A stretch of DNA of 64,000 bases from Macrostomum hystrix (taxonomy: Eukaryota; Animalia; Platyhelminthes). Every line of letters begins with the position of its first letter. Position 1 is the first letter of the stretch. A program made the translations under genes and the position numbers. Under the pieces are notes generated by a model. It saw only the letters and a program-made list of their open reading frames with translations, was not told the DNA's origin and did no database searches. Positions 1 to 64,000 of the stretch are shown here, piece after piece. The stretch is taken from NCBI GenBank assembly GCA_950097015.1, contig CATNEN010000003.1:15624001-15688000 (forward strand), in the 5' to 3' direction.

Positions 1-3000
1 TTCATTTGGTTCACACCCATTATTTTTTTCTGAATTTTGCCAGTAGTGTGGCCATACCTTGGCAAGAAGTTCAACTGAGTCATGGAGGTGTGAGAGAAGT
101 TTACTTTGCTGACCCTCAGAAGTTGGCTGTTCTTTTTTGTTATCGCAAACTAATAGTTCAATATATTCCCAATCTTTCCAATCCAACTTTACTTTGCCAT
201 CATATGCCGTTTCAAATCGATCAATATACCCAAGCAAACTCCAACTTTGCGCCTGACAATTCAATGAACGAGAATGCCCTTTCTCTTTTTCAGGCAATCT
301 TTCGCTGGGGCAATTATAGGCAATCCCGAATTCTTTACTTAGTGGACTCGTCTCATCGTCTTTGTCCAAAGCTCGAGTCCGTCTTGACAACAGGGCCAGC
401 AAAGAAATTTTGAGCTGCTCGTCCCACCTTTGAGCTGGTTGCTGCTGACTGTCACCTTGCTGAGCTGGTTGCTGCTGACTGTCACCTTGCTGAGCTGGTT
501 GCTGCTGACTGTCACCTTGCTGAGCTGGTTGCTGCTGATTATCACCTTGCTGAGCTGGTTGCTGCTGACTGTCACCTTGCTGAGCTGGTTGCTGCTGCTG
601 ATGATCACCTTGCTGAGCTGGTTGCTGTTGATTGTCACCTTGTTGAGCTGGTTGCTGTTGATTGTCACCTTGCTGAGCTGGTTGCTGCTGAAGGTTGAGA
701 AGACTGTTGAGAGTTTGCTCTATGTCGTGGCATCCAGAATCTTCAACGAAGCGAACCACAGTGAAGCTTGGATACTTCTGAACTTCACAGGAACGTTTTT
801 GACAGCATTTTGAACCACCCTGCAGCTCATCACGCATATGCTTATCCTCAGTTAAATGCCTATCGAAGATGTGTTCTCTAAGCCAAGTTTTGTTGATGAT
901 GTCAGGTCCGTTCGAAAAAAACTCGGATCTTAAAGACTTAATCGCAGGCTGCTGTTGGTGACCTTGCTGTTGGGTCCACTCCACTTCACAATTTCGTTCG
1001 CAGCAACAGCAGGAAAAATTTTGTAGTAGTGCGACAACTTCTAGGAACTTCTGATGCTGATTCTGATGCTGATTCTGATTCTGGCTCTGATTCTGATTCT
1101 GATGCTGATTCTGATTCTGATTCTGATGCTGATTCAAAATGGACTTTAAGAGTGCCAGTAAAGTCTTCAGACGGTTAGTAAATTGCACTTTATTGCCTGT
1201 CAAAAGTTTTAGAAGTTGCTGCTGAAAGTTTTCTGCATGACATTGCGTCGTTTGCTCTCCTGTCGTGTCTGAAGATTCTGCGCGGTGAGGTTCAGGCTCT
1301 TCAAGCTTGGCAAAAATGACGAGTTCTACCGAAGTTTGAAAATTATTGGTCCCTTCTATCACAAACTTCTTAGACTCATTGTAAAAAAGTCGCTGCCACT
1401 GATCTTCCACTTTCAGAATGACATCAATTAATTCTTTTCTACTCTCAGTTCGAGAAGTCACGGCCATCAGTGGCTCTCCGAGCTGCTCATCCTTGCACAG
1501 CTCAGTCAGAGTTCTGCTCGCCACTTGACTTGGAGTTCTCACGAAGCGAACGACGGAGACGGCTCCTGCACTGCCGACGTCAACTTTGCGCGCATTTTGG
1601 AAACTCGGCCCTAAACACTTCTTCTGCAGTTTCTGAAGCTCCTGGAACGTTGTCCGCACTGGACGGAGGTTCACCGTGAAGATCTGGTCGTCTAGATTCG
1701 CTGGCCGAGCCGAGGACTTGGTGGTTTCTAGACTGCTCGCTTGAGCAGCAACTGATGATGGCGGCTGACTATCCAGAAGCTGCTGCAGCAGTCGGTTCTG
1801 TCTGCCTCTCTCAACAGCCAAAGCAAACTGCCTGCTCTTGCTTTGCACATGCTGCAGCAGGGCAGTGACCGGTCCTTGAAGCATTTTCTGGTCTCCGCCA
1901 CTTGACCCCATCGACTGCATCGAGTCGAGCAGTTCGCAGAGCAGGCTGTCCAGACTCCCAGGCAGGCAGGTGGGCTCCATCAGCCTCATCCAGTGCAGCG
2001 CCTGCACAACCGAATTGACGCAGTCGACTCCGTCATGAGCTCTGTCTCCCACGTCCTGCTTGAGAGCGCAGAAGCGCCTGTCGTGCCAGAACGGTGACAG
2101 GTGGTGGGCGCACACGTAGAGCTTGACTCGAGCTCGGGAGCAGGCCATGAGAGCGTTTGCGTGCTGTGCCCAGCTCATGGCCAAGTCCAGCCCAGCTGTG
2201 GCCTCTTCGTAGCCTCCGTAGCGGCTCTCGCAGTCGCAATTGGCGCCTTCTGCGAAGCGCTTTTCGAAGTATTCGAAATTCTCTGTAAATCCCAGCTGAT
2301 TGGGATACTGGGAGAAATTGCCGTGCAGGTAAATCACTACCGGATATTCACAGCCGACGGCATCTCTGACACGAACAACCCTCAGAGCCCGTGATTCGAC
2401 AACCTGGCCTTCTGAAAACTTCTGAAATAAAATTTGAGGAATTTTAGCAACTTTCATCTCCTCTGAATTCGGGGTCTTCTCACCTAGCTGCTGAGCATTA
2501 TTTTTGTCTTTCTCTACTTGATACCCGTCTTTTCGAACTTCAATTCTCATGTCCTCAAACTTCAAACAGATGGGTTCTTTTAGTTCTTTTAAGCGTGAGT
2601 ACACCGAGTTGCTTGTAAGCAGCACAACATCATTCAAACTCAAGTATCTGAGAATTGATCTACTCAGATGGTGATTCAATTGGAGCAAGAGGTCAGTGAT
2701 GTTGTGAAACTTGATTTCCTGAACTTGATAGCCGGGATACTGATGAGCCACTTGCACTTTTAGCGTGCTGGGAGCTTGAATTCCCTGTTGCCAATAGTCG
2801 GCAATGTTTTGGGTGTTCCGTGCGATGTGAAATAGCTGATCTTCTTTGAGCACTGGCTGGTGCTGTGTGAGCCGCTGTTTAATGTAGGACAGATCAGGGC
2901 TGACATCCTCTATGGGAGCAGTGCGGTCCTTTAAAATGAGTTCGTCACCTTCCCATGAATACTGAATGCCATGGGGTCTGTGCTGAGCAGTCAGCCAAGT

Positions 3001-5904
3001 GAATGATCGCTTTTCGGCTCTGAACAGCACAAACTGAAGCAGCGCTTTCCTGATGCACTGATGTTCCCTGCTGCAGAAAACTGGAAAGTCGTCAAGGAGT
3101 AAAGCTTTTTTCGTGTACACTTTTTTAAGGAAGTCAAGAAGTGGTGGCACGAACTCATCTGTGAGCTGATCTTCCACATTGTAATCGATGCCACCAGAGT
3201 TTATGGTTCTCAATTTATTGTCATTTATAATTTCTAAAGTCATACGGAAAAGTTTCTTCGCTTCCTCCTTTAACTGATAATTTATGCCCTTAGAATCACT
3301 GTCAGTTATTAAGATATCAAGCGCCTCATTTACTCTTTTATCAATCGCATCTTCCATCTCTCGCTTATTTTTGGCATCGTTTTCTGCATTGGTCAGTTTT
3401 TCTTTATCAGACATAAATGCCTCACTTTGAAGCTTTGAGCAGAGCTCCAATTCTCTTAGAAACAGGCTCCAATTCATGCAAGTAATCCTTGCTCTCGCAG
3501 TCTTCATGAATTCTTTGTAATTTTTGTCATTGTTCTTTGAAAGCAAGAGGCAGCATGACCGAGTATGGTCGTCTGTAATTGTCTTCCTCAGCTCATCGAA
3601 ATTAGCAATTCCTTTTTTTCTTATTTTCTCATTTTTTCGTACCTCATTGAGACGATGGCATTCTCCAAACAGGAGCACTGGGCGAGTTGAGTTTTCCAAC
3701 TCTTTAACAAGGCCATTGAATTTATCAGTTTCTAGTTCATCGACGACTTTAGGGATCAGCAATTTGTTCCAGAATTCGTCAAAGTCGTTGAGAACATCCT
3801 CAGATGCCACCAGCAGGCATTCTTTGCCGTCCAGAGCTCTCTCAATGGCAGTCTGGAACAGCACTGTGGTCTTTCCTGTGCCTGGATATCCGCTGATCAG
3901 CAGGCACTGCTCAGAATTGCTCAGGACTTCCTTCTGTTCCTGCGAGAAGAACACGTGGCCTTCGATGTTTTGGGTGTTCCGTGCGATGTGAAATAGCTGA
4001 ACTTCTTTGAGCACTGGCTGGTGCTGTGTGAGCCGCTGTTTAATGTAGGACAGATCAGGGCTGACATCCTCTATGGGAGCAGTGCGGTCCTTTAAAATGA
4101 GTTCGTCACCTTCCCATGGATACTGAATGCCATGGGGTCTGTGCTGAGCAGTCAGCCAAGTGAATGATCGCTTTTCGGCTCTGAACAGCACAAACTGAAG
4201 CAGCGCTTCCCTGATGCACTGATGTTCCCTGCTGCAGAAAACTGGAAAGTCGTCAAGGAGTAAAGCTTTTTTCGTGTACACTTTTTTAAGGAAGTTAAGA
4301 AGTGGTCGCACGAACTCATCTGTGAGCTGATCTACCACATTGTATGCGAAGTCACCAGAGTTTATGGTTCTCAATTCATTGCCCCTTTCTATAATTTTTG
4401 AAATCCTTTGGCCAAGTTCCTCAGTCGCTGTTCGCGCCGTTCTTACTCTTTCGTGAGATGTTTCATCGTTAGTACAAACTCGATATTTTTGATAGTCAGT
4501 GGCTTCCTTCAATTCTATTAGAAACGTGCTCCAATTCATGCAAGTAATCCTTGCTCTCGCAGTCTCCATGAATTTTTTGTCATTTTTCTTTGAAAGCAAG
4601 AGGCAGCGTGACCGAGTATGGTCGTCTGTAATTGTCTTCCTCAGCTCATCGAAATTATCAATTTCTTCACTTTCAATTTTCTCATTTTTTCGTACCTCAT
4701 TGAGACGATGGCATTCTCCAAACAGGAGCACTGGGCGAGTTGAGTTTTCCAACTCTTTAACAATACTATCGAATTTATCAATTTCTAATTCATCGACGAC
4801 TATAGGGATCAGCAAAGTGTTCCAGAATGCGTCAAAGTCGTTGAGAACATCCTCAGATGCCACCAGCAGGCATTCTTTGCCGCCCAGAGCTCTCTCAATG
4901 GCAGTCTGGAACAGCACTGTGGTCTTTCCTGTGCCTGGATATCCGCTGATCAGCAGGCACTGCTCAGAACTGCTCAGGACTTTCTTCTGTTCCTGCGAGA
5001 AGAACACGTGGCCCTTGAAGTCTTTCAGGCTTTTCTTATCTCTGAGTCCCAAAATCTTCTTTGTCCACAGCTCCTGCCTCCAGAGCAGGTCGTTGAGGAA
5101 CTCGATGTGCTTGGCGTTTGAGTAGTGGTGCTCAGGACGGGAAAACACCAGCAGCTTGACCAGATCGATAAATTTTTGCCCAGAAGGACTCAAAAGGCCA
5201 GGTTTAGCATCGTTGGAGAGCTGAAAGAAGTTATTCAAGTGGCTGGTTCCTTCTTCTGAACCTTTAAACTGTCCGTCTTCTGGTATTGGGACAAACCTAA
5301 GCTGAAACTCATCTTCATTGTTTGACTTATTGTATTTAGCCATGATTTTGTGAAACTTCAAGTTTTCTCGTTCGCCTTCTGTGATATTCAAGTGATTGAA
5401 TATTTTTTTATCTATCCAATCAAAAGTTGCCTTGAATTGTTCAGAAGCATCTGCCTTTGAATTTCCCGCCTTGCACTCAATCAGCAGGATTCCTTCGCTG
5501 TACAGGCACACAAAGTCGCAGTTTTTCCCTTCTGGTCTCAATGTTTCATCCATTTGGGATGTTGTTGTTGTCTTTGTTGTTTTATCCCTATGGGAATAAA
5601 CCTGGGCATCAACTTTGTGCAATGCGATTCCAAACGATTCGATTGACTGCAGGTGCTTAAACACCTCCAGCTCCAAACGGTCCCCGAGCCGTTGATCATT
5701 TTCATCCTTACTAGCAGAGTCTTCTCCGTAAGCTTTGTACTCAGGAATGAATGTGGGTGGCACCATCAGCATGCAAGGCTTCGGCTCCTGACTGTCTGCT
5801 TGCTGCCGCTGCGAAGCCTTTTGACTCCACCGCTTCCTGCACTGCTCAATGTGTTCTTCGACCTCCTCCTTGCCGGCATCGCTGCCTCCGCTGTTCTCGG
5901 CCAT
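1..5904 (-). CDS. Copy A of the NERD nuclease-SF1 helicase-USP-like gene, with a tandemly duplicated P-loop domain; 3' end runs off the window
   Basis: Reverse complement is near-identical to ~13410-18287. ATG at 5904-5902 (MAENSGGS...) is in the same frame as the codons at position 1 (..GCEPNE). The ORF track lists no stop-terminated ORF in this frame, so it appears open for >1960 codons. Walker A GYPGTGKT occurs twice (~4930 and ~3880). Confidence 0.85.
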   Translation of the reverse strand, partial: MAENSGGSDAGKEEVEEHIEQCRKRWSQKASQRQQADSQEPKPCMLMVPPTFIPEYKAYGEDSASKDENDQRLGDRLELEVFKHLQSIESFGIALHKVDAQVYSHRDKTTKTTTTSQMDETLRPEGKNCDFVCLYSEGILLIECKAGNSKADASEQFKATFDWIDKKIFNHLNITEGERENLKFHKIMAKYNKSNNEDEFQLRFVPIPEDGQFKGSEEGTSHLNNFFQLSNDAKPGLLSPSGQKFIDLVKLLVFSRPEHHYSNAKHIEFLNDLLWRQELWTKKILGLRDKKSLKDFKGHVFFSQEQKKVLSSSEQCLLISGYPGTGKTTVLFQTAIERALGGKECLLVASEDVLNDFDAFWNTLLIPIVVDELEIDKFDSIVKELENSTRPVLLFGECHRLNEVRKNEKIESEEIDNFDELRKTITDDHTRSRCLLLSKKNDKKFMETARARITCMNWSTFLIELKEATDYQKYRVCTNDETSHERVRTARTATEELGQRISKIIERGNELRTINSGDFAYNVVDQLTDEFVRPLLNFLKKVYTKKALLLDDFPVFCSREHQCIREALLQFVLFRAEKRSFTWLTAQHRPHGIQYPWEGDELILKDRTAPIEDVSPDLSYIKQRLTQHQPVLKEVQLFHIARNTQNIEGHVFFSQEQKEVLSNSEQCLLISGYPGTGKTTVLFQTAIERALDGKECLLVASEDVLNDFDEFWNKLLIPKVVDELETDKFNGLVKELENSTRPVLLFGECHRLNEVRKNEKIRKKGIANFDELRKTITDDHTRSCCLLLSKNNDKNYKEFMKTARARITCMNWSLFLRELELCSKLQSEAFMSDKEKLTNAENDAKNKREMEDAIDKRVNEALDILITDSDSKGINYQLKEEAKKLFRMTLEIINDNKLRTINSGGIDYNVEDQLTDEFVPPLLDFLKKVYTKKALLLDDFPVFCSREHQCIRKALLQFVLFRAEKRSFTWLTAQHRPHGIQYSWEGDELILKDRTAPIEDVSPDLSYIKQRLTQHQPVLKEDQLFHIARNTQNIADYWQQGIQAPSTLKVQVAHQYPGYQVQEIKFHNITDLLLQLNHHLSRSILRYLSLNDVVLLTSNSVYSRLKELKEPICLKFEDMRIEVRKDGYQVEKDKNNAQQLGEKTPNSEEMKVAKIPQILFQKFSEGQVVESRALRVVRVRDAVGCEYPVVIYLHGNFSQYPNQLGFTENFEYFEKRFAEGANCDCESRYGGYEEATAGLDLAMSWAQHANALMACSRARVKLYVCAHHLSPFWHDRRFCALKQDVGDRAHDGVDCVNSVVQALHWMRLMEPTCLPGSLDSLLCELLDSMQSMGSSGGDQKMLQGPVTALLQHVQSKSRQFALAVERGRQNRLLQQLLDSQPPSSVAAQASSLETTKSSARPANLDDQIFTVNLRPVRTTFQELQKLQKKCLGPSFQNARKVDVGSAGAVSVVRFVRTPSQVASRTLTELCKDEQLGEPLMAVTSRTESRKELIDVILKVEDQWQRLFYNESKKFVIEGTNNFQTSVELVIFAKLEEPEPHRAESSDTTGEQTTQCHAENFQQQLLKLLTGNKVQFTNRLKTLLALLKSILNQHQNQNQNQHQNQNQSQNQNQHQNQHQKFLEVVALLQNFSCCCCERNCEVEWTQQQGHQQQPAIKSLRSEFFSNGPDIINKTWLREHIFDRHLTEDKHMRDELQGGSKCCQKRSCEVQKYPSFTVVRFVEDSGCHDIEQTLNSLLNLQQQPAQQGDNQQQPAQQGDNQQQPAQQGDHQQQQPAQQGDSQQQPAQQGDNQQQPAQQGDSQQQPAQQGDSQQQPAQQGDSQQQPAQRWDEQLKISLLALLSRRTRALDKDDETSPLSKEFGIAYNCPSERLPEKEKGHSRSLNCQAQSWSLLGYIDRFETAYDGKVKLDWKDWEYIELLVCDNKKEQPTSEGQQSKLLSHLHDSVELLAKVWPHYWQNSEKNNGCEPNE
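431..690 (-). repeat. Coding 30-bp minisatellite (QQQPAQQGD[S/N/H]), 8 full units plus a partial, inside copy A
   Basis: tgagctggttgctgctgactgtcaccttgc repeated 9 times. Confidence 0.95.
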
Positions 5905-6244
5905 TTGGCAGCTGCTGGAAGCGTCGCTACCAACGGCTGGGCGGGATCAAGCGCTGCAACCGGGAATCGGGTTGATATTTAGCGTCAGCACATGTGACAC
6001 TTTGGTTAGTCACTCACGCACTCACTGGTTGGTCAGTCACTTTGGTTATCTGAACCTTTGATTTCATAAATAGCCTATAGAGTAGAAAAATACGAGTCTG
6101 CTAGGTTCTGTAAAAAAACTACCTAGGCCACACACTTTCTTCTGGGTTTTAAACTCAATGAGCGTTTAAACTAAACTCAATGTCTCAAGCTATAACGCCT
6201 AAAGGGATTTTAGCTTCAATATTCAGGTTCAATGATTAGCTTCA

Positions 6245-6800
6245 ATGATTTCTAGAGATGATCGCAGTAGAGTGTTGTGGACTGGGGCGGACGTCACTAG
6301 GATGGATGTGAAGCTAACCGGAATCGAGCTGTATTTGGATGTCATTGAGCAAAAGACCGCACTAAAAGCTGATTATCTCAAGGCAACAGAGATGGACATT
6401 GATGTTGCATACGGCCTACGTGTGTCGAGATGAACGAAACGAAACTAGAACAAACATCTGCATTAAAGATTGATCATGCAGCAATCCAAGGTATATTATT
6501 ATTTACATGAGAAACCCGAATACTTTTATACATTACATGCATGGAAACGTGAAACATGGAAACATGGTCCATTCAGCATGAAATCAGTGATAATCTTTAC
6601 CCTGCACTGCCACAAAATGGAGATTTCAGTCAGAACAAGATTAGCAAATTTTACAGTGAGTTGGTCGACTTGGCTGTGAAAGAGAACAATGGAATTGCTA
6701 TCACAGCTCTGCAATATGGAACTCTTTATCCGATGTTTGGCACCGATGTGTCTGCCAGACAAATGCCTACTGATAACAGCACTGTGAATATCGTGAATAT
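6245..6800 (+). pseudogene. Decayed C-terminal half of a Polinton/adintovirus-like double-jelly-roll major capsid protein
   Basis: Frameshifted pieces read ..VKLTGIELYLDVIEQ..DIDVAY.. / ..SNPRYIIIYMR.. / ..NLYPALPQNGDFSQNKISKFYSEL..YGTLYPMFGTDVSARQ..NSTVNIV. These match the remembered DJR capsid pattern PR(Y)II..; YP....F..N..S+.Y; Y.TLYP+F.FDVS.Q. Recognised by eye only. Confidence 0.65.
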
Positions 6801-7325
6801 CGTTAACGTCATCCTTATGCTCCTCAACAATGAATTGATTGATGGAATCTATAAAACCTCTCAGATGGTGATTCTGGCTGCAGTTGCATTAAACATTTTG
6901 TCTACAAATATATTATTATAGAAGTGTTAAAAAGCAGCTGAAAGTCAGAGAAAATGGTTTAAAGTAAGTCAGGATTTACTTACGAAGATACGATGCAAAT
7001 TCGAGTGTCCACTAAAAACAAATTTCTCCTATATCTCTTTCCCTCAGCAGTCTGCCTATTTCTTTATTTGGAGCGTGCAAGACAAACCCCCTCCCTACTG
7101 ATCTCTCTTCTCCCAACTTTAGCTTACCAAAAGTGAACTGAATTTTCTTGAATCATTCTGCTCTCTCAACCCCAGCTCTTTCAGCAGAACTCCAAGTTCT
7201 CTACTTGGAGCATGCAATACAAAGCCCACTCCAACCCCAACTTTGTCTTACCAAAAATAACAGCTTTAACTAGCTTCCCAGCGATCGATTCCCTCCACCC
7301 ACTTGAAGTCCCCATATTGTCTAGT
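6565..7325. repeat. Left arm of a ~760 bp near-perfect inverted repeat (partner 10970-11735)
   Basis: Reciprocal ORF pairs 6556..6921(+)/11375..11734(-) and 7212..7406(+)/10871..11083(-) are almost identical. Confidence 0.95.
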
Positions 7326-7899
7326 CTCCCAATTTCTTTCTTTCTTTCTTTTTTTAATGTGGCATTCCAAAGACACTTAAGTAATATTCAAAAACAGACG
7401 CTTTAGTGTTCATGTAAACTAACTATAAGACTTAGAAATCTGAAGGGAATTCAAGAGAGCTCTAGGATAAAACTAGGCTAAAAGGATCAACAGCAGAGAG
7501 GGCAAACAACTGAAAGGAGAAAGATTAGACAAAGATTCGCCCCGAGTTCACCTATTCATTTCAGAGCAAACCCGGTCCGGCATGGCCGCAGCTGTGCTGA
7601 CGTGGAGCCGCCTGATATCGACCCGCAGCTGTGCTGACGTGGAACTGCCGGAATCGACCCGGCTCGGCCTGTCCAGACCCGCAGCTGCCTGCATCGACCC
7701 AGCCCTGCCTGAAATCGGAGCAGCCCGGACCCGATCTGGAACGAGATCTGGAGGAGGCCGGGACCGCACAAGAAGACTGGATCGATGAAGGGGAAGGGGA
7801 TAATGAACAGTAGGAAAGAGGTCTCGGTAGAAGCGGAAACGCTTCCTAACTCAACTAAGGCGTTTTTAGGACTTTTCCCCACCCCCGTAGAAAAGGGGT

Positions 7900-8687
7900 T
7901 GTGTGCCTGCCAACCAACTAGTCCAGGGGTCGGCAAACTCCGGCTCGCGGGCCAGATGCGGCCCTCGAAGCTCCCAAATCCGGCCCGTTGCCCCTTCTGA
8001 CATCTACAGTGTCCTGTTTAATCTCTCCCGTGTCTAATCTCTCCTGTGTCTCATCGCTCTCGTGTCTAATCTCTCCTGTGTCTCATCTCTCCCGTGTCTA
8101 ATCTCTCCTGTGTCTCATCGCTCTCGTGTCTTATCTCTCCCGTGTCGAATCTCTCCTGTGTCTAATCTCTCCCCTGTCTTATCTCTCCCGTGTCCAATCT
8201 CTCCCCTGTCTTATCTCTCCCGTGTCTAATCTCTCCCCTGTCTTATCTCTCCCGTGTCTAATCTCTCCCTGTCTTATCTCTCCCGTGTCTAATCTCTCCC
8301 GTGTCTCATCTCTCCCCTATCTCATATTTATACAGTCAATGCGGCCCGCTGTCGTCTTTTAGGTTCTTTCTTTGGCCCGCCAGCAAATAAGTTTGCCTAC
8401 CCCTGAACTAGTCTAATGATAATGACTGTACTAGACTCGAGGCTGCGACCTCACTCACCTCAAATTCTCATGCGTACTGTTGCTACGGTATTGTCTTCTC
8501 CTCGGAACGAGGGGTTTCGAGGGCATTATATAAGGCGGAGCGGAGCGCGGAAAAATGGACCGCCGTGATTTTGATAGAGATTTAGCTTTGAGCTCCGTTA
8601 AGTTAACTAATTAGAAAACTAACTGTGTTTGTGTTCTCTCTTGATCTGATCCCGAGGTAAGGATCCGGACGAGGATTGCTACCGACA
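7900..8687 (+). mobile_element. Possible LTR remnant, interrupted by the hAT MITE, preceded by GC-rich internal sequence (~7500-7890)
   Basis: Purine tract agaaaagggg directly before TGTGTG.. at ~7900, TATATAA at ~8527, candidate end ..ACCGACA at 8687. No partner LTR in the window. Confidence 0.3.
7924..8405. mobile_element. Non-autonomous hAT (Charlie/SPIN-like) MITE with an internal 19-20 bp minisatellite
   Basis: TIRs CAGGGGTCGGCAAACT / AGTTTGCCTACCCCTG (15/16 match), subterminal GCGGGCC/GGCCCGC motifs, perfect 8-bp TSD AACTAGTC (7916-7923 and 8406-8413), internal (tgtctaatctctccc)n at ~8020-8325. Confidence 0.92.
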
Positions 8688-10207
8688 GCCAGGATACTGA
8701 GACTCGATAGTCGTTAGTAGTTATAGCCTTCAAGCCATGACTGCCACAAACCGCTAGACTACATAAACGAAAATACCAAAACAGAGACAGAATCTTGAAG
8801 CGCTATACTAACAGAAATAGTTAGTTTTTGCTTTTGCTAAACTTAACGAGACAGAGAGTTCCAAATGTGCCGCGCAATAGCTACCATTGAGTTTCTAGAG
8901 ATAGAGCAAGGCATTAGAACTAAAATCAGCAAAGATAGTCAGCTCAAAGTGACTCACTGCTCACAAGCTGCTCACGGGCAGCGGCATGGAGTTCACTTTT
9001 GGTGGCTGCATGGCAGGTCGCAAGGAGCTCAAGTTGACAGGCAGGTGTTTAAGCTGCTGCTTTGGGCTTTTCTGAGCCCTTTCTCAGCCCTGAGCATTTC
9101 GAGCCAGTTTTGGGTGGGGTATTAGGAAGCATGGGTCCTGCAGAATACCAGCATAGTGGAAAACCCGGTCTAGGATTCTCATGCCCCGCGATAGAGTAAA
9201 CACAATGCACCTGCATTTACTTGCAGATCTTTAGCTCCATATTGACTCTTGTTTGCATTTGCAGCCAGTCGTTTGCCTCAGCCAAGGAACTCTGAATGCA
9301 GTATCTGGAATGGAAACTCCCATTGGCAGCCATACACTGCACAGCTGGCTTTTTCTAGCCAAGAAAGCCTCACTACCCGAAGCCTCACTGCAAAATGGAA
9401 ATATAGTTAAAGCTTATTTTGCCCGTGCGCTAAGTAGAATCAAATATAGTATTAAATATGCTTGTACAGTAAAGTGAAGAGAAAATAGAAAATTAATATG
9501 ATGATCCATTCACATTGCTTTCGTAACATTAGCTGTATAGCAAATACAAATAGCAATAGCAAAAGAAAAATAGAAATTTCGTAGCAAACAGTAGTATGCG
9601 AAAGGGGCAATCTAGGACAAAAATTATCGCGGCCTCCATAATCCACAAACTATTAACTTTATTATTCTCGAAGAGATCAGGAAAAAAGGGTCCATGCCCC
9701 TCCAAAAATCAGTCTCCATGTTCTTAATTCTCTACTTTTAATATCCCAGGTCAGTTTGTAAGCTTCGTTCTGTAGTATTCTAGCACAAAAACTATCGCAG
9801 ATATGTCTCGGAGCCTCCCAGCCCTGCAAAAAGTGTGCCAAGACAATCAAATTGGCGCCAAAATCCCAATCTCCAAAACTCAATAGGGTGCTCATCCTCC
9901 GAAATACATATAATTCTCATTAAAAATGCTTCCAATCATCTCTCCAGGTTCTTATTACAAAGCACACGAGCCTCATTACAAGAGTAAGTACCAAACAAGA
10001 ATGCTGCGAGTACATGAGGAAATATTGGCCCGACCACACAATAACTGTCCCTAATATTAATCTAGCTCTCCAAAGACACTGGATTCTTAAGTATGGAGTA
10101 ACCTACGTGGAAGTTTACGGCAGCTACTATGACTTAGGCAATCGTAAATTGTTAGGCAACAAACCGCTTCTCACACTTAGCAGGGCCATGCTAACGACCC
10201 CCAAAAC

Positions 10208-10700
10208 TTAAGTGGCGGTCTGCGCCGTGGATTCCGCCTTATAAACTTTCTTCTCGAATCCCAATTCCCTATACCATGTGTCATCTTTAAACTCCACCTC
10301 AGCAACTTTGTGAACTTGCATGGCCACTCTCATTACAGTGATCATAGGATAGTTTGACAGGGAACAGTTTCGTCTCTGGCTTGCTCGCATTAGGTGTCTC
10401 AAAATGGCCTCTTTTAGTAAATACATTTTCTAGAAAGTAATTGTAGGTATCCACACTTTGCGTGCTCACAGGGAATACCACAGCTTCTGCTGCTGCACCT
10501 GTCCATTCGTATTAAAACTTACTATTTGCTGCCGTCACATTGGGAATGTTTGATCAACCAGTGAAGTCGTTAAGATAGACATGGTAATTAGCACCTGGAT
10601 CCAGGCGAATCGCCTGCTCTAATTTTTCAACAAATATCCCGTTTGAGTCAGTAATTTGCCTTGTTATTGTAATAGGAATGCTCTCCTTAGAGTGAGAAAT
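10208..10700 (-). pseudogene. Polinton/adintovirus-like minor capsid protein (penton) pseudogene
   Basis: Manual translation: ..IFVEKLEQAIRLDPGANYHVYLNDFTG*SNIPNVTAANSKF*YEWTG..VVFPVSTQSVDTYNYFL..(frameshift)..VEFKDDTWYRELGF. This fits the penton pattern PI.LD...Y.+.L..+...SIPN+...NNKF.Y ... LLGF. Two in-frame stops and one frameshift. Lies directly downstream of the capsid C-terminus. Confidence 0.65.
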
Positions 10701-10894
10701 AATATTATTTAGTCTTTCAGCAATCGCTTCCTTTCTTTCACCCCCCGAAAAAAATATTTAAACTTTACTGGATGAATTGTTGATCATGTTAAGCTTCACC
10801 TTCCTCTCAAACGCAAAGATGTACAGGTCCACGGGTGTTGTGACAGCCCTCTCAATGTTAGTCACGATATTCAATTATGAACTGAATGAAATGA

Positions 10895-11075
10895 GTCATC
10901 TCTGCGATCAACATTCAAGTGGTCTTTTCCAGAAGAGAAGACCCGCTGGGATAAAGAAATGCTGAGGAGACTACACAATATGGGGACTTCAAGTGGGTGG
11001 AGGGAATCGATCGCTGGGAAGCTAGTTAAAGCTGTTATTTTTGGTAAGACAAAGTTGGGGTTGGGGTGGGCTTTG
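10895..11075 (+). pseudogene. Possible viral-type phospholipase A2 C-terminal fragment (inverted copy at ~7225-7340)
   Basis: ..EKTRWDKEMLRRLHNMGTSSGWRESIAGKLVKAVIFGKTKLGLG resembles the AD+.L...RE...A.+V...+..K.KLG+G tail of Polinton/adintovirus PLA2 proteins. The catalytic HD motif is not clearly preserved. Confidence 0.35.
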
Positions 11076-11735
11076 TATTGCATGCTCCAAGTAGAGAACT
11101 TGGAGTTCTGCTGAAAGAGCTGGGGTTGAGAGAGCAGAATGATTCAAGAAAATTCAGTTCACTTTTGGTAAGCTAAAGTTGGGAGAAGAGAGATCAGTAG
11201 GGAGGGGGTTTGTCTTGCACGCTCCAAATAAAGAAATAGGCAGACTGCTGAGGGAAAGAGATATAGGAGAAATTTGTTTTTAGTGGACACTCGAATTTGC
11301 ATCGTATCTTCGTAAGTAAATCCTGACTTACTTTAAACCATTTTCTCTGACTTTCAGCTGCTTTTTAACACTTCTTATATATTTGTAGACAAAATGTTTA
11401 ATGCAACTGCAGCCAGAATCACCATCTGAGAGGTTTTATAGATTCCATCAATCAATTCATTGTTGAGGAGCATAAGGATGACGTTAACGATATTCACGAT
11501 ATTCACAGGGCTGTTATCAGTAGGCATTTGTCTGGCAGACACATCGGTGCCAAACATCGGATAAAGAGTTCCATATTGCAGAGCTGTGATAGCAATTCCA
11601 TTGTTCTCTTTCACAGCCAAGTCGACCAACTCACTGTAAAATTTGCTAATCTTGTTCTGACTGAAATCTCCATTTTGTGGCAGTGCAGGGTAAAGATTAT
11701 CACTGATTTCATGCTGAATGGCTGAATGGACCATT
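10970..11735. repeat. Right arm of the ~760 bp inverted repeat
   Basis: Reverse complement of 6565-7325 with a few small indels. Confidence 0.95.
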
Positions 11736-11743
11736 CTTTATCC

Positions 11744-11921
11744 AGGGATAAAGAATGGTAATCCCTGGGTTAGGGGAAGAATGGGAATCCCTGGGGTAGG
11801 GGAAGAATGGGAATCCTTGGGGTAGGGGAAGAATGGTAATCCTTGGGGTAGGGGAAGAATGGGAATCCTTGGGGTAGGGGAAGAATGGGAATCCTTGGGG
11901 TAGGGGAAGAATGGGAATCCC
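11744..11921 (+). repeat. 26-bp G-rich minisatellite, ~7 copies
   Basis: ggggtaggggaagaatgggaatcctt. Confidence 0.9.
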
Positions 11922-13014
11922 TACTGCTCACGACGAAGCTGCTCATGATCCTCTTCGTTTTTTAAAAATATTTTTTATGCGTTGTGTTTTATTGAGTGAC
12001 GACCAGAAGTCAATTGTTCAGGGAATACTTTATTTCAATATTCCTAACCTGTCGATAATTACTCGTATTTACATATAATAGTTGACTTCGCAATGAACAA
12101 CTTCTATTGTCCGTTCCAGATATTTAATCGGGATTAGTAAGACAAAATTAAAGATAAACAAAATGTAAAAAGGTGTGCGAATCTTTCTGAAGAGATGAAT
12201 AAAGTTCCCCAGTAGGGTGGCTCTATTAGCAACACAAGCATTGGCACAGTTCTTTACTTCTGCTGACCTTCCCGCCTGTTGCCTTCGCTCTGCACCGTAA
12301 AAACTCGCTGCGGGAAAATTTTGTGCGGGAAAAACTGCGGGGAAAGCTCGGCGAAAAAAAATTCCAGCGGGAAACTCTCGCGCTCCCCAGTAAGCCCAAA
12401 CTGGTGACAATCATGCTTTGTTGTTACCTTCCGCCCGTCAGCATGGAAGACCTTGGAGTCACACAGCATTTTTGTTTTGGGCTGCGTTCCTTCTTGCAGC
12501 CGAGGCTCAGGCCTGGCCTGAACAAACGACCGCTGGTTAGGACAGGGAGCTCTGCATCTAGAAACTGGAGAGATTCCAACCCCCATTTTCCGGATCCCCA
12601 TGGGCTGACTGGCTGTCCGAAATTCACATGGGCAGATAGGAAATTCTGATGCATTACTTAGAGAAAAGCACTGGGCAACAGACTTTCAAAATGTCTGTTT
12701 CATTAGAAAGCAGATCGAATTCTGTACACTTCAGCTGAAGCTCGTGCGTCTACCTGTTTTAGCTACTGAGCTGTGCTTAAATAATGCTTAGGGAAAAATG
12801 TCACTCAGCAGTGCACGACCTTGGAAAGTTGAGATGAGGAAACATTTTATGCATTGGCCAATTTTACCGACATTTTGCATACTTGCATCAACGCCCATCG
12901 AGTAAAGAAAAAAGTTTTCAGCATTTCAACTTTGCGATTTTCGGTCCTAAAGAAGACAATTTTTGTTGTCATCTATGAGAGAGGAGAGAGAGAAAAACAT
13001 AGTGGATTTCAATG

Positions 13015-13290
13015 GGGACATTGAGTTGAGTTTAAACGCTCATTGAGTTTAAAACCCAGAAGAAAGTGTGTGGCCTTGTTATTTTTTTACAGAACTTAGC
13101 AGGTATTTTTCTACTCTAGGCAATTTATAAAATCAAAGGTTCGGATAACCAAAGTGACTGGTGTCATTCTTGGAAGTCCGTTGTTTGCAGAAAGCCACAT
13201 TTTTCATGTCACATGTGCTGACGCTAAATATTAACCCGAATCCCGGTTGCAGCGCTTGATCCCGACCAGCCGTTGGTAGCAACGCTCCCA
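13015..13290 (+). promoter_or_regulatory. Upstream/promoter segment shared (inverted) with copy A (5926-6185)
   Basis: gacattgagttgagtttaaacgctcattgagtttaaaacccagaagaaagtgtgtggcc.. and gtcacatgtgctgacgctaaat.. are reverse complements of 6060-6185 and 5930-6000. Promoter role is inferred only from position. Confidence 0.55.
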
Positions 13291-13325
13291 GCGGCTCCCA
13301 GACGGCCGAGAGCAGCAGCTCCCAG

Positions 13326-16300
13326 ATGGCCGAGAACAGCGGAGGCTCCCAAATAGCCGAGAACAGCGGAGGATCCCAGATGGCCAAGAACAGCAGCTCC
13401 CAGATGGCCGAGAACAGCGGAGGCTCCCAGAGGAGAGCCGGCATGGAGGAGGTCCGAGAACACATTCAGCAGTGGATGCAGTGGAGTCAAAAGGCTTCGC
13501 AGCGGCAGCAAGCAGACAGTCAGGAGCCGAAGCCTTGCATGCTGATGGTGCCACCCACATTCATTCCTGAGTACAAAGCTTACGGAGAAGACTCTGCTAG
13601 TAAGGATGAAAATGATCAACGGCTCGGGGACCGTTTGGAGCTGGAGGTGTTTAAGCACCTGCAGTCAATCGAATCGTTTGGAATCGCATTGCACAAAGTT
13701 GATGCCCAGGTTTATTCCCATAGGGATAAAACAACAAAGACAACAACAACATTCCAAATGGATGAAACATTGAGACCAGAAGGGAAAAACTGCGACTTTG
13801 TGTGCCTGTACAGCGAAGGAATTCTGCTGATTGAGTGCAAGGCGGGAAATTCAAAGGCAGATGCTTCTGAACAATTCAAGGCAACTTTTGATTGGATAGA
13901 TAAAAAAATATTCAATCACTTGAATATCACAGAAGGCGAACGAGAAAACTTGAAGTTTCACAAAATCATGGCTAAATACAATAAGTCAAACAATGAAGAT
14001 GAGTTTCAGCTTAGGTTTGTCCCAATACCAGAAGACGGACAGTTTAAAGGTTCAGAAGAAGGAACCAGCCACTTGAATAACTTCTTTCAGCTCTCCAACG
14101 ATGCTAAACCTGGCCTTTTGAGTCCTTCTGGGCAAAAATTTATCGATCTGGTCAAGCTGCTGGTGTTTTCCCGTCCTGAGCACCACTACTCAAACGCCAA
14201 GCACATCGAGTTCCTCAACGACAAGCTCTGGAGGCAGGAGCTGTGGACAAGGAAGATTTTGGGACTCAGAGATAAGGAAAGCCCGAAAGACTTCAAGGGC
14301 CACGTGTTCTTCTCGCAGGAACAGAAGGAAGTCCTGAGCAGTTCTGAGCAGTGCCTGCTGATCAGCGGATATTTAGGCACAGGAAAGACCACAGTGCTGT
14401 TCCAGACTGCCATTGAGAGAGCTCTGGGCGGCAAAGAATGCCTGCTGGTGGCATCTGAGGATGTTCTCAACGATTTTGAGGCATTCTGGAACACTTTGCT
14501 GATCCCTATAGTCGTCGATGAATTAGAAATTGATAAATTCGATAGTATTGTTAAAGAGTTGGAAAACTCAACTCGCCCAGTGCTCCTGTTTGGAGAATGC
14601 GATCGGCTCAATGAGGTACGAAATAATGAGATAATTGAAAGTGAAGAAATTGATAATTTCGATGAGCTGAGGAAGACAATTACAGACGACCATACTCGGT
14701 CATGCTACCTCTTGCTTTCAAAGAACAATGACAAATATTACAAGGAATTCATGGAGACTGCGAGAGCAAGGATTACTTGCATGAATTGGAGCCTGTTTCT
14801 AAGAGAATTGGAGCTCTGTTCAAAGCTTCAAAGTGAGGCATTTATGTCTGATAAAGAAAAACTGACCAATGCAGAAAACGATGCCAAAAATAAGCGAGAG
14901 ATGGACGATGCGATTGATAAAAGAGAAAAGCTCGCAGAAAAGTTAGTGCCGCTATTTCTTGACTTCCTAAAACAAAAGTACAAGGAAGTACCAGGTTTAC
15001 TCCTTGACGACTTTCCAGTTTTCTGCAGCAGGGAACATCAGTGCATCAGGGAAGCGCTGCTTCAGTTTGTGCTGTTCAGAGCCAAAGAGCAATCATTCAC
15101 TTGGCTGACTGCTCAGCACAGACCCCATGGCATTCAGTATCCATGGGAAGGTGACGAACTCATTTTAAAGGACCGCAATGCTCCCATAGAGGATGTCAGC
15201 CCTGATCTGTCCGACATTAAACAGCGGCTCACACAGCACCAGCCAGACCAGCAAAGTGGAACAGAAAATGCAGTGCTCAAAGAAGTTCAGCTACTTCACA
15301 TCGCACGGAACACCCAAAACATCGCCGACTATTGGCAACAGGGAATTCAAGCTTCCAGCAGGCTAAAAGTGCAAGTGGCTCATCAGTATCCCGGCTATCA
15401 AGTTCAGGAAATCAAGTTTCACAACATCACTGACCTCTTGCTCCAATTGAATCACTATCTGAGCAGATCAATTCTCAGATACTTGAGTTTGGATGATGTT
15501 GTGCTGATTACAAGCAACTCGGTGTACTCACGCTTAAAAGTACTAAAAGAACCGATCTGTTTAAAGTTTGAGAAGATGAGAATTGAAGTTCGAAAGGACG
15601 CTATACGTGAAATACATAAATACAAAAAAAAGAGAGAGAAACATATAACTGACGTTCCTCAAATTTTATTTCAGAAGTTTTCAAAAAAAGGCCAGGTTGT
15701 CGAATCACGGTCTGTTAGGGTTGTTAGTGTCAGCGATGCCGTCGGCTGTGAATATCCGGTAGTGATTTACCTACACGGCAATTTCTCCCAGTATCCCAAT
15801 CAGCTGGGATTTACAGAGAATTTCGAATACATCGAGAAGCGCTTCGCAGAAGGCGCCAATTGCGACTGCGAGAGCCGCTACGGAGGCTACGAAGAGGCCA
15901 CAGCTGGGCTGGACTTGGCCATGAGCTGGGCACAGCACGCAAACGCTCTCATGGCCTGCTCCCGAGCTCGAGTCAAGCTCTACGTGTGCGCCCACCACCT
16001 GTCACCGTTCTGGCACGACAGGCGCTTCTGCGCTCTCAAGCAGGACGTGGGAGACAGAGCTCATGACGGAGTCGACTGCGTCAATTCGGTTGTGCAGGCG
16101 CTGCACTGGATGAGGCTGATGGAGCCCACCTGCCTGCCTGGGAGACTGGACAGCCTGCTCTGCGAACTGCTCGACTCGATGCAGTCGATGGGGTCAAGTG
16201 GCGGAGACCAGAAAATGCTTCAAGGACCGGTCACTGCCCTGCTGCAGCATGTGCAAAGCAAGAGCAGGCAGTTTGCTTTGGCTGTTGAGAGAGGCAGACA

Positions 16301-19300
16301 GAACCGACTGCTGCAGCAGCTTCTGGATAGTCAGCCGCCATCATCAGTTGCTGCTCAAGCGAGCAGTCTAGAAACCACCAAGTCCTCGGCTCGGCCAGAG
16401 AATCTAGACGGCCAGATCTTCACGGTGAACCTCCGTCCAGTGCGGACAACGTTCCAGGAGCTTCAGAAACTGCAGAAGAAGTGTTTAGGGCCGAGTTGCC
16501 AAAATGCGCGCAAAGTTGACGTCGGCAGTGCAGGAGCCGTCTCCGTCGTTCGCTTCGTGAGAACTCCAAGTCAAGTGGCGAGCAGAACTCTGACTGAGCT
16601 GTGCAAGGATGAGCAGCTCGGAGAGCCACTGATGGCCGTGACTTCTCGAACTGAGAGTAGAAAAGAATTAATTGATGTCATTCTGAAAGTGGAAGATCAG
16701 TGGCAGCGACTTTTTTACAATGAGTCTAAGAAGTTTGTGATAGAAGGGACCAATCATTTTCAAACTTCGGTAGAACTCGTCATTTTTGCCAAGCTTGAAG
16801 AGATTCACAACGCAGAATCTTCAGACACGACAGGAGAGCAAACGACGCAATGTCATGCAGAAAACTTTCAGCAGCAACTTCTAAAACTTTTGACAGGCAA
16901 TAAAGTGCAATTTACTAACCGTCTGAAGACTTTACTGGCACTCTTAAAGTCCATTTTGAATAAGCATCAGAATCAGAATCAGAATAAGCATCAGAAGTTC
17001 TTAGAAGTTGTCGCACTACTACAAAATCGGATGGAGTCCGGAGTGAATCAGTTTTCTTATTTTTCCTGCTGCTGCTGCGAACGAAATTGTGAAGTGGAGT
17101 GGACCCAACGGCAAGGTCACCAACAGCAGCCTGCGATTAAGTCTTTAAGATCCGAGTTTTTTTCGAACGGACCTGACATCATCAACAAAACTTGGCTTAG
17201 AGAACACATCTTCGATAGGCATTTAACTGAGGATAAGCATATGCGTGATGAGCTGCAGGGTGGTTCAAAATGCTGTCAAAAACGTTCCTGTGAAGTTCAG
17301 AAGTATCCAAGCTTCACTGTGGTTCGCTTCGTTGAAGATTCTGGATGCCACGACATAGAGAAAACTCTCAACAGTCTTCTCAACCTTCAGCAGCAACCAG
17401 CTCAGCAAGGTGACAGTCAGCAGCAACCAGCTCAGCAAGGTGACAGTCAGCAGCAACCAGCTCAGCAAGGTGACAGTCAGCAGCAACCAGCTCAGCAAGG
17501 TGACAGTCAGCAGCAACCAGCTCAGCAAGGTGATAATCAGCAGCAACCAGCTCAGCAAGGTGACAGTCAGCAGCAACCAGCTCAGCAAGGTGACAATCAA
17601 CAGCAACCAGCTCAACAAGGTGACAATCAACAGCAACCAGCTCAGCAAGGTGATCATCAGCAGCAGCAACCAGCTCAGCAAGGTGACAGTCAGCAGCAAC
17701 CAGCTCAGCAAGGTGATAATCAGCAGCAACCAGCTCAGCAAGGTGACAGTCAGCAGCAACCAGCTCAGCAAGGTGACAGTCAGCAGCAACCAGCTCAGCA
17801 AGGTGACAATCAGCAGCAACCAGCTCAGCAAGGTGACAGTCAGCAGCAACCAGCTCAAAGGTGGGACGAGCAGCTCAAAATTCCTTTGCTGGCCCTGTTG
17901 TCAAGACGGACTCGAGCTTTGGGCAAAGACGATGAGACGAGTCCACTAAGTAAAGAATTCGGGATTGCCTATAATTGCCCCAGCGAAAGATTGCCTGAAA
18001 AAGAGAAAGGGCATTCTCGTTCATTGAATTGTCAGGCGCAAAGTTGGAGTTTGCTTGGGTATATTGATCGATTTGAAACGGCATATGATGGCAAAGTAAA
18101 GTTGGATTGGAAAGATTGGGAATATATTGAACTATTAGTTTTCGATAACAAAAAAGAACAGCCAACTTCTGAGGGTCAGCAAAGTAAACTTCTCTCACAC
18201 CTCCATGACTCAGTTGAACATCTTGCCAAGGTATGGCCACACTACTGGCAAAATTCAGAAAAAAATAATGGGTGTGAACCAAATGAAAGAGACAAAAGAT
18301 TTAATGAGTTTCTGGAAACAATACTTAAAGAAAATGGTAAATCTGAATGGTTGGAACAGCCTTTAGAGCCACTATCAGAATTCGTCTGCGTGCACACCTG
18401 CACCTGCTCAGTGTACCAGCTGCCGGTGCTGACAGTCCCAATTCGACCAGTGCGCACCGTTCTTAGTGAGCTCAAGACCTCAGTGCACTCAGTGACTGCT
18501 CACGGATCTGGCCCTAGTGGAGTATCTGTTCTTTACTTCAGCCGTGCTCAACCAGAAAACCAGTCTAGCGTGAGTCTGTGCTCAGATCCACAGCTGGGAG
18601 AACCAGTTCTCACTTTGGGTCACTGTTCAAACTCAAGTACCTATGAGGTGCACGCCAGACTAAACGGAAGTTGGTTCCGCATCAAACCTGTCAAAGAACC
18701 CGACCCTTTTGAGCAAGTCTTCACGGCTGCAGCAGACTCAAAGCTGCTGATCGATCTGGTGGTGTTTCAGAAGGCTCAGAAACACGAAACAGGACAGTCA
18801 AGCTCGCTGATTCAGGACTTGAAAAATTTACAGAACAATCAGCAGCAGCAACTAGCTCAGAAAGGTCTGCAACAACAAATCGAGATTGATCCGATGAAAA
18901 AACTGCTGGATTCTCTGATGATGGAACTGATGAAAATCCTGAAAGACGCAACTGAGCCTTGTGAAAGAGGCTCTCAATTGTGTCACGACAAGGACCTTAA
19001 CGGAATGCTGGATTTTCTAAACTTTATTTTAGAGAAGTCAATGCAACCAGCAGTCACCACATTCCACGACAAGTGCCTCGAACACCATAGTCAAGATAAT
19101 TGTAAGTGTATGCCTTTTCTCCAACTGACACCGGGCAACATAGTTAAAAACAAATGTAACAAATGTAGCAATAATGCTACTGAATGCAGTAATGAGAACT
19201 GCACTGAAAAACGTGAGTTTAGCGTTCTCTACCGCGATAGAGTACGTAATCGTAATGGAAAAAATCAGAAGCCTGTACAAAACAACAACGATAATTTTGG

Positions 19301-20975
19301 TTCACCAGAAATCGTCGTGTCCCACAAGGGTCGAAACTCAACGGACGGTCAGTACGCGACCTTCGTGCGGCATTCAGGCATCTGGTACCGCATTTTATAT
19401 GGTGAAGTCAAACAAGAAGATCCGTACACAAATGCCGAGGGATTCGATATTGTTATCGAAGTTTTTAAACACAGTTCGACTGAAGCAACAAAGGAAACAA
19501 TCGATCAACTCGCCAAAAGGCTGACGCCTCTTGCTGAGTATCTCGGATGCTCCGGTTATGTCAACGCTATCGTGCAGATGCTCTACTGGATGAGAGTAAA
19601 GTCCGATTCATTCCTCGCACAATCGGAGGTGTCAAAGAAGCTGCTCAAGCTGCTGGATGCCATGGATGAGTCGAAGACCAAGCTCGAATCGACTCTCGAA
19701 GTACAGCAGGTGTTGCGCAGCAGGCAGGACCAAGGCCAGATCCCGCTAGACACTGAGCTGACAGCTGTTGAGTGCGCATTGTATCTGATCTCGCAGATGC
19801 CTTCAGAACTGGCTCAGAGATTCCTGATCATCGAGTGCGACTTGAGGGAGCTCCTCGAGTCGAGGAAGAAGCCCAGACGGTCCGATATCAACCTGGCGAG
19901 CCTTCAGGTGGACAGCCAGCAGCTGAGGGGGCCCGTGTCCATCGTGTGCCTGAACCGGCAGTCATCGGGAGAAAAGTGCCTCGCGCCCGTCAGTCTGGGC
20001 TCCCACCCGGTTATGGGGAGTGCATTCATCGCCGAGTCACGGAGCCGAGTCTCTGGACGTCACGTGACCAGCGTGTTGCTTGAAGACGGACTCTGGCACA
20101 GGATTGATGGGGCCCGGATGATTGCGGACAAGGATCCAGCCAGAAGCTCAGAGTTCGACATCCTACTGGTTGCCTATCGCAGACCATGGACCACAGCGGA
20201 TAGTGTAAAGAAATCTTCCGTAGAGACCCTTCGAATCATTCCGGTCTCCCTAATTCACTACTGCATTCTGAGAAACAATGACGACAGAGCTTACACGTCG
20301 GCTAAGGACCACAAGAATGTCGGCTACGCAAACTGCATCGCTCAGATGCTCTACTGGATGCGAGAGAAGGCTGCAGAGCCAAACGACTTTCTCAAAGATG
20401 ATCAACTTGGTTCAGAAGTGCTGCTTCTCTTGAACAGAATGAAACAGTCAGGCCAGGAGTCAGTTTCCAGCCTGCTGTCAGCCGTGAGACAGAAGCAGCC
20501 GGGCCTCTTTCCAGTTGGGCAACAGTGCGACTGCATCGAGTTCCTCCAGGAGCTTCTCAAGCTTGTGAAATTCAATGAGGGTGTTCTCACCAGCTTCGGG
20601 GAAGGTCAATGGTTTGACCGCCGTATCAATGAAAATGAATCTGGCGATTGGTCGACTAATGTCGATAAGCAACAAAGAACTATTAAGAATGGCGAGTTCA
20701 CCATTATCGCCTTCGAGCGAGTTGCAGAGACGGAAAAATTGTTCAACAAGGTCAATCTAGAAGAAGACCAAACTTATGGCCAGCCAGTCATCATCGTGTC
20801 CCACAGGGGCGAATCAATGGAGGAAGGGCACTACGTAGCCTATGTAAAATTCAGCCAAGAATGGTACTGCATCGATGACCAGAAGTCAGGTGCACAAAAG
20901 AAAAATCCTGGCCAAGAATTATATGACATTGTACTGGTTGTGCTGCAGAAAAAAGTGACACCACAGGACACTTAA
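13326..20975 (+). CDS. Copy B: intronless 2549-aa NERD/PD-(D/E)XK-like nuclease + Schlafen/UvrD-like SF1 helicase + multiple degenerate USP (C19)-like domains
   Basis: Nuclease: GDRLELEVFKHL..CDFVCLYSEGILLIECK. Helicase: Walker A ISGYLGTGKT (~14367), Walker B LLLDDF (~15000), ARNTQNI, SDAVGCEYPVVI, ACSRARVKLYV. USP Cys-box-like: DCVNSVVQALHW, GYVNAIVQMLYW, GYANCIAQMLYW. Also QQCDCIEFL and His-box IIVSHRGESMEEGHYVAYVK..WYCIDD. Confidence 0.88.
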   Translation: MAENSGGSQIAENSGGSQMAKNSSSQMAENSGGSQRRAGMEEVREHIQQWMQWSQKASQRQQADSQEPKPCMLMVPPTFIPEYKAYGEDSASKDENDQRLGDRLELEVFKHLQSIESFGIALHKVDAQVYSHRDKTTKTTTTFQMDETLRPEGKNCDFVCLYSEGILLIECKAGNSKADASEQFKATFDWIDKKIFNHLNITEGERENLKFHKIMAKYNKSNNEDEFQLRFVPIPEDGQFKGSEEGTSHLNNFFQLSNDAKPGLLSPSGQKFIDLVKLLVFSRPEHHYSNAKHIEFLNDKLWRQELWTRKILGLRDKESPKDFKGHVFFSQEQKEVLSSSEQCLLISGYLGTGKTTVLFQTAIERALGGKECLLVASEDVLNDFEAFWNTLLIPIVVDELEIDKFDSIVKELENSTRPVLLFGECDRLNEVRNNEIIESEEIDNFDELRKTITDDHTRSCYLLLSKNNDKYYKEFMETARARITCMNWSLFLRELELCSKLQSEAFMSDKEKLTNAENDAKNKREMDDAIDKREKLAEKLVPLFLDFLKQKYKEVPGLLLDDFPVFCSREHQCIREALLQFVLFRAKEQSFTWLTAQHRPHGIQYPWEGDELILKDRNAPIEDVSPDLSDIKQRLTQHQPDQQSGTENAVLKEVQLLHIARNTQNIADYWQQGIQASSRLKVQVAHQYPGYQVQEIKFHNITDLLLQLNHYLSRSILRYLSLDDVVLITSNSVYSRLKVLKEPICLKFEKMRIEVRKDAIREIHKYKKKREKHITDVPQILFQKFSKKGQVVESRSVRVVSVSDAVGCEYPVVIYLHGNFSQYPNQLGFTENFEYIEKRFAEGANCDCESRYGGYEEATAGLDLAMSWAQHANALMACSRARVKLYVCAHHLSPFWHDRRFCALKQDVGDRAHDGVDCVNSVVQALHWMRLMEPTCLPGRLDSLLCELLDSMQSMGSSGGDQKMLQGPVTALLQHVQSKSRQFALAVERGRQNRLLQQLLDSQPPSSVAAQASSLETTKSSARPENLDGQIFTVNLRPVRTTFQELQKLQKKCLGPSCQNARKVDVGSAGAVSVVRFVRTPSQVASRTLTELCKDEQLGEPLMAVTSRTESRKELIDVILKVEDQWQRLFYNESKKFVIEGTNHFQTSVELVIFAKLEEIHNAESSDTTGEQTTQCHAENFQQQLLKLLTGNKVQFTNRLKTLLALLKSILNKHQNQNQNKHQKFLEVVALLQNRMESGVNQFSYFSCCCCERNCEVEWTQRQGHQQQPAIKSLRSEFFSNGPDIINKTWLREHIFDRHLTEDKHMRDELQGGSKCCQKRSCEVQKYPSFTVVRFVEDSGCHDIEKTLNSLLNLQQQPAQQGDSQQQPAQQGDSQQQPAQQGDSQQQPAQQGDSQQQPAQQGDNQQQPAQQGDSQQQPAQQGDNQQQPAQQGDNQQQPAQQGDHQQQQPAQQGDSQQQPAQQGDNQQQPAQQGDSQQQPAQQGDSQQQPAQQGDNQQQPAQQGDSQQQPAQRWDEQLKIPLLALLSRRTRALGKDDETSPLSKEFGIAYNCPSERLPEKEKGHSRSLNCQAQSWSLLGYIDRFETAYDGKVKLDWKDWEYIELLVFDNKKEQPTSEGQQSKLLSHLHDSVEHLAKVWPHYWQNSEKNNGCEPNERDKRFNEFLETILKENGKSEWLEQPLEPLSEFVCVHTCTCSVYQLPVLTVPIRPVRTVLSELKTSVHSVTAHGSGPSGVSVLYFSRAQPENQSSVSLCSDPQLGEPVLTLGHCSNSSTYEVHARLNGSWFRIKPVKEPDPFEQVFTAAADSKLLIDLVVFQKAQKHETGQSSSLIQDLKNLQNNQQQQLAQKGLQQQIEIDPMKKLLDSLMMELMKILKDATEPCERGSQLCHDKDLNGMLDFLNFILEKSMQPAVTTFHDKCLEHHSQDNCKCMPFLQLTPGNIVKNKCNKCSNNATECSNENCTEKREFSVLYRDRVRNRNGKNQKPVQNNNDNFGSPEIVVSHKGRNSTDGQYATFVRHSGIWYRILYGEVKQEDPYTNAEGFDIVIEVFKHSSTEATKETIDQLAKRLTPLAEYLGCSGYVNAIVQMLYWMRVKSDSFLAQSEVSKKLLKLLDAMDESKTKLESTLEVQQVLRSRQDQGQIPLDTELTAVECALYLISQMPSELAQRFLIIECDLRELLESRKKPRRSDINLASLQVDSQQLRGPVSIVCLNRQSSGEKCLAPVSLGSHPVMGSAFIAESRSRVSGRHVTSVLLEDGLWHRIDGARMIADKDPARSSEFDILLVAYRRPWTTADSVKKSSVETLRIIPVSLIHYCILRNNDDRAYTSAKDHKNVGYANCIAQMLYWMREKAAEPNDFLKDDQLGSEVLLLLNRMKQSGQESVSSLLSAVRQKQPGLFPVGQQCDCIEFLQELLKLVKFNEGVLTSFGEGQWFDRRINENESGDWSTNVDKQQRTIKNGEFTIIAFERVAETEKLFNKVNLEEDQTYGQPVIIVSHRGESMEEGHYVAYVKFSQEWYCIDDQKSGAQKKNPGQELYDIVLVVLQKKVTPQDT
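17388..17858 (+). repeat. Coding 30-bp minisatellite (QQQPAQQGD[S/N/H]), 15 full units plus a partial, inside copy B
   Basis: cagcagcaaccagctcagcaaggtgacagt tandem. Confidence 0.95.
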
Positions 20976-21401
20976 CTAATGTGTGAGTGAGAGCCAAGTT
21001 TCAGCATCGACACCGCTAGGTGTGACCATTTTTCCTATTTTGATTGCCTTTCTGATTGCAACTTTTCTCTTAATTGGATTGCCAGTGTTTCATTTAGCAG
21101 GTGAGATAAGGGACAGGATATTCAATAGCCTGATCATTTGGCGGGATGACTTTTTGAGGTGGCAAAAGTGACAATAAGTACTTCTATTAATGCGACCGTC
21201 TCGTCCGTAGATGAGTCTATCACCTGTTACTAGCTATAGGTGCTTTTAGAGTTGCTCTGCTCAATGCCGATGCTGCTAACCGGAAACCCTGGCAACCAAT
21301 TTTGAAAAACAGCTTTGAAAACCAAATTACCAGTAACTGATCACTTTATTACTCCAATAATTTATTTACAACTCATGCTACAAGTTTGCTAAATGAGAAC
21401 A

Positions 21402-22266
21402 CAGTGGCGCAGCCAGGATTTTTTCTAGAGGGGGGTAGCGACTCTAAGGCGACACTACCAAGGGGCACCACTACCAAGGGGCACCACAGCCAAGGGGCAC
21501 CACTACAAGGGGCACCACAACCAAGGGGCACCACAGCCAAGGGGCACCACAGCCAAGGGGCACCACAGCCAAGGGGCACCACTACTAAGGGGCACCACAG
21601 CCAAGGGGGCACCACTACCAAGGGGCACCACAGCCAAGGGGCACCACAACCAAGGGGCACCACTAGCAAGGGGAACCTCTACAAGGGTCACCACAACCAA
21701 GGGGCACCACAACCAAGGGGCACCACAGCCAAGGGGGCACCACTACCAAGGGGCACCACAGCCAAGGGGCACCACAGCCAAGGGGCACCACTACAAGGGG
21801 CACCACAACCAAGGGGCACCACAGCCAAGGGGCACCACAGCCAAGGGGCACCACAGCCAAGGGGCACCACTACTAAGGGGCACCACAGCCAAGGGGGCAC
21901 CACTACCAAGGGGCACCACAGCCAAGGGGCACCACAACCAAGGGGCACCACTAGCAAGGGGAACCACTACAAGGGTCACCACAACCAAGGGGCACCACAA
22001 CCAAGGGGCACCACAGCCAAGGGGGCACCACTACCAAGGGGCACCACAGCCAAGGGGCACCACAGCCTAGGGGGCCCCACTACCAAGGGGCACCACAGCC
22101 AAGGGGCACCACAACCAAGGGGCATCACTATCAAGGGGCACCACAACCAAGGGTCACCACTACCAAGGGGCACCACTACCAAGGGGCACCACTGCCAGGG
22201 GGCGCCACATAGGTTCGTCAGCTGATTGGAGGGCGCATTGCCCTGCTACCCCCTGGCTACGCCCTG
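21402..22266. mobile_element. Non-autonomous hAT-type MITE filled by a ~17-bp minisatellite
   Basis: Ends CAGTGGCGCAGCCAGG / CCTGGCTACGCCCTG (imperfect TIR), flanked by TGAGAACA (21394-21401) and TGAAAACA (22267-22274), a 7/8 match consistent with an 8-bp TSD. Internal (ccacagccaaggggcac)n at 21450-22205. Confidence 0.75.
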
Positions 22267-22799
22267 TGAAAACAGCAATAAAACTTTTCCTTTATGACAC
22301 TGTGTCAATTTTTTATCCAACATTTTAGCCATGCTGTATTGCTTATTTTATCGCACCAAATCACTAAACCAGTGTTTATGCGTCATTAGTCCAGATCATT
22401 TTAGTACATTTAGTATCATTAGTCAATGAATAGTACTTTTATATACACGTCAATAGCCGTTTGATGTACGAAGACAGGTGAATGATTTGGACTTGATTCC
22501 TAGTTATCCAAGCTATAATTCTCGCACCACTTTTTGCCTCAAATATTTATGATTTGCAAGGCAAATTTTGAATTTACTCCTGTGACTGGTTTTTCGTTTA
22601 AGAAATCACGTTTTTTAAGTTTTTTTAAAATGAGTGTTTTTTTTTATAAATGGTTTAATGGTTTTAATTAACTGGTTAATTTAGGTGATTTGTACTGCAA
22701 AAAATTAAGTTTTTTTGATCCAATTTAATTTAGTTTTTAAGCCATTTCGTAGCTCTAAAAAGCTTGTTTGATCTCTATTCATTTTCTGCTTAGAATATA

Positions 22800-23715
22800 G
22801 GATATCTTAATAACTGACAGTGATTCTATGGGCATAAATTATCAGTTGAAGGAGGAAGCGAAGAAACTTTTTCATACGACTTTAGAAATTATAGTTGACA
22901 ATAAATTGAGAAGCACAAACTCTGGTGACTTCGCATACAATGTGGTAGATCAGCTCGCAGACGAGTTCGTGCCGCTATTTTTGGACTTCCTAAAACAAAA
23001 GTACCAGGAAGAAGTTTTACTCCTTGACGAATTTCCAGTTTTCTGCAGCAGGGAACATCAGTGCATCAGGGAAGCGCTGCTTCAGTTTGTGCTGTTCAGA
23101 GCCAAAGAGCAATCATTCACTTGGCTGACTGCTCAGCACAGACCCCATGGCATTCAGTATCCATGGGAAGGTGACGAACTCATTTTAAAGGACCGCAATG
23201 CTCCCATAGAGGATGTCAGCCCTGATCTGTCCTACATTAAACAGCGGCTCACACAGCACCAGCCAGACCAGCAAAGTGGAACAGAAAATGCAGTGTTCAA
23301 AGAAGATCAGCTATTTCACATCGCACGGAACACCCAAAACATCGCCGACTATTGGCAACAAGGGATTCAAGCTCCCAGCACGCTAAAAGTGCAAGTGGCT
23401 CATCAGTATCCCGGCTATGAAGTTCAGGAAATCAAGTTTCACAACATCACTGACCTCTTGCTCCAATTGAATCACCATCTGAGCAGATCAATTCTCAGAT
23501 ACTTGAGTTTGGATGATGTTGTGCTGATTACAAGCAACTCGGTGTACTCACGCTTAAAAGTACTAAAATAACCGATCTGTTTGAAGTTTGAGGACATGAG
23601 AATTGAAGTTCAAAAAGACGGGTTTCAAGTAGAGAAAGACAAAAAAATGCTCAGCAGCAAGCTGAGAAGACCCCGAATTCAGAGGAGATGAAAGTTGCTA
23701 AAATTCCTCAAATTA
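22800..23715 (+). pseudogene. Copy C: truncated helicase-core fragment of the same gene family
   Basis: ORF 22828..23571 aligns with copy B ~14940-15550 and copy A 3320-2440. GAA>TAA stop at 23569, a downstream frameshift, no nuclease domain or Walker A, and it runs straight into the 16-bp array. Confidence 0.85.
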
Positions 23716-23721
23716 CTACTA

Positions 23722-26700
23722 CCAAATCCACTGATTACCCAATTCAATGACTACCCAATTCACTGACTACCCAATTCACTGACTACCCAATTCACTGACT
23801 ACCCAATTCACTGACTACCCAATTCAATGACTACCCAATTCACTGACTACCCAATTCACTGACTACCCAATTCACTGACTGCCCAATTAACTGACTACCC
23901 AATTCACTGACTGCCCAATTCACTGACTGCCCAATTCACTGACTGCCCAATTCACTGACTACCCAATTCACTGACTGCCCAATTCACTGACTACCCAATT
24001 CACTGACTACCCAATTCACTGACTACCCAATTCACTGACTACCCAATTCACTGACTGCCCAATTCACTGACTACCCAATTCACTAACTACCCAATTCACT
24101 GACTACCTAATTCACTGACTACCCAATTCACTGACTACCCAATTCACTGACTACCTAATTGACTGACTACCCGATTCACTGACTACCCAATTCACTGACT
24201 ACCCAATTCACTGACTGCCCAATTCACTGACTACCCAATTCACTGACTACCCAATTCACTGACTACCCAATTCACCAACTATACAATTCACCAACTACCC
24301 AATTCACTGACTACCCAATTCACTGACTACCCAATTCACTGACTACCCAATTCACCAACTACCCAATTCACCAACTACCCAATTCACCAACTACCCAATT
24401 CACCAACTACCCAGTTCACCAACTACCCAATTCACCAACTACCCAATTCACCAACTACTCAATTCACCAAGTGCCCAATTCACCGAGTACCCAATTCACC
24501 ACTTACCCAATTCACCAACTACCCAATTCACCAACTACCCAATTCACCAACTACCCAATTCACCGAGTACCCAATTCACCAACTACCCAATTCACCAACT
24601 ACCCAATTCACCAACTACCCAATTCACCAACTACCCAATTCACCGAGTACCCAATTCACCAACTACTCAATTCACCAAGTACCCAATTCACCGAGTACCC
24701 AATTCACCACTTACCAAATTCACCAACTACCCAATTCACCAACTACCCAATTCACCAACTACCCAATTCACCAACTACCCAATTCACCAACTACCCAATT
24801 CACCAACTACCCAATTCACCGAGTACCCAATTCACCAACTACTCAATTCACCAAGTACCCAATTCACCGAGTACCCAATTCACCACTTACCCAATTCACC
24901 AACTACCCAATTCACTGACTACCCAATTCACCAACTACCCAATTCACCGAGTACCCAATTCACCAACTACCCAATTCACCAACTACCCAATTCACCAACT
25001 ACTCAATTCACCAAGTACCCAATTCACCGAGTACCCAATTCACCACTTACCCAATTCACCAACTACCCAATTCACCAACTACCCAATTCACCAACTACCC
25101 AATTCACCAACTACCCAATTCACCAACTACCCAATTCACCGAGTACCCAATTCACCAACTACCCAATTCACCAACTACTCAATTCACCAACTACCCAATT
25201 CACCAACTACCCAATTCACCAACTACCCAATTCACCGAGTACCCAATTCACCAACTACCCAATTCACCAACTACCCAATTCACCAACTACTCAATTCACC
25301 AAGTACCCAATTCACCGAGTACCCAATTCACCACTTACCCAATTCACCAACTACCCAATTCACCAACTACCCAATTCACCAACTACCCAATTCACCGAGT
25401 ACCCAATTCACCAACTACCCAATTCACCAACTACCCAATGCACCAACTACCCAATTCACCAACTACCCAATTCACCAACTTCCCAATTCACCGAGTACCC
25501 AATTCACCAACTACTCAATTCACCAAGTACCCAATTCACCGAGTACCCAATTCACCACTTACCCAATTCACCAACTACCCAATTCACCAACTACCCAATT
25601 CACCAACTACCCAATTCACCGAGTACCCAATTCACCAACTACCCAATTCACCAACTACCCAATTCACCAACTACCCAATTTACCAACTACCCAATTCACC
25701 AACTACTCAATTCACCAAGTACCCAATTCACCGAGTACCCAATTCACCACTTACCCAATTCACCAACTACCCAATTCACTGACTACCCAATTCACCAACT
25801 ACCCAATTCACCGAGTACCCAATTCACCAACTACCCAATTCACCAACTACTCAATTCACCAACTACCCAATTCACCAACTACCCAATTCACCAACTACCC
25901 AATGCACCAACTACCCAATACACCAACTACCCAATTCACCAACTACCCAATTCACCAACTACCCAATTCACCGAGTACCCAATTCACCAACTACTCAATC
26001 ACCAAGTACCCAATTCACCGAGTACCCAATTCACCACTTACCCAATTCACCACTTACCCAATTCACCAACTACCCAATTCACCAACTACCCAATTCACCA
26101 ACTACCCAATTCACCGAGTACCCAATTCACCAACTACCCAATTCACCAACTACCCAATTCACCAACTACTCAATTCACCAAGTGCCCAATTCACCGAGTA
26201 CCCAATTCACCACTTACCCAATTCACCAACTACCCAATTCACCAACTACCCAATTCACCAACTACCCAATTCACCGAGTACCCAATTCACCAACTACCCA
26301 ATTCACCAACTACCCAATTCACCAACTACCCAATTCACCAACTACCCAATTCACCAACTACCCAATTCACCGAGTACCCAATTCACCAACTACTCAATTC
26401 ACCAAGTACCCAATTCACCGAGTACCCAATTCACCACTTACCCAATTCACCAACTACCCAATTCACCAACTACCCAATTCACCGAGTACCCAATTCACCA
26501 ACTACTCAATTCACCAAGTACCCAATTCACCGAGTACCCAATTCACCACTTACCCAATTCACCAACTACCCAATTCACCAACTACCCAATTCACCAACTA
26601 CCCAATTCACCGAGTACCCAATTCACCAACTACCCAATTCACCAACTACCCAATTCACCAACTACTCAATTCACCAAGTACCCAATTCACCGAGTACCCA

Positions 26701-27640
26701 ATTCACCACTTACCCAATTCACCAACTACCCAATTCACCAACTACCCAATTCACCAACTACCCAATTCACCAACTACCCAATTCACCAACTACCCAATTC
26801 ACCAACTACCCAATTCACCAACTACCCAATTCACCAACTCCTCAATTCACCAACTACCCAATTCACCAACTACCCAATTCACCAACTACCCAATTCACCA
26901 ACTACCCAATTCACCAACTACCCAATTCACCGAGTACCCAATTCACCAACTACCCAATTCACCAACTACCCAATTCACCAACTACCCAATTCACCGAGTA
27001 CCCAATTCACCAACTACCCAATTCACCAACTAGTCAATTCACCAACTACCCAATTCACCAACTACCCAATTCACTGACTACCCAATTCACCAACTACCCA
27101 ATTCACCAACTACCCAATTCACCAACTACCCAATTCACCAACTACCCAGTTCACCAACTACCCAATTCACCAACTACCCAATTCACCAACTACTCAATTC
27201 ACCAAGTGCCCAATTCACCGAGTACCCAATTCACCACTTACCCAATTCACCAACTACCCAATTCACCAACTACCCAATTCACCAACTACCCAATTCACCG
27301 AGTACCCAATTCACCAACTACCCAATTCACCAACTACCCAATTCTCCAACTACCCAATTCACCAACTACCCAATTCACCAACTACCCAATTCACCGAGTA
27401 CCCAATTCACCAACTACTCAATTCACCAAGTACCCAATTCACCGAGTACCCAATTCACCACTTACCCAATTCACCAACTACCCAATTCACCAACTACCCA
27501 ATTCACCAACTACCCAATTCACCAACTACCCAATTCACCAACTACCCAATTCACCGAGTACCCAATTCACCAACTACTCAATTCACCAACTACCCAATTC
27601 ACCAACTACTCAATTCACCAAGTACCCAATTCAACTGACC
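23722..27640 (+). repeat. 16-bp minisatellite, ~245 copies, two sequence domains
   Basis: (ccaattcactgactac)n to ~24350, then (ccaattcaccaactac)n with ccgagtac/ccacttac variants. Confidence 0.97.
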
Positions 27641-27960
27641 CAAGGCGTCAGTTCAACTGAATTTCGCTTCAGGAAGTCCTCCGTGCAATCCTCAGGCAGT
27701 CGCTTGAGCCAGATTACTCCCCTCTTCACTTCAACGAGTTTGTCGTAGCCCAGCTTGGCGGTGACATTGTGCCGGTTGACTGCAGAGTGCACCAGTTGAC
27801 GCCTCAGTTGCTTCAGCTTTTCCCACTGATGTGGGTTCAGATTGAAGCCCGGGATGCCCGGCTTCAGCTCGCCCTCGGCAGTGTAGAAGCACCGTATCGC
27901 AATGAATCTATGACCTTCGTATTCTTGCACTTGAACCTTGAAGCCGTCGCAGAGATCCAT
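27631..27960 (-). CDS. PC4/Sub1-like ssDNA-binding domain protein, 3' end truncated by the 16-bp array
   Basis: FKVQVQEYEGHRFIAIRCFYTAEGELKPGIPGFNLNPHQWEKLK matches the PC4 pattern V.V.EF.G...+.IR.+Y...GE.KPG..GI.L...QW..LK. The stop codon falls inside array sequence. Confidence 0.7.
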   Translation of the reverse strand: MDLCDGFKVQVQEYEGHRFIAIRCFYTAEGELKPGIPGFNLNPHQWEKLKQLRRQLVHSAVNRHNVTAKLGYDKLVEVKRGVIWLKRLPEDCTEDFLKRNSVELTPWVS

Positions 27961-28329
27961 CGCAGAGATTCAAAAGTCAGAGATGATTTTTCTTTTCTTT
28001 CACTACCGTCATCACTCAGCCAGCATCAGTTAAAGCACTCCCCTTATATACCCTCGGAGTGGGGTGGGTTCATGGAGTGGGGTGGGTGCCGTAGTGTGTA
28101 AACATACAGGCTTATATTCAGGCACTCGAGCCGCTATATAATTTTCCGTACAGCAGATCATCATATTGGGCACATAAGATCTCTTCAGCTCATAAAACCT
28201 GACTCTTATATTAATTTTTAATATGTACCATTCAGAGCATTGCCGTCTACTTCACAATAACAAAGCTCATTGCTGGCAGCAAGCTGGGCTGCTTTACTCT
28301 TATATATATCGCATCATGCTCCTGCACCA

Positions 28330-28906
28330 ACTGTTAGTGCAGCAGAGTTGCATAAGCATTTGGGGCGCCCTTCTCCAATCTCTGTCCAAGTGCGGCAGAG
28401 TCGCATAAACATAGAAGGGCTCTCATCATTTCCAACTCTGTACAGAGCGGCGCACTACAACACGCGCGAGGACCCCTGTCCAATCCGATTATCCCCACCC
28501 CAACTCCCCAGACTGCCAAACAATGGCCAGGCCAATCCTATCCCTTTTCATTTCCGCCTTGTATGTGCGGCAGAGTTGCACAAGCATAGGAGCGCCCCTT
28601 CTCCAATCTCTGTCCAAGTGCGGCAGAGTTGAATAAGCATTAGAGCATCGGCATTGGGTCACACAGAAGGACTCCCTCTTCCTCTCTTCCTTCCCCTCAG
28701 ACCCCTCTAAGCGCCTCACCCCTCGCTCCACCAATGTACAGTGCGCCTGGCTTGCCTAATCATACACGCGCGGCCTGCCCTAACCCCAACCCAATTAACA
28801 CCCACCCCATGCCATCGCCGTCCTATCCTTTTGCATTGCCGCCTATCTCCGCAATGCAAGTGCGGCAGAGTTGCATAAACTCATACTACTTATATTATAT
28901 ACAGAT
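28330..28906 (-). mobile_element. Candidate transposon terminus with subterminal repeats next to the PC4 ORF
   Basis: TGCGGCAGAGTTGCATAA-like motif ~5 times and a ~70-bp direct repeat (28345-28415 vs 28570-28640). The minus-strand end reads A|TCTGTATATAATATAAGTAGTATG. Confidence 0.35.
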
Positions 28907-29159
28907 ATTTTGATTCTGTTCTGTCAAGCATTATCGAAAATAAGCTAGTGTGTATTTCAATTATTAAAATGGAAGTGTAGTCAAAGTATGAGTGTAGAAA
29001 AAAATATTCAGACATTTAACACCGATAGTTCTTTAATTGTATGGGGCTTATTTTTACGTTTAATTCAATCAAGCATAAAATAATAGACGCACGTTTTCCA
29101 TCGTAAAGTGGATTTAGTCCATGGACTGAGCTTTTGTACACAGTGTTTGCACAGCAATT

Positions 29160-30071
29160 TTATTCAAGAATCAAGTTTAAGCCAGTTAATCCGAGTCGAT
29201 TTCTAATTATCTCGTCCAGCTCTTCGCTTTCAGCCACAGTGAAGAAGTTCTTCCAGTCTCCAATTTCACCTTTCCTAATAAAACTGGCGCCTGGCTTCCA
29301 GAACGCCCTGCTGTCATTATTCAACGAATAATTGACATTCGGATTATCTCGCATTGCTGAAAACTCTGTTTGCTGTAGAATATCACTTAGCAGTTTGTCG
29401 TTTAGTGGAACTTCAAGAAACTCAGCCAGCCGGGCTATTTCGCGAGACTTATAGCGAACCAAATCCTCGTAGAATAGGATCAGAACACGAGGATGCTGAC
29501 GAAACGACCACCAAGATAGATTGAAGTCAAAGTAGTCGTGATGCAGCAGAGATTTAGGCTCGTGGACTGCCTGATGCCAGTAGTCACTGAATATCTCCGG
29601 TATTGGCGGCTGCCTTCCAGATAGCGAATTGTTGAAGTGATGAAACGCCGATACTAGAACGTCTTTGATGTTGCGAATGACGACAACATTCTTTGGCCCG
29701 GCAGTGGAGCAGTTGCTCAGTTGTTGAATATGATGTGCAGGAGGCAGGTGAGCTTTCAGCACACGTGGCTCAGGCAGACACTTTGCAGCCTCCTGGGTGT
29801 TCAGCGGCATCTTTGACGTCGAAGCAAAGTCAATGAATGGACAGCGATGCTTTTGAACTGTCGATCGGGTTCGCTCCATGCCTAGCGCCAGACAGGACAC
29901 AATCTCCACAGTGAGCGTTGTGCCAGACTTGTGATAAGTTGACACCACAATGTCGCTGGGTCGATAATCGAACGACTCAATCAGCTCACGAATAACCGGT
30001 TCGCTCGAGTGCCTGGGCACTATCCAGTCTTGCCAATTGAGGGACATTGCTTTGGTCAAGGTCAGGGTCAT
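29160..30071 (-). CDS. Cytosolic sulfotransferase (SULT1-like), intronless
   Basis: 5'PSB DIVVSTYHKSGTT, catalytic KAHLP, 3'PB RNIKDVLVSAFHH, C-terminal FIRKGEIGDWKNFFT. Start is ATG 30071 or 30047. Confidence 0.93.
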   Translation of the reverse strand: MTLTLTKAMSLNWQDWIVPRHSSEPVIRELIESFDYRPSDIVVSTYHKSGTTLTVEIVSCLALGMERTRSTVQKHRCPFIDFASTSKMPLNTQEAAKCLPEPRVLKAHLPPAHHIQQLSNCSTAGPKNVVVIRNIKDVLVSAFHHFNNSLSGRQPPIPEIFSDYWHQAVHEPKSLLHHDYFDFNLSWWSFRQHPRVLILFYEDLVRYKSREIARLAEFLEVPLNDKLLSDILQQTEFSAMRDNPNVNYSLNNDSRAFWKPGASFIRKGEIGDWKNFFTVAESEELDEIIRNRLGLTGLNLILE

Positions 30072-30529
30072 GCAAATGCTGCTAGGCAAGCTTTGCAAGC
30101 GGTGAGTTCGACTGAATGTGCCTATATCTTTTTCAGTTTGATAACCTATCTGTCTTTTTTAATATCTCACTGATTCGTTTCAAAGAAGCAAGTGGCCTCC
30201 TCTTTATCGAGAACCTTGCATGGTCACGTGTTTATGACTAAAATCACTTTAGCGGGTCCAAGAATTTTGCTAGCCAAAATTTTATACAGAGAATTTCGCT
30301 TTTACATGTGGCGGGAATAATAAATAAACATATAAAGTTTTGAACCATTAGTCTAAATAAAAAGCGGCCATACCATTAACAATTTATTATATTTAAGGGC
30401 TTACAGCAGTAGAAAAAAAATTGCTTGAGACAAAGCTCAATGTACTCGTATACTACTGTACAACAGTCAGTAGTGCTCCATGCGGAACATAATGCACACA
30501 GCTGTATTCAGTATTGGAACTATTGGAAC

Positions 30530-31328
30530 TATCTCCCATTCTATCTTCCTTCTCCCATTCTATCTTCCCTCTCCCATTCTATCTTCTCTCTTCCATTCTA
30601 TCTTCCCTCTCCCATTCTATCTTCGCTCTCCCATTCTATCTTCCCTCTCCCGCTCTATCTTCCCCTCTCCTATTCTATCTTCCCTCTTCCACTCTATCTT
30701 CCCTCTCCCATTCTATCTTCCCTCTCCCATTCTATCTTCCATCTCCCGCTCTATCTTCCCCTCTCCCATTCTATCTTCCTTCTCCCATTCTATCTCCCCT
30801 CTCCCATTCTATCTCCCCTCTCCCATTCTATCTTCCCTCTCCCATTCTATCTTCCCTCTCCCATTCTATCTTCCCTCTCCCATTCTATCTTCCCTCTCCC
30901 ATTCTATCTCCCCTCTCCCATTCTATCTTCCCTCTCCCATTCTATCTTCCCTCTCCCATTCTATCTTCCCTCTCCCATTCTATCTTCCTTCTCCAATTCT
31001 GTCTTCCCTCTCCCGTTCTATCTTTCCTCTCCCATTCCATCTTCCTTCTCCAATTCTGTCTTCCCTCTCCCATTCTATCTTCTCTCTTCCATTCTATCTT
31101 CCCTCTCCCACTCTATCTTCCCCTCTCCTATTCTATCTTCCCTCTCCTATTCTATCTTCCCTCTCCCGTTCTATCTTCCCCTCTCCTATTGTATCTTCCC
31201 TCTCCCGCTCTATCTTCCCCTCTCCTATTCTATCTTCGCTCTTCCACTCTATCTTCCCCTCTCCTATTCTATCTTCCCTCTTCCACTCTATCTTCCCCTC
31301 TCCTATTCTATCTTCCCTCTCCCGCTCT
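30530..31328 (+). repeat. 20-bp CT-rich minisatellite
   Basis: (tctatcttccctctcccatt)n. Confidence 0.95.
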
Positions 31329-31356
31329 AATGATGAAGACACTGACGTTGCAAACT

Positions 31357-31772
31357 GAGTCCAATCAGTTCTAGCATTAGCAAAGAGTCCAATCAGTTCT
31401 AGCATTAGCAAAGAGTCCAATCAGTTCTAGCATTTGCAAAGAGTTCAATCAGTTCTAGCATTTGCAAAGAGTCCAATCAGTTCTAGCATTAGCAAAGAGT
31501 CCAATCAGTTCTAGCATTTGCAAAGAGTCCAATCAGTTCTAGCATTAGCAAAGAGTCCAATCAGTTCTAGCATTTGCAAAGAGTCCAATCAGTTCTAGCA
31601 TTAGCAAAGAGTCCAATCAGTTCTAGCATTAGCAAAGAGTCCAATCAGTTCTAGCATTTGCAAAGAGTCCAATCAGTTCTAGCATTAGCAAAGAGTCCAA
31701 TCAGTTCTAGCATTTGCAAAGAGTCCAATCAGTTCTAGCATTAGCAAAGAGTCCAATCAGTTCTAGCATTAG
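31357..31772 (+). repeat. 28-bp minisatellite, ~15 copies
   Basis: (gagtccaatcagttctagcatt[a/t]gcaaa)n. Confidence 0.95.
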
Positions 31773-32208
31773 TTGCAAGTAAAAGCTTCGAACTCAAACG
31801 ATGAACTTTACACAACTCTGAACAACACAGCCAATCACAAATCTCAGACATTGATTCACCAAGACTACAAGATCAGTGGAAGGATAATTAGATATTTCTG
31901 GCTGGCTTGTGGTACTTTCATCTAGAAACACAAAAAGCAACATTTTCCAGAATTGTTGCGTGCTTCAATCAGTGTCTGGGGCTTTAACTGATTGCTATTT
32001 GATTAATCACAAACAATACTTAATTTTGCCTAGTGCTGAAATCATAGCCTGCTAGAGTAGCTCGTAATTAATCTGCCGGCCTATAACATTTGCTGGTCAT
32101 TGATATTGATGCGCTTTTTGGAAGGATTTTCAAGACTAGATAAAGAGCTCTGGGAACTTTTTATTCGAAAAGGTTCGTGCTACATTCCTTTGTATTCTTA
32201 TTCAAAGT

Positions 32209-32644
32209 TCATCTGAGTGAATTGTCATCTCAGTGAATTGTCATCTCAGTGAATTGTCATCTCAGTGAATTGTCATCTCAGTGAATTGTCATCTCAGTGA
32301 ATTGTCATCTCAGTGAATTGTCATCTGAGTGAATTGTCATCTCAGTGAATTGTCATCTCAGTGAATTGTCATCTCAGTGAATTGTCATCTCAGTGAATTG
32401 TCATCTGAGTGAATTGTCATCTCAGTGAATTGTCATCTCAGTGAATTGTCATCTCAGTGAATTGTCATCTCAGTGAATTGTCATCTCAGTGAATTGTCAT
32501 CTCAGTGAATTGTCATCTCAGTGAATTGTCATCTCAGTGAATTGTCATCTCAGTGAATTGTCATCTCAGTGAATTGTCATCTGAGTGAATTGTCATCTGA
32601 GTGAATTGTCATCTCAGTGAATTGTCATCTGAGTGAATTGTCAT
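32209..32644 (+). repeat. 16-bp minisatellite, ~27 copies
   Basis: (tcatctcagtgaattg)n. Confidence 0.95.
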
Positions 32645-32658
32645 ATAAATCAATTGCC

Positions 32659-33121
32659 ATAGAATGGGAGAGGGAAGATAGAGTGGAAGAGGGAAGATAG
32701 AACGGAATATGGAAGATAGAGTGGGAAAGGAAAGATAGAATAGAAGAGGGAAGATAGAATGGGAGAAAGAAGATAGAATGGGAGAGGGAAGATAGAGTGG
32801 GTGAGGGAAGATAGAATGGGAGAAAGAAGATAGAATGGGAGAGGGAAGATAGAATAGGAGAGGGAAGACAGAATAGGAGAGGGAAGATAGAATGGGAGAG
32901 GGAAGATAGAATGGGAGAGGGAAGACAGAATGGGAGAGGGAAGATAGAATGGGAGAGGGAAGACAGAATAGGAGAGGGAAGATAGAATGGGAGAGGGAAG
33001 ATAGAATGGGAGAGGGAAGATAGAATGGGAGAGGGAAGATAGAATGGGAGAGGGGAGATAGAATGGGAGAGGGAAGATAGAATGGGAGAGGGAAGATAGA
33101 ATGGGAGAGGGAGATAGAATG
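32659..33121 (-). repeat. Inverted copy of the 20-bp CT-rich minisatellite
   Basis: (aatgggagagggaagataga)n is the reverse complement of the 30530-31328 unit. Confidence 0.95.
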
Positions 33122-33619
33122 AGGATGAGTAGGTAAAAAAGCAAGAGTCCCATGTTGCGGGCAGCTAACCAGTGTTGCCGGACCCATAGCGATCTGATTG
33201 GCTTATGCCTATAAGCCCAATGCTGTCTCTGTAGTGACCCTTGAAACATGCCTGTCTGTAAAACCAATGAAAGTGTCGTACATATGCAACTTCAGCACGT
33301 TCTATACACGGTTGGAGAGCTTTGGCAATCAATTTTCCGAATTTATATTACTGCATTTTCGTCCTGAAATCAGCAAAGACAAAAACGATAGCGGATACCA
33401 GAAAACGTGAAGGCAAAGTTATCTCTCGAATCGAGACGAACTTTGTTCAGAAGAAGCCTGTTATTTTTCTATTATTCTTTTGCCTTTTCTGCTCTCGCTG
33501 AAGCCCTTCGTGTCGTCTGTCATCTGTCACTTGATTTCCGAGGACAAGGAAAGAAATTCATGTAAGACTTTCATTTATTCTGCTTTTACAATATTTATAT
33601 ATTTGTTCACTGACTACAG

Positions 33620-35146
33620 ACTCACAACCGATTCACAACCGATTCACAACCGATTAACAACCGATTCACTACCGATTCACTACCGATTCACTACCGATTC
33701 ACAACCGATTCACAACCGATTCACAACCGATTCACAACCGATTCACTACCGATTCACAACCGATTCACAACCGATTCACTACCGATTCACTACCGATTCA
33801 CTACCGATTCACTACCGATTCACAACCGATTCACAACCGATTCACTACCGATTCACTACCGATTCACAACCGATTCACTACCGATTCACTACCGATTCAC
33901 TACCGATTCACAACCGATTCACAACCGATTCACTACCGATTCACTACCGATTCACTACCGATTCACTACCGATTCACAACCGATTCACAACCGATTCACT
34001 ACCGATTCACAACCGATTCACAACCGATTCACAACCGATTCACAACCGATTCACTACCGATTCACTACCGATTCACTACCGATTCACAACCGATTCACTA
34101 CCGATTCACTACCGATTCACAACCGATTCACAACCGATTCACTACCGATTCACTACCGATTCACAACCGATTCACAACCGATTCACAACCGATTCACTGC
34201 CGATTCACTACCGATTCACAACCGATTCACAACCGATTCAATACCGATTCACTACCGATACACTTCCGATTCACTACCGATTCACTACCGATTCACAACC
34301 GATTCACTACCGATTCACTACCGATTCACTACCGATTCACTACCGATTCACTACCGATTCACTACCGATTCACTACCGATTCACAACTGATTCACTACCG
34401 ATTCACAACCGATTCACAACCGATTCACTACCGATTCACTACCGATTCACTACCGATTCACTACCGATTCACTACCGATTCACTACCGATTCACTACCGA
34501 TTCACTACTGATTCACTACCGATTCACTACCGATTCACTACCGATTCACTACCGATTCACTACCGATTCACAACTGATTCACTACCGATTCACAACCGAT
34601 TCACAACCGATTCACTACCGATTCACTACCGATTCACTACCGATTCACTACCGATTCACTACCGATTCACTACCGATTCACTACCGATTCACTACCGATT
34701 CACAACCGATTCACTACCGATTCACAACCGATTCACAACCGATTCACTACCGATTCACTACCGATTCACAACCGATTCACAACCGATTCACAACCGATTC
34801 ACAACCGATTCACAACCGATTCACAACCGATTCACTACCGATTCACTACCGATTCACAACCGATTCACAACCGATTCACAACCGATTCACAACCGATTCA
34901 CAACCGATTCACAACCGATTCACAACCGATTCACTGCCGATTCACTACCGATTCACAACCGATTCACAACCGATTCAATACCGATTCACTACCGATACAC
35001 TTCCGATTCACTACCGATTCACTACCGATTCACTACCGATTCACTACCGATTCACTACCGATTCACTACCGATTCACTACCGATTCACTACCGATTCACT
35101 ACCGATTCACTACCGATTCACTACCGATTCACTACCGATTCACAAT
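33620..35146 (+). repeat. 11-bp minisatellite, ~138 copies
   Basis: (ccgattcac[t/a]a)n, followed by degenerate 16-bp ctacccaattcactga units to ~35245. Confidence 0.97.
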
Positions 35147-35584
35147 TCTGTGGCTACCCAATCCACTGACTACCCAATTCATTGACTCCCCAATGCACTG
35201 ACTACCCAATTCTCAAACTACCAAATCAATGACTACCCAATTACGCAATTCTCCAAGCGCTGACTTAATGAGTATTTTGTTAATTATTTCTCTGCTTCTT
35301 AGTCCCACTAGTCAGGGTGAAGTTGTATGTGCAGATAATTTTTTAAACCATTGAAGAGAATAATTTTTAATGACTAATACGGATAAGGATTAGTGACAAA
35401 GTCTTGGCTAACATGAGATAACAGGCGTATTTTGTAGAAAAAAAATTAGCACAGCGGAAGGTAAACAAGCCTTTGTAAGTGAAAATAAGATTTTTTGCTA
35501 GAAAAAGTTGCCTCTCTATCTTATCTAAAAATTTATCTATTCACTCTATCTTGTCACCTATATATCAGAATATTTACTACACCA

Positions 35585-36475
35585 GAGAGAGGGGAATGAA
35601 GGGAGAGAGGGGAATGAAGGGAGAGAGGGGAATGAAGGGAGAGAGGGGAATGAAGGGAGAGAGGGGAATGAAGGGAGAGAGGGGAATGAAGGGAGAGAGG
35701 GGAATGAAGGGAGAGAGGGGAATGAAGGGAGAGACGGGAATGAAGGGAGAGAGGGGAATGAAGGGAGAGAGGGGAATGAAGGGAGAGAGGGGAATGAAGG
35801 GAGAGACGGGAATGAAGGGAGAGAGGGGAATGAAGGGAGAGAGGGGAATGAAGGGAGAGAGGGGAATGAAGGGAGAGAGGGGAATGAAGGGAGAGAGGGG
35901 AATGAAGGGAGAGACGGGAATGAAGGGAGAGAGGGGAATGAAAGGAGAGAGGGGAATGAAGGGAGAGAGGGGAATGAAGGGAGAGAGGGGAATGAAGGGA
36001 GAGAGGGGAATGAAGGGAGAGAGGGGAACGAAGGGAGAGAGGGGAATGAAAGGAGAGAGGGGAATGAAGGGAGAGAGGGGAATGAAAGGAGAGAGGGGAA
36101 TGAAGGGAGAGAGGGGAATGAAAGGAGAGAGGGGAATGAAGGGAGAGAGGGGAATGAAGGGAGAGACGGGAATGAAGGGAGAGAGGGGAATGAAGGGAGA
36201 GAGGGGAATGAAGGGAGAGAGGGGAATGAAGGGAGAGAGGGGAATGAAGGGAGAGAGGGGAATGAAGGGAGAGAGGGGAATGAAGGGAGAGACGGGAATG
36301 AAGGGAGAGACGGGAATGAAGGGAGAGACGGGAATGAAGGGAGAGAGGGGAATGAAGGGAGAGAGGGGAATGAAGGGAGAGACGGGAATGAAGGGAGAGA
36401 GGGGAATGAAGGTAGAGTGGGGAATGAAGGGAGAGGGGAATGAAGGGAGAGGGGAGAGAGGGTGATAGGGTGATA
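35585..36475 (+). repeat. 18-bp purine-rich minisatellite, ~48 copies
   Basis: (gagaggggaatgaaggga)n. Confidence 0.95.
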
Positions 36476-37379
36476 GGGGAGTGAGAGAATGAGAGCTGTG
36501 AGAGCGTACAGCACAGGCAGTCGCTAAGGCCAAAGTGGTCAATAAAAATGCTACGCCTCTCTGGCCTCCTGTTCTAAAGCCAAGAGCAAAGGCTTCGACC
36601 AAAAAGCTTGCAGCGTCACACAGGCAGCCGCTTACAGAGGCAATAAAATGAGAGACGGGGGGGTTACGGAGAGAGCTATTCACTATTCCTACCGTTTAGG
36701 AATATTAATTGAAGCTGAATACTGTAACGGAAAAAATTGTAACTCAGGCTTTCGTAACACTCTTGGGTAAGTATTCTGCTTTTGCGAGGCAAAAGTACAT
36801 TTCCACAAGTCGCCTATTATCTGGATTGTGGAATTTTTTTTACCGCGTAAATGAAACAAGGCTAGAACACATAATTATGTATTTAACATTTGTTAGGAAA
36901 AGTTAGGAAACGTTTTAAAACAACATTTTATTTATTCTCACTAGCAGAAACTCTTGGCTAATTTCTAACAAAAGGAGAGGAAATGAAGGGAGAGGCGAGT
37001 GAAGGGAGAGGAAAAAGGGAAGAGATAAGAGTGAACGGTAGATGAGTCAATGTAGTGTCGGCTTGCAATATCAGAGAAAAGTTAAAGAATAAAGTAACAT
37101 CAAATGTCATAAAATAAATGGTAAATGGTAGTTTGAAGAAGATAATTGTTGTTGATTCAAGACGAATACGTAGTATATTTGCTACACTAAACACATTCAA
37201 TATTGATGACATACACGGGACTACATAATGGCTGTGGGGTCTGCTACTATAGAGAGGCTACAATAATTACTGCTTGTTTTTCTTGCCTTGTTTTCAGGCG
37301 AGTGGATTAAGAATTCAGGGCAGTTATTGCTCGTAGTACGCACATAAATAAGATTTAAGATAATTGGCAGTTTGTCAAG

Positions 37380-38219
37380 TCACTGATCTGACGCCTTGTT
37401 CAACGGTTTTTCTTCGCCGGGCATCAGGTTAGTCAACAATTTGAAGCAGCAGCAGATTCTCTCACACCAGTTGGCTGGCTCCGACTTCGCTTTGTCGGCG
37501 CTCTTTGCATCGGCGTCGTCGCCGGCAGCCGGATGGACGATCGACGAGTTTGACTTGGCTGCCGCAGCCGCTGATTCTGCTAAAGGATTTCGATCCCCTG
37601 CCATTGTCGGCGGTGACGTTGCGGCCGTCAGATTGCGCTCAGTCAACAGTTTGCCAACTTCCATCATCATGGCGTCCACTTCTAGATTCTCCTCATCGGC
37701 CTGTACACTCAGTGAGAACACGAGGCCGCCCGTGGAGCTGCAGAGTTCGCGAGCTCGCGTCATACTAGCCTGATGACATCCCAGATCAGTTTTGTTTGCC
37801 ACCATCACGATTAGCGGCGGCTGCTGGCCGGATTCGGCTGCACCACTAGGCGACTTCAAAGCCAGATGATGCCAGTGCTCGAGGTCAGCGATGGCGTCGC
37901 GAGAGCCGTCGAACACGATGAAGACGGCGTGCAGCTGAGCCAGGCGAGGATCCAAGCAGCTGGCTGAGCGAGAGCAGCCGGGAGTGTCCCAGCACTGGAA
38001 GACCACATGGTGTTGGCCGAGGCTCACAGATTTCGACACAAAGTCGACCTGGTTGGTGCTGCTGTAGATTTCACTGTAGCGACTGTCAACGAAGCGTTGT
38101 AGGAGTTTCGTCTTGCCAGATCGACTGCTGCCAATGAAGGCCACGTTGAAATGCCAGATCTGACGCTCCAAATCCGAAAACGAGTGCAAATTGAGGTCGA
38201 GCTGTTCTGGACTGTCCAT
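37380..38219 (-). CDS. Divergent Rab-like small GTPase, intronless
   Basis: G1 GSSRSGKT, switch-I-like STNQVDF, G3 WDTPG, G4 NKTD, hypervariable tail with an internal ICCCF. Confidence 0.85.
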   Translation of the reverse strand: MDSPEQLDLNLHSFSDLERQIWHFNVAFIGSSRSGKTKLLQRFVDSRYSEIYSSTNQVDFVSKSVSLGQHHVVFQCWDTPGCSRSASCLDPRLAQLHAVFIVFDGSRDAIADLEHWHHLALKSPSGAAESGQQPPLIVMVANKTDLGCHQASMTRARELCSSTGGLVFSLSVQADEENLEVDAMMMEVGKLLTERNLTAATSPPTMAGDRNPLAESAAAAAKSNSSIVHPAAGDDADAKSADKAKSEPANWCERICCCFKLLTNLMPGEEKPLNKASDQ

Positions 38220-38825
38220 GATGGGATATTAACTTCTTAGAAACGAAGGGACATGCAACAAACAGATTAATAGCCTCGTGGGAGGTTCTCAGCTGCTTTT
38301 GCCACCCTTCAACCAATTTGTAGGGGGCAGTTGTCTCGAAGATAAAGTTTTCTGTTCTACGTGTCTCGAAGCATTGATCTCGAAGCTCAAAGTATATTCA
38401 ATCAACTTTAAGTTTGATTTTTGTCTGAAATATAATTTTTAACTAAAACGCGTAATATTGAAGACTAGTTATTTAGAGATTTAGCCATAGACAAATTTCA
38501 CTAAAATAAGGGACTACTGAAACTACCGTGTTGGAAATCTAGGCAAATCATGCGAATTTTCTTACTAGGCTTTTTTAAACTGTCTATGGTTAATGTTTTC
38601 TTTTCAACTTTGCTACCAAGCTACCAACTGCAAATGGGTAGAAGTTGCCAATCAGTCTGCAAATTAATAGTTCAATGAAATATTTCTCTTTTCTCAACCT
38701 AGCTTCATCATTAATGTCAAAAAGCACTTTTAAGCAGAGAATCAATGCAATGCTAAATTAGTTTTATAACTTTCCAACTATACTCAATTTACGTCTAAAA
38801 CACTGGGTAACTTGTATACAAACTT

Positions 38826-40950
38826 TGTTAGACAGACATCATACTGAAAATGTTAGACAGATATCATACTAAACATGTTAGACAGACATCATACTGAACA
38901 TGTTAGACAGACATCATTCTGAACATGTTAGACAGACATCATTCTGAACATGTTAGACAGATATCATACTGAACATGTTAGACAGATATCATACTGAAAA
39001 TGTTAGACAGATATCATACTGAACATGTTAGACAGACATCATACTGAACATGTTAGACAGATATCATGAACATGTTAGACAGACATCATTTTGAACATGT
39101 TAGACAGACATCATTCTGAACATGTTAGACGGACATCATACTGAACATGTTAGACAGATATCATACTGAACATGTTAGACAGACATCATTCTGAACATGT
39201 TAGACGGACATCATACTGAACATGTTAGACAGATATCATACTGAACATGTTAGACAGACATCATTCTGAACATGTTAGACGGACATCATACTGAACATGT
39301 TAGATAGACATCATACTGAACATGTTAGACAGACATCATTCTGAACATGTTAGACAGACATCATTCTGAACATGTTAGACAGACATCATTCTGAACATGT
39401 TAGACAGACATCATTCTGAACATGTTAGACAGATATCATACTGAACATGTTAGACAGATATCATACTGAACATGTTAGACAGACATCATACTGAACATGT
39501 TAGACAGATATCATACTGAACATATTAGACAGATATCATACTGAACATGTTAGACAGACATCATACTGAACATGTTAGACAGATATCATGAACATGTTAG
39601 ACAGACATCATTCTGAACATGTTAGACAGACATCATTCTGAACATGTTAGACGGACATCATACTGAACATGTTAGACAGATATCATACTGAACATGTTAG
39701 ACAGATATCATACTGAACATATTAGACAGATATCATACTGAACATGTTAGACAGACATCATACTGAACATGTTAGACAGATATCATTCTGAACATGTTAG
39801 ACAGATGTCATACTGAACATGTTAGACAGACATCATTCTGAACATGTTAGACAGACTTCATTCTGAACATGTTAGACAGACATCATTCTGAACATGTTAG
39901 ACAAATACCATACTGAACATGTTAGACAGACATCATTCTGAACATGTTAGACAAATACCATACTGAACATGTTAGACAGACATCATACTGAACATGTTAG
40001 ACAGATATCATACTGAACATGTTAGACAGACATCATTCTGAACATGTTAGACGGACATCATACTGAACATGTTAGATAGACATCATACTGAACATGTTAG
40101 ACAGACATCATTCTGAACATGTTAGACAGACATCATTCTGAACATGTTAGACAGACATCATTCTGAACATGTTAGACAGACATCATTCTGAACATGTTAG
40201 ACAGATATCATACTGAACATGTTAGACAGATATCATACTGAACATGTTAGACAGACATCATACTGAACATGTTAGACAGATATCATACTGAACATATTAG
40301 ACAGATATCATACTGAACATGTTAGACAGACATCATACTGAACATGTTAGACAGATATCATGAACATGTTAGACAGACATCATTCTGAACATGTTAGACA
40401 GACATCATTCTGAACATGTTAGACGGACATCATACTGAACATGTTAGACAGATATCATACTGAACATGTTAGACAGATATCATACTGAACATATTAGACA
40501 GATATCATACTGAACATGTTAGACAGACATCATACTGAACATGTTAGACAGATATCATTCTGAACATGTTAGACAGATGTCATACTGAACATGTTAGACA
40601 GACATCATTCTGAACATGTTAGACAGACTTCATTCTGAACATGTTAGACAGACATCATTCTGAACATGTTAGACAAATACCATACTGAACATGTTAGACA
40701 GACATCATTCTGAACATGTTAGACAAATACCATACTGAACATGTTAGACAGACATCATACTGAACATGTTAGACAGATATCATTCTGAACATGTTAGACA
40801 GATATCATACTGAACATGTTAGACAGATATCATACTGAACATGTTAGACAGATATCATACTGAACATGTTAGACAGACATCATACTGAACATGTTAGACA
40901 GATATCATACTGAACATGTTAGACAGATATCATACTGAACATGTTAGACA
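38826..40950 (+). repeat. 25-bp minisatellite, ~85 copies, ending ~150 bp upstream of the GPCR ATG
   Basis: (gttagacagacatcatactgaacat)n. Confidence 0.97.
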
Positions 40951-41093
40951 TTGCGAGAAAGCTTTTTTGCCATAGACAAAATCCCGTTAAAGTAGGTTTC
41001 TTTACTTTATCAGCTTCTAAAAAATAGTAGAGAAATAATTATCAAGTAATCCTGATAATTGTTTCCTCCCAGATTCTATCAATCAACTCGTCA

Positions 41094-42044
41094 ATGAACA
41101 GCAGCGCATCCGTTGTTGACGGCGGTGTCGGCGGTCGCTGCTGCGGTACGATGGACGCCAGCGACGTCGCGGCGTCAACTTGCGAAATAGCCAGCGAGAC
41201 GGGAGTAAACATGACACCAACACTGACTCTGTTTGTCATTGGTGTCACGGGAAATCTAGCAGCGTTAATCGTACTACAAAAACGTCGCCCAAGCAGGAGT
41301 CGAACCCTGTTCTACACCCTGCTAACCGGCCTAATATTGAATGATCTGCTAGCCCAGTTACTAACCAGCAGTGCTCCATTGTTAGTCTATGGCATGGGCG
41401 CATTCAATGAGACGTCGAAACGATTGAAACTGACGTGGCTAGGCGGCAGTACAGCTTGCCAGGCACACGCCCTGGTCATGACGGCTGTGTGGCTTGGCGA
41501 GCCTCTACTAGTCCTGTGCATGTCAGCAGAGAGGCTGTTCTGCTTGACCAGGTGGCAGAGCTATGCCAGATTGCGTCACAAGCAGAGACGGACATCGGTG
41601 GCGATGCTCGGTGGTCTGATTGCCGTGCTGGCCGTAGCTTCTCTGCCTCTGACTGGTCTGATTGGCGCCTACCAACTGCAGTATCCGGGCACTTGGTGCT
41701 TCCTGGACTCTAGGGGCAATGGCACAATGCGTCACCGAGTCTTTGCCGCCTGTCTAGCTACCTGGGACCTCCTGGCTGTGGCACTGATTGTAGCCTGCAA
41801 CCTGTGGGTGATTCGCTGCCTGCTGACTGTGCGCAGGACTAGGAGAACTCTGAGCCACGCCACAGGAACTGAAGCCGGGTCCTGCGCGTTGTCGACTGCG
41901 CCAAACGCGGCCACAATGACAGCGGCTGCCGCGGCAACAGCGCTGGGTAGGCCGCCAAAGCATATGCGCTACATGGAGGTGCAACTTGTAGTGCTGTTGG
42001 TTGCCATCACCGCCTCTTTTGGATTGTGCTGGACACCACTGATG
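41094..42044 (+). CDS. Prostanoid (prostaglandin E2 EP4-like) GPCR, exon 1 (TM1-TM6)
   Basis: GVTGNLAAL, LFYTLLTGLILNDLL, MSAERL, ECL2 QYPGTWCF, EVQLVVLLVAIT..CWTPLM. Donor ATG|GTGAGA at 42044/42045, phase 0. Confidence 0.92.
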
Positions 42045-42097
42045 GTGAGATACTGATGCCATTGGAGGGAGGCTAGAGAGGGAGAGTGCAATGAAGA

Positions 42098-42470
42098 GTG
42101 ATAGTAGAGTGAGACAGAGAGATAGTAGAGTGAGACAGAGAGATAGTAGAGTGAGACAGAGAGATAGTAGAGTGAGACAGAGAGATAGTAGAGTGAGATA
42201 GAGAGATAGTAGAGTGAGATAGAGAGATAGTAGAGTGAGATAAGAGATAGTAGAGTGAGACAGAGAGATAGAAGAGTGAGACAGAGAGATAGTAGAGTGA
42301 GATAGAGAGATACGAGCTAGTAGAGTGAGATAGAGAGATAGTAGAGTGAGACAGAGAGATAGTAGAGTGAGACAGAGAGATAGTAGAGTGAGACAGAGAG
42401 ATAGTAGAGTGAGACTTTTAGATGAGACAGAGAGATAGTAGAGTGAGACTTTTAGATGAGACTGAGAGAC
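42098..42470 (+). repeat. 21-bp intronic minisatellite
   Basis: (gatagtagagtgagacagaga)n. Confidence 0.9.
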
Positions 42471-43725
42471 GGTGAGAGCATTTTGTCATACTCGTATGGT
42501 ATGACAGAGCCAAATAGATAAGTTTCAGAGAAATAGAGGTGAAACACATAAATAAAAGCAGAAAAATAATGACGTATAGGCAGAAAGGTAGAAGACATAG
42601 TTTGAGATATACGTGTACAGTTGCAAAATGTTACGGCACTATAATTATGACTACAAGAGTGGTGATTTTCAGATTCTAATTTTTAAGGAATCGTAAATTT
42701 TTTTGACAAACCGTGCCATCTCCGTGCGTACTTTTTTAAGGCTGAAAAGGATTGAAATTGCAAATCTATCAAAAACGTATTTATTGATAAACTGCCTGGG
42801 TTTTCGATTCAAAGTACATTTAATATAGGACGTTTCAGTCCAAAAATTACTTTACAAAGTAAATTAGTAATTATAAATTAGTCAGGGTCAGTCACGTGAT
42901 TAGATTAGTTGGAGTTTCCCCAGAATGATCAGTTTCTAAAAATAGAAGCAACTTGACCTTCACACCGACCAATCAAACTAAATTGTGTCACTTGAATGCT
43001 ATAGGTACCGTGCGAATTATATGAGCATAGCAAAAGTACATTTGGTTCAATAATCTATAAGTCTAGCGCAGTTAACAAAAATAAGTACCATTAGTTATCC
43101 TACTATTTGTGCCATACGAGCGTACAATAGAACAAGCCATAACTATATTCTCATTCTTCTTCTTCCGGGTCGAGTAATTGTCCCTCTCGACAGGAAAATA
43201 CGTGTTCATGCATTTACTGCTGCTTTTATAATAGAATGTTGCGGATCTTGGATTCAGCTAGGCGCATCATTTCCTATCGGCTCAACGCAGTGTGGTAAAG
43301 GTGATTTACCTGAATGTACACTTCTCTCTCTCTCTCTCTCTCTCATTGCGTTTGTCACGCGTGAAAAGCTAGCATCTTACAACTTTCCTGCCTAGTTTCC
43401 ATTCTATAGAAGCTTCAGATGCTACTCTGTGTCTCCGCTTCTGTTTCTCACCGCTACTATTTAAGTACACTGTAATATTATAGATTAGCATAGCTACTCG
43501 TAAATCAACTCAAACTGGCTGCTCAGGAAGTATGCTTTTCATCGCTTGAAAAAATCAATAGTCTTTCGCGATTTGAAAGATAAGATAGAGCCAGGTTTTC
43601 ATATTGATAGTCAGCTAAGCATCTGGTTACTACGCTTGTTTGCTCTATTACAATGTACTTTAAAATCAAAATAGTTTTCAAGTGTGTGTAGGTGCTACTG
43701 TTGAAGTTAAAAGATGAGAGTGACA

Positions 43726-44085
43726 GGCGGTGAGTGGCAGAGCGGTCTCTGCCGCGTTTGCCTCTCGCACCAAGGTCCCTGAGTTCGATTCCGTAGCGAG
43801 GCCACATTTGTTTGGGGCCCAGACGCGGAGAGAAGGCTTTGGGGGCTTGTCGTGAAATTTACGGCCTTGAGGGCCAACCTCCAAGGCACAGTGAAGTGTA
43901 CACTGCCCGACGATGAGAAAGTCACGGGAGACGTACACACCTGTGTTAGTGTGTGCCTGCGTGTGTGCTCAGGAGTCAGTAAAATGGGCAGAATTTCATC
44001 CTCGCTGGCTGCGGGTCTAGTGTCACCGAATGATGTGCCATTGCCCGCAGCCCTCCTGCAATATACGAGTATATTTATATTATAT
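43726..44085 (+). mobile_element. tRNA-derived SINE in the GPCR intron
   Basis: A box TGGCAGAGCGG (43735), B box GAGTTCGATTCC (43781), AT-rich tail, closely similar to the inverted copy at 49778-50124. Confidence 0.8.
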
Positions 44086-44104
44086 GATAGTGGTAGTGAT
44101 TATG

Positions 44105-44950
44105 AGAGAGGATAGTGACAGATAAGAGATGGTAGTGACAGATAAGAGAGGATAGTGACAGATAAGAGAGGATAGTGACAGATAAGAGATGGTAGTGACA
44201 GATAAGAGAGGATAGTGACAGATAAGAGAGGATAGTGACAGATAAGAGATGGTAGTGACAGATAAGAGAGGATAGTGACAGATAAGAGAGGATAGTGACA
44301 GATAAGAGAGGATAGAGACAGATAAGAGAGGATAGTGACAGATTAGAGATGATAGAGACAGATAAGAGATGGTAGTGACAGATAAGAGAGAATGGTGACA
44401 GATAAGAGAGGATAGAGACAGATAAGAGAGGATAGTGACAGATAAGAGATAAAAGAGACAGATAAGAGATGGTAGTGACAGATAAGAGATGGTAGTGACA
44501 GATAAGAGAGGATAGTGACAGATAAGAGAGGATAGTGACAGATAAGAGATGGTAGTGACAGATAAGAGAGGATAGAGACAGATAAGAGAGGATAGTGACA
44601 GATAAGAGAGGATAGTGACAGATAAGAGAGGATAGAGACAGATAAGAGAGGATAGTGACAGATTAGAGATGATAGAGACAGATAAGAGATGGTAGTGACA
44701 GATAAGAGAGAATGGTGACAGATAAGAGAGGATAGAGACAGATAAGAGAGGATAGTGACAGATAAGAGATAAAAGAGACAGATAAGAGATGGTAGTGACA
44801 GATAAGAGATGGTAGTGACAGATAAGAGATGATAGTGACAGATGAGAGATGATAGTGACAGATAAGAGATGGTAGTGACAGATAAGAGAGGATAGTGACA
44901 GATAAAAGAGGATAGTGACAGATAAGAGATGCTAGCGAAAGATTAGAGAT
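44105..44950 (+). repeat. 20-bp intronic minisatellite
   Basis: (gataagagaggatagtgaca)n. Confidence 0.95.
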
Positions 44951-45895
44951 AACTGTAAAATCTAACTTCTCTAATTTTTTTTCGACAAGAAACTTAGTCT
45001 AGAATAAAAGAATTTTGTACATTAAAACATCATCGAGTCGGGAAGTATAGAGTTTTGTTTCTGTATGCAACGACTAAATGCACACAATAAGGCTTGTAAA
45101 GCTTCGTTTCATGAAAAAAAACAATTCTAAAAATATGAAGCATAGATCGTGAATACTCTTATAATCCTACGCCTACAGCGTTCATTGTTGTGAAGATTTT
45201 AATGAAACTAAAGTAGAGCTGCCTTTGAATGGAGCTCAAAATGTGCAGACAAAAGGTATAATAAAAACAGACAGTCTGATAGATAAAAATAAACTGACAA
45301 AAACATTTTCTGAGTTTGTATTTCACAATCTCAGTAAAAACTGACATAAAAGGATTAGAAAAAGCTGAGTACTTTTGACTTTATAGATTTGAAAAAATCT
45401 TTATTTACCAGAAATTTTGCAACTACCCGACATGTATCGAAAAAACCTATATGTACTGGATCTACGCGATATGTATCGAAACTGACTGATACGTATCGAA
45501 ACAAACCGATATGTATCGAAATTACTCGAAACTGCAAGCTTTCGGTGATGGAAAAATACAAGTAAACTATAAATAGAACAAATGATGCATTGCGATGCTT
45601 CAATTAGCAACTGGTTTTGTTAATCTGCAAATTTTTGGCCTCTTTAATCCCAAATACAAAGGACTAATTACTGTGGTGACATCGAGATTTTTTTCTTAGA
45701 TGAAGATTAACAAATTAAATTAGCTAGTTAGCCCAAAGATTTTACCACAAAAAGTGCTGAGGCTTCTTCGAGAAATAACAATCTAATTATAAAATATCTT
45801 GTGATTGCAGATTTTTACCGCTAATTAAGTAGGCTAAAAACGTTTTTTGACATGTGTAACAATAAACCCATGGCGTTCTAGACAGTATAATTATC

Positions 45896-47141
45896 TGTTA
45901 GACACAATTAGCCACATGTTAGACATCATCAGTCACCTGTTAGACATCATCAGTCACCTGTTAGACATCTTCAGTCACCTGTTAGACACCATCAGTCACC
46001 TGTTAGACAGCATCAGTCACCTGTTAGACAGCATCAGTCACCTGTTAGACATCATCAGTCACCTGTTAGACACCATCAGTCACTTGATAGACATCATCAG
46101 TCACCTGTTAGACAGCATCAGTCACTTGTTAGACACCATCAGTCACCTGTTAGACAGCATCAGTCACCTGTTAGACATCATCAGTCACCTGTTAGACACC
46201 ATCAGTCACTTGATAGACATCATCAGTCACCTGTTAGACAGCATCAGTCACTTGTTAGACACCATCAGTCACCTGTTAGACAGCATCAGTCACCTGTTAG
46301 ACATCATCAGTCACCTGTTAGACATCATCAGTCACCTGTTAGACACCATCAGTCACTTGTTAGACATCATCAGTCACCTGTAAGACACCATCAGTCACTT
46401 GTTAGACACCATCAGTCACCTGTTAGACAGCATCAGTCACCTGTTAGACATCATCAGTCACCTGTTAGACAGCATCAGTCACCTGTTAGACACCAGCAGT
46501 CACCTGTTAGACAGCATCAGTCACCTGTTAGACATCATCAGTCACCTGTTAGACAGCATCAGTCACCTGTTAGACATCATCAGTCACCTGTTAGACACCA
46601 TCAGTCACTTGTTAGACATCATCAGTCACCTGTAAGACACCATCAGTCACTTGTTAGACACCATCAGTCACCTGTTAGACAGCATCAGTCACCTGTTAGA
46701 CATCATCAGTCACCTGTTAGACATCATCAGTCACCTGTTAGACACCATCAGTCACTTGTTAGACATCATCAGTCACCTGTAAGACACCATCAGTCACTTT
46801 TTAGACACCATCAGTCACCTGTTAGACAGCATCAGTCACCTGTTAGACATCATCAGTCACCTGTTAGACAGCATCAGTCACCTGTTAGACACCATCAGTC
46901 ACCTGTTAGACAGCATCAGTCACCTGTTAGACATCTTCAGTCACCTGTTAGACACCATTAGTCACTTGTTAGACAGCAACAGTCACCTGTTAGACATCTT
47001 CAGTCACCTATTAGACACCATTAGTCACCTGTTAGACAGCATCAGTCACCTGTTAGACACCATCAGTCACCTGTTAGACATCATCAGTCACCTGTTAGAC
47101 ATCATCAGTCACCTGTTAGACAGCATCAGTCACCTGTTAGA
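45896..47141 (+). repeat. 21-bp intronic minisatellite, ~59 copies
   Basis: (gttagacatcatcagtcacct)n. Confidence 0.95.
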
Positions 47142-47744
47142 TTCGAAAAGTCTCTTCTTAGACAGAAGCAGTTAAACAATTTTTATAAAGTATCTTTAGA
47201 AGGCGAACTTTGCATTTAATCTAAAAATATGCATACTGAAATGTAAATTAGAATGAGCTGTAGACAATTTGAAGTGTCATAAGTTAGCACTTATCTGACC
47301 ACTCACTAGAGCGCCAAGCCCAAACCCAAAGTTTTCCCCAAAAATGGGAGTTCATTACTATTTATATGAATCCTTCGTACAGGAAGCTATATAATGCTAG
47401 CAGCAGGGACACCCTTAGGTACCAGTAGCCGACAACAATTTATAAATAGTAATCATATTGGGAAGCTACACGTACTAGTGGGTGAGAGAGGCGGGGAGAG
47501 AGAGGGGAAGAGAGGATAATAATTTAAAACATCATCGAGTCGGGAAGTAAAGAGTTTTTTTTCTCTATGCAAATGACACTCCAAAATTGTTTCTACGTGG
47601 AAGATCTAGATGCAAATGTGCGAATCGACTAGTGCAAAACGGTTTGGACAAACCGATTGGGATAAATTTCTGTATTTAGAAAATTTGATTCCCCTTTAAG
47701 CAGCCGGCCTTCGAAATAATTGATATATTTCCACGAAATAAAGG

Positions 47745-48900
47745 GATCGTCGGTCATCGATTGTTTATGATAGGATCGTCGATTGATTAGGATGGGATCG
47801 ACGATTGATTAGGATGGGATCGTCGATTGTTTAGGATGGGATCGTCGATTGTTTAGGATGGGATCGTCGATTGCTTAGGATGGGATCGTCGATTGTTTAG
47901 GATGGGATCGTCGATTGTTTAGGATAGGATCGTCGATTGTTTAGGATGGGATCGTCGATTGTTTAGGATGGGATCGTCGATTGTTTAGGATGGGATCGTC
48001 GATTGTTTAGGATGGGATCGTCGATTGTTTAGGATGGGATCGTCGATTGTTTAGGATGGGATCGTCGATTGTTTAGGATGGGATCGTCGATTGTTTAGGA
48101 TGGGATCGTCGATTGTTTAGGATGGGATCGTCGATTGTTTAGGATGGGATCGTCGATTGTTTAGGATGGGATCGTCGATTGTTTAGGATGGGATCGTCGA
48201 TTGTTTAGGATGGGATCGTCGATTGTTTAGGATGGGATCGTCGATTGTTTAGGATGGGATCGTCGATTGTTTAGGATGGGATCGTCGATTGTTTAGGATG
48301 GGATCGTCGATTGTTTAGGATGGGATCGTCGATTGTTTAGGATAGGATCGTCGATTGTTTAGGATGGGATCGTCGATTGTTTAGGATGGGATCGTCGATT
48401 GATTAGGATGGGATCGTCGATTGTTTAGGATGGGATCGACGATTGTTTAGGATGGGATCGTCGATTGTTTAGGATAGGATCGTCGATTGTTTAGGATGGG
48501 ATCGTCGATTGTTTAGGATGGGATCGTCGATTGTTTAGGATGGGATCGTCGATTGTTTAGGATAGGATCGTCGATTGTTTAGGATGGGATCGTCGATTGT
48601 TTAGGATGGGATCGTCGATTGTTTAGGATGGGATCGTCGATTCTTAGGATGGGATCGTCATTGTTTAGGATGGGATCGTCGATTGATTAGGATGGGATCG
48701 TCGATTGTTTAGGATGGGATCGTCGATTGTTTAGGATGGGATCGTCGATTGTTTAGGATGGGATCGTCGATTGTTTAGGATGGGATCGTCGATTGATTAG
48801 GATAGGATCGTCGATTTTTTAGGATGGGATCGTCGATTGTTTAGGATGGGATCGTCGATTGTTTATGATGGGATCGTCGATTTTTTAGTATGGGATTGTT
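47745..48900 (+). repeat. 22-bp intronic minisatellite, ~52 copies
   Basis: (ggatgggatcgtcgattgttta)n. Confidence 0.95.
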
Positions 48901-48997
48901 GACCCTTCAATCTTGGACTTATTATATATACATTTAATAGATTTTTGCTACTGAGACAGAATTGTTAGACTCTCGCACACTGAACTATCCATCCCAG

Positions 48998-49357
48998 TTT
49001 CGAGTGCTGATCAACTCGCTGTTCAACGGTTCCGATTGCCGTCGAGACCTGTCAGTGGTCCACCTGGCCTCCATCAACCAGATCCTGGATCCCTGGCTCT
49101 ACATCCTGCTGCGCCGAAGCAATTTTCTGCGCCTCTGGCAGCTCATGAAACGCGCCGGTGCGTTCTGCGGTTGCCATGGCAACGAGTTTGACAACAACGC
49201 GATTGCCGCAGAGGAGGCTAGACGTCGAACTCGAACGCCGCAGCATCTGACGGCCGCTTGCAGGCGACACCTGCTGCCACAGCAGTCGAATATGGCGGAA
49301 CCTCCGCCACCCACAGCTGCCGATGATCAAGCAGAGCTGCCACTCGACGAGTTTCAG

Positions 49358-49394
<37 letters not shown>

Positions 49395-49690
49395 CTTTAC
49401 ATAATCGAAAAGCATGCTGCAACTGCAGCTGCCACACAAGAAAAAGAACCCAGAAATCTACCAAACAGCAGCAGCAGCAGCAGCAGCAGTCGGCATGTCA
49501 GCAGAGATGCCGCAGTCTTCCTGACTTGGATCGTCGAGGTAATTTTTGTCGCCGACGTAGGCTATTGCTGAAAGACAACAACAATGCTGGTCAAGATGGA
49601 AGCAGCAGCGGCAGCGGCAGCGAATTCGATGACGGCTGCGCGTTTGACTGCGGCGACGAGTCGATTAAGCTGAATCGGAGCCATCGCTGA
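48998..49690 (+). CDS. Prostanoid GPCR exon 2 (TM7 plus poly-Q tail); joined protein ~547 aa
   Basis: Acceptor ccatcccag|TTT in frame, DLSVVHLASINQILDPWLYILLRR. The intron position at the end of TM6 is the one conserved in prostanoid receptor genes. Confidence 0.9.
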
Positions 49691-49777
49691 CTGGGGATCT
49701 TAAAAATCTCTTAAAAACGCAAATATTTTTACGAGAACTTTTTTAAATAGATTTTTACAGACTTTAGGCCAGTGTCT

Positions 49778-50124
49778 TATAATAAAAATAATTATATTTG
49801 CAGGAGGGCTGCGGGCAATGGCACATCATTTGGTGACACTAGACCCGCAGCCAGCGATGAGGCATTTCTGCCCATTTTGCTGACTCCTGAGCACACACGC
49901 ACACAAGTGTGTACATCTGCCCTGACTTTCTCATCGTCAGGCAGTGTACATTTCACTGTGCCTTGGAGGTTGGCCCTCAAAGGCGTGAATTGCACGACAA
50001 GCCCCCAAGCCTTCTCTCCGCGTCTGGGCCCCAAAAAAATATGGCCTCGCCACGGAATCGAGCTCAGGGACCTTGGCGCGAGAGGCAACCGCGTTAACCG
50101 CTCTGCCACCGACCCCCAGCCGCC
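49778..50124 (-). mobile_element. Second copy of the tRNA-derived SINE, downstream of the GPCR stop
   Basis: Reverse complement of 43726-44085 with A and B boxes. Confidence 0.8.
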
Positions 50125-51344
50125 AGTAACAATAAGTAACTCCAGGACTTAAGGGATTTTTCACTTTTTGATTCTCAAATGAATGTAGAGATTTATGAGA
50201 AACTTAAAGCTCGCAGTGAGCAGTGATGTTAAAAAGTAAATCGGAACATTTGGTGTGATTTCCAGGAATTGATAAGAATTGTTTCTAAGAAATTCGGATA
50301 GGATTTCTAAAATATAATAAACAAAATGGAATAAAATATTCTAAATATGTAGGATTTCAAGATAATAAGATGCTAGCAAATTTGTATTTATTATGACATA
50401 CTGGATTTCTACGAGAATGGATTAAAAAAAGCATTAACATTAGAAAGATCACGTTCATATTTCGTATACCAAAGGCCTACTTCATGAGAGCTCCCATATG
50501 GAGTGACCGATTTTTGCGCACAAAAAATGGTTTCATGATGACGTTTTGTGAGCAGAAAAATCATGCCTATATTTAGTTTTGAGTTGACTAAAACAGAGAT
50601 TTGCATTTGCAGGTAAGGATAGGTCGATGCTTTTCGGATTTCTAATAAAACTGAAACGTCTGACGTTTCAACGATGTTCCAATAAAAAACTCCAACGAGA
50701 AAACAGCGATCGCAAAAGGACATTCGCACGTTAGATAACTAAAAGTACATTTCGGATGCAGCGAACCCATCGCTGCAACAAAATGTCGAGTGAATTGATT
50801 AGCCGATTTCATGCAAAGTGGGCATTTATCAAACACGCGCTTGGAGATTTGACGATGCGAATACGGAAATATTTTAAATTTTGTTTCCAAAATGCATTAA
50901 TCATCAAAGTTGAATTGCTCGAAAATTTCTGGCGAATTTCGCTTTTTGAAGTGAATTCAAGTTTTTGGTTTGTTAAAATGATTATAGATTTTAAGTACAC
51001 AGATTCTCTCAATTGCTACTATACGAGCTATCGTCCCAGATATTGTTATGAAAACGAAAGATGAAAACACTTGTGCATAGGCTATGAAATCTGTTAACCT
51101 CACTATTCAAATATATTACGTCCAAACAATGTTTATTAATTTTTGAGAGAATCTTCACCATTCCGACTTGTCTTGGAATTTTGGTGTCAACAAAAAACTC
51201 GACTTCCAAATCAGTTTTTATACTCTATTTTTGCGAATTAACTAAGCATATTCGATCTAAAAACATCATTCAGTACACTAGCAATCAACACATGACACTT
51301 AATGATACATGTTATCAGCAATGCCCTTTAGTCATCAGCGCGTG

Positions 51345-52365
51345 GTCCTTTAGGACACCTGTCATCAACAAACTGTCCTTTAGGACACCTGCCATCAACA
51401 AACTGTCCATTAGGACACCTGTCATCAACAAACTGTCCTTTAGGACACCTGCCATCAACAAACTGTCCTTTAGGACACCTGTCATCAACAAACTGTCCTT
51501 TAGGACACCTGCCATCAACAAATTGTCCTTTAGGACACCTGTCATCAACAAATTGTCCTTTAGGACACCTGTCATCAACAAATTGTCCTTTAGGACACCT
51601 GTCATCAACAAATTGTCCTTTAGGACACCTGTCATCAACAAATTGTCCTTTAGGACACCTGTCATCAACAAATTGTCCTTTAGGACACCTGTCATCAACA
51701 AACTGTCCTTTAGGACACCTGTCATCAACAAATTGTCCTTTAGGACACCTGTCATCAACAAATTGTCCTTTAGGACACCTGTCATCAACAAACTGTCCTT
51801 TAGGACACCTGCCATCAACAAACTGTCCTTTAGGACACCTGCCATCAACAAATTGTCCTTTAGGACACCTGTCATCAACAAATTGTCCTTTAGGACACCT
51901 GTCATCAACAAACTGTCCTTTAGGACACCTGTCATCAACAAATTGTCCTTTAGGACACCTGTCATCAACAAACTGTCCTTTAGGACACCTGTCATCAACA
52001 AACTGTCCTTTAGGACACCTGTCATCAACGAATTGTCCTTTAGGACACCTGTCATCAACAAATTGTCCTTTAGGACACCTGTCATCAACAAACTGTCCTT
52101 TAGGACACCTGTCATAAACGAATTGTCCTTTAGGACACCTGTCATCAACGAATTGTCCTTTAGGACACCTGTCATCAACAAACTGTCCTTTAGGACACCT
52201 GTCATCAACAAACTGTCCTTTAGGACACCTGTCATCAACAAATTGTCCTTTAGTACACCAGCCATCAACAAATTGTCCTTTAGGACACCTGTCATCAACA
52301 AATTGTCCTTTAGTACACCAGCCATCAACAAATTGTCCTTTAGGACACCTGTCATCAACAAATTG
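51345..52365 (+). repeat. 30-bp minisatellite, ~34 copies, with an internal palindrome
   Basis: (gtcatcaacaaa[c/t]tgtcctttaggacacct)n. Confidence 0.97.
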
Positions 52366-52769
52366 AGCAGGCAAAAAACAGTAACTCATTTTGTTTCATG
52401 TTGAGTTTCCTTTGCTTTTAACACTCATGTCATGCTTAATAATTAACATCTGAATAATAACCATGGCAGAACAGGCAGTAGGTTTAGCGTTAAGAATTTA
52501 AACACCTGGCAAAAATCCCAATTCATCAGTAATTTCTCAATCCTATCTTCGATTTTGAGCTGTTCATAAAACAGCTACGAAACGCGTTTCATTCATAAAA
52601 TGCTAATTAATATTGCACGACCTAGTTATACCTTCATTGGCCTCGTTAATACCGCTTCGTGTGGAACACTATATTTTTAATTACGCCAATAAATACACTT
52701 GGACTAAAGGGTTTAAAATGTACTTTTAAAATATGTAACGACTCTAGTATTAAATTAGATAAGTGTTGA

Positions 52770-53645
52770 TTGAGTCATTCAGAAATCTATGATTCACTGA
52801 GTCATTTAGAAATCCATGGTTCATTGAGTCATTCAGCAATCTATGGTTCATTGAGTCATTCAGCAATCTATGGTTCATTGAGTGATTCAGCAATCTATGG
52901 TTCATTGAGTCATTCAGAAATCTATGGTTCATTGAGTCATTCAGAAACCTATGGTTCATTGAGTCATTCAGAAATCTATGGTTCATTGAGTCATTTAGAA
53001 ACCTATGGTTCATTGAGTGATTCAGCAATCTATGGTTCATTGAGTCATTCAGAAACCTATGGTTCATTGAGTCATTCAGAAATCTATGGTTCATTGAGTC
53101 ATTTAGAAACCTATGGTTCATTGAGTGATTCAGCAATCTATGGTTCATTGAGTCATTCAGAAATCTATGGTTCATTGAGTCATTCAGAAATCTATGGTTC
53201 ATTGAGTCATTCAGAAATCTATGGTTCATTGAGTCATTCAGAAATCTATGGTTCATTGAGTCATTCAGAAATCTATGGTTCATTGAGTCATTTAGAAATC
53301 CATGGTTCATTGAGTCATTCAGCAATCTATGGTTCATTGAGTCATTCAGAAACCTATGATTCATTGAGTCATTCAGCAATCTATGGTTCATTGAGTCATT
53401 CAGAAACCTATGGTTCATTGAGTCATTCAGAAACCTATGATTCATTGAGTCATTCAGCAATCTATGGTTCATTGAGTCATTCAGAAACCTATGGTTCATT
53501 GAGTGATTCAGCAATCTATGGTTCATTGAGTCATTCAGAAATCTATGGTTCATTGAGTCATTCAGAAACCTATGATTCATTGAGTCATTTAGAAATCCAT
53601 GGTTCATTGAGTCATTTAGAAATCTATGATTCATTCGGTCATTCA
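52770..53645 (+). repeat. 27-bp minisatellite, ~32 copies
   Basis: (tgagtcattcagaaatctatggttcat)n. Confidence 0.97.
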
Positions 53646-53990
53646 CGTGATTTTATGCGTTCTTTCTAAGTTCAACAAGATTTAGTTCGTTGATGAGGAA
53701 TACAATTTCACCAGATAAAACAAGTAGAAAACAAACAATAAAAAGTAAATCTATTTTTTTGTCGTTTTTATAACCAACCTTAAAAGCAAAATTATTATTT
53801 ATATTTTTAACTCGGGTGAATTTGTCAAAAAACAGAACAATTTACATGAATGGCGACAAATGCTTAGATATTGAATATTGATGTGTGTTCTGTGATTTCT
53901 TATTTAACTTGATAAACAAGTAATTTTAACAAAATATAAATTGTTACAAACTAAAGCATTGTATCTTTTAAATCACGTCTTGCAGAAATG

Positions 53991-54220
53991 GCGGATATTG
54001 AAAGTTGCAGGGAGCGAAAAGGGCGGATATTGAATGTTGCAGGGAGCGGAAAGGGCGGATTTTGAATGTTGCAGGGAGCGGAAAGGGCGGATTTCGAATG
54101 TTGCAGGGAGCGAAAAGGGCGTATTTTGAATGTTGCAGGGAGCGGAAAGGGCGGATTTTGAATGTTGCAGGGAGCGGAAAGGGCGGATTTTTAATGTTGC
54201 AGGGAGCGGAAAGGGCAGAA
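53991..54220 (+). repeat. 32-bp minisatellite, ~7 copies
   Basis: (gggcggattttgaatgttgcagggagcggaaa)n. Confidence 0.9.
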
Positions 54221-54468
54221 TTGTAAAATTGAACATTTTGGTCAGCGGATGCAATGAGGAAGTGCTATTATGGCAGCCAGATATTTTTTTAGTCATTGAA
54301 ATACAATAAAACAGAAAAATGACATTATTTATTTATTAATAATAGTTTATAACGATCAAAGCACACTACTCATTAGTCAAAGGAAAAGTAGTACTATCGA
54401 CAAACTATTAAATTGAGTTGCAAGGCCAGAAATAAATAGGGGAATTTGTACACATAAAAAGCTAGACA

Positions 54469-57400
54469 TTAAGCAGAATCACCGCCAAATGACTGCAGCA
54501 CATTGCCAGCATAACAATGATCCCAATAGTGTTCAACTCCGGCCTTCTTAAATATCTCCCTGCCGGCCATTTCAGTTGGGGCCATTTTAAACACCAACCG
54601 ATCGAACGCCCGATCCTTAGTTGAACCGGTCCAAACCAGGCTGCAGCGATTGTCTGCTATCTTGGCTTTGCCCTCAGTCCAACGGATTCTTTCTAGCATT
54701 AGTTTGCTGAATTTTCTAGTCTGCTTTGGGCCGCCTTCGACTACAACAACGCAGCAGTCGCGATGTGTTACGGCCACGCCGGTCATCTGCAGCTGGTTGG
54801 CGTTCGCCTCCACCTGAGGAGATTGGTGACATTAATTTGAGATGGGATAATTATAATGGGTTCGGGCTTGGGGATTTCAATTTGGTTTGGGATGGGATAA
54901 TTCTAATGGGTTCGGGCTTGGGGATTTCAATTTGGTTTGGGATGGGATAATTCTAATGGGTTCGGGCTTGGGGATTTCAATTTGGTTTGGGATGGGATAA
55001 TTCTAATGGGTTCGGGCTTGGGGATTTCAATTTGGTTTGGGAAGGGATAATTCTAATGGGTTCGGGCTTGGGGATTTCAATTTGGTTTGGGAAGGGATAA
55101 TTCTAATGGGTTCGGGCTTGGGGATTTCAATTTGGTTTGGGAAGGGATAATTCTAATGGGTTCGGGCTTGGGGATTTCAATTTGGTTTGGGAAGGGATAA
55201 TTCTAATGGGTTCGGGCTTGGGGATTTCAATTTGGTTTGGGAAGGGATAATTCTAATGGGTTCGGGCTTGGGGATTTCAATTTGGTTTGGGAAGGGATAA
55301 TTCTAATGGGTTCGGGCTTGGGGATTTCAATTTGGTTTGGGAAGGGATAATTCTAATGGGTTCGGGCTTGGGGATTTCAATTTGGTTTGGGAAGGGATAA
55401 TTCTAATGGGTTCGGGCTTGGGGATTTCAATTTGGTTTGGGATGGGATAATTCTAATGGGTTCGGGCTTGGGGATTTCAATTTGGTTTGGGAAGGGATAA
55501 TTCTAATGGGTTCGGGCTTGGGGATTTCAATTTGGTTTGGGAAGGGATAATTCTAATGGGTTCGGGCTTGGGGATTTCAATTTGGTTTGGGAAGGGATAA
55601 TTCTAATGGGTTCGGGCTTGGGGATTTCAATTTGGTTTGGGATGGGATAATTCTAATGGGTTCGGGCTTGGGGAATTCAATTTGGTTTGGGATGGGATAA
55701 TTCTAATGGGTTCGGGCTTGGGGATTTCAATTTGGTTTGGGAAGGGATAATTCTAATGGGTTCGGGCTTGGGGATTTCAATTTGGTTTGGGATGGGATAA
55801 TTCTAATGGGTTCGGGGATTTCAAATCGGTTTGAGATGGGATAATTCTTATGGGTTTGGGGTTGAGGATTTCAAATCGGTTTGAGATGGGATAATTCTTA
55901 TGGGTTTGGGGATTTCAAATTGGTTTGAGATGGGATAATTCTAATGGGTTCGGGCTTGGGGATTTCAATTTGGTTTGGGAAGGGATAATTCTAATGGGTT
56001 CGGGCTTGGGGATTTCAATTTGGTTTGGGATGGGATAATTCTAATGGGTTCGGGCTTGGGGATTTCAAATTAGTTTGAGATGGGATAATTCTAACGGGTT
56101 TGGGGTTGGGGATTTCAAATCGGTTTGAGATGGGATAATTCTTATGGGTTTGGGGTTGAGGATTTCAAATCAGTTTGAGATGGGATAATTCTGATGGGTT
56201 TGGGGTTAAGGATTTCAAATTTAGTTTGAAATGGGATATTTTATCTGCTTTATAATATGGTATGTTACGAACACGATTGAGATGGGATCATTCAAATAAA
56301 TAACAGAGATTGGACAACTTTAGGTGCTTTTTAAGGTAGATGTTAGGAGGGGCACTGTACGGGATATTTTTAATGGGATTGAGATGGAAATCGTTTATTG
56401 GATGAGACTATTACTGATCGATATTCATAAGATCTGTGTCATTTGTGTCTGATTTGTTCATTTTAGGATAACTATATAATAACAAACCTTAAATCGATGC
56501 GCCGGATCAGAGAGATCTTTAACCAGGAACACGCTAACGATGACGCCAGTCTTAGTATCCTCGGCCAGCTTGCGTAGCTTCTTAGCCCGCTTCTGCTCCG
56601 GAGTCAGCTGGCGGGCTGCGTTAGCCGCTTCGTGATCGCGTTTGCGCTTGTCCATCTGGGCGCGCACGAATGCCTCAGCTTTGGTTGGATCCTGTACGGC
56701 CTCGGAGCCTAGCACCTGGGGCGGGTTGACATGTTGGGGATTTATATTTTTAATTAACTGACTGACTCACTAATTTGTAGATAGTAACCAGGAGAAAAGG
56801 AGGAGAAACGGAGGGAGAGGGGAAGAAAGATGAAGGTAAAGGAGAAGAGATATGGAGGGTAAGGGGAATGGAGATGGAGGGAGAGGGGAAGAGAATTAGA
56901 GGGAAAGGGGAAGAGAATTAGAGAGAAAGAGGAAGAGAATTAGAGGGAGAGGGGAAGAGAATTAGAGGGAGAGGGGAAGAGAATTAGAGGGAGAGGGGGA
57001 GAGAATTAGAGGGAAAGGGGAAGAGAATTAAGGGGAAAGGGGAAGAGAATTAGAGGGAAAGGGGAAGATAATTAGAGCGAAAGGGGAAGAGAAATAGGGG
57101 GAAAGGGGAATGGAGATGGAGGGGGAGAGAATTAGAGGGAAAGGGGAAGATAATTAAGGGGAAAGGGGAAGAGACTTAGAGGGAAAAGGCAAGAGAGATG
57201 GGGAAGAGACAAAGCCATTCACACCAGATTGAATAACCGGGCCGATATGTATCGAAAAATAACAATTAAAAAGAGAACCGATTCTCACCCTCATGAGGTT
57301 GGTCATCCGAAGCTTGGGCTGCGGTGCGGGTACGAGGCCGAGCCTCTGCTTCTCCTGTTTCTCCTTCTGCATTTCAACCCGATTATGTCTACGCCATTTT

Positions 57401-60400
57401 TTCTGCTCAGCTTTGGTTAATTGCAATTTTATTTCAGGCGGCCTATCAGGGTACTGAGGCGCCTTCAGTTGCACCGGATGCTCCACTAGTCTGGTGATCC
57501 AATCCGGCTGGAGTAGATTAGCGATTGGTTCTCCGCTATCCAACACCGAGTAGCTTAAATCGTCGGATTTCAATAGGGGCGCGTCCCACCATTCAATGTT
57601 GGGCACAATTTCGTCAGTTTTACTAGCCGGTTGAATTGCGGCTAGTTTAGTGGCACAATCGATGCCTGTCTTTCTAGCCTTGGCTTTAGCCGATTCCTGC
57701 AGCCGGCGCAGCTGGGCTTTGGTGCGCAGGCGGTCGGCGAGCTTGATGAATTTGCCGGATTCGTGGAATGCGAATTGGCGACGCGACTGGCGAACAGGCA
57801 GCTTCTGGCTGTAGAATGGAGACGGTTAAATTATTGATTTCATTAGCTGGAGATCAGATTAGACAGCTGAGTGATAAGAGGGCTTAGTGATATTAGATTT
57901 GAGAACTGAGAGCTTGGAGATATGAGAATTGAGGGCTTGTGGGTGTGAGATATGAGAATTGAGGGCTTGTGGATGTGAGATATGAGAATTGAGGGCTTGT
58001 GGGTGTGAGATATGAGAATTGAGGGCTTAGTGATATTAGATTTGAGAACTGAGAGCTTGGAGATATGAGAATTGAGGGCTTGTGGATGTGAGATATGAGA
58101 ATTGAGGGCTTGTGGGTGTGAGATATGAGAATTGAGGGCTTAGTGATATTAGATTTGAGAACTGAGAGCTTGGAGATATGAGAATTGAGGGCTTAGTGAT
58201 ATTAGATTTGAGAACTGAGAGCTTGGAGATATGAGAACTGAGGGCTTAGTGATATTAGATTTGAGAACTGAGAGCTTGGAGATATGAGAATTGAGGGCTT
58301 GTGGGTGTGAGATATGAGAATTAAGGGCTTGTGGGTGTGAGATATGAGAATTGAGGGCTTGTGGGTGTGAGATATGAGGATTGAGGGCTTGTGGATGTGA
58401 GATATGAGAATTGAGGGCTTGTGGATGTGAGATATGAGGATTGAGGGCTTGTGGATGTGAGATATGAGAATTGAGGACTTGTGGGTGTGAGATATGAGAA
58501 TTGACGGCTTGTGGATGTGAGATATGAGGATTGAGGGCTTGTGGATGTGAGATATGAGGATTGAGGGCATGTGGATGTGAGATATGAGAATTGAGAGCTT
58601 GTGGATGTGAGATATGAGAATTGAGGGCTTGTGGGTGTGAGATATGAGAATTGAGGGCTTGTGGGTGTGAGATATGAGAATTGAGGGCTTGTGGATGTGA
58701 GATATGAGAATTGAGGGCTTGTGGGTGTGAGATATGAGAATTGAGGGCTTGTGGATGTGAGATATGAGAATTGAGGGCTTGTGGGTGTGAGATATGAGAA
58801 TTGAGGGCTTGTGGGTGTGAGATATGAGAATTGAGAGCTTGTGGATGTGAGATATGAGAATTGAGGGCTTGTGGGTGTGAGATATGAGAATTGAGGGCTT
58901 GTGGGTGTGAGATATGAGAATTGAGGGCTTGTGGATGTGAGATATGAGAATTGAGGGCTTGTGGATGTGAGATATGAGAATTGAGGGCTTGTGGATGTTA
59001 GATATGAGAATTGGGGGCTTGTGGATGTGAGATATGAGAATTGAGAGCTTGGGGATGAGATATGAGAATTGAGAGCTTGGGGATTAGATATGAGAATTGA
59101 GAGCTTGGGGATGTGAGATATGAGAATGGAGAGCTTGGGGATGTGAGATATGAGAATTGAGAGCTTGGGGATGTGAGATATGAGAATGGAGAGCTTGGGG
59201 ATGAGATATGAGAATTGAGAGCTTGGGGATGAGATATGAGAATTGAGAGCTGGGAGATGTGAGAATTGAGAGCTGAGAGATGTGAGAATTGAGAGCTGAG
59301 AGATGTGAGAATTGAGAGCTGGGAGTGAGAATTGAGACACTCACGATATTTTCGGATCGTAGAAACTGCTGCCCTCTAAACCGGTGGGCCCAATGCTGGG
59401 CTCGTCGTTCCCTTTCATAGCCTGCTTGAATTCTTCGGAGCGTTTCACGCGCAGGTTCACTTTCAGCGTCGGCTTGTGCTGGCCCAGTTGAACCTCTTCG
59501 CCTGTTAGACGGTCGATGGCGCGGCCTTGGGCGTCTATGATGAGGTTTCTACGAAAATGGGATCAGCGCGAGAGGATCAAGGATTCGAAGGAAAATCTGA
59601 CATCCCGCTAAATCCTATTCTGAAATCCCCCCCACTTATCCCCATTCTGACATCCCACTTATCCCCATTCTGACATCCCACTTATCCCCATTCTGACATC
59701 CCACTTATCCCCATTCTGACATCCCACTTATTCCCATTCTGACATCCCACTTATTCACATTCTGACATCCCACTTATTCCCATTCTGACATCCCACTTAT
59801 TCCCATTCTGACATCCCACTTATCCCCATTCTGACATCCCACTTATTCCCATTCTGACATCCCACTTATTCACATTCTGACATCCCACTTATCCCCATTC
59901 TGACATCCCACTTATCCCCATTCTGACATCCCACTTATCCTCATTCTGACATCCCCACTTATCCCCATTCTGACATCCCACTTATTCCCATTCTGACATC
60001 CCACTTATCCCCATTCTGACATCCCACTTATCCCCATTCTGACATCCCACTTATCCCCATTCTGACATCCCACTTATCCTCATTCTGACATCCCACTTAT
60101 TCCCATTCTGACATCCCACTTATCCCCATTCTGACATCCCACTTATTCCCATTCTGACATCCCACTTATTCACATTCTGACATCCCACTTATCCCCATTC
60201 TGACATCCCACTTATCCCCATTCTGACATCCCACTTATCCTCATTCTGACATCCCCACTTATCCCCATTCTGACATCCCACTTATTCCCATTCTGACATC
60301 CCACTTATCCCCATTCTGACATCCCACTTATCCCCATTCTGACATCCCACTTATCCCCATTCTGACATCCCACTTATCCTCATTCTGACATCCCCACTTA

Positions 60401-63400
60401 TCCCCATTCTGACATCCCACTTATCCCCATTCTGACATCCCACTTATCCCCATTCTGACATCCCACTTATTCCCATTCTGACATCCCCACTTATCCCCAT
60501 TCTGACATCCCACTTATCCCCATTCTGACATCCCACTTATCCTCATTCTGACATCCCACTAATCCTCATTCTGACATCCCACTTATCCCCATTCTGACAT
60601 CCCACTTATCCCCATTCTGACATCCCCACTTATTCCCATTCTGACATCCCCACTTATCCCCATTCTGACATCCCCACTTATCCCCATTCTGACATCCCCA
60701 CTTATTCCCATTCTGACATCCCCACTTATCCCCATTCTGACATCCCCACTTATCCCCATTCTGACATCCCACTTATTCCCATTCTGACATCCCACTTATC
60801 CTCATTCTGACATCCCACTTATTCCCATTCTGACATCCCACTTATTCCCATTCTGACATCCCACTTATCCTCATTCTGACATCCCACTTATTCCCATTCT
60901 GACATCCCACTTATCCTCATTCTGACATCCCACTTATTCCCATTCTGACATCCCCACTTATCCTCATTCTGACATCCCACTAATTCCCATTCTGACATCC
61001 CACTTATTCCCATTCTGACATCCCACTTATCCCCATTCTGACATCCCACTTATCCCCATTCTGACATCCCACTTATCCCCATTCTGACATCCCCACTTAT
61101 CCCCATTCTGACATCCCCACTTATCCCCATTCTGACATCCCCACTTATCCCCATTCTGACATCCCCACTTATCCCCATTCTGACATCCCACTTATCCTCA
61201 TTCTGACATCCCACTTATTCCCATTCTGACATCCCACTTATCCCCATTCTGACATCCCCACTTATCCCCATTCTGACATCCCCACTTATCCCCATTCTGA
61301 CATCCCCACTTATCCCCATTCTGACATCCCCACTTATCCCCATTCTGACATCCCACTTATCCTCATTCTGACATCCCACTTATTCCCATTCTGACATCCC
61401 CACTTATCCCCATTCTGACATCCCACTTATCCCCATTCTGACATCCCCACTTATCCCCATTCTGACATCCCACTTATCCTCATTCTGACATCCCACTTAT
61501 TCCCATTCTGACATCCCACTTATCCCCATTCTGACATCCCCACTTATCCCCATTCTGACATCCCCACTTATCCCCATTCTGACATCCCACTTATCCCCAT
61601 TCTGACATCCCCACTTATCCCCATTCTGACATCCCATTTATTCCCATTCTGACATCCCACTTATCCCCATTCTGACATCCCCACTTATCCCCATTCTGAC
61701 ATCCCCACTTATCCCCATTCTGACATCCCCACTTATCCCCATTCTGACATCCCACTTATTCCCATTCTGACATCCCCACTTATCCCCATTCTGACATCCC
61801 ATTTATTCCCATTCTGACATCCCACTTATCCCCATTCTGACATCCCACTTATCCCCATTCTGACATCCCACTTATCCCCATTCTGACATCCCACTTATCC
61901 CCATTCTGACATCCCATTTATTTCTTATTACTGATAATGCATCCCTATTCTAATAGTTATCCCAATTTAAAAACCTGAAAACATAGTTAACAAATACTCA
62001 CGTAGCGTTGACTTTTCTGGAAAAATTTTTAAAGAAGAAATATTAGTTTTTTTATGAATACATGATGTACATGCCTGTACATTGTACACAAAATATATTC
62101 GTAAAAAAAACAAAACTGCTATAGTAAACAATCAACATCTAGATATTCAGCATCAACACCTAGATATTCAGCATCAACAGCTAGATATTCAGCATCAACA
62201 CCTAGATATTCAGCATCAACACCTAGATATTCAGCATCAACAGCTAGATATTCAGCATCAACAGCTAGATATTCAGCATCAACACCTAGATATTCAGCAT
62301 CAACAGCTAGATATTCAGCATCAACACCTAGATATTCAGCATCAATCAGCTAGATATTCAGCATCAACACCTAGATATTCAGCATCAACACCTAGATATT
62401 CAGCATCAACACCTAGATATTCAGCAACAACACCTAGATATTCAGCATCAACACCTAGATATTCAGCATCAACAGCTAGATATTCAGCATCAACAGCTAG
62501 ATATTCAGCATCAACACCTAGATATTCAGCATCAACACCTAGATATTCAGCATCAACACCTAGATATTCAGCATCAACAGCTAGATATTCAGCATCAACA
62601 CCTAGATATTCAGCATCAACAGCTAGATATTCAGCATCAACACCTAGATATTCAGCATCAACAGCTAGATATTCAGCATCAACACCTAGATATTCAGCAT
62701 CAACACCTAGATATTCAGCATCAACACCTAGATATTCAGCAACAACACCTAGATATTCAGCATCAACACCTAGATATTCAGCATCAACAGCTAGATATTC
62801 AGCATCAACAGCTAGATATTCAGCATCAACACCTAGATATTCAGCATCAACACCTAGATATTCAGCATCAACACCTAGATATTCAGCATCAACAGCTAGA
62901 TATTCAGCATCAACACCTAGATATTCAGCATCAACAGCTAGATACTAAAGCACTCACGCAGGCTGGGGTGCAGAGGTGGTGGCAGCAGACGAAGCAGCGG
63001 CTGTGACAGGCATGGAGCCGGCAGGAACAAATTTAGGAGCCATCGCAATGGCGGCAGAGGAGGCGGCTGCGGCGGCAGCAGCAGCAGCGGCAGCAGGCAT
63101 CAAAGGTGTAATATAAGCCGAGCCCACACCGCCACCATTGTTAGTGCTGGCAGCGGAATTTAAGGAATCCGGCTTTAAAATATTCTTAATACCAGCCGCC
63201 TGCAGTCTAGCCTGTATCTGAGCGTGTAGCTCGGAGGTGCGCTGAATAGCTGCTGCTGCTGCTGCTGCTGCGGCAGCCGCTGCTACGATTGGCTGCTGCT
63301 GCTGAGTCTGCTGCGGAATAGGTTGCTGCTGCTGCTGTTGTTGCTGGTCTTGTGTAGTTTGCTGTTGCCAACCACTACTTCTAGTTGTACTTTGAGCCAT
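54469..63400 (-). CDS. PRPF3: U4/U6 snRNP protein Prp3; exons 63400-62958, 62016-62002, 59548-59345, 57808-57289, 56715-56488, 54813-54469 (~584 aa)
   Basis: Motifs [57 protein letters not shown]|[33 protein letters not shown]. All introns are GT-AG with consistent phases (2,2,2,0,0). Confidence 0.93.
54840..56230 (+). repeat. 50-bp minisatellite in PRPF3 intron 5
   Basis: (ttctaatgggttcgggcttggggatttcaatttggtttggga[a/t]gggataa)n. Confidence 0.95.
56800..57200 (+). repeat. ~22-bp purine-rich repeat in PRPF3 intron 4
   Basis: (ggggaagagaattagagggaaa)n, degenerate. Confidence 0.85.
57880..59335 (+). repeat. 30-bp minisatellite in PRPF3 intron 3
   Basis: (gagatatgagaattgagggcttgtggatgt)n. Confidence 0.95.
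59595..61920 (+). repeat. 23/24-bp minisatellite in PRPF3 intron 2
   Basis: (ccccattctgacatcccacttat)n. Confidence 0.97.
62130..62945 (+). repeat. 21-bp minisatellite in PRPF3 intron 1
   Basis: (ctagatattcagcatcaaca[c/g])n. Confidence 0.97.
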
Positions 63401-63574
63401 GATTTATTATTGGATTTCTTTCTTTAGCTGTGTGTAGGTAGGTCTGTAAGGAAGAGTAGACAAGTAGACAAGTTGCTTATCAAGCCATGATATAATGCCG
63501 GTACACATTTTTATTTATAATGTTTGTTATCTCCTATTCTGAGATATTCTTTATCCTTGAACCATTATTCTGAA

Positions 63575-63770
63575 GGCGGCGTACGGCTGTTCAATCCATG
63601 GACGGGCGGGACACCAGACCCACTATCAATTACCCCGGCCGATGCTGGTACCAATTTAACAGCTGAGTGAACTGAAGCAAATCAGAGTTAGTTGAGTTGC
63701 TAAAGGCCACAAATTGTTACAAAAGAGTGGGGAATCGAACCCCCGACCGCCAAGTACAAAGCTCTAGCAA
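63575..63770 (-). mobile_element. Degenerate tRNA-derived CORE-type SINE
   Basis: Minus-strand B box GGGGTTCGATTCCCC (63729-63744), followed by tgtggcctttagcaactcaactaactctgatttgcttcagttcactcagctgttaaattggtacc, which resembles the MIR/CORE domain. Confidence 0.55.
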
Positions 63771-64000
63771 ATAGGCTAAAGCCCCTTTGGGTCGCGAGTT
63801 CGAGTCCTGAGCACACCTTCCTTCATCTATTAACAATGAGAGCCAGCCAAATCTGAGGTTTCTTAAATTTAGTCTTAAAAAACCATTAAATCCATTAAAT
63901 CTACACTCTACTCTGACTACTAAGAGTAAAATTAGAGTTCTACGCCGGTTTTTAAGAAATAATGAATGTGTTTACTTTTATTGAAAATAAAATACGCACA

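Follow-up and report, generated by a model that had tools for sequence, protein, structure and literature searches.

A gene of the flatworm Macrostomum hystrix encodes, in one unbroken reading frame, a protein of 2549 residues in which, as read from the sequence, a probable NERD-like nuclease and a probable SF1 helicase-type motor are followed by about 1650 residues of USP-like units, every one of which lacks the canonical catalytic cysteine in this copy. A combination of nuclease, helicase-type motor and USP array is met nowhere else in the searches run. We regard the three-part architecture itself as likely to be right. As a whole explanation, that of a nuclease-motor from a young gene cluster carrying a dead-USP reader of ubiquitin, we give it slightly less than an even chance, and a role in defence or genetic conflict somewhat less again. 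Nuclease activity, helicase class, ATPase competence, coupling of the modules and biological role are inferred.

Transcript structure and expression of gene A

The gene, called copy A or gene A here, lies in a window of 64,000 nucleotides, the whole stretch of DNA that was analysed. Its transcript features are as follows.

13326..20975, + strand: copy A coding sequence, 2549 aa, single uninterrupted exon, ATG to TAA
11294..11311, + strand: gene A, last 18 nt of the non-coding 5′ leader exon, exact match to the contig-end 18-mer
11312..13252, + strand: 5′ UTR intron of gene A, 1941 nt, GT..AG
13289..13431, + strand: 24/27-nt tandem repeat encoding the N-terminal MAENSGGSQ repeats, copy number varying between paralogs
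17387..17857, + strand: 30-nt tandem repeat, 15.6 copies, encoding (QQQPAQQGDS)n, length differing among copies

The giant open reading frame is exactly as a first-pass annotation of this DNA had claimed, and by our own arithmetic the probability that 2549 random codons are free of stops is about e^-122. An in-frame TGA at 13257-13259 excludes an upstream start codon for copy A. The same annotation had called the gene intronless, which is true of the coding sequence but not of the 5′ UTR with its 1.9-kb intron.

Gene A is expressed, with regular splicing and trans-splicing. Four runs, taken to be RNA because of their splice junctions (the kind of library is not on record), gave contigs whose cover over the 5′ half of the gene is near zero at 11800-13200 and unbroken from about 13253; the reading frame is tiled from 13253 onward, and the 1.4 kb upstream of that position is left untiled. 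Contigs of runs X1 and X4 carry 18 loose letters before 13253 that match 11294..11311 exactly, and a donor (cttc/gtaagt) follows directly after 11311, with the acceptor (ttgcag/) at 13252/13253. The loose contig end of run X2 is an 18-mer with 31 genomic occurrences, many of them in arrays about 11.6 kb apart, and the acceptor is common to the cis leader exon and the trans-spliced spliced leader. Some contigs match without a mismatch on stretches where copy A is only 78-90% like its paralogs, and these are therefore copy-specific pieces. Expression, on which the first-pass annotation had made its proposal depend, is thus established by contigs that include such pieces and by splice junctions. 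The MAENSGGSQ repeat region is shorter by 26 aa in copy B, and one run shows a 78-nt skip in it.

Nuclease candidate and P-loop motor

The N-terminal third of the protein contains the two putative enzymatic modules and, within the second, a variable block.

13758..13955, + strand: core of the NERD-like PD-(D/E)xK nuclease candidate, aa 145-210, with D157, E168 and K170; all profile matches sub-threshold
14328..16025, + strand: P-loop NTPase, probable SF1 (UvrD/SLFN-group-3-like) helicase module, aa 335-900, with Walker A and sub-threshold profiles
14670..15041, + strand: hypervariable cassette-like block in the motor domain, aa 449-572, coiled-coil-rich, 65-80% nt identity to copy B

The N-terminal domain is probably a NERD-like PD-(D/E)xK nuclease. 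An IECK stands at aa 169 with D157 upstream of it (CDFVCLYSEGILLIECK), and the resulting D157-x10-E168-C-K170 motif is shared unchanged by copies A, B and C. The nuclease motif proposed earlier therefore holds as a D-x10-E-x-K core, but its exact spaced pattern is not found letter for letter; likewise, the assignment to the NERD type has the conserved motif in its favour, but all profile matches stay sub-threshold. Pfam NERD (PF08378) reaches 12.5-14.3 bits against a cut-off of 22.1 (E 0.06-0.22), and in each of the three copies the match falls on profile positions 37-91; PADLOC HEC-02B matches below threshold at 1.7e-4 to 2.8e-4, and Atlas leads to NERD and Mrr_cat_2 with a score of 0.88, which is under the reliability line of the tool. 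A PDB sequence search with the N-terminal part gave Walker-A-level noise or nothing, as did NCBIfam, PHROGs and tblastn against plasmids, and a whole-genome profile scan returned no other NERD genes. An AlphaFold model of aa 60-920, made from four near-identical alignment rows, has a mean pLDDT of 32 and so confirms neither the nuclease nor the motor fold; in this low-confidence model the D and ExK parts lie, as weak evidence, on adjacent strands followed by a helix.

The motor is probably of the UvrD/SLFN-like SF1 helicase type, and its Walker A (GYLGTGKTT, aa 348-356), which many P-loop profiles align, is solid. A full set of SF1 motifs had been announced for it. Walker A stands, but motifs II and IV-VI are assigned by eye and the profiles remain below their cut-offs. 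The candidates for motif II are LLFGECDRL at aa 419 (GECD at aa 422) or LLLDDFPVF at aa 558 (DDF at aa 561), and those for motifs IV-VI are ARNTQNI at aa 660, GCEYPVV at aa 807 and SRARVKLY at aa 879; no motor motif differs between copies A, B and C. Since both motif II candidates are non-canonical, ATP hydrolysis may be weak or switch-like. SLFN-g3_helicase (PF09848) is the best helicase-specific Pfam match (22.1 bits against a cut-off of 24), and UvrD-helicase (PF00580) gives 9-15 bits against 23. Helicase profile matches take in Walker A and extend no further than the first ~100 residues; none covers a second RecA-like domain. The SF1 class proposed earlier thus has sub-threshold SLFN-g3 and UvrD matches behind it, but a STAND-type NTPase profile scores equally well (27.8 bits against 34). 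Atlas scores to NERD+UvrD clusters are 0.96-0.97.

Among defence profiles, PADLOC Nhi gives 19-22 bits per P-loop copy, with weak AbiO and GajB matches as well. The protein was not assigned to Nhi (PADLOC PDLC02372): copy B reaches its E-value of 1.7e-10 only because two P-loop copies contribute about 20 bits each, copy A has no match, and the profile is unspecific, firing in 11 of 14 control genomes.

The USP-like array and its predicted ubiquitin docking

The C-terminal array comprises the following units.

16011..16922, + strand: USP-like unit 1 (U1), complete, aa 896-1199, Asp at the catalytic Cys position, profile E=7.7e-8
16908..17153, + strand: partial USP-like unit (thumb part), aa 1195-1276, second-round profile E=2.7e-8
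18330..18884, + strand: USP-like half unit 2 (U2; fingers and palm, without Cys-box), aa 1669-1853, no catalytic His
18903..19529, + strand: USP-like half unit 3 (U3), aa 1860-2068, with a Cys-rich finger-like stretch and GQY as His-box
19497..20291, + strand: USP-like unit 4 (U4), complete, aa 2058-2322, Gly at the Cys position, GRH in the His-box
20256..20972, + strand: USP-like unit 5 (U5), aa 2311-2549, Gly at the Cys position, Pfam UCH match

The C-terminal ~1650 aa are, on solid sequence grounds, an array of USP-fold units. Pfam UCH (PF00443) matches U5 over aa 2320-2549 with 37.4 bits, passing its cut-off of 23.9 (E=2.8e-9), and for the other units, matches to U5 or to the unit profile have E-values of 5e-11 to 8e-8. 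This profile was built from complete units only, and the weaker units were recovered with it. U4 aligns to U5 at E=5.2e-11; U3 reaches U5 alone at 4.9e-9, the unit profile at 1.7e-10 and Pfam UCH at 0.005; U2 goes from 0.005 in round 1 to 1.8e-40 in round 2. The evidence for the partial unit is weaker, because the second-round profile already included related units. The unit profile matches TssM and USP46 in the PDB, and the His-box of U5 (GHYVAYV...CIDDQ) aligns to those of USP14 and USP5. An AlphaFold model of U5 has a pLDDT of 55 (palm 73-80); the top Foldseek matches of this model are all USPs, with TM-scores of only 0.22-0.33 over 70-110 columns. Cys-box-like segments occur at three places in copy A (aa 919, 2079 and 2335), and five units, U1-U5, carry the His-box half. 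The array that had been described as three Cys-box-like and about five His-box-like segments is one on which Pfam UCH, the unit profile and the fold matches agree.

It is equally solid that no unit in copy A retains the canonical catalytic Cys: where USP46 has its catalytic Cys, the aligned residue is Asp in U1, Gly in U4 and Gly in U5, in both A and B, which upholds the earlier label of pseudo-deubiquitinase for copy A. The canonical His is absent from U1-U4, and U5, which retains a QQ-CDC-IEFL box, GHY and IDD, is the sole unit with His and Asp. A canonical Cys occurs only in the last unit of copy C, together with a full canonical triad. U5 is a recombinant of two ancestral units.

What, then, might an array of dead units do? 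A complex prediction of U5 with the worm's own ubiquitin scored 0.83, against 0.00 for the best of three controls, with contact agreement between runs of at least 89% and a partner pLDDT of at least 89. In the predicted pose the ubiquitin tail lies in the cleft of this last unit, with ubiquitin residues 42-49 and 68-76 against the Cys-box and His-box of U5. The mark that the score passes was also passed by 51 of 78 solved complexes and by 2 of 108 mismatched pairs, and on eukaryotes by 39 of 65 solved pairs without a like older complex and by 2 of 126 unrelated pairs. U5 is the single unit tested, and its pass may reflect memory of solved USP-ubiquitin structures. The ubiquitin sensing suggested earlier fits this prediction, and we lean, by a small measure, towards ubiquitin reading by the array.

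The family cluster and possible roles of the protein

Besides gene A, the window contains the following members or parts of the family.

1..5904, − strand: paralog B, 3094 aa, head-to-head with A and running past the window start
6569..7329, − strand: promoter, leader exon and intron start of paralog B, mirror of those of gene A, 100% identical to 10966-11721
22801..23645, + strand: family fragment matching A aa ~458-710 by sequence, with one TAA break

The family consists of three full copies (A, B and C) and two fragments in a single cluster of about 55 kb, and a genome-wide search found no dispersed or diverged members elsewhere; this copy count agrees with the recent expansion proposed in the first-pass annotation. 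The leader 18-mer of paralog B lies at 6984-7001 on the minus strand. In paralog B the segment that corresponds to A aa 321-666 is duplicated in tandem, and the junction of this duplication is the contig back-joint 15324 -> 14298 seen in all four runs. The reading frame of copy C is broken. Each copy is a mosaic, with near-identical blocks (97-100%) and old ones; the flanks of the hypervariable block in the motor are 97-100% identical to copy B at the nucleotide level. In the old blocks, dS is 0.5-3 and dN/dS 0.2-0.6, which indicates a sequence long maintained as protein. The overall dN/dS of A versus B, about 0.8-1.3, also fits relaxed constraint. Units were gained and lost through unequal exchange; in the exchange from which U5 arose, it was precisely the half with the Cys that was lost. 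The cluster is, as we read it, young and lineage-restricted, and its mosaic evolution is local and under coding constraint.

Word-index homology searches gave no hits with the full protein and its region 60-1010, with the N-terminal module taken alone (E up to 10), or with the intact USP unit of copy C at E up to 0.1, and exhaustive phmmer with aa 60-1010 against 1.84 billion representative proteins gave 0 hits. Copies A and B are themselves absent from the protein collection by exact look-up, so that missing near relatives mean little. Literature searches did not find the architecture described, and the earlier remark that the fusion is an unrecognised one stands on these two kinds of search.

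We propose that the approximately six dead USP units would read ubiquitin, its chains or a ubiquitin-like tag multivalently, and that the array would thereby recruit the nuclease-helicase to nucleic acid-protein targets marked with ubiquitin, or license it there; the setting that we think most likely is one of genetic conflict (antiviral or anti-transposon). Nuclease-helicase fusions are a recurrent design against foreign nucleic acid, in bacteria and, as Schlafens, in animals. A USP-fold chain without catalysis, predicted to hold the ubiquitin tail, could be the aiming part of such an effector, and if the array reads ubiquitin marks, ubiquitin signalling would be tied directly to nucleic-acid cleavage in one polypeptide. 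The intact triad of copy C and the Cys-less recombinant unit of A and B would then be a natural series from deubiquitinase to binding module. The fullest version, an innate-immune or genome-defence effector whose dead-USP array reads poly-ubiquitin, a ubiquitin-like protein or a viral mimic and licenses destruction of foreign nucleic acid, with cassette exchange diversifying specificity, seems to us unlikely as it stands. Macrostomum flatworms are amenable to RNAi.

Two other readings of the same modules concern how they work. The P-loop might be the signalling NTPase of a STAND/NLR-like switch rather than a translocating helicase, with the nuclease as effector, an oligomerising NTPase and the USP-like array in the usual sensor place of LRR, TPR or WD40 repeats. 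The effector-NTPase-repeat order fits such a switch, LLLDDF resembles hhhhDD, the Walker B of STAND proteins, and among Pfam families nSTAND_NTPase5 (PF25199; 25.9-27.8 bits against a cut-off of 34, E=2.6e-6) matches the P-loop best, with nSTAND3 and AAA_16 matching as well. However, every nSTAND match stays under its cut-off (34 and 27.2 bits), and the aligned nSTAND part, which stops at aa 433, falls far short of LLLDDF. Atlas places the protein next to NERD-bearing SF1 helicases rather than STAND proteins, and GCEYPVV and SRARVKLY resemble SF1 motifs V and VI, so that we think a switch of this kind improbable. Nor do we expect the USP units to be still active, with neighbouring cysteines or partners restoring deubiquitinase or UBL-protease activity; the chance of this appears small. 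There are cysteines nearby (GCSGY in U4, DC in U1 and ANC in U5), U5 keeps His, Asp and the QQ-box, copy C has its full triad in the last unit, and activity through non-canonical residues has been claimed for USP39, in which Cys is replaced by Asp, and for USP52 (PMC10919355). Against this, A and B alike have Asp, Gly and Gly in place of the canonical Cys, the exchange forming U5 deleted exactly the Cys-bearing half, and U1-U4 are without canonical His.

The remaining readings differ in what the gene is for. A non-immune genome-maintenance factor, in which the nuclease-helicase is recruited to ubiquitinated chromatin or stalled forks, would make use of the predicted ubiquitin docking and of the probable PD-(D/E)xK nuclease with its motor, and DNA repair offers many cases, FAN1 and ZRANB3 among them, in which a domain that reads ubiquitin is joined to a nuclease or translocase. 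But no ortholog appeared in any search, and conserved repair genes do not typically change in copy number, include a broken copy, show cassette mosaicism or have a dN/dS of about 1 between young copies, as this family does, which makes this role rather unlikely. It is also doubtful, to about the same degree as renewed USP activity, that the genes are young, transcribed but functionless or decaying duplicates whose long reading frames are kept by recency and gene conversion: the A-B dN/dS, the frame break of copy C, two dead fragments and the two non-canonical motif II candidates agree with decay, but two intact reading frames of 2549 and 3094 codons, the constraint in the old blocks, catalytic-type motifs of nuclease and motor identical in all copies, and expression with regular splicing argue against it. 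Even a decaying lineage-specific oddity would document how unequal exchange and gene conversion shape a giant multidomain gene. Least probable by far is a transposon or transposon-derived protein, for instance one from the Helitrons with USP-like domains in this genome, or cargo of a virus-like insertion. Such a Helitron likewise joins a USP-like domain and an SF1-superfamily helicase in one chain, and its His-box aligns faintly to U5 (E=3.2). However, its reading frame consists of DUF6570, Helitron_like_N and PIF1 and is unrelated in sequence, with no significant similarity to protein A (best E 0.03, on an unrelated stretch), protein A has no profile match to Rep, PIF1, transposase or integrase, and all copies lie within the one cluster, whereas the Helitron is presumably dispersed. 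A Helitron origin was therefore rejected, and the mobile origin suggested in the first-pass annotation finds no support.

How does the nuclease-motor with its dead-USP array compare with known systems? Bacterial NERD-SF1 (UvrD-type) fusions, including nuclease-helicases of the PADLOC Nhi and AbiO types, have the same order of a PD-(D/E)xK-type N-terminus followed by an SF1-like motor and the D..ExK core in common with it, and the Atlas neighbours of the gene A protein are of such a type. Protein A, however, is about three times longer, with its ~1650-aa USP-like array, and gene A is eukaryotic, spliced and SL-trans-spliced, has non-canonical motif II candidates, and shows neither a sequence homolog nor a profile at cut-off. 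We know of no bacterial NERD-SF1 member with a USP-like array. NERD-SF1 helicases have been located in prokaryotic defence neighbourhoods (bioRxiv 10.64898/2026.09.30.754977). The group III Schlafens (SLFN5/11/13/14) likewise combine a nuclease with a PF09848-type SF1 helicase in rapidly evolving, clustered paralogs, but they have a Schlafen-core N-terminus and no USP array, whereas the N-terminus of protein A looks NERD-like and the Schlafen core (AlbA_2/Slfn) finds no match in protein A at E up to 10. Group III Schlafens have immune roles. As far as we know, USP domains have not been described in tandem arrays before. PAN2/USP52 and USP39/Sad1 have, as here, a USP fold without the canonical Cys, and the Asp of USP39 is that of U1; each has one USP domain and is an ancient, conserved, single-copy housekeeping gene, in contrast to the approximately six tandem units, other nuclease class, motor and fast-changing lineage-restricted cluster of the present family. 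Dead USP domains serve as scaffolds or binders, and that of PAN2 adjoins a nuclease in one chain (PMC10919355).

Within the family, the fragment at 22801..23645 reads LLLDEFPVF where the full copies have LLLDDFPVF.

Transcription and organization of the gene cluster

The open reading frame under study (copy A) is uninterrupted over 2549 codons, as the first-pass annotation had claimed, and an in-frame TGA at 13257-13259 places its start codon at 13326 or later. Protein and profile searches of the window's own genome found the family, including two paralogs (copies B and C), only at 15.589-15.648 Mb of contig C3. The copies and fragments are as follows.

Window 13326-20975 (+): copy A, open reading frame
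Window 1-5904 and beyond (-): copy B, 3094 aa, intact, head-to-head with copy A
L023:620-9904 (-): copy B, full extent on a piece of the same genome, including the part outside the window
About 27 kb upstream: copy C, split into 733-aa and 2431-aa frames
Window 22801-23645: one of two family fragments
C3:15614686-15615259 (+): chimeric dead family fragment, in which a match to copy A aa 545-641 adjoins a match to USP unit 4 (about aa 2197-2293)

About 72% of the sampled words of the copy A reading frame were found in four runs (among them X1, X2 and X4) of one study, whose run type is not on record, each with about 47 Mb of contigs; these contigs were placed on window 11400-17399. They tile the reading frame from about 13253 onward, leaving 11800-13200 nearly bare, and the boundary lies directly after ttgcag. 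In X1 and X4, the boundary is preceded by 18 loose letters identical to 11294-11311 (+), which are followed in the genome by gtaagt. From these junctions, copy A has a non-coding leader exon joined by splicing across a 1941-nt intron, and the earlier description of the gene as intronless, strictly taken, fails. The same 18 letters recur, mirrored, at 6984-7001 (-). Zero-mismatch contigs cover 15511-15764 and 16932-17102, where similarity to the paralogs is only 78-90%, and thus copy A itself is represented in the contigs: it is expressed.

The loose end in X2 is a different 18-mer, which occurs 31 times in the genome (reversed control, 0), many of its copies lying in arrays with a spacing of about 11.6 kb. 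Its letters resemble the Macrostomum spliced leader, and the 18-mer can be read as the 3′ end of a trans-spliced leader. The regular arrays with this spacing on contigs C15, C17 and C42 (e.g., C17:2765-120870) are probably SL-RNA gene arrays.

In copy B, a segment matching copy A aa 321-666, P-loop included, is duplicated in tandem, giving two P-loop modules; all four runs have contigs with the junction of this duplication, seen as a back-joint (15324 to 14298). The frame of copy C changes at C3:15596791-15596857 (L024:7791-7857) (-), where its two frames overlap; the change may be genuine or may come from misassembly. The downstream family fragment is flanked by two arrays of a 16-nt tandem repeat, at 21453-22209 (47 copies) and 23718-24000 (18 copies).

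The probable N-terminal nuclease and motor region

Copy A has the motifs listed in the first-pass annotation, with IECK at aa 169 (D157 lies ahead of it) and Walker A at aa 348. Copies A, B and C do not differ in the nuclease motif or in any motor motif. Pfam gave only a weak P-loop match on the whole protein; on pieces, NERD matched weakly (E=0.22). The NERD match, with E between 0.06 and 0.22 and sub-threshold, involves profile positions 37-91 each time, and the PADLOC profile HEC-02B matches the same stretch at about 2e-4, also sub-threshold. For the motor, the bit scores were 22 for SLFN-g3_helicase (cut-off 24) and 26-28 for nSTAND_NTPase5 (cut-off 34); Nhi, an unspecific profile, gave about 20 bits per P-loop copy, likewise sub-threshold. 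In the ESM Atlas, aa 1-1010 fall among NERD+UvrD/SLFN-helicase clusters at 0.96-0.97, two of them mostly molluscan; the nuclease part alone gave weak leads only. Elsewhere in the genome, Nhi matches one place only, C25:2811783-2814971 (L029; E=0.02), which contains a 369-aa reading frame and is probably an unrelated P-loop gene.

There are two candidates for motif II: LLFGECDRL, similar to DEAQRL but for the replaced Asp, and LLLDDFPVF, similar to DEFQD but for the replaced Glu. Since either has one canonical acidic residue changed, ATP turnover by the motor may be slow. The dead fragment at 22801-23645 reads DEF at the second site.

The C-terminal array of USP-fold units

The C-terminal half of copy A is an array of USP-fold units (U1-U5). 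With U5 as the sole query, U4 is recovered at 5e-11 and the half unit U3 at 5e-9; a profile restricted to the complete units recovers U1 (8e-8) and the half unit U2 (0.005). Among PDB entries, the unit profile matches the TssM deubiquitinase and USP46, and UCH matches the last unit with 37.4 bits against a curated cut-off of 23.9. Cys-box-like segments lie at aa 919, 2079 and 2335, and His-box-like segments in five units, as had been listed; in U5 this box, aligned to those of USP14 and USP5, retains His and Asp. A moderate AlphaFold model of U5 has a pLDDT of 55 (73-80 in the palm), and all its Foldseek matches are USP catalytic domains, with low TM-scores.

The units belong to the USP fold family but are not canonical enzymes. 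At the column of the USP46 catalytic Cys (GNTCYVNS), U1 has Asp and U4 and U5 have Gly in both A and B. In this tool-made alignment, the term pseudo-deubiquitinase, proposed at first pass, proves right for copy A, with the caveat that activity has been reported for some 'dead' USPs (PMC10919355); residual protease activity of the USP units is possible. The last unit of copy C has Cys at this column and also keeps GHY and IDD. This extra terminal unit, at C3:15589565-15590386 (L024:565-1386) (-), has the complete canonical triad (NLCYANSILQ, GHY, IDD) and is alone in the family in being potentially active as a deubiquitinase. In A and B, U5 is recombinant, its first ~100 aa matching unit 5a of copy C and its last ~140 aa unit 5b, so that unequal exchange took out exactly the Cys-bearing half. 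The terminal unit of copy C looks like the state ancestral to the hybrid, Cys-less U5 that A and B have.

U5 was also modeled in complex with the worm's own ubiquitin (L037:1495-1722), with three controls. The complex scored 0.83 and the best control 0.00; of solved complexes, 51 of 78 come up to the mark of this test, vs 2 of 108 mismatched pairs, and for eukaryotes the figures are 39 of 65 solved pairs without a like older complex vs 2 of 126 unrelated pairs. Contacts agreed by at least 89% between runs, with a partner pLDDT of at least 89. In the model, the Ile44 patch and the tail of ubiquitin (residues 70-76) contact residues 20-24 of the unit, the Cys-box with its Gly, and 188-193 (GHY), and the predicted pose is canonical. 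The tool itself warns that memorized USP-ubiquitin structures could account for such a pass; the model indicates likeness rather than binding.

Evolution of the copies and alternative readings

For both A and B, the promoter, leader exon and intron start lie in inverted repeats of 100% identity, 6569-7329 and 10966-11721, separated by a 3.6-kb spacer (7330-10965) with only short reading frames of at most 126 aa. Such perfect identity suggests that gene conversion is ongoing, though a collapsed assembly is another possibility. The coding sequences are mosaics, switching between blocks of 97-100% identity and others of 49-80%, and the N-terminal and Q-rich tandem repeats differ in length between copies. 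Compared over their whole length, A and B have a dN/dS of about 0.8-1.3 at a dS of 0.03-0.06, and a young duplicate cluster in decay is a possible reading; the old blocks (dS 0.5-3) have a dN/dS of 0.2-0.6, which indicates a sequence long kept as protein.

The protein would act in the manner of the NERD-SF1 nuclease-helicases, which occur in prokaryotic defence neighbourhoods (bioRxiv 10.64898/2026.09.30.754977), and of Schlafen-type animal effectors, but it stays under the curated cut-offs for both families and has no Schlafen core. It is also possible that the P-loop module is a STAND-type switch, or that the protein acts in repair. For dead USP domains, the nearest precedents are PAN2 and USP39 (PMC10919355). 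No homologs were found in word-index searches, one of them with the intact USP unit of copy C, or in a phmmer search of aa 60-1010 against 1.84 billion representative proteins; A and B are themselves absent from the searched collection, and therefore relatives in sister species could still exist. A Helitron origin was rejected, as the copy A family is not dispersed and the genome's USP-bearing Helitron reading frame is unrelated to it in sequence. The latter, at C3:6411111-6416510 (L035:611-6010) (+), is intact, encodes 1799 aa with DUF6570, Helitron_like_N and PIF1, and has a USP-like His-box near its N-terminus.
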